Below are positions 1 through 64,000 of a DNA stretch of 64,000 nucleotides, piece by piece. The DNA comes from Squalus acanthias. Lineage: Eukaryota. Position 1 is the first letter of the stretch. Each line of letters starts with the position of its first letter. The stretch lies in the NCBI GenBank assembly GCA_030390025.1, contig JASTWF010000333.1:248001-312000 (forward strand), read 5' to 3'. The notes under the pieces were generated by a model. It did not search any database and was not told where the DNA came from. It saw only the letters and a list, made by a program, of their open reading frames with translations. A program made the translations under genes and the position numbers.

Positions 1-800
1 TGAATGTTGACATAGTTTCTGCCTCAACCACGAACCATAAATAAACTTGAAAGAGAGGGCTATCATAAGATAGTAAATATTCTGAATGATTACTTCCTCT
101 AAGTATTCACAAGGGAAGTTATGAGCAACATGCCCTCCCCAAACAGAGATAACCCAAGCAAAATTAATAACCAATATAAATAAGAGGCAAATCCTAGACA
201 GGCTACGATAGCAAAATACTGCGGATGCTGGAAAATTGAAACAACAACAGAAAACGCTGGAAAAACTCAGTAGGCCAGGCAACATCCGTGGAGAGAGAAA
301 CAGACTAAATGGTCTCAAAAACAACAAATCCCCAGGGATAGATGGTATTTATCCCAGAATACTAAAGGAGACTAAGAAGGAGATTTTTGAAGCACTAACA
401 ATCATTATGAGGGAGTGACTGGACACTGCGGCGCTACCAACAGATTGAAAACAAAAAGGATGACAAAACAGACACGGGCAGAGCCATTAGTTTTACTTTA
501 ATCCTGTGTGAAATAATGGTATTATCAGGTATAAGCTTGAAGATTATCCATATAATAATAATTTAGTAAAGAGTATTCAGCATGGATTCAGAAGGGGAAA
601 ATCTTGTCTGACTAACCTCATTGACTTCCTTGAGGAAGTGACATCCCAAGTGGACTGTTGTAAGCCCCACAACATGTGGTACCTTGACTGCCAAAAGGCA
701 GTTGACAAAATTCCACATGACAAGCTATGAGTTAAACTCAAAGCAGTGGGCATTCAGGATAAATCTTCAGAATAAGAAAATGATGTTGAAGGGTAAAAAA
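1..800 (+). mobile_element. Degraded CR1 LINE ORF2 (RT) fragment
   Basis: KSPGIDGIYPRILKE motif and QHGFRRGKSCLTNL-like remnants; frameshifts and stops. Confidence 0.85.
206..304 (-). mobile_element. Short Penelope-associated element copy, truncated before the hammerhead motif
   Basis: gcaaaatactgcggatgctgg...gagagagaaacaga matches the copies at 23.3 and 61.2 kb; flanked by caggcta/cagacta inside the CR1. Confidence 0.75.
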
Positions 801-851
801 TAACCTGTACATGTTAGAGGCATTATGTAGAGGTGGGGGGGGGGAAAAACT

Positions 852-1490
852 GAGGTCAATTTTAATCCCTCTCCCGGTGGCAATGGTGCGGGCGGGGGTT
901 CCGACGTGTTACCACGCCCATCATTTTAACTTACTTCAGAACAGGCATGCCCCAGGCAGACAGGGGCCTATTTTACATGGAAAAGTCGAGGCCCAATGAC
1001 ATCATTGGTGATGTGACGCCATTTTTACTCATGGATTCGGGAGGCCCGCATGGGGAAACCCGGACAGCTCTATCATGACGAGTGTCCACAGAGTGGCCAG
1101 AAGAGACCAAGGTAAGTTAAAAAAAAATTACTTTTATGTGGAATTTTTGTGGGACAGGAGGAGAAGGACTGCTCCCCCAGGCTTCACAAGGAGTCCCTGG
1201 GCTCCCCAGCCCCAGCCTTGCCTCTCCCTCCCGGCACTGGGATCTTCACCCAAATTCCCTCACCAGCACTAACACCATGCCGGGGAACCATTCCCTTCCG
1301 TACCCGGCGTCCTTGGGCTCCCGACCCGATTACTGCACCCACCTGCCAGCCGGGCGCCACCCCCATCGGTTTCAGGTGGGAGATAGTGCTGGAATATTTA
1401 AATGAGGCGCAGGATCAAAACAGACTGAGCTCCCAGCAGGGTTTTCCCTCCAGCCCTGCACCCCGCCTGCCCCGAATTAAAATCAACCCC
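852..1490. mobile_element. Harbinger-type MITE
   Basis: Imperfect TIRs gaggtcaattttaat / attaaaatcaacccc; 3-bp TSD ACT (849-851, 1491-1493). Confidence 0.75.
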
Positions 1491-1731
1491 ACTGAGTGGG
1501 GTGCCCCAGAGTTTGGTGTTGGGCCCGTTACTTTTTCTATTTCTATTTCTATTTCACATTAACGACAGGACTCATAGCGGTGTAAATTGGTCAAATGTGC
1601 AACTTATACAAAACTAAGGAGAGAGACTGGAATTAGAGGAGACAGCTCAGACATTACAGCATGAGGCAATTGGGAGGGGGGTGAGTGGTGGCCGGCAGTT
1701 TTAATGATGGGTGCTGCGCAATCGAGTTTCT

Positions 1732-2625
1732 GGGGGAGAAATTCAGTATCACCCCCATTTGGGGCGCAATTATCGGCCGGGCGCAAAGATTAGCCCCTGG
1801 CGCTAATTATCGCCTCCGACTGCAAACTTGGCTTTTATCACCCCTGGAGGTGATTGGAGCGCTAAATCAGGCACTTCACAACTGTCTTAAGGTGCAAAGG
1901 CCGAGGAGTGAGGCGCTACCTCAGAGCGCTGGCGAAGCTCATGTGATATCAGTCAGCAATGGAACACACACACAATGGCGCCGGCCAGTTCTTAAAGTGG
2001 AGGGTTGATCTTGCTCTACATCCACATCCTGCTCATTGCAGCCTTGAATCTCGGCCTGGAGAGACATGTACATCAAATCTGCTGGAACGAACAATGGAGA
2101 GTATCAGGGAAAGAGCTCACAGTGCAGCCCCCACAGTCTCTTCTAAATCGATACAAGGAATGGCAAATCAAAATGAACCTGCAAAGTGCTGCTCAGTACC
2201 CAAAACTCCTTCACACAGCGTTGAATCTCTCCAGAAGTCTCTCTCTCTCTCTCAGAATGTGTGGTGCAAAAATGTCACCAACAAAAAAAGGCAGGAAGCG
2301 GTCGCCTTTAAATAGCGCTACCCTAGTCCCTTCCTGACTGCAAAACGCTCCCCTCAACCTGTCGTTGCTAGCGGCAGGCGGTAAGGCAGGGGGCACCACT
2401 CAATATCCGGTCCGGGGCGCTACCAGGGCGTTGCGCACTCGACTGACGTCACGATCTGCCGGCGCAGGAGATCGTGGCGGTAGTGTTTAGCGCCGCCGCA
2501 AAATGTCTAGTTAATTATGTGAGCGGCGCAAACATCGCCGTGCACGGGCGCTAGTTGCTTTGCGCCCCATTAGCGCCCTCTTAAGGTGCTAATGGGAGGC
2601 GCAAAGCCAACTGAATTTCCCCCCC
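1732..2625 (+). mobile_element. Non-autonomous Harbinger (MITE), deletion derivative of the 45882-50101 family
   Basis: 15-bp TIRs gggggagaaattcag / ctgaatttccccccc; TSD TCT; both ends similar to 45882-50101; retains Myb start MESIRERAH. Confidence 0.92.
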
Positions 2626-2720
2626 TCTGGATCCTAATGTCAAAGGTCTGAGTTATAGGAAAGGCTGGTGAACCTGACCTTTGAGGTTATCTTATAGAGG
2701 TATATAGATTGTAAATGGTA

Positions 2721-2988
2721 TTTTTTTAATCATTCACGGGATGTGGGCGTCGCTGGCAAGGCCAGCGTTTATTGCCCATTCCTAGTTGCCCTTGAGAAGG
2801 TGGTGGTGAGCCGCCTTCCTGAACCGCTGCAGTCTGTGTGGTGAAGGTACTCCCACAGTGCTACAGGTAGGGAATTCCAGGCTTTTGGAGGCTCACCACC
2901 ACCTACTCAAGGGCAACTAGGAATGGGCAATAAACACTGGCCTTATCAGAGACGCCCACATCCCGTGAATGAGTACATTTAAAAAAAA
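2721..2988. repeat. Inverted pair of LINE/SINE 3' tails (fold-back)
   Basis: 2721-2812 is the approximate reverse complement of 2890-2988; both resemble the 3' end of the LINE at 57375. Confidence 0.85.
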
Positions 2989-3183
2989 TCTTCTAAGGGG
3001 ACCTCAAGCAGGTGTTAGGCCTCTTATTTGCATATGCAAAGCACCTAATGTCTGCTTGAGGCCTGAGTAAAGGACACCTCTTGTTAGTCCTCACCCAATA
3101 TGGCAAGCGGTGCTCTTCCTGCCCGCCATTTTGGGGCCTTAGGTGTCATATGCCAAGGTGTCAGAATTTCATAAGGCAGATGC

Positions 3184-3493
3184 TGTTGCTGACTGCATTG
3201 TCAGCACAGACTTAGCTTTCTAGAGGTTGCAAGTGTTTCCAGCAATGTCGGTGACATGAATCTGTCATTCATGACTTATGAAATAATACCGAGTGGCCTG
3301 CAGGGTGGCGCTGTCCAGGGAGAGTATAAATACTCGGGCACGGGCCCAGCTTGCACAGGACATTCTTAACCAGAACGAATGAAGGACACAACTAGATCTC
3401 CATGTTGTAAAACAGTTGATTAAAGCTTTGTTTAACGCTTAGACCAAGTGCCTAGTAGTTTTCTTACGTCAGTCGGCATCCAGTGTTACCTCA
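3184..3493 (+). mobile_element. Possible short LTR fragment
   Basis: TGTT...CTCA ends, TATAAATA near 3326, ATTAAA near 3420, followed by PBS-like ttggtag; no TSD found. Confidence 0.3.
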
Positions 3494-4054
3494 TTGGTAG
3501 AATCTATCACACCATTGACTGATTGCTTCTGTCATCTCTACTTGAACTGCCATCTATTCCATCAGCATGGGTGCCGTTTATACTGTCTCACCTTGGTCCT
3601 CAGAATTGGACCACGATGAGCCCCAACACCAGCAGCACCAGACACACCAGCAGCACCAACAACACCACCACCAAGCTTCTCCTCAACCATCTTATGCTGC
3701 ACAGGACAGAGGGCATCAGTGCAGGGCTGCACTGCGCCGGAGGATGAGCTTCCTCAACATGACTGAGCAGCAGTGCCAAAAGAGGCTCAGGCTATCACGC
3801 CAGGGAGGCACAAACATTTGCACATTGCTAGAGGAAGACCTGTAGCTCAGAGGAGCGTGTGGACATGCCTTACCAGTGGCTGTCAAAGTCACCATGAAGG
3901 GATTATTACTGGTCCTAGCCACTTTAGGGCTACCCCGGATCAGACGTATTCCCCAGACGTTCACTTTCAACTAAAGTTTGAGGTAGCCGAATCCTAAAGA
4001 CGCTTAATTGGGTCTAAAGGTCCAGACTATCTCTCCCTAAAGGAAAGGAACAAC

Positions 4055-6161
4055 CTAGTGGGAGGACAGAGGATTGGGAAAACTTTAAAAGGCAGCAAAA
4101 AATAACAAAAAGATTGATTAAGAAAGGGAAGATAGATTATGAAAGTAAATTAGCAAAAAATATAAAAACAGATAGTAAGAGTTTTTATAGTTATATAAAA
4201 AGAAAAAGGGTGGCTAAAGTAAATGTTGGTCCCTTAGAGGATGAGACCGGGAAATTAATGGTGGGAAATATGGAGATGGCAAAAACACTGAATGAATATT
4301 TTGTATCAGTCTTTACAGTAGAGGACACTAAGAATATCCCAACACTGGACAAACAGGGGGCTATAGGGGGAGAGGAGCTAAACACGATCAAAATCACTAA
4401 GGAAGTGGTACTCGGTAAAATAATGGGACTCAAGGCGGATAAATCACCTGGACCTGATGGCTTACATCCTAGAGTCTTGAAGGAAGTGGCGGTAGGGATT
4501 GTAGATGCATTGGTAATAATTTTTCAAAACTCCCTGGATTCCGCTAAGGTCCCGGCAGACTGGAAAACTGCTAATGTAACACCCTTATTTAAAAAGGGCA
4601 GTAGACAGAAGGCTGGTAACTATAGACCGGTTAGCCTAACATCTGTGGTAGGTAAAATTTTGGAGTCCATTATTAAGGAAACAGTAACAGGACATTTGGA
4701 TAATCATAATTTAATAGGACAAAGTCAGCATGGTTTTACGAAGGGGAAGTCATGTTTGACAAATTTGCTGGAGTTCTTTGAGGAAGTAACATATAGAGTG
4801 GATAAAGGGGAACCAGTGGACGTAGTGTATTTAGACTTCCAAAAGGCATTTGACAAGGTGCCACACAAAAGATTATTGCTTAAGGTAAAAAATCACGGGA
4901 TTGGGGGTAATATTCTGGCATGGATAGAGGATTGGCTATCTAACAGAAAGCAAAGAGTTGGGATAAATGGTTCATTCTCAGACTGGCAATCAGTAACTAG
5001 TGGTGTTCCACAGGGGTCAGTGCTGGGTCCCCAACTCTTCACAATCTATATTAACGATTTGGAGGAAGGGACCAAGTGTAACATATCAAAATTTGCAGAT
5101 GATACAAAGATGGGAGGGAAAGTAGTGAGTGAGGAGGATATAAAAAACCTGCAAGGGGACATAGACAGGCTAAGTAAGTGGGCAGAGATTTGGCAGATGG
5201 AATACAACACTGGAAAGTGTGAGGTGATGCACTTTGGCAGGAAAAATCCTAGAGCAATTTATTATCTTAATGGCAAGAAACTGGAGAGTACTGAAGTGCA
5301 AAGGGATCTGGGGGTCCTGGTGCACGAAACTCAAAAGGTTAGTATGCAGGTGCAGCAAGTGATTAAGAAGGCAAATGGAATGTTGGCTTTCATTGCTAGG
5401 GGGATAGAATATAAAAATAGGGAGGTATTGCTTCAGTTGTACAAGGTATTGGTGAGACCGCACCTGGAATACTGCATACAGTTTTGGTGTCCTTACTTAA
5501 GGAAAGACATCCTTGCTCTCGAGGCAGTGCAAAAAAGGTTCACTCGGTTAATCCCGGGGATGAGGGGGTGGTCATATGAGGAGAGGTTGGGTAGATTGGG
5601 ACTCTACTCATTGGAGTTCAGAAGAATGAGAGGCGATCTTATTGAAACATATAAGATTGTGAAGGGGTTGGATCGGGTGGATGCGGGGAGGATGTTCCCG
5701 ATGACGGGTGAGACGAGAACTAGGGGACATAGTCTTAGAATAAGGGGCTGCTCTTTCAAAACTGAGATGAGGAGGAACTACTTCACTCAGAGGGTGGTAG
5801 GTCCATGGAATATGCTGCCACAAAAAGCTGTAGAAGCTACAACATTAATTAAATTTAAAACAGAAATAGACAGTTTCCTAGAAGTAAAGGGCATTAAGGG
5901 TTACGGGGAGCGGGCAGGAATTTGGACATGAGTCTAGGTTCGGATCGGTCATGGCCCTGTGGGTAGTGGAGCGGGCCCAGGGACTGTGTAGCCTGATTCT
6001 GCTCCTATTTCGTGTGTGCAATTCTGTTAGATGCAGGAGATGGTTCTGTGATAGATAGTAGATTGGCGGTTAGGATCAGATCAGCCATGATCTTATTGAA
6101 TGGCGGAGCAGGCTCGAGGGGCCGATTGGCCTACTCCTGCTCCTATTTCTTATGTTCTTAT
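4055..6161 (+). mobile_element. Young 5'-truncated CR1 LINE
   Basis: Open ORF2 portion followed by CR1 3' UTR ending ttcttatgttcttatg. Confidence 0.95.
4114..5931 (+). CDS. CR1 ORF2 reverse transcriptase plus C-terminal domain (605 aa open, no endonuclease)
   Basis: NYRPVSLTS, DFQKAFDKV, GVPQGSVLGP, FADD, RPHLEYC motifs; no internal stops. Confidence 0.93.
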   Translation: MIKKGKIDYESKLAKNIKTDSKSFYSYIKRKRVAKVNVGPLEDETGKLMVGNMEMAKTLNEYFVSVFTVEDTKNIPTLDKQGAIGGEELNTIKITKEVVLGKIMGLKADKSPGPDGLHPRVLKEVAVGIVDALVIIFQNSLDSAKVPADWKTANVTPLFKKGSRQKAGNYRPVSLTSVVGKILESIIKETVTGHLDNHNLIGQSQHGFTKGKSCLTNLLEFFEEVTYRVDKGEPVDVVYLDFQKAFDKVPHKRLLLKVKNHGIGGNILAWIEDWLSNRKQRVGINGSFSDWQSVTSGVPQGSVLGPQLFTIYINDLEEGTKCNISKFADDTKMGGKVVSEEDIKNLQGDIDRLSKWAEIWQMEYNTGKCEVMHFGRKNPRAIYYLNGKKLESTEVQRDLGVLVHETQKVSMQVQQVIKKANGMLAFIARGIEYKNREVLLQLYKVLVRPHLEYCIQFWCPYLRKDILALEAVQKRFTRLIPGMRGWSYEERLGRLGLYSLEFRRMRGDLIETYKIVKGLDRVDAGRMFPMTGETRTRGHSLRIRGCSFKTEMRRNYFTQRVVGPWNMLPQKAVEATTLIKFKTEIDSFLEVKGIKGYGERAGIWT

Positions 6162-8317
6162 GTAAGATGTTACCGTCCTCCAGATAGCACTTTTAATAAG
6201 TTTAGCTAGACTGTAACCTTCCGGATATTATGAGGGTCTGGAAAACTCCCCCAGAATTCTGCAACTCATCACCAAAGAGCGTACAGAGATTGAGTTCGCG
6301 AGTTTGATGCAGAAGTATTATGTGAGACAATTCTAAACATATATAGATTTATTAAAGAACCGACATGCAGTTTACAGTAGGTGTTTCAATCGCAACATTA
6401 ACAGTTCCAAATACATAAATCTTACAATTCTATTATCAGAGATCCTTATTCTCAAATCTTAACTTCGCTAGTTTTACAGTTCTTAGTTTATTCCAGGATA
6501 TCCACCAAAATCAAATACAATACCTTGATTCCCCGAGATACAAAGAGTTGAAGACTTACAGAGCTTGCCTCTGAAGCCTGAGAATCGCTTTGCCCCTTAC
6601 AGCGAAACTATCATCCCATTTGAAAGTTCAATTTTTATACCCTTTTGCAGTGGTATTTCCTTTGAAGTTTTCTGCTGATGTAAGTTAATTATCTCTAGTC
6701 AGTTTTCTGCTGACCCCTGCTATTCTTACAGTCAGTTCAGCTGGTAGCATTAAGAATTATGTCTCCTGTGTAGGTGTCTCAAGCTTAACACAAAAACAAT
6801 GTGATGGCTGGTGCATCTATTTGATGTCATTCTTACCAAGGTCTTCCATTTGTATCTTTTGCATTTAGAACACCTCAACCGGGTGCACCATTGTCTTCTT
6901 TCCAATGCTTCAGACTATCAGGAACCTCCAACCTCCTGTTTCAACAAGGCTATTGATTCAGTGTCAACAACTTATCTGATCTCAATAGCCTGAATGCTGT
7001 TCACAGCTTCTCCATTGTTAGGTTTTTAGATTTTCAGACCTAGTATGTCATGTTTTAATAAAGTCAGAAGTCTTTTATAGAATGGTGTATTTTTCTGAAT
7101 ATGGCTTATTCCTTCACAACCAGCGTCCTCAACTTCTTCACCTCAGGCTCCTTCCAGGGATCTGCAGCAGACATTTGTGGCATCTCCCAGTCGGCCGCCC
7201 ACAGATGCATCACATAGGTTACCGATGCCCTCTTTGACAAGTCAGCCAATTATATCAACTTTGTCACTGATGAAGCCAGTGTTGCTGAGTGGGCACTGGG
7301 CTTTGCCACTCTGGCTGGCTTTCCACGGGTGCAGGGCATCATCGACTGCACACATGTGGCCATCAGGGCACCCCATCATAGTCTTTGGAGTCTTTGTCAA
7401 CCGCAAGGGCTTCCACTCCCTCACTATGCAGCTCGTCTGCAACCATAGGAAGATCATCATGCATGTGTGTGCAAAATTCCCTGGCAGCTGTCATGACTCT
7501 TTCGTCCTTCGCCAGTCCACCCTCCCTCAGATCTTCGCTCTGCCAAACAGACTTTCCGGCTTGCTGCTTGGAGACAAGGGCTATCCACTGAAGACGTGGC
7601 TCATGACACCCTTGAGGAGGCCAAGTACTGAGGCCCAGGAGAGATATAATGAAAGCCACATTTCCACCAGATGTGTCATAGAGCAGACAATAGGCATGCT
7701 CAAAGTGCACTTCAGATGCCTTGACAGATCTGAAGGAGCCCTTCAGTATGCTACAGCCAGGGTCTCCAGAATCGTCGTGGTTTGCTGCGCCCTGCACAAC
7801 ATAGCGCAGTAGTGAGGATTAGTGCTGCATGAGGAGCAAGGCACTGAGCGCACAGCCTCTTCAGAGGAGGAGAAGCAGGAGGAGGAGGGGGAGGAGCATC
7901 AGCTGGAAGACAAGGAGGAGCAGGAGCTGGAGGAACCTGCGGTCCAGATCCCACCAGTACCTGAGCACATTGCTGCCTGGGAGGCCAGGGATGGGCTCAT
8001 CACGGCCAGATTTACTTAACTTTACGCATTACACATATATGGCTACCACATGTGGTGCCAGGCTGGCACCACCCCACAGCAACACCATAAAGCATCGCTA
8101 CAATGACCAAGCCATTCCTTTCACACTGACCACCATTGCTGGAATTAAAGTGATGTCTCACCATTCACTCCAACTCACTAAGCCACTTCCAAAGTTGCAC
8201 ACAAATTTGTCCATGACCGTAAAGTGGTGAAAATAAAGATTTTTATCTGTGACATCACAGTAACGGAAACTTTACACAAACATTTAATAAAACACCCAAG
8301 TGGCTACCCTTGTGAAT

Positions 8318-10211
8318 CTACTTATGTTTGATCTTTCTCTTACGCGTGCTTATACGAGGTGCTACCCCTGTGGCTTCAGCAGAGGTAGAGGCAGCCTGCT
8401 CACTTCCCTGCTGCGACTGCACAGACACGTTTGGCTGACGTCCTCCGGGTTTTGGAGCCTGTGATGGCCCCGCCAAATTCTGCTCCTCCTGTGACTGTGC
8501 AGGGGCAGACTTGGCCATCATGATCCGAGGAGGCATCTGGGGCTCTGACTGTGGATGGGGGGGGAGGGGGAGGGGGTGGTGGGGGGGCAATGTAGGAGAA
8601 GTGTGAGCGCTTTGAGAGGAGCCCCGACTTGCATGTCCCCTCTCACCATCATCCCTCTCATTGGCCACCCGCACCTCCCTGCTAGCAAGGAGCTGGAGAG
8701 CACCTTGCTGCACAGCAGTGGGGCAATGAGAACCCACTTCTACGTTGACATCCCTCCTAGACAGGACGTCTATGAGCCTCTGCCATCTATTCTCCTTAGA
8801 TAACCATCTATTCTCCTTAGAGACCATGTGCTCCTGTGAGTGGCGCATTAGCTGCTCCATGCAGGTGGCCGTCCTATCCATGGAAGAGCCTACAATCGCC
8901 ATCGTCTGCGACATGGTGGTGCTCATGTTGGAGATGGACTCCTCCATTCTCTGCACATTTGCAGACATCGCGGTTGCAAAACCTGTCAGAGCCCCCTGCA
9001 CTTCTTGCTGCACCTCCAGGATCGCCCTCTTTCTGGATGGCCCCCGAGGCTCAGTGTCTGTATGCAGCTGAGCAAAGCTGAGAGCGTCCTGTGCCGTCCA
9101 GCGAGGACTCTCCACTGCTGTCCCTGTCTCTTGTGACGGACCCAGTGACAACACTACTCTATCTCGCGTGGGACCCACCGAGGTGGAAGTATCTGTGCTG
9201 GTGCTGGGTGTGCTTATGTCTGGTGACGGTGCACCCTCAGAGGCTGGAGGCTCCTCTGAGGAATCGTCTTCCTCTTCCGCCTGGACAGTTGGGGGGCGGG
9301 GGAGGGGTGCTCTTGAGGGAGAGTAAAGAGATGAGTTAGATATGTCATATGAAGAATGAATAACGATACCATTATGCACATGATGAACATTCACTGGCTG
9401 CTGACATCAGTCCCCATATGAGTGACTGATGTATGCCATGTAGCTGTATGATATGTAATTCTGTCACCAGGTTGCTGAGATGTCCCCCTCTCTCCATCTC
9501 CCACCTCCAGCTGCTCGGCGACTCCAGATACTTCCAAGGCAGCCTCCTCTGCTGATGTTAGGATGGCCAATGATGGAGGCCCACCTCCAGTTCTCTCCCT
9601 CTCCCTCTTATTGTGCACTCTCTTTTCCTGCAAGGAGGGAAAGAAGAGAAGGTTGAGTGAGAGTGATGGAATGATTGTAAGGAATGGATGGGTAACATTT
9701 TTAGAGGGCGACTACAATGGAGTGGGCTGGCAATGCCAAGTGGCCTCCTTGTGTGTTGTTAGTTGGTATGATTGCATTAGGATGATGGTGAGTGTGAGGG
9801 GTTGCTAGTCAGATGGGGATGTGATAATGTAGATAGAGAGAGAGGGATGGTTGGGCATGTAAGGTATGTTGTTGTGAGTAAGGATGTGCAGGAGCAGGGT
9901 TGGGAAGGCAGAGTGATGGGGATGTGATGAGAGGCACAGCAGGATGAAGTTGAGTGTGGCTTTGCACTCACCTTTCCTGATCTAATGAGATCATTGAAAC
10001 GTTTGCGGCATTGCACCCAGGTCCTCCTGAACACATCCCTGCAGTTCACCACCTCGGCTATTTGGTGCCAAGCACCTTTTGTCTCTTGGGGAGGTCTCTT
10101 CCGTCCATCGGAAGGGAAGAGGACCTCCCTGCGTGCTCTCACTCCCTCCACAAGCATATGGAGGGAGTCATCGGAGAACCTGGGTACAGCCCTCTGCCTC
10201 TGTGCAGTCAT
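8318..10211 (-). CDS. Harbinger Myb/SANT-like DNA-binding protein, 3 exons (10211-9972, 9627-9468, about 9310-8318)
   Basis: PRFSDDSL...W..IA...RTWVQCRKRFNDL|gtgagt; exon 2 EKRVHNKRERERTGGGP with ttgcag acceptor; long exon 3 ORF; exon 3 acceptor uncertain. Confidence 0.8.
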
Positions 10212-10519
10212 ATTTGGCACTCTTTGTAGCAGTCCAATTGTGCAGTGTGCTGCCTGCACTATCCTGGATGAACCTTCAAATGCAATGTGACCGTGGCCCC
10301 TTTAAATATCCCGGCTGAAAACGCGTCATCACTGATGTCATCAGATCCGCACCATTTAATGGGGCCGGGTAACGCACAGGGCAGCCTTAATTGGCCCCAT
10401 TAATAGAAAGTCGATCTCAGGAACGGCATGGAATGAAGAACGGGGTCGTGACCCGCCACAGCGACCGCCCGCACCTGACCCGCCCACTTACAGAAAATTC
10501 CGGCCCATGTCTCAGGTCA

Positions 10520-10586
10520 AGATGCTGCCTGACCTGCTGAGTATTTCCAGCATTTTTTGCTTTTATTTCAGGTTTCCAACATTTGC
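10520..10586 (+). mobile_element. Fragment of the short Penelope-associated element (opposite orientation)
   Basis: agatgctgcctgacctgctgagtatttccagcatttt is the reverse complement of the 23.3-kb copy. Confidence 0.75.
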
Positions 10587-10587
10587 T

Positions 10588-12148
10588 CACGGAGGGAAGA
10601 GGAAGATGCAGGAGAGGAAGAAGCAGAAGTGGAGGATGCAGCCCAGACAGTTCCTTTCTGGTCGGAATATCCGGGATGGAATCATTCGCCTGCATTACCA
10701 GTGACCACAACCCCAATTCCCCTTTCAACATTGTCCCACACCTTCCCTTCCCTCTGTTACTGACCAGCACAGCGTCTTCTTGGCCACAATGCTGAAATAA
10801 AAGTCACCACAAAGCAAACTTTTCAATCCAACTTCATGCATCTATCCATTCAATATGACATCAAGAAATCAACTAATCACCCGAATGCATTGCCTTAGTG
10901 ACTGTCTTGTGTGTCCCTTTGCCTATCCTACTGATGTCATGCAGTGTTACCCCAGTGGCTGCAGCATGGCTAGTGGAAGGCTGCTGACTTTCGGTGGGGA
11001 ACACTGCAAATGGCCTTCAGGTCGACCTTGAGGAGCTGGTTGCTGGGAGTGTCAAATCGAGTGATAGTTCTTCTTCTTCTTCTTCTTCTTCTCTCCCTTT
11101 TCTTGGTCAACCACTGGCTGGGCAGGCTGCATTTCTTTGGTGTGTGAAATGAGGAAGGCACTAAGGTGGACTTGTGGTGAGGGGAGGGTGGGAAAGCAAG
11201 AGGTGCATGCAAGAACGAGAATAATGTATGAGGATACCAGCATCTTGTATTCTTTCAACCCCACCACTGGCCAAGGGCTCAGCCTTGTCCCTGCCAAGAA
11301 TGGCCAGCACCATCTCCTCCAAGGGGCTGAGGTGAGGCTAGGAATAGCTGATGTGCCTTGTGATTGATACAGATTGTTGGTAGGTGAATGATTGTGGGGT
11401 GAGGGGTCATGCATTGAAAAATGTGTGAGGCTAGTGGTGCAGTTGGTAGGAGACGGCTTTCGAAGATGCATTCACTGACCCTGACCCCTGGTATAAGGTC
11501 ATAAAGCTTCTTTGGGCACTGGAGCCAGGTGGTGGGGGCGACACTGCTGGCAGTGACGGCCTTGGTGATCTGGTCCCACATCGTTCTTTCTGGCGGACCT
11601 CCTGGTCCCTGTGGGTAGAGGACCTGTTTTGCAGTGTTGACCTCCTGCACAAAGCTGGAGTGCTGTGTGTGAGACCCTGGGTGGCCCTTCCCTGGCTTGC
11701 TGAGCCTTCTGTGATAGTACTGAAGCACTTTTCCCATTTTTTAGGTGTGGAAGGCAATTCAGCTTTAAGAGCTGGAGACTCCCATTTGGGAATTCTTTAT
11801 AATGTTTTTTTTTCCAGAAGGCAGTTGAGCTGTAAGAGCCAAAAACTGCCTATTTTTAAATGATTTTATTTTTTTCATTTTAGGAAGCAGTTCCCCTTTA
11901 AGGGACTGCACAGCTTTCTAAAATGAAAGCCTTGCTTTAAGAGACGCTACGGCCACGCTACATTGAGCCTCCTGCTGAGACTACCACCAGGAGCACCGAC
12001 CTGGCACAGTGAGTTTAGCGCTGGGCTAATGTTAATTACCAAGTAGCACCAATTTACCGGTGCTGCCAGCGCTATAATTTTCGGCGGCCATTACTTGCGG
12101 CCCGCGGTGCCACCGGCAGGTATCCAGCACTCTCGAATTTCTAGGCCC
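10588..12148. mobile_element. Internally deleted Harbinger 2 (transposase 3' end on +, Myb remnants on -)
   Basis: Acidic transposase tail; Myb exon 1 remnant WDQITKAV...TWLQCPKKLYDL|gtcagt; terminal gaatttctaggccc. Confidence 0.75.
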
Positions 12149-12239
12149 TTGATTTCTGACCAATCGTCATTTATAACCTAACGATATGAAAAAATTAAAT
12201 AATTCTGTAATTAAATACTAAACCCAATGCTTCCTGTTT

Positions 12240-12925
12240 TGGTTCCATGGTTGGGATATCGAGGGCCTTGAAAAAGATCAGAGGAGGGCCACTCGATTAT
12301 TATCTAGTTTAAGGGCCTTTAGTTATGAGAACAAGCTTCGAGAATTGGGGCTTTTTAGTTTGGAAAAGCATAGACTTTGAGGGGATATGATTAAGATCTT
12401 TAAAATAATGAAGGGATTCTGTCCACATGGATAGTCTATTTGAGCTAGATAAGCAGGGGAGGATTAGGGAGCATCAGTGTAGATTATAAAAGAATAGAAT
12501 TAGGTTAGGTATTATGAAGTACTTCTTTTTACAGAGAGTTAGCAACTTCTGGTATAGGTTGCTAATACGTGCAGTTAATGTGTATTCACTGCAAGTATTC
12601 AGAAGGAAACTGGATGAGTTCCTGCGAGTAGAAGGCATCTCAAGATATAGCGGAAAGGTGGGTTAATGAGGACAAGCAGTATCAGTCACTGTGGTCTCCT
12701 GGACCTTCCTTGACTGCCCTGGGGGGGGGGGGGGGGGGAGGTCAGAAAGGAATTTTAAACTTTTTTTTCCTAAATTGGCCTAAAGATTTTTTTTTGCCTC
12801 TCTTAATAAAGATATTGTGTGACTGGAGTCGGGGAAGTAATGGTGTCTGTAGATTGCACCATGTCAGGATGGGACAGGCTTGCTGGACCATTTTGTCTTT
12901 TCCTGTACTTTTGCAGATGTTTGTA
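12240..12925 (+). mobile_element. Old CR1 3' fragment
   Basis: LGLFSLEK...LRGDMIKIFKIMKG-like remnants followed by 3' UTR. Confidence 0.75.
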
Positions 12926-13083
12926 TAAAGTCAGCAAGTGTATGCTAGAAATGCCTCCAACAAGTTTCCCTGCACAATCCCGTCCCTCTCTTTGAAGTCT
13001 GGGGCTTGAGTCCTGGTGCATTCCCCAGTTTCAGTTAGTTATTTGGGCCTTGGCTGAATGAAGAGGCTCAACCAAGTAGTAGA

Positions 13084-13380
13084 TTCTCAGAATGCACCGG
13101 CATCTGTATGACATACTGTCGGGCTACAACTCCCACAATGCAGTTTAGTCCTGCTGAGGTGTGCTGAGTCTAATACGGTGCTGGATAAGGAGGATGGGGC
13201 TTACAAACAAATGCTTGGTGATTGGTTAGACTTGCTGTCCATCGTACAAAAAATGTCTGGTTCCTTTTAGATAATTCCCAATGTTCTGATTGGAAAACAA
13301 GGTCAAAAACAGCTGCTTCCGCAGTTTTCCTGGCTTTTGATCCCAAGGTTTATAATATCATTAGAACTTTTCTCGCGGGG
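13084..13380. promoter_or_regulatory. Possible promoter-like motif cluster (ZNF143/SBS-like sites, CCAAT boxes)
   Basis: ttctcagaatgca 13084; ctacaactcccacaatgca 13124-13142; ATTGG/CCAAT at 13221, 13278 and 13289; tctcgcg 13371. Confidence 0.35.
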
Positions 13381-14384
13381 CTTCTGCCTTAAATTTACTT
13401 CCAACTATTCAACACCCCCTACAAATATATCCACTACCTTCTAAAAGTAACATTTTCCTGCAAAGTTTGCACAAAGATAAACTGGATAAAAATCAACATC
13501 ACCTGTGGGATAGAAGGTCTTTCTCACTTAGGGAACGATCTAAAATTCCACTATTCCCCAATGAATATTCTGTAAATATGAATCTGCTAGTGGAACCCAT
13601 GGTTGGCTGCTCAGTCACACACTGATCACATTAACCCTAGTCCCAGAGGTTACTGCAAAATCCAAAGGGATTAGTAGAATAAACAGAGCTAAATTTCACC
13701 AGCCATGTGGGTTACAGCTGCATTATACCTCAAAGATTGCATTGTCTGTTATGCATCTGCTAGAAACAAAATATATGGGGGGAGAAATAATGCAGGCCAC
13801 ATCAATTTTGAAATTGGAACTTTCCAAATTCATTTTCAAAGAATTACACATTATATATCATTCTTTTTAGGTAAATCTTCTCTATAATGGTGTATGCATA
13901 TTGCGCAACATAATTTGCTACCTTGATTCTTAGGTTTCTGTGTAAATAATTGTTAATTATTTTAATTATTCATCACTAATAGGTCATCACACATGTACAA
14001 TTAGAGAGGCCAAACTTAACAGAATATATAATATGCTCCATATAGCATGATTGATAAATATTGGGAAATAAATGAAGAAAATTGTAAATGTTTGAAAAGC
14101 TTGACTTAATTTAAACGTACCAGATTTCTCTCTACTCATTTATATGTTCTCAGCACTTTGTTATTTGGTCAATCTTTAGTTGCATTGGTTATCTATTGAT
14201 TTGTTTGCTTCCCTCTTCTGTTTCTTTATCTGTTCGCTTATTTGTCTCTTTCGGTCTTCCTTTGAGGCTGAAAATCTGCTACTTTTTTAGGACACTAATT
14301 AACACACTCATGTTGAATTCTTATGTGCGCTATAGACCGCTGAGGTTACAAAGCCTTACAATCATGTTCCTCCCACAGATGTCC

Positions 14385-15435
14385 CCCCCTTACCATTCGC
14401 CTTGGAGGAGGGTGGTGTGGTTCATTGTGTCAAAAGCTGCAGAGAGGGGAAGAAAGATGAAGAGGGATAGTACACCACAATTACAGAGAATGTCATTTGT
14501 GACTATGATTAGGGCTTTTTCAGTACTGTGGCCGGCACAGAAAGCTAATTGGAGAGATTCAAATATGGAGTTGCAGGAAAGACAGGTAGATTGGAGATGG
14601 GGTGGTAGTTTGCGAGGACAGAGAGCTCGACAGTGGGTTTTTTCAGAAGGGGGTGATGATGGCGGTTTTGACAGTACTTGAGGAGAAGGAACCATTTACA
14701 ATGTCGGCTAGCATAGGGACTAGGAAGGGAAGTTGGGTGGTCAGTGGATTAGTGGGAATGGGGTCAAGGGAGCAGGAAGTGGGTCTCATGGAAAAGGTGA
14801 GCTTGGAGAGGGCATGAGGGGAATAGAGAAACTAGAGAAAGGCACAGTGAACCTAGGGCTAGGGCAGTGGGGAAACGGGGTGGTTTGGCTTGATGGGAAA
14901 GGGCAAAATGTGGCAGAGGCAGCTGAATGGATGGTCTCAATCTTAGTGACAAAGAAGCCCATAAGCTCCTTGCACTTCTGTGAGGTGACTGTGTAGGGGA
15001 GCGAGTTCTAAGGAGATGGTGTACAGGGGAAATGAGAAGCGTAGGGTTATCTTTGCTTTCTAGGATGATGTTGAAGTAATGAGTGGTTTTGGCAGAAGAG
15101 AGCAAGGCCTGATAGTGCTTGATGTGGTTCAGCTGGGTCTGATGATGGATAGCTAAACAAGTTATGTGCCAGATACGCTCAAATCTGTGCCCCTTGTCTT
15201 GAGAGGGCGAAGATGAGGACCGACTAGGGTGGGAGAGAGTAAGGGTTTTACTGGGGACAAGGGCATCAAAGGAGAGGGAATGTTGAGCATATCGACAGCT
15301 GTAGAAGTATTGTGATGAATGGAGTGCCAAGGACTGAGCAGTTGGGAGTTTGAAAGTGCAGGTGCGGACACAGAATGAAGTGGGATTCAAAGGGATGTCG
15401 GTGGTGAGTGATACAAGGAAATGGTCTACAAACTA
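14385..15435 (-). mobile_element. L2 LINE fragment
   Basis: Reverse complement resembles 18.6-19.8 kb (HSTEKALIIVTNDI, LSAAFDT). Confidence 0.88.
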
Positions 15436-15669
15436 TTGATTTAATATTCATGGAAATGAAACCCAGCCTCCTGTGATCCCTGACAGCTAATTATAATAAT
15501 CTTGGGATGCAACTTGCTCAGTATATAAAATTAATTAAATGGTTTTATTAATATGGGGAGGATTATAATAATAGTTCAGTAAAAATGATTTTTCTTTACT
15601 TTTGCACACAGAATAAAACACATTTACACAGTGACAGCTGCTACTACCCCAGTTTTTTGTGAACTCAAT

Positions 15670-17265
15670 TATTAATTGAGCTAATGTTATATATATAAAA
15701 AGGGAGATAGAACCAATCCAAGAAACTATAGACCAGTTAGCTTAACGTCAGTAGTAGGAAAGATATTGGAATCTTTAATCAAAGATGTAATAGAAAAACA
15801 TCTAGAAACTGAGAATATAACAAAGAATAGTCAGCACAGATTTCAAAAGGGAAGGTCATGCTTGACCAACTTTAATGAATTCTTTGAAGAAGAAATAGAA
15901 AGAGTAGACAAGGGTAATGCAGTAGATGTAATATATATGGACTTTCAAAAGCCCTTCGATAAGGTACCACATGGTAGACCCATGATTAAGGTCATAGCAT
16001 GTGGAGCCGGGGACAAGTAGCAGAATGGCTAGCAAATGGCTACAAAACAGAAAACAGAGAATAAGGGTTAAAAGTAGTTACTCAGACTGGCGGAAGGTGG
16101 GAAGGGGTGTACCACAGGGCTTGGTGCTAGGACCACTGTTGTTCACCATTTACGTACATGATTTGGACTCGGGAATTGGAAGTACTGTATCAAAATTTGC
16201 AGATGAAACCAAAGTGGGGGTATAGTTAATACAGAGGAAGACTGCAACAAAATAGAAGACATTAACAAAGTTGCAGAATGGGTGTGTAAATGGCAAATTA
16301 ATGTCAATATACATAAGTGTGAGGTGATGCATTTTGATAGGAGGAATAGGAGGCCATCTATTCCTTGGAAAATAAGAGTCTAAGGGGATACAGGCACAAA
16401 GCGATCTAGGGGTACAGACTCACAAATCATTACAAGTAGCAATGCAGGCTAACAAAACCCATAAAAATGCAAGCAAAGCACTGGGGTTAATTTCTAGAGG
16501 AAGAGAATTCAAAAGCAGAGAAGTTATGTTGAAGTTATAAAGAACCTTAGTTAGACCGCACTTAGGGGGCGATTTTCCCAACCCTGGGGAGGCGGGTATG
16601 GAGGCGGGCTTAACAAGGTCAATCAAGGGAAAATAGCGTGGGTTGGCCGGACGTCGATGGAGGCGGGACTGAAACCCGACAAGCAGCAGTCCCGCCTCCA
16701 TCACGTCCCCATTGATAAAATCACCCCCTCTGAGTGCCTGTCCATAGTTCTGGTCTCCATGTTACAAAAAGGATATAGAAGCACTGGAGAAAGTGCAAAA
16801 AAGATTTACAAGGATGATACCAGAACTGAAAGGGTACAACTTTCAGGAAAGACTGAACAAGCTGGGGCTCTTTTCTCTAGAAAACAGAAGACTGCAAGGT
16901 GACCTGATAGAGGTCTTTAAAATGATGAAGGGATTCAAACAGGATAGACGTAGAGAAGATGTTTCCACTTGTGGGGGAGTCCAAAACTACGGGCCATAAA
17001 TATAAGAGAGCCATTAAGAAATCCAATAACAAATTCAGGAGAAACTTCTTTACTCAGACAGTGGTGAGAATGTGGAACTTGCTATCACTTGGAGCAATTG
17101 AGGTGAATAGCATAGATGCATTTAAGGGAAAGCTAGATAAGTACATGAGGGACAAAGAACTAGGATTATTGTGATAGAGTGAGATAAAGTGAGGTCGGAG
17201 GAGGCTTGCGTGAAGCATAGACCTGTTGGGCCGAATGGCCTGTCTCTGTGCTGTAAATTCTATAT
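15670..17265 (+). mobile_element. CR1 LINE 3' half, frameshifted
   Basis: GRSCLTNF, GVPQGLVLGP, FADE, LGLFSLE motifs and 3' UTR. Confidence 0.9.
16565..16728 (+). mobile_element. 164-bp mini-MITE related to the 27075-27919 MITE
   Basis: TIRs gggggcgatttt / taaaatcaccccc; first ~40 bp and last ~120 bp match the two ends of the 27-kb MITE; inserted in CR1. Confidence 0.85.
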
Positions 17266-17524
17266 AATTAATACATTGTCCTCAACCACTCTTCCTAGAA
17301 TGTTTCAGGAGACTAAGCTGACTGAATTTCAACAGACAGACACCAATGGGATTCCTGCCCCCACATAATCTTTCTGGACCTGTCTAAGTTGACTGTATCT
17401 CTAATTCTGTATGGCAATGCTTTATGCCACCCCAGATGTACCATTCAAACCTCGTTAAGGTTATTCAACAGGTTATTAATGTTATTAAGGTTATTCAACA
17501 GATTAGTAAGGTTATTAATCATGA

Positions 17525-17885
17525 GCAACATTGTCCTTCCCATTCCCGAAGACTTGAAAAACCCACCAAGAAAGCGCTTAAAATCGCGCCGGCCATTTTG
17601 GGAAACAGCAGCCAATATTCATGCAGCTGGTATCGACCCACTATCCAGATGGATGGAATCATGGGACGCATGCAACATAAAAAACCAACACCTCATCACT
17701 GACCCAACAGCAGAGGTCCCTGGCTTCGACCTCCCACGAAGACAGTGGACAGCGCTCAACCCAATCCGCACAGGGCATGGACACTGCGGCCACCTGTTCC
17801 ACAAGTGGAAGATGAGAGACGGCCAGAAGTACGACTGTGGCCATGAGTCCCAGACCATGGAACACATCACCGCAACCTGCCCACT
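17525..17885 (+). mobile_element. Vingi/ingi-like non-LTR retrotransposon C-terminal fragment
   Basis: RLKSRRPF...PGFDLPRRQWTALN.IRTGHG.CGHLFHKW...DCG..QTMEHI..CP zinc-knuckle-type C terminus. Confidence 0.7.
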
Positions 17886-20800
17886 AAGTTCTGTTGCCCA
17901 CTGGGGGCTAATCTTGCCAATCTCCTCCCCATCCAACTCACCCCTCCCAGCGCTGACCCTGTGGACGCTGGCAGTGGGGTAGCCATCACCTGACCCTCTC
18001 CGCATCTTCCTCCAGAATGTCCGTTCACTTGCGAACAAGGCCCTTGCCATCCATGAGCTTATCGTGGATGATTGCAACGACATCATGGCCCTGGCAGAAA
18101 CTTGGCTGAGGGGTGATGACACCTTATCCTTAAATGAAACCTCCCTGCCTGGCTATACCTTCCACCACTTGCCCCGCTCAGACCACCGTGGTGGCGGTGT
18201 GGCTCTCATCACCAAATTACACCTTGGTCTGTCCCCCTACTCCTCCGGCATTTTCTCCTCCTTTGAGCATCTCACCTTATTCCACCCCTTTCACCTCTCA
18301 TTTAAAATTCTCATTCTCTACCGCCCACCCAAGTACCATAAAAATGCTATTACCGAGATATCTTCACTGCTTTCCTCCCTCAGCCTCTGCACCTGAGCGA
18401 CTTCTCATCCTCGGTGATTTCAACCTCCATCTCAATTCATCATGCTCTCGCTCCTCTGAGTTCATTAGCATCCTATCCTCCCTTAATCTCTCCCTGCATG
18501 TAAACTCCCCAACCCATATTCACAGCCACCCCCTCGACCTCGCCATCTCTCGATGCCTCGCTACTCCCATTGTGTCAATCACAGATAAGGCCATCTCTGA
18601 CCACTTCCTCGTATCGCTCTCCACCCACATCTCCCTTCCCCACCACCCCCCCAACTCTACTTCCTTCTGTGTCCACCCCTGGAAAAAAACTATCTGCCAA
18701 CTCTCTTACAACTGCATTTACGAAATCCCAACTGTCCAGCCTTTTGCCCTCCATTCACCATGATATTTCTGCAGCTACTGATCTGCTCAACCACAGCCTC
18801 ACCACCACCCTTGATGCCCTAGTCCCTATTAAAACAATTACTCTCTCTCACCCTGGCCATTCCCCCTGGTACAGCTCTCATCTTCGCTCACTTAAGTCCA
18901 AGGGACGTAAACTAGAACGGATATGGTGGACAACTGGTTTAGCCATTCACCGCCAGACCTGGCTGGACCATAAAGCATTATCGGGTCCTGCTCTCAACTA
19001 CCATAATTGATCACTATTCCAGAATCATTCTGGAATGTAAAGATAAACCCCAGCTTCTATTCTCCACTGCTAACCGTCTTCTTAAACCCCTCTCCCCCGT
19101 CTCCTCCACCCTCACCTCCGACATTGAGTGTGAGGAGCTCATGGACTTCTTTGCCTCTAAGATTAATACCATCCGTTCAGCTGCCTCTGCCACTTCCCTT
19201 CTTTCCCCTAGCCCACCGGGCCAAACTTCCTCTAAGTTTCCCCCTGCCCTAGCCCTGAACTCACATCTTTCTCCAGTTTCTCTCCGATCTCCCCTCATGA
19301 CTTCTCCGCACTCATCTTGTCCATGAGATCCACTTCCTGCTCCCTTGACCCTATTCCCACTAAGCTGCTGACCACCCAACTTTCTTTTCTGGCTCCCTTA
19401 TTAGCTGACATTGTTAATGGTTGTCTCTCCTCAGGTACTGTCCCCCTCTCCCTCAAAAGTGCCATCATCACGCCTCAAAAAACCAAAGCTTGACCCCTCC
19501 GTCCTTGCATACTACCGCCCCATCTCCAACCTCCCTTTCCTCTCCAAAGTCCTTGTTGCCTCCCAAATCCGTGCCTACCTTTCCCGCAACTCCATGTTTG
19601 AATCCATCCAATCAGGTTTCCGCACCTGCCATAGTACCGAAAAGGCTTGCATCAAAGTCACAAATGACATCCATTGTGACTGTGACAAAGGCAAACTATT
19701 CCTCCTCGTCCTTCTTGACTTGTCTGCAGCCTTTGACACGGTTGACTACTCCATCCTTCTCCAGCGCCTCTCCACCGTCGTCCAGCTGGGTGGTACCGCA
19801 CTCGCCTGGTTCCATTCTTATCTATCTAATCGTAGCCAGAGAATCACCTGCAATGGCTTCTCTTCCTGCTCCCGCATCGTTACCTCTGATGTCCCCCAAG
19901 GATCTATCCTTGGCCCCCTCCTATTTCCCATCTACATGCTGCCTCTTGGCGACATCATCCGAAAACACAGCATCAGTTTCCACATGTACGCTGATGACAC
20001 CCAGCTCTACCTCACCACCTCTTCTCTCAACTCCTCCATGATCTCTAAATTGTCAGACTGCTTGTCTGACATCCAGTTCTGGATAAGCAAAAATTTTCTC
20101 CAATTAAATATTGGGAAGACCGAAGCCATTGTTTTCAGTCCCCGCCACTGACTCCATCCCTCTCCCTAACATTTGTCTGAGGCTGAACCACACGGTTCAC
20201 AACCTTGGTGTCATATTTAACTCTGAAATATGCTTCCGACCACATATCCGCGGCATAACTAAGACCGCCTATTTCCACCTCCGTAACATCGCCCATCTCT
20301 GCCCTTGCCTCAACTCATCTGCTGCTGAAACCCTCATCCATGCCTTTGTTACCTCTAGACCTGACTATTCCAACGCACTCCTGGCTGGCCTCCCACGTTC
20401 TACACAACGTAAATTTGAGGTCATCAAAAACTCGGCTGCCCGTGTCCTAACTCGCATCAAGTCCCATTCGCCCATCACCCCTGTGCTCGCTGACCTACAT
20501 TGGTTTCCGGTTAAGCAAAGCCTCGATTACAAAATTCTCATCCTTGTTTTCAAATCCCTCCATGGCCTTGCCCCTCCCTATCTCTGTAATCTCCTCCAGC
20601 CCCACAACCCCCTGAGATATCTGCTCTCCTCTAATTCTGTCCTCTTGAGCATCCCTCAATCGCTCAACCATTGGTGGCTGTGCCTTCTGTTGCCTAGGCC
20701 CTAAGCTCTGGAATTCCCTGCCTAAGCCTCTCCGCCTCGCTACCTCTCTTTCCTCCTTTAAGACGCTCCTTAACCTCCCTCTTTGACCAAGCTTTTGGTC

Positions 20801-20912
20801 ATCTGCCCTAATTTCTCCGTATATGGCTCAGTGTCAAATTTTTTGTCTTATAATACTCCTTGGGACGTTTTACTACATTAAAGGCACTATATAAATACAA
20901 GTTGTTGTTGTT
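17886..20912 (+). mobile_element. L2 LINE, near-complete ORF2 (APE endonuclease plus RT), frameshifted
   Basis: QNVRSL, ALAETWL, GDFN, SDH; LDLSAAFDTVD, PQGSILGP, YADD; tail ggcactatataaatacaag(ttg)n. Confidence 0.93.
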
Positions 20913-21469
20913 GCGGAAGGCACCTCATTTCTCCACTCAGCATCTCAGGAGGCCATCGAATGGATAGTCAAACTAGACATCCTGTTATAAGCTTTTCCCA
21001 TCATACCAAACAACAATTGAACAGGTAATAGCTATCACCCCGGTGGGTTCACTATATCTCTCCACTCAGCTGTCAACTAAACTCCTGTCAATCTCCTAGG
21101 CCAGAAATGAAATCAGATCATTAAAATAGAGCACTACTTCTCCTGAAGTATAAATCATATATGTGTTGATTTTATGCTCAGTATTTTAATGTTATCTTTT
21201 ATACACTAAATCTATTTAATGATTTTAATCACTTAAATGTTAATTAATGTGACAATAATTATATAAACCTACCTACTGCAACTATAGTCAAATCCACATG
21301 CAGCGTTCTAATATATGCTTGTTTATGACAACGAGATAAATGCAAAGTGTTAACAAGTTCCTGTTCACTCCTTACTCAGTAATTACTGTGCTCCCCTGTG
21401 CTACACAGACATGCAAAGCAGATCCTTCAAATGAGACAAGAAACCAAGGCCTGGTCTGCTTGTTCTAGT

Positions 21470-21593
21470 CGTTCAGCTGGACATTAAAGACCCCCTACAC
21501 TATTCAAAGAAGAGCGCGAGTTCTTCTGGTGTGCTTCCTTTCTCAACCGAACCAAGCAACAAAAAAACAGACAAACTGATCATTCAATTCATT
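21470..21593 (+). mobile_element. Degraded Deu-domain SINE fragment
   Basis: ggacattaaagaccccctacactattcaaagaagagc resembles the Deu-SINE body. Confidence 0.45.
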
Positions 21594-22912
21594 GAAACGA
21601 TAATCCGGGACAAAATTAACAATCACTTGGACAAGTGTGGATTAATTCAAGAAAGCCAGCACGGATTTGTTAAAGGCAAATCGTGTTTAACTAACTTGAT
21701 TGAGTTTTTTGATGAGGTAACAGAGAGGGTTGATGAGGATAATGTGGTTGATGTGGTATACATGGATTTCTAAAAGGTGTTTGAAAAAGTGCCACATAAT
21801 AGGCTTGGCAGCAAGTTGAAGCCCATGGAATAAAAGGGACAGTGGCAGCGTGGATACGAAATTGGCTAAGTGACAGGAAACAGAGAGTAGTGGTGAACGG
21901 TTGTTTTTTGGACTGGAGGAAGTTATGCAGTGGTGTTCCCCAGGGGTCGGTACTGGGACCACTGCTTTTCTTGATATATATTAATGACTTGGACTTGGGT
22001 TTACAGAGCACAATTTCAAAATTTGCAGATGACACAAAACTTGGAAGTATAGTGAACAATGAAGAGGATAGTGATAGACTTCAAGAGGACATAGACAGGC
22101 TGGTAGAATGGGCGGACACGTGCAGATGAAATTTAACGCAGAAAAGTGTGAAGTGATACATTTTGGTAGGAAGAACGAGGAGAAGAAATATAAACTAAAG
22201 GGTACAATTCTAAAGGGGGTGCATGAACAGAGACCTGGGGGTATATGTGCACAAATTGTTGAAGGTGGCAGGGCAGGTTGAGAAAGCAGTTAAAAAAGCT
22301 TCATAAATAGAGGCATAGAGTACAAAAGCAAGGATGTTATGATGAACCTTTATAAAACCTCAACTGGAGTATTGTGTCCAATTCTGGGCACCGCACTTTA
22401 GGAAGGATGTGAAGGCCTTAGAGAGGGTGCAGAAAAGATTGACAAGAATGGTTCCAGGGATGAGGGACTTCAGTTATGTGGATAGACTGGAGAAGCTGGG
22501 GTTGTTCTCCTTAGAGCAGAGAAGGTTGAGAGGAGATTTGATAGAGATGTTCAAAATCATGATGGGTCTAGACAGAGTAGATAGAGAGAAACTGTTCCCA
22601 TTGGCGGAAGGGTTGAGAACCAGAGGACACAGATTTAAGGTGATTGGCAGAAGAACCAAAGACGACATGAGGAATAACTATTTACGCAGCGAGTGGTTAT
22701 GATCTGGAATGCACTGCCTGAGCGGGTGGTGGAGGCAGACTCAATCGTGGCTTTCAAAAGGGAATTGGATAAATACCTGAAGGAAAAAAATTTACAGGGC
22801 TAAGGAGAAAGGGCAGGGGAGTGGGACTAGCTGAAGTGCTCTTGCAGAGAGCTGGAATGGGCTCGACGGGCCGAATGGCCTCTTCTGTGCTGTAACCATT
22901 GTATGATTCTAT
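21594..22912 (+). mobile_element. CR1 3' portion (same subfamily as the 31-kb and 45/50-kb copies)
   Basis: RT motifs; 3' tail ctgtgctgtaaccattgtatgattcta. Confidence 0.93.
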
Positions 22913-23297
22913 TGTTCTTCGTGGGTTGTTACTGGTGATCTTTGGCTACTGCATCTTTGTTATTTAAGTTTGTTTTTATTTTGACTGTTTCTGTTAAGGC
23001 TAAAGTTGCAGTGTTGATCTCATTGTTTTGTTACTTTTCCCAGGATGATTTTATATTGCCAATTTCCCACTGTTCCTGTCTCGGGAGAGCGGCCTTCGTG
23101 TACCCCTCAGTTTTCACTCAGTTGCCAGTCACCCTGGGCTCTGCTGTGCAAATGTAATGTTTAAATTACTAAAGCAAACTTCCTTAACCTGAGCAGTTGG
23201 CCATTTATACTATAGAGTGCAGCAGATGGAGGGATGTATGTACAGCTCCAGTTGGCTGCACTCCTGCAATATGACAGCACCCTGTGTTATATAATAT

Positions 23298-23403
23298 AAA
23301 ATAAAAACAGAAAATGCTGGAAATACTCAGCAGGTCAGGCAGCATCTGTGGAGAGAGAAACAGAGTTAACGTTTCAGGTCGATGACCCTTCGTCAGAACT
23401 GGC
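23298..23403 (-). mobile_element. Short Penelope-associated (retrozyme/SINE-like) element
   Basis: Matches 61168-61274; gttatat flanks both sides. Confidence 0.8.
23364..23400 (-). ncRNA. Putative minimal type I hammerhead ribozyme
   Basis: AGUU-CUGACGA-A-GGGUC auc GACCU-GAAA-CGUU-AACU: conserved core, helix II, 4-bp helix I and palindromic ACGU in place of helix III. Confidence 0.65.
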
Positions 23404-23418
23404 GTTATATGTTATATG

Positions 23419-24282
23419 GGAGGAAAAATTCAGTTGGTTGTGCCTCCCATTAGCACCTTAAGAGGGCCCGGGCGCGGTGATATTTGCGCTGCTCGCGAAA
23501 TTAACTAGACATTTTGCAGCGGCGCTAAACACTATCGCCACGATCTCCTGCGCCGGCAGATCGTGACGTCAGTTGAGTGCGCAACACCCCGGTAGCACCC
23601 TGGAGCGAATATTGAGTGGCGCCCCCTGCCTTACCGCCTGCCGCTAGCAACGACAGGTTGAGGGGAGCGTTTTGCAGTCAGGAAGGGACTGGAGGAGCGC
23701 TATTTAAAGGCGACCGCTTCCTGCCTTTTATTGTTGGTGACATTTTTGAACCACGCATTCTGAGAGAGAGAGAGAGACTTCTGGAGAGATTCAACGCTGT
23801 GTGAAGGAGTTTTGGGTACTGAGCAGCACTTTGCAGGTTCATTTTGATTTGCCATTCCTTGTATCGATTTAGAAGAGACTGTAGGGGCTGCACTCTGAGC
23901 TCTTTCCCTGGTACTCTCCATTGTTCTTTCCAGCAGATTTGATGTACAGGTCTCTCCAGGCTGAGATTCAAGGCTGCAATGAGCAGGATGTGGATGGAAA
24001 GCAAGATCAACCCTTCCCTTTAAGAACTGGCCGGCGCCATTGTGTCTGTGTTCCATTGCTGACTGACATCACATGAGCTGCGCCAGCGCTCTGAGGTAGC
24101 GCCTCGCTCCTCGGCCTTTGCGCCTTAAGACAGATGTGAAGCGCCTGATTTAGCGCTCCAATCACCTCCAGGGGCGATAAAAGTCAAGTTTGCAGTCGGA
24201 GGCGATAATTAGCGCCAGGCGCTAATCTTTGTGCCCGGCCGATGATTGCGCCCCAAATGGGGCGATACTGAATTTTTCCCCC
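23419..24282 (-). mobile_element. Second copy of the Harbinger MITE at 1732-2625, inverted
   Basis: Highly similar reverse complement; TIRs ggaggaaaaattcag / ctgaatttttccccc; TSD ATG. Confidence 0.92.
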
Positions 24283-25293
24283 ATGTTGTCTTTTGCTTGT
24301 TAAGTGTTATTTGTCATTTAATTGTTGGTGTGTGACTCAGTTGGATTCATGGGTTTCTTGCAAAGGAAGTACAAATAGTTTTAACTTACCTGCCTTTCTC
24401 GTGTGATTCTTGTTTCCCAGTTTCATTTTCTTACATTGTATCATTGACCAGCTCATAAGCAGTTTGAAACCCAAATCTCCTGAGCTAATCCATGGAGGTT
24501 ATAAAGATGATGATCAGTGTGTTACTGTAGTTGGTTCCCGTGCCGCATTTATTATGCTCGCTTGCAGCCCATTGCTCCTCCAAAGTTGGCAGCAAACCAG
24601 TAATGAAAATGAGGCAGTGAATACCAATGGCTCCAGTTGCAGTAGCACCTCAATGACAACATAAGTCCAAAATAGCTTGATTTTGAGGCAGGAGCAGTCG
24701 TTTCTTTGGCTGCTGTTGAGCTGAACAGTTGAAACGCTCATGTAAGCTAGTGCAGTGGTTTTGATGTTGTGGCCTGCATGGTCTGTCCCACATTGTCATT
24801 GTTTCTGACATTGAAAAAGCTTACTTCCACTTGAGAGGTTGTTTCGGTGTGGATCTGACAGCTGTAGAAACCACTGCACTGTTTAAAGAGCACGTGCAGG
24901 CAGGATTGTAAAACCACCAGTCAGTAATATAGATGCAGCATTGGTCACCTATGCAATTTTTGTCAAAATCAATGTGGGAAATGTTTTTACCGAAATTCAG
25001 CTGCAGACTGGAAAACATATAAGACTTACTCCCCAACCCAACAAAATTAAATGTCAATGTGGCTGATGAGGATTCAAGGTAGTGAAGGTTCTCTCTTTCC
25101 TTCTAGAGAAATAAATTATTTTTCATTTATTTAATATATGTCACCCATAGCTTTAATACAAAGAGGCCAGTGAAGACAAATGGAAGGTCGTCAGTCGCTT
25201 CTGAGATTTCAGTCCCTGCCATTTTTAAATACAAACGCTGAAAATGATTTGTTTTAAGGGTGGGGCACAGTAGTTGAGCGTATTGGCCAGTCT

Positions 25294-25962
25294 GGAGCCA
25301 AAATTCCTAGGCCGCAACAGTGCCCCTGTGGAATGAGTCGAGTGCAGGAGGCCTGACCAAAGCAGGATTTCCAGCGGGACCCTGGAACGCTAGGTCTCTA
25401 CTCAGAATCCCGCTCGCATTACATTTGCGCAGGGACCTGGATTGGGCAGAATTTCTTTCCACCCCAAGCATGGCCCCTAATGTCAGAGAGGGTGGGGCCG
25501 AGGGGGGGGGGTGGCGGAGAGGAGGGAATCCTCACGCTGGAAATGTCCTTGGCCTCAACCTCTTTACTGGCCAGTGATCTTGACGCCCAGCATTAAGGAC
25601 CTTTGAGCAGTAGTAATGGGGTTTCTCTGGGGGAGGTTCAGGTCAGCGTCCAGGTCTGGGCCTCCTTATCAGAAAGCTGACAACATAATTAATATTGCCC
25701 TCTTTATAAAGGGGACTAATTAGGCACAGAACTAAAAAGTTTACGAACTTGTGGTGTCAGCTGGCCTGTAGGTAACTTGCCAGCTCTGCTTTTCCTGTGC
25801 CCCTTCATCTGATAGGTACCCAAGATGCACTCACATCAGCCCACTGATGCTACTTAAATCAGCTGACCCCACCTTGACCCCAGTGACTCCAGTGGGGTCA
25901 GAAGCAGAGGTCACTGCCGCCCACTCCACCATATTTCCGCCGGACTGAGGATTTTCAGCCCC
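25294..25962. mobile_element. Degraded Harbinger-type MITE
   Basis: Ends ggagccaaaattcc / ggattttcagcccc; GC-rich interior like the other MITEs. Confidence 0.45.
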
Positions 25963-27074
25963 GCTGTGTCTTGGGGATGCATCGATGATTCTCCACATTC
26001 TGGGAATGAGAGAAAATTGGAGCACTACTTTTTCATTTCCTTTGTCTTCTATGGAAATGACAATTGGGCCAGATGTATCATGTGTGGCTGACTCGATATC
26101 GGCCAAAGTCAAAATTAACCCCAGATACTTTACATTCAACCAAAATAACAAGACTGTTTTGAAATCTTTAGAGTCCCTTTAGTTGAATCTTGGATGTATG
26201 TAACATCGGCACTTTAGCTCCATGGAGTTCCATCTCACCAATACGACATGAAAATGTGGATGGGCTGAGTGAACTGAAAAACAGGAAAATCTAACAGCAA
26301 CTGTACCCCTCTAGGCAGCGCATCACACGTCAGATGAAAGGAGACCTTTCACAACAAGTAAGTGCCTTGGAAGAAAAACCAAACCCTTTCTCAATAGACC
26401 AGTGATATCACCCAGGTGGATGGGAGGAATGAGGCACCTCCTCTACCTCCTGATGAGTTGTTGGCTCATTCAAACTTGAAACAAATCCTATTGGAATTGT
26501 CTGGCATGGCACCTGCTTTATTTAACCAGTGTCCAAGGACAAAGGAAATCCTCAAGACCATTTCATTTTAAAATCCCAGTCCATTGATCTGGCTACAATT
26601 TCACATGAAAGAAATATGATGTAGAAGAATTTTATAACATGATGATGCACTGACATTAAATTGCCAGCAGTAATTTCTAGGCTAATATTAGAGATGGCTA
26701 TCAAAATAGTTTAGAAGAAACTAAGGACTGCAGTAAATCTGATTTTTCGAAGATGGTAATGCAATATAATTTTTAAGTCTTTAAAGAGGTTGACAGCTTG
26801 TCAGAATGTACAGTTTGAGTGAGTGGGTAGAGCAGAAGGAAGTTACAAAAATGAACCATTATTGTCTGATGGATTATTTATTGGGTTTATCCTTTCTATC
26901 ATAATGACCAATCAATCCCACCTCTGTAACATTATCCGCATCCCTTCCCATTCCCACTTCTCAGCCCCTTTTGCAGCTCAGGATGTGACTAGTTGTGTCT
27001 CCTGGGGCTCAGTAGTGGGGCTTCAGCTTTTCACTATATTTACAAATGACTAAGATGAAGGAATAGAGAGCCAT

Positions 27075-27919
27075 GGGGGCGATTTTGCCAGCCCTGGGGA
27101 GGCGGGTAAGGAGGCGGGACTGCCGGGAAAATGGCAGAATCTGGGGGCGGGTACCCATCCCGCCCCCAGCCCGCCTCCGTGCCATCGTCCCAGGAGGCGA
27201 GTACCCGACCCGCGCTGGGAGCTGCCTCCCCGAGGCGGGAAGGGGATTAGTGCCAATTAACTGCCTGTTAACAGGTAGTTAATAGGCAGTTTTTTTGAGA
27301 ATCCCTATTTTCAGCCCTGAAGTGTGGGCTTCCCGATGGCTCCGAACCATGCCAGGGTCAGCGAGGCGGGCTGTCGGTCTGCGGGGGTCGGAGGGGTTGA
27401 GATGTCCGGCGTGCAGATGAGTGATGGGTGCAAGTGCGGAGAGGTGAGTGTGTGAGGTGAGTGTAAAGTGTTTTAATAAGTTTTACTTACCTTTACTTCT
27501 TCCTGCAAGCTTCATCCCTTCAGTTCTCGGAGTCCCTCATCTCACTGGCACAGAAAGCAGAATGGCCACTGAACTGTCAAAAGCTGCAGCCTTCTGCTTT
27601 CTGCTCAGGAGAGCTCTCTAACTGAGTCTGAGTGGAAGGACTCAAGTTAGAGGACAGATTGTCAGTGTTTGACAGCTTCACAGAGCCGTCAAATGCTGAC
27701 ATTTCATCTGTCAAAAGCTCTTGACAGATGAAACGTCACTCGCTGACGTCACCTGTAACCGGCTTTCCCTTAATCGGCCTGCTAAGCCCGCTGGGTGGGC
27801 TTAACAAGGTCAATCAAAGGAAAATAACATGGGTTGGCCACAAGTCGATGGAGGCGGGACTAAAACTCGACAAGTGGGAGTCCCGCCTCCAAAAGCTCCC
27901 CATTGAGAAAATCCGGCCC
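27075..27919 (+). mobile_element. Harbinger-type MITE
   Basis: Ends gggggcgatttt / aaaatccggccc with subterminal ggaggcgggac / gtcccgcctcc; interrupts CR1 at gagagccat|atcc; TSD register ambiguous. Confidence 0.82.
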
Positions 27920-28325
27920 ATATCCAAGTTTGCTGACAACACCAAGTTAGGTGGCACAGTAAATAGTGTAGATGGGAGCAGAAAGTTGCAAAGGGACATT
28001 GATAGGCTAACTGAGTGGCTGCCATCAGCAATAGTCAGATCTGAACCACAAATAGGCAATTGAAGTTCAATGTGGGGAAATGTGTGGCCATCCACTTTGG
28101 ACCTAAGAAAGATAGTTCAGAGCATTTTCTAAATGGTGAGAAGCTAGGAACTGTGGACGAGCAGAGAGATTTAGGGGTTCAAGTACAGAAATCACGAAAA
28201 ACTAGTGGACAGGTACAAAAAATAATTTAAAAGGCTGTTGGCCTTTATCTCAAGGGGGCTGGAATACAAAGGGGTAGAAGTTATGTTACAGTTATATAAA
28301 GGTCTGGTTGGTCCACATCTGGAGT

Positions 28326-28663
28326 ACTGCGTTCAGTTCTGGGGCACTGTGTTCAGTTCTGGAGCACTGTGTTCAGTTCTGGGGCACTGTGTTCAGTTCT
28401 GGAGCACTGTGTTCAGTTCTGGAGCACTGTGTTCAGTTCTGGGGCACTGTGTTCAGTTCTGGGGCACTGTGTTCAGTTCTGGGGCACTGTGTTCAGTTCT
28501 GGAGCACTGTGTTCAGTTCTGGGGCACTGTGTTCAGTTCTGGAGCACTGTGTTCAGTTCTGGAGCACTGTGTTCAGTTCTGGGGCACTGTGTTCAGTTCT
28601 GGAGCACTGTGTTCAGTTCTGGGGCACTGTGTTCAGTTCTGGGGCACTGTGTTCAGTTCTGGG
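28326..28663 (+). repeat. 20-bp minisatellite, about 17 copies of actgtgttcagttctgg(g/a)gc
   Basis: Directly visible; unit is CR1 sequence encoding CVQFW. Confidence 0.97.
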
Positions 28664-29637
28664 TGCCGCACCTCAGGAAGGATATGTTGGCCTTGGAAGG
28701 TGTGCAGCACAGATTCACCAGAATGATACTGGGGCTAAATGGGTTCAAATATGAGGACAGTTTACATAGACTAAGCTTGTATTCCCTTGAGTATAGAAAA
28801 TTAAGGGGGATTTTAATTGAGATGTTTAAGATGATTAAAGGATTTGATGGGGTAGATAGAGAGAAACAATTTCCTCTGGTGGGGGAGTCCAGAACAAGTG
28901 GAAACACCTTCTCTTCAATTGCCCAATAATCCAGACCCTCGCTGTTTTTATAGGGATCTATCTGTCCATTTGCTGGTGGTTCCTGTCATTTCATTGTTTG
29001 CCTGATTTGTGGTTCAGATCTGACTATTGCTGATGGCAGACACTTTGGGTGAATTTCCACCTGCTGTGATACCATGAGGTTTCGATTCTGAGGCAATGAA
29101 TGGGAACAGTGGGGCTGTGGGCAGTGCAACCCCTTCCTGATGTAACTGGCCGCAACTTCATGGTTCCACATGGTGAGGCACAAAAATGAGGCAAGTGGGA
29201 ACACCAGCAAGTGTAGAGATACCTCTTCCCATTGCACAACGATATTGTAATTATACTGTCCAAATATTATTAGTGTGGGAACAAGCACCGCCTTAGTGAA
29301 TAATTCCTTTGTCCAGTTCAGCAGGCGCATTTTATGTTTTTTTTAAATTGTTTTGCCAGAGACTTTTCCTAGCCCGGGATGTTGGGAAAGTGACTTGCTC
29401 CCAGCCCTCAGCCAATATTGCTCTCCGTTGGGCAGTTGTGTTGGGAATCAGAACAGCCCCAGGCACCCTCCCACTCTGACCCTCCCCTCCATCTCTTGCT
29501 TGTGGGGAAGTGTTTATTTTCCGCTTGGCCTGGAACAGAAATATTTCATGAGATTGGAATTGAAGTGGGACAAACTGCACTGTGAATATGAAGGAGGAGT
29601 GACTGTTAGCGCACTGTCTCCCTGCCTCACTGAGAGA

Positions 29638-29930
29638 GGGGCCGCGATTTTGCCGACCGAGGCGGGTCCAGGGCGGCCGGGATCAGTGTCGCGGTCCCAG
29701 CCCGCTGCCTACTGCAGCCCGCACTCTCCGAGTGATTTTTCGTTGATTGGTCTTGTTAAGCCTGCCCTGCGAGGTTCCCGGCCAATTAAAAAGAAGCGGG
29801 TCTGATGACGTCATTTGATGACACATCATCAGCTGGTTTGCTTAAAGGGGGCATGTTCAAATTGATCTTGACAGTTCTGCTGTCAGTGATCTACAGCACT
29901 GAGGTGCTGCAAACACTGACAAGCACTGCA
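29638..29930 (+). mobile_element. Truncated Harbinger-type MITE end
   Basis: gggccgcgattttgcc start and cttgttaagcctgccc motif shared with the 27-kb MITE. Confidence 0.55.
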
Positions 29931-29934
29931 CAAA

Positions 29935-30337
29935 GGTTGTTCTCCTTAGAGCAGATAAGGTTAAGGGCTGATTTAATCGAGGTGTTCAAAATTATCAAGA
30001 ATTTTGATAAAGTAAATAAGGAGAAACTGTTTCCACTGGCAGATGGGTTAGTAACCAGGGGACACAGATTTAAGGTAATTGGCAAAAGAATCAGAGGGGA
30101 GATGAGGAGATTTTTTTTTACGCATTAACTTGTTATGATCTGGAATGCATTATCTGAAAGGATAGTGGAAGCAGATTCAATAGTAACTTTCACAAGGGAA
30201 TTGAATAAATACTTGAAGGGGAAATATTTGCAGGGCGATGGGAAAGACCAGGAAATTGGGGCTAATTGGATAGCTCTTTGAAAGAGCCAGCACAGGCACA
30301 ATAGCTCGAATGGCTGTATCATTCTATGAGTCTATCA
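29935..30337 (+). mobile_element. CR1 3' end
   Basis: LFSLEQIRLRADLIEVFKI; tail attctatgagtctat. Confidence 0.88.
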
Positions 30338-30825
30338 TGTAGTTAAGAAGAAATAGATAAGAAAAGAGCAGAGTGGTAATATTGATTAAGAAGGTTATAC
30401 ATGCTGTAGAAAGGGTTGATGTAGGAAATTAAGGGACAGACAAGGTCAATATGGTTCTAGATAAAAAAAAAAATTTTTTAAGTGATTGTTCCTTTAGTGG
30501 ATGTATTACAGTACTCCAGATTGTGAGGGGAATGGAAGAGGAGATCTGTAGACCCATCAGGAAGATGAGGAGGCATAACAGAATTATTGTTCTGGGAGAT
30601 TTTAATGACCAGTTCTAGATTGGACAGAGGGGAAGGAAACGGAGAAAAGGGAATGGAATTCTTAAAGCGTGTACAGGATTCCCTCCTCAAGTAGGATGTT
30701 AGTCAGCCTACAGGAAGAGGTGTTGCTGGACTTCGTTATGAGTAACAAAATAGATCAGATAGATGAGCTAAATGTGGGTGACTATATGGAGAGTAGTGAT
30801 TACAATATGAGAAGGTATAAGAAAA

Positions 30826-32400
30826 GAAAAAAGAAAGACTTGCATTTATATAGCACCTTTCACGACTACTGGACATCCCAAAGTGCTTTATAGCCAATGA
30901 AGTACTTTTTTGTTGAAGTGTAGTCACTGTTGTAATGTAGGAAATGCGGCAGCCAATTTGCGCACAGCAAGCTCCCACAAACAGCAATGTGATAATGACC
31001 AGATAATCTGTTTTTTGGTGATGTTGGTTGAGGGACGAATATTGGCCAGGACACCAGGGATAACTCCCCTGCTCTTCTTCAATCTTTTAGAATCATAGAA
31101 TGGTTACAGCACAGAAGGAGGCCATTCGGCCTGTCGAGCCCGTGCCAGCTCTCTGCAATAGCACTTCAGCTAGTCCCACTCCCCCGCCCTTTCCCCGTAG
31201 CCCTGCAATTTTTTTCCTTCAGGTACTTATCCAATTCCCTATTGAAAGCCACGATTGAATCTGCCTCCACCACCATCTCAGGCAGTGTATTCCAGATCAT
31301 AACCACTCACTGCGTAAAAAAGTTTTTCCTCATGTCACCTTTGGTTCTTCTGCCAATCACCTTAAATCTGTGTCCTCTGGTTCTCGACCCTTCTGCCAAT
31401 GGGAACAGTTTCTCTCCATCTACTCTGTCCAGACCCCTCATGATTTTGAACACCTCTATCAAATCTTCTCTCAACCTTCACTGCTCTAAGGAGAACAACC
31501 CCAGCTTCTCCAGTTTATCCACATAACTGAAGTCCCTCATCCCTGGAACCATTCTCGTAAATCTTTTCTGCACCCTCACTAAGGCCTTCACATCCTTCCT
31601 AAAGTGCGGTGCCTAGAATTGGACACAATACTCCAGTTGAGGACGGACCAGTGTTTTATAAAGGTTCATCATAACTTCCTTGCTTTTGTACTCTATGCCT
31701 CTATTTATGAGGCCCAGGATCCCGTATGCTTTTTTAACTGTTTTCTCAACCTTCAATGATTTGTGCACATATACCCCCAGGTCTCTCTGTTCATGCACCC
31801 GCTTTAGAATTGTGCCCTTTAGTTTATATTGCCTCTCCTCATTCTTCCTACAAAAATGCATCACTTCGCACTTTTCTGCGTTAAATTTCATCTGCCACGT
31901 GTCCGCCCATTCCACCAGCCTGTCTATGTCTTCTTGAAGTTTATCACTATCCTCCTCACTGTTCACTATACTTCCAAGTTTTGTGTTATCTGCAAATTTT
32001 GAAATTGTGCCCTGTAAACCCAAGTCCAAGTCATTAATATATATCAAGAAATACAGTGATCCTCGTACCGAGCCGTGGGCAACACCACTGTTGACCCGCC
32101 TCCAGTCCGAAAAACAACAGTTCACCACTACTCTCTATTTCCTGACACTTAGCCAATTTCATATCCATGCTGTCACGGTCTCTTTTGTTCCATGGGCTTC
32201 AACTTTTACATCTACCTGAGAGAGAAGATGGGGCCTCGGTTTAACGTCTTATCCGAAAGACAGCACCTCTGACAGTGCAGCACTCCCTCAGTACGGCACT
32301 GGAGTGTCAGCCTAGATTTTTGTGTTTAAGTCTCTGGAGTGGGAACCCACATCCTTCTGACTCAGAGGTACGAGTGCTACCAACTAAGCCACAGTTGACA
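30826..32400 (-). mobile_element. Deu-domain tRNA-derived SINE (SacSINE1/AmnSINE1-like), split by a CR1
   Basis: Minus-strand head with A box TGGCTTAGTTGG near 32385; gggagtgctgcactgtcagaggtgctgtctttcggataagacgttaaaccgaggcccc Deu core; L2-like tail at 30826-30900. Confidence 0.85.
31087..32207 (-). mobile_element. CR1 3' portion inserted in the SINE
   Basis: ORF 31613-32128 with RT motifs; tail at 31087. Confidence 0.93.
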
Positions 32401-34662
32401 CAACTCGAAGATCCAATTAGAAAGCACCAAAACTAGAACACCCGATTGGATTAGGGCAAATTTTAGAAAGATGAGGAGTGAGCTAGCTGAGGTGAGGTGG
32501 AAGGAGAAATTGAAATACAGAACTGTCGAGTAACAGTGTGATGTTTTTAAAAACAGGGGAGAGAAGAGGATTGTCAATTTGTAGATCAGTAAATGGCAGA
32601 GATATATAATAAATATTTCACATCAGTCTTTACTAACGAGAAGGGTATCGGAGAGGAGGTAAATCCTAAAGGGGTTGAGAGTGAGATGAGTGATATTGTG
32701 ATGGATAAAATGAAAATTTTAGATAAGTTAGTTAATCTAAAGGAAGACAAAACACCAGGTCCTGAAGGGATCCTGGGAGTGACAAGGGGGCAAATTGCTG
32801 AGGCCCTGGAAATGATATTTCAGCCTCTCTTGAGAGTGGGTGTGTGCCGGAGGAATGGAGGGTGGAGTAGCCATTGTTTTAAAAGATAGACAGAGCTAAC
32901 ACAGGCAATACAGACCAGTTCATGTAACATCTGGGGTCGGAACATTTTAGAGTCTTTAATTAAGGATGAAATTGCCACATAGCTTAGATAAGAAAAAATA
33001 GTTAGAAGTAGCCAGCACGGATTTCAAAAGGGACGATTGTTCTTGTCAAACCTCACTGCTATTTTGAGGGGTTAACAGACATGGTGGATGTGGGAAATGC
33101 AGTGTATGTGATGTACATGGACTTTAGGAAATCCTTTAGAAATGTCCCACATAGGAGAAGAATAATGGGTATGGAAATAGGGGCAGGAGAGCAAACCAGA
33201 TTCAAAACTGGTTAGAAGGGAGGAAACAGAGAGCAGGAGTTAAGGGCAGTTTCTCAGAGTGGTTGGAAGTGGGTAGTGGTGTCCCACAGGATTCTGTTCT
33301 GGGACCACTTCTGTTCACCATGTATATCAATGGTTTGGACATAGGTCTGGAGGGGCTGTTGTTGAAATTGGCAGATATTGCCAAAATAGGAGGTATAGTT
33401 AATTCTTTAGAAGACCAAAGGAAGCTAACTTATTTTTTTGTCAGATTGCACATCTGTGAAACACCTTCAGACTTTTTTCTATGTTAAAGGCACTATATAA
33501 ATGTAAGTTGTTGTTGTTGCAAAGAGTTATAGATAAGTTGGAGCAATGGACTAAAATGTGTCAGATAGAATTCAATGTCAATAAGTGTGAGGTGATACAA
33601 TTTGGTAAAAAATAACGGCAGTAATTATACTGTGAATGGAAGGAGGCTCAGTGCTGTGGTAGAGCAGAGGGATTGGGGGGGACATTAAAGGCAGAAACTC
33701 CGAGTGATAAGGCTGTAAAAAAAGCGACTGGAATTCTAGATGTTATCATGTGGTGTAGAATATAAAAGCAAGAGGTAATAATGAAACCTTCATAAGACCC
33801 CAGCTGGAGTACGATGTGCAGTATTGAGCTCCACACTATAGGAGGGATATTAAGGCTTTTGAGAGGCTCAATGTAGATTAAGGAGGATGCTGCCTGGTAT
33901 GAGGAAATACAAATACGAAGGAAGACTTGAAAAGTTGGGCCTTTTTCTTTTAGAACAACACATATTCCAGGGTGATATGATCAAAATGTTTAAAATTATG
34001 AAAGGATGGGATGGGGTAGATAGAAGCAGGCTGTTTCTAGTGGTTGAGGGGTCAAGAACAAGGGACCATTGATGTGAGAGATAGTGGGAGCTAAATTGGA
34101 CAGGGCTCAAAATCAGGTACGGGGATCACGATGCGGGATTAACCTGCGTCCTTTGCTTCCGATGCAGGCAGCACGCCAACTTGGTGCTGCCTGCTAATTT
34201 ACATGATTACAGTGTGCAGCCAATGCTAAGCTTCCAGCTGAGTGGCTGCACGCCTGAGGCCTTGGTGGAGGAGCAATGTGCTCTATCCACAGAGGGCCAG
34301 GAGGCCCTCCAGACAAACTTTGCGAAGGCAATGGGACCAGATAGCCGTGGTGGTCAATGCCAGGAGTCAAGCCCCGAGGACCTGGGTGCAGTGCTGCAAA
34401 AAGTTCAATGACCTCACATGAGTTGTCAAGGTCAGTGATTGTATCTTCAAATATCATCTCCCACCAACTGCACCATTAGTCTCACAAACTGCTCAATGTA
34501 CCACAACCGTATCACCCACCTCCCAACAATCTCTAGCAATTACGACTCATACCTAAGATTCATAGCTTCACCCCCACCTTCACACACTTAGCACTGCTGC
34601 AAGCCTCACACCAACATCACACCTTGCACACACTGCCAGATATTCAACCATGACAGCCACAT

Positions 34663-37155
34663 CACCCAAACACATTGCACCACACTCACTGACACACTTC
34701 ACCCAAACACATTGCACCAGACTCACTGACACACACTTCACCCAATCACATTGCACCACACTCATTGACACACACTTCACCCAAACACATTGCACCACAC
34801 TCACTGACACACTTCACCCAATCACATTGCACCACACTCACTGACACACTTCACCCAATCACATTGCACCACACTCACTGACACACATCACCCAAACACA
34901 TTGCACCACACTCACTGACACACTTCACCCAATCACATTGCACCACACTCACTGACACACTTCACCCAAACACATTGCACCACACTCACTGACACACTTC
35001 ACCCAAACACATTGCACCACACTCACTGACACACTTCACCCAATCACATTGCACCACACTCACTGACACACTTCACCCAAACACATTGCACCACACTCAG
35101 ACACACTTCACCCAAACACATTGCACCACACTCACTGACACACTTCACCCAAACACATTGCACCACACTCACTGACACACTTCACCCAAACACATTGCAC
35201 CACACTCACTGACACACTTCACCCAAACACATTGCTCCACACTCACTGACACACTTCACCCAAACACATTGCACCACACTCACTGACACACTTCATCCAA
35301 ACACATTGCACCACACTCACTGACACACTTCACCCAAACACATTGCACCACACTCACTGACACACTTCACCCAAACACATTGCACCACACTCACTGACAC
35401 ACTTCACCCAAACACATTGCACCACACTCACTGACACACTTCACCCAAACACATTGCACCACACTCACTGACACACACTTCACCCAAACACATTGCACCA
35501 GACTCACTGACACACACTTCACCCAATCACATTGCACCACACTCATTGACACACACTTCACCCAAACACATTGCACCACACTCACTGACACACTTCACCC
35601 AATCACATTGCACCACACTCACTGACACACTTCACCCAATCACATTGCACCACACTCACTGACACACATCACCCAAACACATTGCACCACACTCACTGCC
35701 ACACTTCACCCAATCACATTGCACCACACTCACTGACACACTTCACCCAAACACATTGCACCACACTCACTGACACACTTCACCCAAACACATTGCACCA
35801 CACTCACTGACACACTTCACCCAATCACATTGCACCACACTCACTGACACACTTCACCCAAACACATTGCTCCACACTCACTGACACACTTCACCCAAAC
35901 ACATTGCACCACACTCACTGACACACTTCACCCAAACACATTGCACCACACTCACTGACACACTTCACCCAAACACATTGCACCACACTCACTGACACAC
36001 TTCACCCAAACACATTGCACCACACTCACTGACACACTTCACCCAAACACATTGCACCACACTCACTGACACACTTCACCCAAACACATTGCACCACACT
36101 CACTGACACACTTCACCCAAACACATTGCACCACACTCACTGACATATTTCACCCAAACACATTGCACCACACTCAGACACACTTCACCCAAACACATTG
36201 CACCACACTCACTGACACACTTCACCCAAACACATTGCACCACACTCACTGACACACTTCTGCCACCACACTCACTGACACAACATCACCCAAATACATT
36301 GCACCACACTCACTGACACACTTCACCCAAACAGCATTGCACCACACTCACTGACACCCACCATCACCCAAACATATTGCACCACACTCACTGACACACT
36401 TCCACCCAACACACATTGCACCACACTCACTGACACACTTCACCCAAACACATTGCACCCACACTCACTGACACACATATCACCCAAACACATTGCACCA
36501 CACTCTCTGACACACTTCACCAACAACATTGCACCACACTCACTGACACACTTCACCCAAACACATTGCACACACTCACTGACACACACATCACCCAAAC
36601 ACATTGCACCACACTCACTGACACACACATCACCCAAACACATTGCACCACACTCACTGACACACACATCACCCAAACACATTGCACCACACTCACTGAC
36701 ACACTTCACCCAAACACATTGCACCACACTCACTGACACACATCACCCAAACACATTGCACCACACTCACTGACAAACAGCACCCAAACACATTGCACCA
36801 CACTCACTGACACACACTTCACCCAAACACATTGCACCACACTCACTGACACACTTCACCCAAACACATTGCACCACACTCACTGACACACATCACCCAA
36901 ACACATTGCACCACACTCACTGACACACATCACCCAAACACATTGCACCACACTCACTGACACACTTCACCCAAACACATTGCACCACACTCACTGACAC
37001 ACTTCACCCAAACACATTGCACCACACTCACTGACACACTTCACCCAAACACATTGCACCACACTCACTGATACACACATCACCCAAACATATTGCACCA
37101 CACTCACTGACACACTTCACCCAAACACATTGCACCACACTCACTGACACACTTC
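34663..37155 (+). repeat. 37-bp minisatellite, about 67 copies of cacccaaacacattgcaccacactcactgacacactt
   Basis: Directly visible; lies in Myb intron 1 just before the ctcttgcag acceptor. Confidence 0.97.
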
Positions 37156-39252
37156 CTTCTCTCTTGCAGGACATGGTGACACATAATCTGAGCCAGCAGG
37201 AGCTAAGCGGCGGGGGACAGGCGCGGCTGTTTGTCCTTAAACCCCATGGAGGAAACAGTGCTCGCCATCATTGGAGTGGCCATTGCTGAGGTCGTGGCCA
37301 GCAGCGGGGTTGAAACGATAGAAGATGACGGTATCCTCATACCTAATCCTCCTTCTCACATCCCACTTCCCAGTCATCCTACAATCTCTGCTGATTTATA
37401 AGCTGCAGATGATGTAAGCATGCACCTCTTGCTTTCCCCCTCCTTCCCTCACCACAACCATACCCTTGTGCCTTTCTCCTTTCAGATACCCAAGAACTGC
37501 AACCTGGCCACCCAGGGGTAGAAGAGCAACAGGTGGAAGAGCAGGAAGACAGTGAAGAAGAAAAAACACCGTCACTCGATATCACACTCGCAGCCACCAG
37601 CTCAGAAACTGACACTGCGCAATTTAGAGGATAGCTTAGAGGCGGGATTTCCACATGGTCAGACACTGGGCACGAGTGGCCTTCAACCAGGGCAGGGGAC
37701 ATGTGTAGCACAGGTACCAGCTCGCCGGAGGGCGAGGTCGCACACGAGTTCTGCTGCAGAGGACTCAGATGAGCACTTTGATAGGGCAGGCTACAGAAGA
37801 ACGCTGATGGGTATGCACAATGAAATGCTTGGTGCATTGGCAGGCCTGCCAGAAAGCCTGCGTGCAATGTCAAGGAGCATGGAGGAGTCCGGCACCAGCC
37901 TTGCACAGGGCTTTGCGCAGAGCTTGGAGCCCATGATTTCCAGCATGGAAGTGGTGGCCAACTCCATCAGCACACTTGTGGATCCACCAAGATACAATGT
38001 CTGATGGTCGATGTCTCACCTTCCATTGCAGCACAAGCAGAAGCTGCCCAATGTCTGAGTGCTGCAGTGTAAGCCCAGACTTTTATCATGCAAGCTCAGC
38101 TTGCTGCCTCATCAGCTCAGACTGCTGCCAACATGGCTGCGGATATCGGTGTTCACAGCGGCTTGCAGTGTATCCAGCAATCTGTCCTCCAACAGATTAC
38201 TAGGATTGCTGAGGTGCTGCCCCCAGGGGAGTGGAAGTGGCTCCGCGGAACACGAACCTGCTGTCCTCTCTCAGGAAGACAGCATTCATCCTCCCACCAC
38301 TGCCGCTCCTCCAGTGCCCTTGCTGTTGCCTGTCAGCCAGCCAGCCCAGACTGCTGCCACCCATGCCGAGATGGTGCAGTCCAAAGCCGGGCCTTCTAGG
38401 CCCAGAGCTGCTTGAGGTCGTCCTGCAAGGCCATCTGCAGTCTCCCCCACTGAAAGTCAGCAGCCTTCCACCAGCCATGCTGCAGCCACTGGGGTAGCAC
38501 TGCGTAGGAGCACGAGGACAGGCAAAGGCACACGGAAGACAAGCACTAAAGGAATCCACAAGGGTGATTAATTGACATTTTTATGCAATATGGCATGGCT
38601 TGATTTATAAATTTGGTTTTGAATGTTTATTTTGTGTTGCCTTTCCTTTTTGCATTGTGGCCAAGCAGACACTGTGGTGGACAGTAACAGAGGGAAGGTA
38701 AGGTGTGGGATTGTTGGTGAATGGGAATTGGGGTTGTGTTTACTGATCTCGCAGTCAGATGAGTCGTTCACAGACAGCCTGCCCAGAAAGGGGCTGTCTA
38801 GGTTGCCTCCTCCCTTCCTCTTCCTCCTCCTCCTGCTCCTCCTACTTCTCCTCCTACTTCTCCTCCTCCTGCTCCTCAACTGGTCGCCAATAGCTGGTGG
38901 CAAGGGCTGTGCCCTCATGCTGGCGAGGTTGTGCAGCATGCAGCAACCACCACGAATCTTGACACACGCTCTGCCGAGTACTGCAGGGCTCCTCCAGAGC
39001 AGTCCAGGCAGTGGAAGCGTTGTTTCAGCTCGCCAATGGTCTGCTCTATCACATGTTGTTGTATGCATGCTGCCCACGTGTATGTGGGTTGCGCACCGGA
39101 GTCATGAGCCATGTTGTCAGCGGATAACCCTTGTCGCCCAGTAGCCACCCTCTGGTTTGTCGTGGTGGCTCAAATGCAGATGGCACAGCGGGCTGCCGCA
39201 GAATGAAGGCACCATGACTGCTGCCAGGATACCGAGCATTGACCTGCTTGAT

Positions 39253-39527
39253 TCATAGAAACATAGAATCTAGGAGCAGGAGTAGGCCATTCGGCCCGTC
39301 GAGCCTGCTCCACCATTCAATACGATCATGGCTGATCATCCAAGTCCAGTACCCTGTCCCTGCTTTAATCCCCACAGTACACATATCCCACCCTACCCCC
39401 GTAACCCCACGTATTTAATTCCCCCTAACATATCCCATCCTATCCCCATAACCCCACATATTTAATCCCCCCCTAACACTAAGGGTCAATTTATCATAGC
39501 CAAATCAACCTAACCCGCACATTTTGG
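39253..39527 (-). mobile_element. 5'-truncated HE1-like SINE with CR1-type tail
   Basis: CR1-type 3' tail (cctactcctgctcctagattctatgtttctatg) plus gtgcgggttaggttgatttggctatg body; flanked by attc. Confidence 0.65.
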
Positions 39528-39837
39528 GACATTCGCTGCCTATGGTTTCACACCAACTGAACGTTGAGGAAGTGGAATCACTTTCGGTTGCGGTACATTT
39601 CAGAGTCGACATGCGGTGCCCGCAAAGCGACGTGCATACAATCAATGGCACCCTGCACCATGGGGAAGCCTGCAATCCAAGCAAAGCTGCATGCTCACTC
39701 CACCTGCTGCTCTCTGGCAAGAGAGAATGAAATGTAGTCACCTCTCTTGGAATAGAGAGCCTCAGTGACCTCCCTTACACAACAGTGGATGGCAAACTGC
39801 GAGATGTTGTAAATATCGCCACCTCAAGCCTGGAAGG

Positions 39838-40350
39838 CATAGAACATAAGAGCAGAGAGGTTATGCTATAATTGTATAAAACACTAGTTAGGCCACAGCA
39901 AGAGTACTGCGTACAGTTCTGGTCACCACATTACAAGAAAGATGTGATCGCACTAGAGAGGGTACAGAGGCAATTTACGAGGATGTTACCAGGACTGGAG
40001 AATTTACCGATGAGGAAAGATTGGATAGGCTGGGTTGTTTTCTTTGGAACAGAGGAGGCTGAAGGGAGACTTAATTGAGGTGTGTAACATTTTCAGGGGC
40101 CTAGATAGAGTGGAGAGGAAGGACCTATTTCCCTTAGCAGTGAGGTAAATAACCGGGGCATAGATTTAAAATAATTGGTAGAAGGATTAGAGGGGAGTTG
40201 AGGAGATTTTTTTTTCACCCAGAGGGTGGTTGGGGTCTGGAATGCACTGCCTGAAAGGGTGGTAGAGGCAGAAACACTCAAAGCATTTAAAAAATACTTG
40301 GATATGCACCTGAAGTGTCGCCACCTGCAAGGCTACAGACCAAGAGTTGG
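39838..40350 (+). mobile_element. CR1 3' fragment
   Basis: YKTLVRPQQEYCVQFWSPH. Confidence 0.88.
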
Positions 40351-40779
40351 ATTAAATCTGCTTTTAGGCTTACCATCACTGCATCACTGACGCCAGTCTT
40401 CAGCTAATTCGATTCACTCCATGTGATGTCAAGAAACAGCTGAGTGCACTGGACACAGCAAAGACTATGGCCCCGATGTTCACTGGGACGGGGTTTCGGA
40501 GCGTGGGGAGGAGTTACAGTCAGGAAACCCGGAAGTGCAGATTTTCCCGAGCGTGTAGAGTTTTTTTTAAACAGATTCCCTGCATGGAAGCCAGCCCGAT
40601 TGACGGGCTTGGCTGCCTGTCAGACAGGTAAGTTCTCCAGAAGAGGCTTCAGCGGAGGATCCGGGGGGATTGGGGAGAGCATGGTTGGGGGGGTCAGGAG
40701 TGGGTAGACCGTGGTTGGGGGATCGGGGGTGATCACGGGGCTGGGGGGGGGGTCAGGGAGTGATCATTGGGGAGTCGGG

Positions 40780-41640
40780 GGGAGAGTCGGAGTTCGTGGG
40801 GGGTTTTGGGGAGATTGGGATTTGGTGCTGGGGGTTCGGGGAGAGTCGGAGATCGCGGGGGGGGGTTCGGGGAGAGTCGGAGATCACGGGGGGGGGTTCG
40901 GGGAGAGTCGGAGATCACGGGGGGGTTTGGGGAGAGTCGGAGTTCATGGGGGGGTTCGGGGAGAGTCGGAGTTCATGGGGGGGGTTCGGGGAGAGTCGGA
41001 GTTCATGGGGGGGGTTCGGGGAGAGTCGGAGTTCATGGGGGGTTCGGGGAGAGTCGGAGATCGCGGGGGGGTTCGGGGAGAGTCGGAGTTCATGGGGGGG
41101 GTTCGGGGAGAGTCGGAGTTCATGGGGGGGGTTCGGGGAGAGTCGGAGTTCATGGGGGGGGTTCGGGGAGAGTCTGAGATCACGGGGGGGGTTCGGGGAG
41201 AGTCTGAGATCGCGGGGGGTGTTCAGGGAGAGTCTGAGATCGCGGGGGGTGTTCAGGGAGAGTCTGAGATCGCGGGGGGTGTTCAGGGAGAGTCTGAGAT
41301 CGCGGGGGGTGTTCAGGGAGAGTCTGAGATCGCGGGGGGTGTTCAGGGAGAGTCTGAGATCGCGGGGGGTGTTCAGGGAGAGTCTGAGATCGCGGGGGGG
41401 GTTCGGGGAGAGTCTGAGATCGCGGGGGGTGTTCAGGGAGAGTCTGAGATCGCGGGGGGTGTTCAGGGAGAGTCTGAGATCGCGGGGGGTGTTCAGGGAG
41501 AGTCTGAGATCGCGGGTGGGGGAGGTTCGGGGAGATCGGGGGTTGGTGCTGGGTGTTCGGAGAGAGTCAGAGATCATGGGGGAGGGTTCGGGGAGAGTGT
41601 GAGATAGCTGGGGGGGGGGGTTTTGGGGAGATCGGGGGTT
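40780..41640 (+). repeat. G-rich 30-bp minisatellite within a MITE-like segment starting near 40468
   Basis: gttcggggagagtcggagttcatggggggg and gttcagggagagtctgagatcgcggggggt units. Confidence 0.95.
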
Positions 41641-41649
41641 GGTGCTGGG

Positions 41650-44439
41650 CACAAGAAATTCTATGACCTCAGTCGGGTGGTCAAGGTGAGTACATGCTTC
41701 AACAGCTCCTACGTACCAGCATCTGAACCTCAGTCTGTACACACTGCACAAACCACCACACCGCCACCACTCACCCACCAAACATCTTCAGCTACTCAAA
41801 CTCACATCCACATCTCACACCTTGCCTATAATCACAGCTATTCAACTATGGCAGGCATATCTCCCAAATACATAACTGGACTCTGACTCAAACACATTTG
41901 TTTCTCTTGCAGGCCAAGATGGCTCACAATAGGAGGGAGCAGCAGAGAACAGGCGGGGGTGATGCGCAGCTCCAGCAGGTCTCAGACCTTGAGGAGCGAG
42001 TGCTGCGACTCATTGGGCAGCAGTGTGGCCATTGGCAACGTCGACCCCCTTGGGTGCAACAAATGTATGTTCATCCCCTGTCCTTCTCTCATCCTACTTC
42101 CCCCTCACACCATAAGCCTTTTCCACTTTCCAGCTCCTGATACTGTCTGCATTCCTTGCTCCCTTCCTGCCCCCCTGCCCTCACCTTAACGTGAGTCTTG
42201 TGCCTTCCACCACAGTCCACTGGGGATCTCACGGTGTCGCAGCAGGCCAGCAATCTGTGCTCCAGCAAATTGGTAAGGATGCTGAGGTGCTGCCCCAGCG
42301 GAGTGGGAGTGGGTCAGTGGAGCAGGAACCTGCTGTCCTCTCTCAGGATGACAGCATTCCTGCTCCCACCACTGCCACTCCGCCATTGCCCTTGCCCTTG
42401 TCGTTGCCTGTCATCCAGCCAACCCAGACTGTCGCTGCCCATCCTGAGGTGGTGCAGTGTACAGCCGGGACTTCCAGGCCCAGAGCTGGTCGAGGGCGTC
42501 CTGCAAGGCCATCTGTGGTCTCTGGCACCGACACTCAGCAGCCTTCCACCAGCCCTGCTGCAGCCACTGGGGAGACACTACGTAGGAGCACTAGATTAGG
42601 AAAGGGGATTATAAAGAGGGGAGGCAAGGGTTTGCACAAGAGTGATTAGTCAATATTGTTGCTGTATATATGTGGTTGCTGAATTTGGATAAATTTACTC
42701 TTGGAATGTTGCAGATTTGCGGCTGTGTCTCATTTCAGTTTTGGGGTGTGGTACGGAATGAGAAATTGATGGAATGATGGGGACCTGCTGAGCAACCGGG
42801 AAGTGGCCTCCAATTCATTGGAACCGCAGTCTGATGAGGCAGTCACGGACCGCCCTTCCACAAGGCCGGTTGAGTGGCTGCCTCCTCCGTCACTGATGTT
42901 CGTGCTTCTGTTCCTCCTCCTCCTCTTCCTTGTCTTCGGCCTCGGCCTCCTCGTCTCCCTCTTCCTCTTCCTGAGGTGGTGCGGCTATGCCTGGTGGCAA
43001 TGGCTGCGCCCTCATGATGGCCAAGTTGTGCAGCATGCAGCAGGCCATGACGAAAAGGGACACCTGCTCAGCCGAGTACTGGAGGGCTCCTCCCGAGCGG
43101 TCAAGGCAGCGGAACCATTGCTTGAGCACTCCGATGGTCTGCTCTATGATGTTCCTGGTTGCAGCTTGGCTCTCATTGTATGATTGCTGGGCACGAGTGT
43201 TGGGGTTGCGGAGGGGAGCCATGAGCCAGGTGGGGAGCGGAAAGCCCTTGTCTCCCAGCAGCCAGCCATGAGTTTGATGTGGTGGCTGGAACAGATAGCG
43301 GGCATTGACGGTGAGGATTCGCTGTGTGTGGTCACACACCAACTGCACATTAATTGAGTGGTAGCCTTTGCGGTTACAGAATACCTCAGGATTGTTACGG
43401 GGTGCCCACAAAGCCACGTGATGCAGTCAATGGCGCCCTGCACCATGGGCAAGCCCGCTATCCTGGCAAAGCCACATGCACGCTCGCGCTGCTTCTCTCT
43501 GGCCATGGGAAGGAAATGTAGTCCCTTCTCCTTCTGTACAGAGCACCTGTGACCACACAGATTCAGCGATGGACAGCGAACTACGAGATGTTCGCTATGT
43601 CTCCTGTTGCACACTGGAAGGATCCGCTGGCGTAGAAATTGAGGGCGACGGTGACCTTGGCTGCCACTGAGAGAGCCGTGGTGCTCCTGATGTGAGGCTC
43701 GAGGTCTGGCTGCAGGAGGTGGCAGAGCTCTGTGACCACGTCCTTGGTGAAGCGGAGCCTTCTAACACACTGTTCCTCAGTGAAATTGATGTAGGAGAAA
43801 TGCTGCCGGAATACCCTGGGAGGGTAAGGCCTCCTGTTGAGAGTCCTGTTGGCCCTCCTCCATCTGGCCACATTTTGCAATCTTTCTCTCTACCTCCGCT
43901 GCCTCTGATGGTGACACTGGAGGGCAAGGTCCGGGGCCAGTACAGCCCCCATTGAAGTATGGAAATGTTGCACTTTCAAATCTCAACTAAATGAAAGTGA
44001 ATAATTTTTCTGAACTAGAAGACTCCTTCAACTGAAAAATGCTGAAATCGCTCAAAACACCTGTTTGCCTATGTCAAACTGACAAGGCAGCAGTCTTTTG
44101 CCGCCTAAAAATAAACCGGATATTGACGCCTTATAGCGCTCCTCCAGCGTTCATCAGGTAGCTGCCTCCTCTGCCTGTTGTTGCTTATGGCAGGCGCTCA
44201 GGCAGGGGGCGAGAGTGAATCTCTGAGCCGGGTTGCTACCGGGGCGCTACGCAGCTGGATGATGTCACGATCTCCAGTTGCAGGAGAGCGTGGCGCTAGT
44301 GGGTAGCGCCGCCGCAAACCTCCACTTCAATTTCACGGGCGTTGGTACTATCGCCGCGTCCAGTCGCTAAGCCAGTAGTGCCCCGTTAGCGCCCCCGGAG
44401 GCACTAACGGGAAGCGCAAAGGTACCCAATTTAACCCCC
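41650..44439. mobile_element. Left-truncated Harbinger 4 (Myb remnants +, frameshifted transposase - at about 42810-43952)
   Basis: KKFYDLSRVVK|gtgagt; exon 2 AKMAHNRREQQRTGGG; transposase GDKGFPL, IEQTIG; right end similar to 45882-50101. Confidence 0.88.
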
Positions 44440-44451
44440 TATGATTCTATA

Positions 44452-44635
44452 CCTCCCTCCAGTCTATAAAACAACCGTTCACCAACACTCTCCTTTCTGT
44501 CCGTTAGCCAATTTCATATCCACGCTGCCACTGTCCCTTTAATTCCATGGGCTTTAATTTTGCTAACAAGTCTATTATGTGGTACTTTATCAAACGCCTT
44601 ATTAAAGTCCATATACACAACATCAACTGCAACAT
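44452..44635 (-). mobile_element. Short CR1 RT fragment
   Basis: Reverse complement of the KAFDKVPHNRL...WLTDRK region. Confidence 0.8.
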
Positions 44636-46241
44636 CCCCTAGGGCGATGACCTTAGACCCCATTTGGCAGTGTCATTTTCCTGTTTCTATCTTGTACCTT
44701 CAGTCACTTCCTCATGTCCAATTTACACAACCCATTATATTAATATTTCATCTCATTAATGAGCCCTGGAAGAACTTTACTGTCCAATAAATATTCACAG
44801 TTTGGTCCAATGTCTCAATATGTTTTGTTTATTTTACTTAAACCCTTCTTGGACCTTTTTTTAAATATCCTGCTTCAGTATGCCCGAGTCCATAATCTTT
44901 TCAAGATGATCCCAATTCCAGAGGGCAGCTCAGTCTGCAGGATGAGTGATGAGGGATATCAGTTACCTTGAGCACAACAGTCTCCTCGACACAAAGACTA
45001 GACCGGACTAGGATTGTTGGACTGACAAGACTTGTCAATGTTTCATTTCATTTCCCAAAAAGAAGTTTCTTGCTTGATACACAGCATTGGGCAGTAACCA
45101 CTTAGACTGGACTCTGTGATTATCCCCTTAAACTTCAGGTAAATGTTCCCTTCTCGAGTGCTTGAACAGCAACTCATATCAATATATCTGATCAGGAAAG
45201 CCAGCACGGATTTGTTAAGGGCAAATTGTGTTTCACTAACTTAATTGAGTTCTTTGATGAAGTAACAGAGAGGGTTGATGAGGGCAATGCAGTTGACATG
45301 GTGTACATGGACTTCCTAAAGGCGTTTGATAAAGTGCCACATAATAGGCTTGCCAGCAAAGTTGAAGCCCATGGAATAAAAGGGACAATGGCAGCATGGA
45401 TACGAAATTGGCTAAGTGACAGGAAACAGAGAGTAGTGGTGGACGGTTGTTTTTCGGACTGGAGGAAGGTACACTGTGGTGTTTCCCAGTGGTCGGTACT
45501 AGGACCACTGCATTTCTTGATATATATTAATGACTTGAACTTGGGTGTACAGAGTACAATTTCAAAATTTTCAGATGACACAAAACTTGGAAGTATAGTG
45601 AACATTGAGGACGATAGTGATAGACTTCAAGAAGACATAGATAGGCTGGTGGAATGGGCGGACATGTGGCTGATGAAATTTAACGCAGAAAAGTACGAAG
45701 TGATACGTTTTGGTAGGAAGAACGTGGAGAGGCAATATAAACTAAAGGGTACAATCCTAAAGGGAGTGCATGAACAGAGAGACCTAGGGGTATATGTGCA
45801 CAATTCATTGAAGGTGGCAGGGCAGGTTGAGAAAGCGGTTAAAAAGCATACGGGATCCTGGGCTTCATAAATAGAGACATAGGGGGAAAAATTAGGTCGC
45901 GCCCCATTTGGGGCGCAAATATCGTCTGGACGCAAATATTAGCGCCTGGCGCTAATTATCGCCACTGACTGGAAACTTCACTTTTACCGCCCCAGGAGGT
46001 GAGTGGAGCGCTAAATCAGGCGCTGCACACCTGTCTTAAGGCGCAAAGGCCGAGCAGTGAGGCGCTAACTCAGCGCGCGAGCGCAGCGCAGCTGCTGCCA
46101 GTTAGTGAGGGAACACAGACACACTGGCGCCGGCCACTTCTTAAAGCGGGGGGGGGCCAACTTGCTCCCCAGCCACACCCTGCTCATTACAGCCTTGAAT
46201 CTCGGCCTGGAGAGACCTGTGAATCCATTTTGCTGCCAAGG

Positions 46242-48114
46242 ATGGAGAGGGAGAGAGAACGAGCTCATCGCTTCACCGAGCGGGCCTTGGATGCTCTGGT
46301 TGGCGCGGTGGAGCGCAGAAGATGTATACTCTTCCCTGAGAGTGGCAGGAGGCCTTTGCCACGCGAGTTCAGAAGAGTGTGGAGGGAGGTGGCTCAGAGC
46401 GTCTCCTCCAGGAGCATGGTGCCCAGGACCCATACTCAATGCTGCAAAAAGTTCAACGACCTCACTCGGGTCGTCAGGGTGAGTGGCTTTTTTCAATACC
46501 TCTCCATCCCTCCATCTCAACCTCACTCTATGGCCAGAGGGTCTTAAAACCCCAATGCACAACACTCATCCAACACCTATGGCCCTTTCATGAAACACAC
46601 ACACACATTCCACACTTTGCATACAGTAAGGGCTATTCACCTATGGGAGGCACATCAGGCAAGACCATGGCTGCATACAGTAAGGGCTATTCACCTATGG
46701 GAGGCACATCAGGCAAGACCATGGCTGCATACAGTAAGGGCTATTCACCTATGGGAGGCACATCAGGCAAGACCATGGCTGTATATTTACTCAGATGCTG
46801 TCTTTTTTCTTGCAGGCCAAGCTGGCGCATAATCGGAGACAGCAGCAACGGACAGGTGGAGGGCGGCCTCAGCTACAACCCCTCAGCGATCTTGAGGAGC
46901 GCGTCCACAGGATTGTGGCAAGCCGGGTGATCGGTCCCGTCGCCACTGGAGACTCCGACCCCGTTCTGGACAGCAATGGTAAGGTCATCACCTTTTTGTC
47001 CTCTGTCCTTCCACTTGTCCCTCACAACACCAGCCTTTGACACTTTCAATCCAACTTGCTAACTCGCTGCACTTATTCCTCCCTTACTGCCACCCTGTCC
47101 TCACGCTAAAGCCACTCTTGTACCTCCCTGCTTTCAGATGGTGATTCACCAGCTGAGGAGACGAGCCCTGAAGCTGCCACTGGGAGTGAAGCTGCAGCCG
47201 AGGAGGAAGAGGAAGCCGGAGCATCAGTGCCACCCTCTCCCGAGGAAGCCCATGCCCACACTGGGAACACGCCTTCCCTGGAGGGGAGCAGGGGGGAAGG
47301 GTCTGATGAGGGTGAAGCTCCAGGACCCAGCGGGCTGCAGCAACGCCATGGGGGTAGGGAAGAACGGGGGCCTTCTCCCCAGAGGGAGAGTATGCCAGAC
47401 ACTCCTACTGCAATGGACGCAGAGGAGGAGCGGCTGATCGCAGAAATGAACACCCAGGCGGTGGGCATGCACACTGAGCTCATGGGTGCAGTGGGAAGGG
47501 TGCCCGAATGCATTGAGTCACTGGCAAGGAGTGTGGAGCACTTCGCTGTAGCACAGGCGGATGCCACACTAACGCTTAGTGCTGCAATTCAGTCACTGGC
47601 TGCCGTGATCCCATCTCTGACTGCTCTCATGCAGACTCAGATTGAGGCCACGCGAGTACAGACTGCTGCCAACCTCGATGGTTCGTTCACATGTCCCCGG
47701 GGCTGTCACCGCGCCGCAGCAGGCCAGCAATCTGTTCTCCAGCAGATTGCTCCGGATGCTGAAGTGCTGCCCCGTGGGAGTGCCAGTGTGTCGGGCGAGC
47801 AGGGAGTTGCTGTCCTCTCTCACGATGACAGCATTCCTGCTGCCAACACTGTCACTTCTCCACTGCACTTACCACCGCCTGTAGGACAGACTGCTGCCGC
47901 CCATGCAGAGTTGGTGCAGTCTGCAGCCGGGTCCTCCAGGCCCAGAACTGGTCGAGGCCGTCCTTCAGGGGCATCTGCAGTGTCAGGGTCTGACGAGCAG
48001 CAGCCTTCCACCAGCCTTTCTGCAGCCACTGAGGTCCCATTACGGAGGACCAGTAGGGTTAGAAGGGGGGAAGTGCGCAAGGGAAGGAGATCACCCTCGA
48101 AGGGCAAAAAGTAG
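46242..48114 (+). CDS. Harbinger Myb/SANT-like protein, intact 3-exon ORF of 458 aa (46242-46478, 46816-46978, 47138-48114)
   Basis: GT-AG introns (phase 0 and phase 1) join into a stop-free 1377-nt frame; RFTERALDALV...W.EVA...RTHTQCCKKFNDL domain. Confidence 0.88.
46618..46779 (+). repeat. 3 x 54-bp tandem repeat in Myb intron 1
   Basis: tgcatacagtaagggctattcacctatgggaggcacatcaggcaagaccatggc repeated three times. Confidence 0.97.
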
Positions 48115-48426
48115 GAGGTGTGACAAAATGCTGGTCATTTTTTTATTAAAGGTCGAGGTTCATGGTCCAACTTCTGTTTAGTGTTTTGGACATTATCTCC
48201 AGGTTGTGAGAACCAGTTATGTTATTGACTGTTTTTTTGTGTTTATTTCTATGAGTTTGTCATGAGGAATTGACACACACAGAGTTTGTAAAATAAATAA
48301 GTTTCTGTATTCAAAATATACATGGTTGGTGGTTGGAATTATTGGTGCCTTGGCCGGCTTAGGGGTTGCGTGCTGGGTTCATTGATGTTGTTAGCAATGG
48401 CAGAAGCCATTTCCACAGCAGGGGCC

Positions 48427-49587
48427 CTAGAAGAGGCTTGCTATCAGCCGTTGACGGACGGCCCTTGCAGTTTGACCATTGTGGGCCGCCCTCCCGCCTT
48501 GGTGCTGCTGATGATAATCCTCCTCCTCTTCTTCCTCCTCTTCCTCCTCCTCCTCTGGTGGTGCTCCAAGGCCTGGTGGCATTGGCTAGGTCCTGAGGAT
48601 TGCCATGTTATGCAACATGCAGCACACAACTACGAAGTTGGATACTCGCTCAGGCGAGTACTGCAGGGCTCCTCCAGAATGGTCGAGACAGCGGAACCGT
48701 TGCTTCAGCACGCCGATTGTGCGCTCAATTATGTTCCTGGTAGCTTGATGGCTCTCATTGTACCGCAGCTCAGCAGGGGTGTTGGGCGTACGGAGCGGTG
48801 TCATCAGCCAGGTGCTCAATGCATACCCCTTGTCCCCGAGAAGCCAACCAACTGGCTGATGCGGTGCCTCGAAAAGTTCTGCCACAGTAGTCTGGCGCAG
48901 GATAAAAGCATCGTGGCAGCTGCCAGGATAGTGGGCATTGACAGCGAGTATCAGCTGTCTGTGGTCACAGACCAACTGAACATTCAAGGAATGGAACCCC
49001 TTTCTGTTCCGGAATTCCTCGGCATTCTCATGTGGAGCACGCAAAGCCACATGCGTGCAGTCAATGGCGCCCTGCACCATGGGGAAGCCCGCTATCCTCG
49101 CAAAGCCCAGAGCGTGGTCACACTGCTTGTCTGGGGTCATGGGGAAAGAGATGAACTCTCGTCTCCTTTTAAAGAGGGCATTTGTGACCTGCCGGATGCA
49201 GCAATGCACCGCGAACTGGGAGATATTGGCGAGGTCCCCAGCAGCAGCTTGAAATGAGCCAGTAGCGTAGAAGTTGAGAGCCACTGTGACCTTCACTGCC
49301 ACCGACAGAGACGTCCTGGACCTCAGTTGAGGCTGCAGATCTGGCTGCAGCAGGTGGCAGAGCTCAGTGACCACCTCCTTGCTGAATCGCAGCCTTCACA
49401 AACACAGCTCCTCAGACATATGAATGTAGGAGAGCTGTTCACGATATACCCTGGGAGGGTAAGCTCTCCTGTACATACGCCTGTTGGCCCTCCTCCGTCT
49501 GGCCATCATTGCCACTCTCTCTCTGCGTCTCTGTGTCCTCCGATTCAGCTGGAGCAGGACGACGCCCCCAATCAGTGCAGCCCCCAT
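48427..49587 (-). pseudogene. Harbinger DDE transposase, 386 codons with two in-frame stops
   Basis: Single frame; TGA at 49396-49398 and TAG at 48586-48588; IDCTH, HDAFIL, GDKGY, IERTIG motifs intact. Confidence 0.92.
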
Positions 49588-50613
49588 AGTCTCTTTGCAA
49601 GCAAAGTAATGAAGGACAGCAACTAAAGTACTAGCGAAGTTAGGATCAGTAGGCAAAACTACCTCACAAAGCGTTGAGTCAATGCAGAAGTCTCTCTTTC
49701 TCTCTCTCCGAATCTCTCTCTCTCTCTCAGAACGAGTGGTGCAAAAATGTCCACCACAGAAAAAGACAGGAAGAGGCCCCCTTTAAATAGCGCCCCCCCC
49801 CCCAGCCCCACAGCGATTGATAGCGTTCCAGTCTTCCGGTCGTTGGATGCGCCAGGCGGTAAGGCAGGAGGCGCCACTCAATTTCTGCTCCGGGGCGCCA
49901 CAAGGGCGTTGCACCATGGAATGACGTCACAATCTGCGCGCGCAGGTGGTCGCAGCGGTAAGGTTTAGCGCCGCCGCACAATCTCTAGTTAAGTTCCCGA
50001 GCGGCGCAAACATCGCTGCGCCCGGGCGTTAGCGGCTTTGCGCCCCATTAGCGCCCTCTTAAGGCGCTAACGGGAGGCGCAACCAACTGAATTTTTACCC
50101 CATAGAGTACAAAAGCAAGGAAGTTATGATGAACCTTTATAAAATACTGGTTCGGCCTCAACTGGAGTATTGCATCCAATTCTGGGCACCGCACTTTAGG
50201 AAGGATGTGAAGGCCTTAGAGAGGGTGCAGAAAAGATTTATTAGAATGATTCCAGGGATGAGGGACTTCAGTTACGTGGATAGACTGGAGAAGCTGGGGT
50301 TGTTCTCCTTAGAGCAGAGAAGGTTGAGAGGAGATTTGATAGAGGTGTTCAAAATCATGAGGGGTCTAGACAGAGTAGAGAGAGAGAAAATGTTCCCATT
50401 GGCGGAAGGGTCGAAAACCAGAGGACACAGATTTAAGGTGATTGGCAGAAGAACCAAAGGCGACATGAGGAAAAACTTTTTTACTCAGTGAGTGGTTAGG
50501 ATCTGGAATGCAATGCCTGAGAGGGTGGTGGGGGCAGATTCAATCATGGCTTTCAAAAGGGGATTGGATAAGTACCAGAAGAAAAGAAATTTGCAGGGCT
50601 ACAGGGAAAGGGC

Positions 50614-52252
50614 TGTAAGGGGTTCGGTCGTAGGTGCTTGTGCGGGGTTAGGCCTTCGTTGCCTAATACTATTGCTTGCTCTGGTCTCCGGCCAGCCTTG
50701 TTGCAATAAGCACCTGTGAGTGGTTCGACCCACTCGCCCTTACGGTTCTAACACTGGACTTAGGTGCGAGAGCAATAATGCAGAGAAAACTCAAATAGAC
50801 CCGGTTGAATAGTACGAAATGGAAATCTTTATTGCATAACGTCCAAAATCATGAAGTACATGTCATAGGCACAAATTAATGACAGTACAAGTATACATAC
50901 ATTCATAAAACTTGGTCTAGGGTAATGAGGAACGCACGGCACATCGTAAAAAGGGGAACACATTATATTTATCCTTAATAAAACCACCCTCCCCTATCAA
51001 TACCTACACTAATCTAGATTTGTAGGATCGGGAAACATGCTCACCACTCGTGATACTTCGGAGAATTTTAAACGAGGCACTCGGTTCATTTCGCTGCAGC
51101 GCCTGACTGTCACGTGTTTTGAGGGGTCTCTGTACCCCACTTGTTCACTTTCGCTGCTGCTGCAAGCAGGCTGGGCTCCCCGTTGTCATGAAGAACTCGA
51201 CAGTGCTCGGGCCCGGTTCGAAGAAGAGTCTTCCTGTGTCTGACACCGGTTGCCGGTAGAATTCAAAGAAGAGTCTTTGACCAGTTCGTGCAGTAACCTA
51301 TAGAGTTCAAAAATAGTCTATATATTTTCGGGCGCGGTCAGGGTTTACTGACCGCGGCGGCACGTGGATTCTTCTTCTTCTCTTCTCATCTCATCTCGTC
51401 TCATCTCTTCGGGCCTTCGGGTCCAGAACACCGTTTACCGACCCTCGGGATGGTGCACCCGGTCACTGGCCTTCGTCGAGGCGGCTCGTTCCAAATTGAG
51501 CTCCACCCAACATAGGAGAATAAAAGTTCAGCCCGCGTCCAGAGTCAGTTCAAAACGAATCAGCCCCGGGAGGATCAGAGGAATAAGAGAATAAGAGCCA
51601 GCCGAGAGAATAAGAGAGAGATGGACGTTTGTTCACTATAGTTATAGTGCTGGGTTCCCTTATCTCCCGCTTAAATCTTAATGTTCATCCTTTGTAAAAT
51701 CTTGGCGCTCAAAATTCCCAGTATGGGGTGATTCTTGTCGGTAATGGGTTTCGGTAGCACCTTAAACTGGCCAACTACCCGTTAATGCTTTCCCCATTGT
51801 CGAACCGGCTAGGAGCCTCCCTGACTGGTTTTGGGGCCTCCTCGAATACTGACTTAATCACCCGAGAATGGCTCTCTCATTGTAGAGCCGTGGGGAATTT
51901 GTGTATTGATGTATCTGGATGGGCCTTCGATTGCCCAGTACAATGGTCCTTACTTGTGCATGGAAAATGATTCCAGCACTTATATCTTTGCTATTGTGTC
52001 GAATGCAGACAGGTTGCATCCTGTCTTTATCAGTGTTTGCTGCGTATTAACCAATCTTATACTGAAATGTTTATTCGAACGCCATCTTGTCTGCCCACTG
52101 AAAATTCTGGAAGCTTCTGCCACGAGGCGCGGCGGCCATTTTACAGGCTTCTGTGTCCTATTTAATCATGACAGCATTTCGTTGAAATAAAACTGATGAA
52201 ACGAATCTGCTTTATCTCGTTATTTCGAATCGCGATAATTGCGAATTTTACA
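50614..52252 (-). mobile_element. Solo LTR (ERV-like, 1639 bp)
   Basis: TGTAA...TTACA termini; 4-bp TSD GGGC (50610-50613, 52253-52256); minus-strand AATAAA near 50830; CpG-rich. Confidence 0.88.
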
Positions 52253-53044
52253 GGGCGGGGGAGTGGGACTCACTGACGTGCTCTTGCAGAGAGCTGACAC
52301 GGGCTCGACGGGCTGAATGGCCTCCTTCTGTGCTGTAACCATTCTATGAACCTATGATTCAATTTCAGAAACAAATGATGCCCAGGCTTGCTCGTTTTAC
52401 AACAGAGACAGAACTGCTTACAATTACTTTTGGAGGTAACTCTCGTGTCACCCCCTTGAGCACTCTCTCTTGGAAAATAACTGACCCTGAATGGGTTTAA
52501 GCCGAGCCTTTGAGAGGGAAAGCTTTACTCCAGCTTGTCGCCATGGTGTGACAATTGTTATTTGCCAATGTCTGCAGATCTGACCTTAAATTCTGAACAC
52601 TATTGATCTCTTCCTTGTACCAACACCTTTCCAGCAAAGGCTTCTCTGAAACTCTGTGGAGCTACTTTCCTGTAAAAGTAATCCTGCTCCATCACCACTG
52701 ACTCGGTCCCGAAATCTATGGTCGCCTCTTTAAACTATGGAAAATCCATCCTGGCTCTTCGTGAGAGCCCAATGGGTTAATTGGATAACATACACTTGTT
52801 AATTCCTGATTTCCTTCTGTCACCGTGAGGAAATATCCACCTCCAAGCTCCCCGGAAAAAACCTGGGACCCTGTGGCTCTGGGTCCCTCCTCTCCCCTCC
52901 CCTCCCCTCCTCTCCCCCCTTTGAGAAAGGGCCCACTCCCGACCTTCTACCTTCCAGCCCATAGACCTCCCCCTGCCCTGTGCTACCCAAGGAGCCAATA
53001 GACCTCCCACCCTGTGCTGACAAGGGAGCCCATAACGACCCCTG

Positions 53045-53490
53045 CCCCCACCCTGGGCTGCTCCAGAGAGACCACAGCCCCCAACCCAGCCCCCACCCTG
53101 GGCAGCCCCAGAGAGCACATAGCCCCCAACCCCGCCCCCACCCTGTGCAGCCCCAGAGAGCCCATAGCCCCCAACCCCGCCCCCATCCTGGGCAGCCCCA
53201 GAGAGCACATAGCCCCCAACACCGCCCCCACCCTGTGCAGCCCCAGAGAGCCCATAGCCCTCCCCCCCACCCCCGCCCCCACCCTGGGCAGCCCCAGAGA
53301 GCACATAGCCCCCAACACCGCCCCCACCCTGTGCAGCCCCAGAGAGCCCATAGCCCTCCCCCCCACCCCCGCCCCCACCCTGGGCAGCCCCAGAGAGCCC
53401 ATAGCCCCCAACCCCGCCCCCACCCTGTGCAGCCCCAGAGAGCCCATAGCCCCCACCCCCGCCCCCACCCTGGGCAGCCCCAGAGAGCAC
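53045..53490 (+). repeat. C-rich 45/51-bp minisatellite, about 10 copies
   Basis: ccccaccctg(g/t)gcagccccagagagc(a/c)catagcccccaaccccgc repeated. Confidence 0.95.
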
Positions 53491-54010
53491 TGAGCCCTCC
53501 CCCCACCCCGCCGCCCTAGATTGACAAGGCCCGAGAACTGCCCACAGGCAAATCCTAGCACAGTTTGTAAGGGATGTGTCTATAAATAAAGTAGCATTGT
53601 GATCCAGCAACCAATTGCATGGAGTGAGGGGCAGGAACTATGTCTAATGTCAGGTGTGGGTTTGAGTGTGTGTGTGTGTGTGTGAGCGAATATCAGGAGA
53701 GTTCACTCCCAGTCACACAGTAGCGGGACCTATTTGAAGATCCACCAATAGTTACAATGGCACAACAGGTTATCGATTTATTTACAATTCATAAAATTAC
53801 CAATTTACTAATCATGTTGAAAGAATGATCAGTTTGCTGCTAAGAAGAAGAGGAGGTGGAGAAGGTTGGTGGCCTGTGTATTTAGTCATCAGTATGATGG
53901 TGAACAGCAGCAGTTCATTATGCAGCTGTTCCATCAGGTGACCCTCCAGGTGGGTCAGACACGTTCTGACTGTTGAAGTAAACATGCAAAGGCCACTGCG
54001 TGCGATCACA

Positions 54011-54980
54011 ATGTCTTACTACAGTTATACAGGGCCTTGGTGAGACCACACCTGGGAGTACTGTGTGCAATTTTGGTCTCCTTACCTAAGAAAGGATATA
54101 CTTGCCACAGAGGGACTGCAGCGAAGGTTCACCAGACTGATTCCTGGGATGGCAGGACTGTCGTATGAGGAGAGATTGGGTCGACTAGGCCTGTTTCTGC
54201 TCTATGATTTTGCGCTGTCGTGTATCCCGAAGGCCGCCTTGGAGAACGCTTACCCGCAGATCCGAGGCTGAATGCCCCTGGCTGCTGAAGTGTTCCCCAA
54301 CTGGGAGGCAACCCTCCTGCCTGGCGATTGTTGCACGGTGTCCGTTCATACGTTGTCTCAGTGTCTGCATGGTCTCGCCGATGTACCATGCTCTGGAGCA
54401 TCCTTTACTGCAACGTATCAGGTAGACAACGTTGGCCGAGTCACATGAGTATGTACCGTGTACCTGGTGGGTAGTGTCCTCACGTGTGATGATGGTATCT
54501 GTGTCCATGATTTGGCATGTCTTGCAGAGGTTGCCGTGGCAGGGTTGTGTGGTGTCGTGGTTGCTGTTCTCCTGAAAGATGGGTAATCTGCTGCGAACGA
54601 TGGTACTTTTGAGGTTAGGCGGCTGCTTGAAGGCGAGTAGTGGAGGCGTGGGGATGGCCTTAGCAAGGTGTTCGTCGTCATCGATGACATGTTTATTCAC
54701 TAGAGTTTAGAAGAATGAGAGGGGATCTCATTGAAACGTATAAAATTCTGACAGGGCTAGACAGACTGGATGCAGGGAGGATGTTTCCCCTGGTTGGGGG
54801 GTCTAGAACGAGGGGTCACAGTCTCAGGATAAGGGGTAGGACACTTAGGACTGAGATGAGGAGAAATTTCTTCACTCAGAGGGTGAATCTTTGGAATTCT
54901 CTACCACAGAAGGCTGTGGGGGCCAAGTCACTGAATATATTTAAGAAGGAGATAGATAGATTTCTAGACACAAAAGGCAT
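54011..54980 (+). mobile_element. Tail-less CR1 fragment flanked by a ~50-bp direct duplication
   Basis: QFWSPYLRKDIL and RGDLIETYKIL motifs; duplication at 53963-54010 and 54981-55031. Confidence 0.88.
54197..54689 (-). mobile_element. Penelope-like element fragment (GIY-YIG endonuclease)
   Basis: AFKQPPNLK, CxxxxCKTC, VVYLIRC...WYIGET...RMNGHR; flanked by tgttt. Confidence 0.9.
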
Positions 54981-57374
54981 GTTCTGACTGTTGATGAAGT
55001 AAACATGCAAAGGCCACTGCGTGCGATCACAGTTGCTCCTGGGGATTCTTGAAGAAGGACTCGCAATCCGTGGCATATGAGGTGATCCATTTGGGGATAT
55101 CTTGAACCAACTGAAAGGTCTCTTAGGAAGTCCATGTAGCTTCTGGTGGGCTCCTCTTGATACTTCTCAATCAAGGAGGAAGCCTTGGCAGATCCAATAA
55201 GTGGGAAGACCAACCGCAGTGTTGCACTACAAGACCTAATGACCTCCTCACTCTTTCAATCCAGGTGCAATAACAAGCGCACCAGGTTGGAATAAACCTG
55301 TCGGCAGAAGGAAGATCTGGAACCTCTGATTCCACACTTGCCAAGTTCCCCAAGATGGATCACACTCTGTCTCAAAGAGTGGTTGAATCCTGGTGAGGAT
55401 TTTCTCGACAAAGGGTTGGATGGTGTTTGCTCTCAACTGAATTAATTGCTTAGAGAGGCACACCAGCACCTCAAATATTAGCACCTCCTTCTGGTTCTCC
55501 TTGTTCTCCAACAGACTAATTATTGTGCACATCACTTTCCAAGACCATCTTTAGTCTTGTGATGTGCTCCAATTGTAACATTGCCCAGGCCCCTGACACA
55601 CAGCAATTAGGCAACTGGAGAAGTGCTGCTCAAACATCTTAGCAATCTGTTCACCAGAGTGTCTGTGAGCTGCAGCTGTGAAACCAGTGGAGATTTTAAC
55701 AGCTCTCCAAAGAAGGAAGCCACGGTGACTGTCTGACAGTCTTGGACAGTAAGGATTTGAGCTGCCAGCTGTTTCACAATGCCAGTCAGAATGGGGCCAG
55801 CATATTTCCCAATTGCTCTGGCCAGCAGGACAACCCTCTTGTCGGACTTGCAGAGATCCATCATCTGGTCCCATCCTCCACTTTCCACCATGTCGTTAAG
55901 CACAGCTTTATTATTTGTCAGAGCTAGCAGGTCCTTTAGTGTCTCCACACAGTCCACACTGCTTTCAGATGCTAGAACCTCAACTGAGAATTCGCTCTGC
56001 TGCGATTGACCATCAGGAACAAAACCATTGAGCAGACAAACATTAACACAAAAGTTGAGATGAATGGGCAGGGCACTGAATAACTGCCGGGAATAATGTA
56101 GTCATCGCCTCTGCTGACTCAGGCTTAGTTATCATCTCGTGCAGCCCACAGATGGTAGCCAGGGATTCAAGGGTCGAATACTGTGCCGCATTCTCACTGA
56201 CGGGACAGGTTCTGCTTATTGAAAATGCTAACTGTTTGTTCAGTGTGTCCAGCAGCTCTCCCATTGCACTCATGGCACAGTCCTCGGCCAGTGATCTCCA
56301 TACATCACTGACGTACTTGTCCAAACAGACTGGGTAGGGGAGGAGACAGGACACAACTGTTGCTGCGTTGTGCGAGGCCAGTATGGCGATACTCAGTTGA
56401 ACCAAAAATTTCACCTCCTCATAAGGAACTGACTGCAATTGAACCCACAGCACATCAAGTATCTCCGAGACCTGGTCCCGAAGTTCACTGCCACGTCTTT
56501 TAATGATCGTTTGCATGAGCACAGCGGCTGCACTGCAACAGCTGGGGTGTTGGTCGGACAGTCCATCGAAGACCATGAAGAGCAAGTTGCGCAGCTGATT
56601 ATGGGGCAAACACTTGGAAATGACCTCTGTGATCTGACAGCATGTTTGAAAGAGGACTGAAGTGTCAGGGTTAACTAACTGTTCTCTGACTGCTTTCAGA
56701 ACCTCTAACTGCTCCTTTGCTGATCCAGATTGGTGCCTTCATACGATAACTGATTGGACAGGACTATGTACAAAGTGTCCAGGGCCATCTGTCAAACGGG
56801 AAGCGATGGGACTGCACAGTGCAGCCGTCAGTCGTCCAATCAGAGTCCCAGGGTTACTTCCAGGCACTACATTACTCACATTGAGCTTCTCCACATAAAG
56901 TTTCAAAAGCTCCAAGGTTGTGTCCATGGCTCTCTCTCTCGTTCATGAGCTTTTGTTGAAATGTTCCACTCTTCTACCTGATTGAAAATGACCTCAAGTC
57001 CTTCAGGGGACAGATCCTGAATCAATATTGCTTCAGAAGCTCCTGCAGCCAACTCATGGTTTGGATCGAAAGTGTTGCTGTCTCTTTTATGTTATCATTT
57101 CTGTCTTTGTCATTGTCCAGTTCTGAAGGTACCAAGCTGAAAGTACTGGTCAGGCAGCTTTGAATCAATTGGCAGGAGCTAGCTTGGTTTGATTCAGTGT
57201 GTCGTTGTACGAGATGCGTGCAGGCGTTCTTGGCTAACTGTCGAACAGGGCTCTGCAGCTGCTCTGGTGGCTCAACCTCAATAAGATCCTGCGTGTATAT
57301 CAGCAGCTCACTGTTTCTGATAAAGTTGATGGGAACTCTCTGACGATTTGAATGTAGGGATCTGGCTATCAGAG

Positions 57375-59945
57375 TTTTTTTTTATTAGTTCCTGGAATGT
57401 GGAAGTTGCTGGCAAGGCCAGCATTTATTGCCCATCTCTAATTGCCCTTGAGAAGGTGGTGGTGGTGAGCCGCCTTCTTGAACCGCTGCAGTCTGTGTGG
57501 TGAAGGTACTCCCACAGTGTTGTTAGGGAGGGAGTTCCATGATTTTGACCCAGTGATGATAAAGGAACAGTGATATATTTCCAAGTCAGGATGGTGTGTA
57601 ACTTGGAGGGGAACTTGGAGGTGATGGTGTTCCATGCGCCTGCTGCTTTTGTCCTTCTAGGTGGTAGAGGTCGTGGGTTTGGGAGGTGCTGTCGAAGAAG
57701 CCTTGTCAAGTTCCTGCACTGCATCTTGTAGATAGTACACAATGCAGCCACGGTGCACTGGTGGTGGAGGGAATGAATGTTTAAGTTGGTGGATGGGGTG
57801 CCAATCAAGCGGGCTGCTTTGTCCTGGATGGTGTCGAGCTTCTTGAGTGTTGTTGGAGCTGCAATCATCCAGGCATGGGGAGAGTATGCCATCATAATCC
57901 TGACTTGTGCCTTGTAGATGGTGGAAAAGCTTTGGGGAGTCAGGAGATGAGACACTCGCCGCAGAATACATAGCCTCTGACCTGCTCTTGTAGCCAAGGT
58001 ATTTATGTGGCTGGTCCAGCTAAGTTTCTGGTCAATGGTGACACCCAGGATATTGATGGTGGGGGATTCGGCGATGGTAATGCCGTTGAATGTCAAGGGG
58101 TGGTGGTTAGATTCTCTCTTGTTGGAGATAGTCATTGCCTGGCATGAATGTCACTTGCCACTTATCAGCCCAAGTTTGAATGTCGTCCAGGTTTTGTTGC
58201 ATGTGGGCATGGACTGCTTCATTATTTGAGGAGTTGCGAATGGAACTGAACACTGTGCAATCATCAGCGAACATCCCCACTTCTGACCTTATGATGGAGG
58301 GAAGGTCATTGATGAAGCAGCTGAAAATGGTTGGGCCTAGGACACTGCCCTGAGGAACTCTTGCAGTGATGTCCTGGGGCTGTGATGATTGACCTCCAAC
58401 AACCACAATCATCTTCCTTTGTGCTCGGTATGTCTCCAGCCAGTGAAGAGCTTTCTCCTTGATTCCCATTGCCTTTATGTTAAGGGCAGTCACTCTTACC
58501 TCACCTCTGGAATTCAGCTCTTTTGTACATGTTTGGACCAAGGCTGTAATGAGGTTGGGAGTCAAGTGGTCCTGGCGGAACCCAAACTGAGCATAGGTGA
58601 GCAGGTTATTGGTGAGTAAGTGCCGCTTGATAGCACTTTCAACGACACCTTCCATCACTTTGCTGATCAGTGAAAGCAGACTGATGGGGCGGTAATTGGC
58701 CGGATTGGATTTGTCCTGTTTTTTGTGGACAGGACATACCTGGGCAGTTTTCCACATTGTCGGGTAGATGCCAGTGTTGTAGCTGTACTGTAACAGCTTG
58801 GCTTGAGGCGCAGCTAGTTCTGGAGCACAAATCTTCAGCAAGATAGCCGGGATGTTGTCAGGGCCCTCAGCCTTTGCCATATCCAGTGCACTCAGCCATT
58901 TCTTGATATCACGTGGAGTGAATCGAATTGGCTGAAGACTGGCTTCTGCAATGGTGGGGACCTCAGGAGGAGGCCGAGATGGATCATCCACTCGGCATTT
59001 CTGGCTGAAGATGGTTGCAAACGCTTCAGCCTTGTCTTTTGCACTCGCATGCTGGGCTCCGCCATCATTGAGGATGGGGATGGTCATGGAGCCTTCTCCT
59101 CCTGTTAGTTGTTTAATGGTCCACCACCATTCATGACTGGATGTAGCAGGACTGCAGAGCTTTGAGCTGATCCGTTGGTTGTGGGATCGCTTAGCTCTGT
59201 CTATAGCATGCTTTTTCTGCTGTTTAGCATGCATGTAGTCCTGTGTGCAGCTTCCCCAGGTTGGCACCTTATTTTTAGGTGCACCTGGTGCTGCTCCTGG
59301 CATGCTCTTCTGCACTCTCATTGAACCAGGGTTGGTCCCCTGGCTTGATGGTAATGGTAGAGTGAGAGATATGCTGGACCCTGAGGTTACAGATTGTGGA
59401 GGAATACAATTCTGCTGCTGGCTCACAGCGCCGATTATGGTAGTCACTGCTACCAATACTCTCATGGACAGATGCATCTGCGACAGGTAGATTGGTGAGG
59501 ATGAGGTCAAGTAGGTTTTTCCCTCATGTTGGTTCTCACCACCTGCTGCAGGCCCAGACTGGCAGTTATGTCCTTCAGGACTCAGTCAGCTCGGTCAGTA
59601 GTGGTGCTACTGAGCCACTCTTGGTGATAGACATTGAAGTCCCCCACCCAGAGTACATTCTGTGCCCTTTTTACTCTGTGTTTCTTCCCAGTGGTGTTCA
59701 ATTTGGAGGAGTACTGATTCATCAGCTGAGGGAGGGCGGTAGGTGGTAATCAGCAGGAGGTTTCCTTGCCCGTGTTTGACCTGAAGCCATGAGACTTCAT
59801 GGGGTCCGGAGCAATGTTGAGGACTCCCAGGGCTACTCCCTCCCGACTGTATACCACTGTGCCACTACCTCTAAAGTGTCGGGGTCCTGTCGGTGGGACA
59901 GGACATACCCAGGGATGGTGATGGAGGAGTCTGGGACATTGACTT
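57375..59945 (-). mobile_element. CR1/L2-group LINE (APE plus RT), frameshifted, with deletions
   Basis: GDFNV, NYRPISLLS, VPQGSVLGP, FADD, ILGVTID motifs; poly(A) at 57375. Confidence 0.92.
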
Positions 59946-59949
59946 ATTA

Positions 59950-60277
59950 ATCTTGTTTTTCGTAGCGGTTTGCTACAACTGAGTGGCTTGCTAGGCCATT
60001 TCAGAGGGCAGTTAAGAGTCAACCACATTGCTGTGGGTCTGGAGTCACATTTAGGCCAGACCAGGTAAGGACAGCTGATTTCCTTCTCTAAAGGGCATTA
60101 GTGAACCAGATGGGTTTTTACGACAATCCGATAGTTTCATGGTCACCATTACTGATACTGACTTTTTATTCCAGATTTATTTAATTAACTGAATTTAAAT
60201 TCCCCAGCAGCTGTGGTGGGATTTGAACTCACGTCTCTGGATCATTAGTCCAGTAACATAACCACTATGCTACCGTA
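59950..60277 (-). mobile_element. tRNA-derived Pol III head and body directly upstream of the LINE
   Basis: A box TAGCATAGTGG (60272-60262), B box GTTCAAATCC (60228-60219); no tail of its own. Confidence 0.8.
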
Positions 60278-61167
60278 CAACAGTTTCTTTTTCCCAGGAT
60301 GTGCTGAACAATTACAGATTATTATTAAAGCCTTGGTGTACTGGTCATAGTGACAAACTCCAGTAAGAATGGCCAAAGGACATTCTCCATCTTCACTGCA
60401 GTTGTGATCATACGCATCACTATTTCGCACACTGTGACCAAGTCTTCATCTGTTACCTGGTCTGGTTGATGATTGGGTTGTACCAGGGTCCCTGAATCAA
60501 CGGATGCAGCACACTGTTGGATGATGAATTCCACCATTGCCTTTCCTCCCTCTGGCTCAAGGTAACCTTGCTGGGCCATGACACATATTACCTGGGCAAT
60601 GAGCTTCTTCTCCTAATTGCTGCTCTTGTCCAGGAGCACTGATTTTATGGCAGCCACAATCTGAGCCTCCTTCCTCTCAACGTGCGAGGCGACTAATATG
60701 ATGAGGTGCCTCACTACACTGAGTGTTCCTACTCTCATTAGTTGCTCTTTATTCTCTCACTGCTGTTGGAGAAATTCGAGCACTGAGTCTGCATAAGCTG
60801 GGGCCAGAACTCCGAAACAGCAAATGATCTTATTGCGTTTCTTCACAGCAAGATGGTTATTAGACGCCACCGAAACACAAATCTGCTGGTGGAGACTTTT
60901 AAGCAGATTGTCCATCTGTGTTTTCAGCCCCAGATACCTCATCTCTATGGCAACATCCAGTACCCAGCACAGACACTCTGTGATGGAAAAATGCCCTGGT
61001 TGTTTCTTGTAGAGAGACAGGATGCCTGGAACTAACCTGGGCAGCTCTTCCTCCAGTGTGTCCTGGGGCAGCAGGGAGATGACATAGCCTAAAGCTTCCA
61101 CTACTGGGATCTTCACTTCAGAGGACTCCTTCTTGAGCCACACCTTGAACAACAGACTATAGATAGT

Positions 61168-61274
61168 ACAAAAGCAAAATACTAAGGATGCTGGAAATAC
61201 TCAGCAGGTCAGGCAGCATCTGTGGAGAGAGAAACAGAGTTAACGTTTCAGGTCGATGACCCTTCGTCAGAACT
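61168..61274 (-). mobile_element. Short Penelope-associated element inserted in the retrocopy
   Basis: TSD actatagatagt (61156-61167, 61272-61283; 3 nt overlap with the element end). Confidence 0.88.
61238..61274 (-). ncRNA. Putative minimal hammerhead ribozyme, identical to 23364-23400
   Basis: agttctgacgaagggtcatcgacctgaaacgttaact on the minus strand. Confidence 0.65.
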
Positions 61275-62969
61275 ATAGATAGTGTTCATCTCGGTGGAGA
61301 AAGACTCTTTGGTCACTAAGGTCTGAGGCTTTCTCCACATTTCCCAGATAGATTAGGATGCTGTTACTTAAACTTTCCAATGCTGAAGCTAATGCAGACT
61401 TCAGCTCAGTCTGTTTAACTCCAATGAGAACTGGAATCATGGTCCCAAAGATAGATTTTAGTAAAGTCACCATGCCATACACATTTTCTGTTGACATTTT
61501 TGTTAAGGTCTTCACCATGTTACACATGCGGAAGGTGCTCTAGTTTGAAATCCTTTGTTGTCAACCGGACAACTTCATTTCTGAACCTGAAGATTGCTGG
61601 CAGCTTCCTGGCTGTCAGCTGATGCTCCTGTTAACATTGTCATCCACAGTGCAGCCAAAGAGATAACTTTATCAGCTAGTGCTTGGTTAATTTGATCAAG
61701 GGTGTCCTTGATAATCATCGCTATGCTCTCCAATACTACAGCCCCCTGTGGAGCGGTCCACATGGTGAGGTGGGGCAGACGGTCATGGCAGCTCATTCAC
61801 ACTATTTCTGGGTGCTGACGCCCCAGTGTCTGGAGGGTCTTTCTGCTGACAACTTTCATCTCCCTCAGCAATCTTCTATGCGTGAGGGCAACTGAGAATG
61901 ATTCCATGTTGAGGTACATTCTAGAAGTCCACTGGAAGTTTAGAATTGTTCACTTCAATATTAGACATTGCTACTGCCCTCACACTAAGCTGTCTGGACA
62001 CACTCTCAGCAACTCTGTCCTGTTCTTTACTCGAAATTCTACTACTCTTCACTCTGAAGACATGTTTTAACCAAATGATTTCTGTGAGTAATGATCAATT
62101 AAAGACTGTCTTCATTCACTCACTCAATGTTTGAACAGTGTTTCTAATCTGCTCTTCGATGATCTTCCAAAATTTGGATAGATTTGATGAACACACTTGT
62201 CTTTAAGCTCTCCCCTCATTGCTCTCTCATGCACAAATGCACAGTTTGTACCACTTTGCTGTATGTTGTCCACACCTCCGGTTTCTGTGTTGTCATGGTT
62301 TTCATTGTGAGGCCAGGTTACATAGCCCCTCTGTTGTGATGTGCCCTGGGTCATGTGCCCATTTAAGTCCTGCCAGCTGTTTGTGGCAGTTTAAGGTGGA
62401 TGGTGCGGGTTAAGGCCCAGACCTGAGATACAGACCATGCGGGAAAGACAACCCTTGGCAGCCATATTGGATCAAGCAGCTGTTTGTTCCTAATAAAGAA
62501 CCTACCGCACCACAGACTCTCAAAGTACTTGTGACAAAAGATGTAGAGATGTAGAAAAGATGTAGGGCAGACATTTCTAGCAGAATTGCCCCCAAATTGA
62601 GATGTTCATGTGACTCAAATCAATTTTAAATACACTAGAAATAAAAAGATCTGAACTCATGAGATCATTCCGGGGTTAGAATGGGAAAGCATAATTTCCA
62701 GCCCAGTAGGATAGTCTCAACTAATATGGATCGGGTTAGATACCATTTGCATTTGACTAGAAAGGATGATTTTATAATTCCGGAGTAAACACAGTTGTGG
62801 GTTTGTACGTTCATCACCGTCTAAACAAATGATTCCACTGTTTTTATTTGTGTGTTGACATGAAGTAAATTCCAAAGGGATTGAAACTGCTTCATGATGT
62901 AATGAGAAAGATGTTGTGACATCAGAGCGGTCCGTTGTGACATCAGAGTGGCTGTTCCACACTTCTCTC

Positions 62970-64000
62970 CTTTAAAATCCTTGTTCTCTACTGCCTACCA
63001 ACTCAGGTTTCTCACCCACATATCCTCCCTGCTTTCCTCCTTCAGTCTCTGGACTCAGTGACTCCTCCTCCTCAATCATTTCAATCTCCATCTCAACTCC
63101 CTTTGCCCTCTCTCCTCTGATTTTACTGCCCTCCTGTCGTCCCTTAAGCTCTCCTACCCATATTCATGGCCACCCCCTCAACTTTGCCATCTTGCCTTGC
63201 TTCACTACTTCCATGGTCTTAATCACTGTCAAGACCATCTCTGGACAATTCCTTGTCTCACCCACAACCCTCTATCTCTTTCCAACCCAACTTCCTTCTG
63301 CATCCACCCCTGCAAAAAAACTCTCTCTCATAGAAACAGGAGGAGGCCATTCAGCCCCTTGGGTGCTCCACCATTCACTTAGATCACGGCTGATCTGCAC
63401 CTCAACTCCATTTACCCACCTTTGCTCCATATCCCTTGATACCCTTACCTATTCAAATTCTATCTATCTCAGTCTTGAAAGCTCCAATTGTCCTAGAATC
63501 CAGAGCCCTTTGGGGGAGAGACTTCCAGATTTCCACTACATTTTGTGTGAAAAAGTGTTTCCTGATTTCAACCCTGAATGTCCTAGTTCTAATTTTAAGA
63601 TTATGTCCCCTTATTCTTCATTCCCCCCACCAGAGGAAATAGTTTCTCATTATCTACTCTATCAAACACTTTCAACATTTTAAACACCTCAATCAAATCA
63701 GCCCTCAATCTCTTATACTCAACTCACTTACAAGGACACTTTCAAACTCCTCATTGCCTAGCCTTTGACCTTCCATTTGTCACAATACTTCTGCAGTTAT
63801 TAATCTGTTTAACCAATGCTTTTGATGCCTTGTCCCCAATAAAATCCTTACTCTCTTCCACCCTGGTTGTTTCCCCTGGTGCGGCCCCATCCTCTGCCCC
63901 CAAATCCAAGGGGCACAGACTTAAGCATCTCTGATGCACAACTGGTTTAGCCATTCACTGTCAGATCTGGCTGGACCACATCAAGCACCATTGGATCCTG
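62970..64000 (+). mobile_element. L2 endonuclease-region fragment, interrupted by a minus-strand CR1 3' fragment (about 63329-63725)
   Basis: Similar to 18.3-19.0 kb; CR1 tail catagaaacaggaggaggccattcagccc. Confidence 0.85.

What the first reader, a model, noticed from the sequence alone, without database searches (positions are those of the whole stretch)
23298..23403. ~100-bp mobile element carrying a minimal hammerhead ribozyme (four copies in the window)
Seen: 37 nt identical at 23364-23400 and 61238-61274 that read, on the minus strand, AGUU-CUGACGA-A-GGGUC(auc)GACCU-GAAA-CGUU-AACU. Further element fragments lie at 206-304 and 10520-10586, and the 61-kb copy has a clear TSD. Established: CUGANGA...GAAA is the hammerhead core, and Penelope-like element repeats carry minimal hammerheads whose helix III is replaced by a short palindrome, proposed to cleave as dimers. 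Inference: this is a non-autonomous, ribozyme-bearing retroelement mobilised by Penelope machinery (a GIY-YIG fragment is at 54.2 kb), with predicted cleavage at GUU^AACU. It has no tRNA head, so it is not a standard SINE.
Basis: partly seen in the sequence, partly recalled or inferred. Interest (0 to 1): 0.72.

Follow-up and report, generated by a model that had tools for sequence, protein, structure and literature searches.

The report
Penelope-type minimal hammerhead in shark repeat
The motif is a real, intact copy of the small self-cutting RNA that Penelope-like jumping genes carry at their ends, here in a short leftover of a very abundant shark repeat; the kind is already described, and this lone copy is probably inactive.

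Summary
The motif is real. Two copies (23314-23400, 61188-61274) are identical over 87 nt, and their minus strand fits the published minimal hammerhead of Penelope-like elements (PLEs): CUGANGA, one extra base, helix II, GAAA, palindromic ACGU, 4-bp helix I. A descriptor found only these two in the window; 2 of 200 shuffles gave any hit. The other two copies lack the core, so 'four copies with a hammerhead' is wrong. The 61-kb copy is a true insertion with a 12-bp duplication, shown by empty-site contigs and by MROH1 homologues. Public shark data lay 46,000-56,000 contigs per DNA run on this stretch; hundreds run on past the ribozyme, and inverted joints and an optional ~35-nt tail occur, all PLE traits. 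Best reading: 5'-truncated 3' ends of a PLE, not a separate 100-bp family. No PLE coding sequence was seen joined to it, and cleavage is untested. A side result: a splice-acceptor signal follows the cleavage site, and a catshark dymeclin isoform model switches to repeat sequence exactly there. The scan has noted this kind of repeat before, in this and other shark genomes. New member of a known kind.

The parts
23299..23402 (-). Repeat copy 1: hammerhead plus downstream body, without the outer tail; 2 bases (23401-23402) match the upstream continuation seen in other copies
23364..23400 (-). Minimal type I hammerhead: helix I 5' arm 23400-23397, core C3-A9 23396-23390, unpaired A 23389, helix II 23388-23376 (5 bp, 3-nt loop), GAAA 23375-23372, palindromic ACGU 23372-23369, U17 23368, predicted cut 23368/23367, helix I 3' arm 23367-23364
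   Evidence: compared with the consensus in PMC4209133
23343..23369 (-). Splice-acceptor-like signal: branch-point-like UUAAC at 23369-23365 overlapping the cut site, 15 of 17 pyrimidines, CAG ending at 23346, ATG at 23345-23343
   Evidence: 8 of 4250 YAG sites in the window meet the same criteria
23285..23292 (.). Possible, not clean, target duplication of copy 1: an 8-mer repeated at 23410-23417 (7 bases also at 23404-23410), with 6 extra AT-rich bases before the element
61168..61271 (-). Repeat copy 2: 104-bp insert (the last 3 bases of helix I are shared with the right duplication, to 61274). Intact hammerhead 61238-61274, cut 61242/61241; has the outer tail but lacks a 29-nt inner piece between two short direct repeats
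61156..61167 (.). Left target-site duplication (12 bp; codons TIYS of the MROH1-like pseudogene)
61272..61283 (.). Right target-site duplication (12 bp)
204..304 (-). Repeat copy 3: older, full downstream body including the ~35-nt outer tail; no hammerhead core (ends about 3 nt short of the cut site)
10520..10583 (+). Repeat copy 4: downstream body only (first 34 nt identical to copy 2) with part of the tail; no core
10508..10520 (-). Inverted 13-nt piece of the hammerhead region (10 of 13 match 61244-61256) joined to copy 4; same junction as the 61220/61256 opposite-strand joint in public contigs
54194..54694 (-). Internal fragment of a Penelope-like ORF (Cys-rich linker and GIY-YIG region) inside a CR1-like fragment; no terminal repeat; link to the hammerhead repeat not shown
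54799..61919 (-). Intronless, broken MROH1-like pseudogene into whose coding sequence copy 2 inserted, in the gene's sense

Best explanation
The repeat is the 3' end (pseudo-LTR with its minimal hammerhead and tail) of a shark Penelope-like retroelement family. Steps: (1) PLE RNA is transcribed through the terminal repeat (inferred from PMC2377424). (2) The element's RT and GIY-YIG endonuclease nick AT-rich DNA and start reverse transcription at one of two points about 35 nt apart, giving copies with or without the tail (shown for an anole PLE in PMC11167929; here inferred from 4 copies with different 3' ends). (3) Synthesis mostly stops early, leaving 65-105-bp stubs with a target duplication (insertion and 12-bp duplication shown for copy 2; variable 5' ends shown); sometimes an inverted piece is joined on (shown). 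(4) The template was not cut at this ribozyme, because copies 1 and 2 keep the core upstream of the cut site (shown by the sequence). (5) The ribozyme has no helix III and would cut only as a dimer through the ACGU palindrome, or with protein help, in tandem elements (literature; untested). A lone copy such as these is most likely inert.
For: Every position of the published min-HHR consensus is met except C11.1, which is U here; 2 of 200 shuffles give any hit. Empty site: joint 61155->61272 skipping 116 bp in 3 contigs of X4 (12 shared letters) and 2 of X1 (8). Both flanks align to the same four residues, 207-210, of P0105. Records laid: 45,979 (X1), 55,671 (X4), 2,709 (X17), 12 (X21), with depth about 10,000-fold above the flanks inside the element in X1 and X4. 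Shared upstream continuation beyond 61274 in 751, 991 and 74 contigs. Recurrent opposite-strand joints at 61219-61221/61253-61256 (7 listed rows, 1-13 contigs per run) and the same junction in copy 4. A few head-to-tail joints. Copy 1 ends about 35 nt before copy 3. Strong 5' truncation, inverted truncated copies and a 30-40-bp tail are listed as PLE traits in PMC8557442. PLE proteins exist in sharks and in this window.
Against: No PLE ORF was seen joined to this repeat: no genome is held, the window has no longer copy, and loose ends show at most 30 letters with agreement only 0.34-0.51. Both intact copies end within 2 nt of the outer edge of helix I, which looks less random than plain truncation. 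Rfam has no hit. Position 11.1 is U, not the conserved C. In ViennaRNA the monomer prefers a fold that pairs the core with the palindrome (-9.1 vs -6.0 kcal/mol; probabilities 0.26 vs 0.002), though the program does not score the tertiary core. Preferential conservation of the core was not measured: one search showed 40 of 213 variant rows, only 2 inside the element.
Confidence: 0.78

Rival explanations
1. One reading: a self-standing non-autonomous element of about 100-140 bp (SINE-like, or a monomeric non-LTR retrozyme) with its own 5' end at helix I, moved in trans by PLE proteins.
For: Both intact copies end at the helix I edge. The very high copy number and 87-nt identity between two copies point to efficient amplification. 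A few head-to-tail joints exist, including one RNA-run contig going back 75 nt. Retrozyme monomers derived from PLE ends are described, also in one cartilaginous fish (bioRxiv 10.64898/2026.07.22.740005).
Against: Hundreds of contigs continue upstream with a shared sequence. The four window copies have different 5' ends. No promoter head was found. One search found no place where many molecules begin or end, though contigs cannot show this well. The window has no tandem array of the unit.
Confidence: 0.15
2. The hammerhead-like sequence is kept for a role other than cutting (protein binding, an RT stop, or part of a splice signal), or it is a decayed relic with no activity in any context.
For: In the anole PLE, ribozyme mutants did not affect insertion, uncut RNA was the main template, and no RNA-seq reads ended at the cut site (PMC11167929). 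Min-HHRs cut poorly even as dimers (PMC4209133); 8 of 9 Xenopus retrozyme dimers did not cut. A competing fold is favoured here.
Against: The core is intact at every catalytic position. The anole ribozyme does cut when its protein is present. A divergent loose-end consensus in X4 and X17 reads AUAU instead of ACGU and so keeps a palindrome, although X1's reads ACAU and CpG decay could give either.
Confidence: 0.15
3. The motif has been taken over by the host as a regulatory ribozyme at 23.3 kb or 61.2 kb.
For: Copy 2 lies in the sense of an MROH1-like sequence.
Against: That gene is broken by stops, frameshifts and other insertions, and copy 2 itself interrupts its coding frame. The copies are two among tens of thousands of near-identical contigs. 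Related MROH1-like loci lack the insert.
Confidence: 0.03

Closest known systems
Minimal hammerheads (min-HHR) in the pLTRs of metazoan Penelope-like elements (Cervera and De la Pena 2014, PMC4209133)
   Same: Type I; CUGANGA plus one unpaired base; GAAA followed by C-G-U-H with palindromic 15.1-16.1; short helix I (4 bp); U-rich 5' and AU-rich 3' context; mostly found as single motifs. The Ixodes, Nasonia and Xenopus(2) rows of their Fig. S3 have the same layout.
   Different: G10.1 pairs with U rather than C (U11.1 also appears in a few of their rows, e.g. cichlid, Petromyzon, Xenopus(1)). Helix II is 5 bp. No shark row appears in the part of the alignment I read, and 'shark', 'skate', 'Callorhinchus' and 'Leucoraja' have no hit in the searched supplement (file 1 not searched).
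PAc, Poseidon-clade PLE of Anolis carolinensis (Frangieh et al. 2024, PMC11167929)
   Same: Hammerhead near the 3' end of genomic copies; optional 30-40-bp tail; AT-rich targets; uncut RNA used as template.
   Different: In PAc the ORF starts at stem II and the tail lies 111-118 nt into the ORF. Here no RT-bearing protein starting with the repeat's translation was found among 7 hits, and the clade of the parent element is unknown.
Non-LTR retrozymes of animals (Cervera and De la Pena 2020, PMC7229834; Li et al. 2026, bioRxiv 10.64898/2026.07.22.740005)
   Same: Non-coding, type I hammerhead, related to PLE ends, monomers scattered through the genome, reported in one cartilaginous fish.
   Different: Retrozymes are defined by tandem units of about 150-400 bp, mostly with canonical hammerheads. 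The window copies are solitary, minimal and variably truncated; tandem joints were rare.
Penelope of Drosophila virilis, 5'-UTR intron in the pLTR (Schostak et al. 2008, PMC2377424; Cervera 2014)
   Same: A splice acceptor next to the hammerhead in the terminal repeat.
   Different: In D. virilis the intron ends at the 5' arm of helix I, so the ribozyme survives splicing. Here the acceptor-like signal lies about 20 nt downstream of the cut site, so the whole ribozyme would be intronic and the cut would fall inside the branch-point motif. Splicing within the element's own RNA is not shown.

Membership tests
PLE minimal hammerhead (min-HHR) | Core CUGANGA ... GAAA ... UH intact | tested here: met
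   copies 1 and 2 only
PLE minimal hammerhead (min-HHR) | One unpaired base between positions 9 and 10.1 | tested here: met
   A at 23389 and 61263
PLE minimal hammerhead (min-HHR) | Palindromic 15.2-16.2 in place of helix III | tested here: met
   ACGU within a self-complementary 6-mer, duplex -3.5 kcal/mol
PLE minimal hammerhead (min-HHR) | Short helix I (4-5 bp) and a helix II | tested here: met
   4 bp and 5 bp
PLE minimal hammerhead (min-HHR) | G10.1-C11.1 pair (highly conserved, not invariant) | tested here: inconclusive
   G-U wobble here; U11.1 also occurs in a few published rows
PLE minimal hammerhead (min-HHR) | Self-cleavage as a dimer or with protein help | not testable with these tools
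   needs a bench assay; Logan contigs cannot show RNA ends
PLE minimal hammerhead (min-HHR) | Core conserved and stems covarying across copies | tested here: inconclusive
   one search listed 40 of 213 variant rows, 2 inside the element; loose-end consensuses show altered helix II and ACAU or AUAU in place of ACGU
Penelope-like element 3' end (pLTR) | Joined upstream to an RT + GIY-YIG ORF in full-length copies | not testable with these tools
   no genome; no longer copy in the window; collection scans gave nothing or chance hits
Penelope-like element 3' end (pLTR) | Variable 5' truncation of a longer unit | tested here: met
   shared continuation beyond 61274 in 751, 991 and 74 contigs; four different 5' ends in the window
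Penelope-like element 3' end (pLTR) | Inverted 5'-truncated piece joined to some copies | tested here: met
   opposite-strand joints; copy 4
Penelope-like element 3' end (pLTR) | Optional 30-40-bp tail at the 3' end | tested here: inconclusive
   copy 1 ends ~35 nt before copy 3; copy 2 has the tail, copy 4 part of it; only 4 copies, and depth over the tail is biased by copy 2's deletion
Non-LTR retrozyme | Tandem units, each with a hammerhead | tested here: not met
   solitary copies in the window; only a few go-back joints
Non-LTR retrozyme | Expressed as circular RNA | not testable with these tools
   one go-back contig in a guessed RNA run cannot tell a circle from tandem DNA
tRNA-derived SINE | tRNA-like head with a polymerase III promoter | tested here: not met

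The most novel reading that the evidence does not exclude
In this shark PLE family the hammerhead's cut site lies inside the branch-point motif of a working 3' splice site (branch-point-like UUAAC, 15 of 17 pyrimidines, CAG, then ATG). Self-cleavage and splicing would exclude each other on one RNA, making a switch between the spliced mRNA and the uncut, intron-retaining template for transposition. As a by-product, sense-oriented intronic copies would give shark genes alternative last exons on a genome-wide scale. Support so far: the motif itself (8 of 4250 YAG sites in the window match as well) and a catshark dymeclin isoform model that leaves its sibling exactly at that ATG; one carboxylesterase model switches one codon later, and one CEP20 model reads through it. 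Occasional host use of the acceptor I put at about 0.6; a selected switch in the element's life cycle is the bolder claim scored here.
Probability: 0.15. Interest if true: 0.65.

Novelty: new member of a known kind. Interest (0 to 1): 0.22.

Why it matters
As an RNA motif it is ordinary: minimal hammerheads at PLE ends were described in 2014 across animals. My searches found no paper that describes this shark family, so it extends the known range, and its copy number makes it a convenient set for measuring selection on the core. The function of PLE hammerheads is still open (PMC8557442, PMC11167929). If the overlap of cut site and branch point is real, this family offers a direct test: whether self-cleavage competes with splicing of the element's RNA.

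Tried and rejected
Rfam scan of the window at E<=10: no hammerhead family matched; min-HHRs lack helix III, so I do not count this as refutation. Folding z-scores were not significant. No whole genome is held, so no genome-wide alignment was made. DNA pattern scans: metagenome 0 hits, viral 0, metagenome 2 and genome 2; these four match over only 22-25 nt and were rejected as chance. A viral-contig scan with a shark PLE protein gave 32 pattern hits, none confirmed. X21 gave only 12 reads, and its 3-read consensus is not used as evidence. Depth falls about 30-45% between bins 61226-61244 and 61245-61263; I rejected this as evidence for cleaved templates because contig edges and divergent helix II variants would also lower it. 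One X4 contig runs from 61247 into the right flank, which hints that organism B shares the insertion, but only 25 letters lie inside the element, so it is not counted. The inversion joints were considered as splice products and rejected: they fall at 61253-61256, not at the donor-like site 61251/61252, and a 4-base microhomology explains them. The 54.2-kb fragment as the mobilising partner could be neither shown nor excluded. Lunse et al. (PMC5785218) is not held; I saw only its title in a reference list.

Full report
1. Observation. On the minus strand they read helix I arm AGUU, core CUGACGA, one unpaired A, a 5-bp helix II with a 3-nt loop, GAAA, CG, UU, and the other helix I arm. The predicted cut is between 61242 and 61241, and between 23368 and 23367. 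A descriptor for this layout found only these 2 sites in the window; 200 dinucleotide shuffles gave a mean of 0.01 hits and 2 of 200 had any. Rfam shows no hammerhead even at E<=10, and the folding z-scores are unremarkable. The two other copies (204-304 and 10520-10583) share the downstream body but have no core. So 2 of 4 copies carry the ribozyme.

2. Host and setting. The best protein matches are from sharks and rays, so the host is a cartilaginous fish; no whole genome is held. Copy 2 lies in an intronless, broken MROH1-like pseudogene on the minus strand (54799-61919). The flank upstream of the insert ends in TIYS and the flank downstream begins with TIYS; both align to residues 207-210 of P0105, which has these residues once. 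The DNA duplication is exact over 12 bp. Public contigs show the empty site: a joint skipping 116 bp in 3 contigs of X4 and 2 of X1; these may be paralogous MROH1-like loci. Copy 1 has only an imperfect candidate duplication in AT-rich DNA.

3. The family. Of 22 runs listed, 4 were laid on 60960-61500 at 80% likeness. Records laid: 45,979 (X1), 55,671 (X4), 2,709 (X17, guessed RNA), 12 (X21). Depth in X1 and X4 is about 10,000-fold higher inside the element than in the flanks; the tool warns that this is no copy number, but the family is clearly very abundant. Beyond 61274, 751, 991 and 74 contigs continue with a shared sequence, whose first 2 bases copy 1 also carries; agreement over 30 letters is only 0.41-0.51, so many stop soon after. 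Before 61188, 1515, 1796 and 169 contigs carry an inner piece that copy 2 lacks; against copy 3, copy 2 has a 29-nt deletion between two short direct repeats, and copy 1 ends about 35 nt early. Opposite-strand joints recur at 61219-61221/61253-61256, and copy 4 in the window has that same junction: a 13-nt inverted piece (10 of 13 matching) joined to the body. A few head-to-tail joints are listed. The tool showed only part of its tables (40 of 213 variant rows, 15 of 40 joints, 21 of 514 loose-end rows), so I could not measure core conservation or the share of copies ending at helix I. Peptides translated from the body occur in gene models of Heterodontus and Scyliorhinus, so the family is widespread in sharks.

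4. The GIY-YIG fragment. 54194-54694(-) is 92% identical to a Heptranchias protein and 81% over 102 aa to a Pfam GIY-YIG hit. It is an internal piece, stops about 25 residues before the C-terminus seen in P0003, sits inside a CR1-like fragment and has no terminal repeat. It shows that PLE sequence is in this genome, not that this family moved the hammerhead repeat.

5. Mechanism. The anatomy matches what PMC8557442 (passages) lists for PLE insertions: strong 5' truncation, an inverted truncated copy, and a 30-40-bp tail. PMC11167929 (parts 1-2 of 4 and passages) explains the tail by two RT start sites, and found AT-rich targets, protein-assisted ribozyme cutting and uncut RNA as the main template. 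I therefore read these copies as short 3' stubs of a PLE. Copies 1 and 2 keep the core upstream of the cut site, so their template had not been cut there. PMC4209133 (parts 1-2 of 4; supplement file 2 part 2 of 3) defines the min-HHR, reports no cutting as a monomer and weak cutting as dimers, and notes that most motifs are single and probably from truncated PLEs. A lone copy is therefore expected to be inert; ViennaRNA also favours a fold that pairs the core with the palindrome (probability 0.26 vs 0.002), with the caveat that it does not score the tertiary core. Against my reading: no ORF join was seen, both intact copies end at the helix I edge, and retrozyme monomers derived from PLE ends exist (bioRxiv 10.64898/2026.07.22.740005, parts 1-3 of 5; PMC7229834, passages). 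I give 0.78 to truncated PLE ends and 0.15 to a separate non-autonomous family; the two are not fully exclusive.

6. A side result. Downstream of the cut site the sense strand reads as a 3' splice site: a branch-point-like UUAAC that contains the cut, 15 of 17 pyrimidines, CAG, then ATG; 8 of 4250 YAG sites in the window meet the same test. The branch-point consensus and spacing are recalled, not from a call. A profile of the repeat's translation found 7 proteins at E<=10 among 128 candidates. Catshark dymeclin isoform X2 shares 621 residues with isoform X1 and switches to repeat sequence exactly at that methionine. A Heterodontus carboxylesterase isoform switches one codon later. A Heterodontus CEP20 isoform reads through the site as a first exon, which does not support splicing there. 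Four (GOSR2, a PIKfyve-like model, a hypothetical protein, a Logan ORF) have no sibling isoform to compare; for GOSR2 the switch is in the same register, at what I recall as an exon boundary. These are gene models from other species, not reads, and any abundant pyrimidine-rich repeat will be exonised now and then. PLE introns beside the hammerhead are known (PMC4209133; PMC2377424, abstract and Discussion), but there the intron ends before the ribozyme. Searches for this overlap returned only general reviews (listings seen).

7. What is known. The kind is published. Searches for a shark-specific description gave nothing relevant (listings, plus passages of PMC6155905, and PMC6765202). Lunse et al. 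on dimer cleavage was not available. Earlier notes of this scan describe hammerhead-bearing PLE ends in this genome and in other sharks, including an intact element with two such repeats; a look-up by sequence found nothing, so I do not know whether they concern this exact family, and I did not use them as support.

8. Verdict. Observation partly confirmed; interpretation partly supported; new member of a known kind; interest 0.22.

Noticed in passing
window 53957-54010 and 54975-55031: A direct repeat of about 55 bp (37 bp exact, one 3-bp gap) flanks a CR1-like 3' fragment that itself holds the Penelope ORF piece. This is unusually long for a target duplication.
   Followed up: partly
window 54799-61919 (-): An intronless MROH1-like pseudogene (about 57-64% identity to shark MROH1-family proteins) broken by a LINE with an RT domain, a tRNA-headed repeat at 60215-60273, the CR1/PLE piece and copy 2. 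Flank depth and variant contigs suggest several related loci.
   Followed up: partly
window 61156-61167: The 12-bp target of copy 2 is nearly palindromic (5-bp arms around 2 bases).
   Followed up: no
window 1753-2552 and 23463-24262: An 800-bp repeat at 94% identity in opposite orientations, with shorter relatives at 44.2, 45.9 and 49.8 kb; one end lies 60 bp from copy 1. A DDE_Tnp_4 transposase fragment lies at 7099-7812.
   Followed up: no
window 34617-about 37000, 40700-41650, 28230-28740, 52990-53560: Tandem arrays with periods of 37, 30, 20 and 45-51 bp.
   Followed up: no
window 61230-61260 (loose ends): A second subfamily diverges at 61230 (289, 282 and 33 contigs) with a different helix II and ACAU or AUAU in place of ACGU.
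   Followed up: no
window 30933-31007: A 25-residue match to the N-terminus of the Heptranchias model P0002 (80%), not examined.
   Followed up: no
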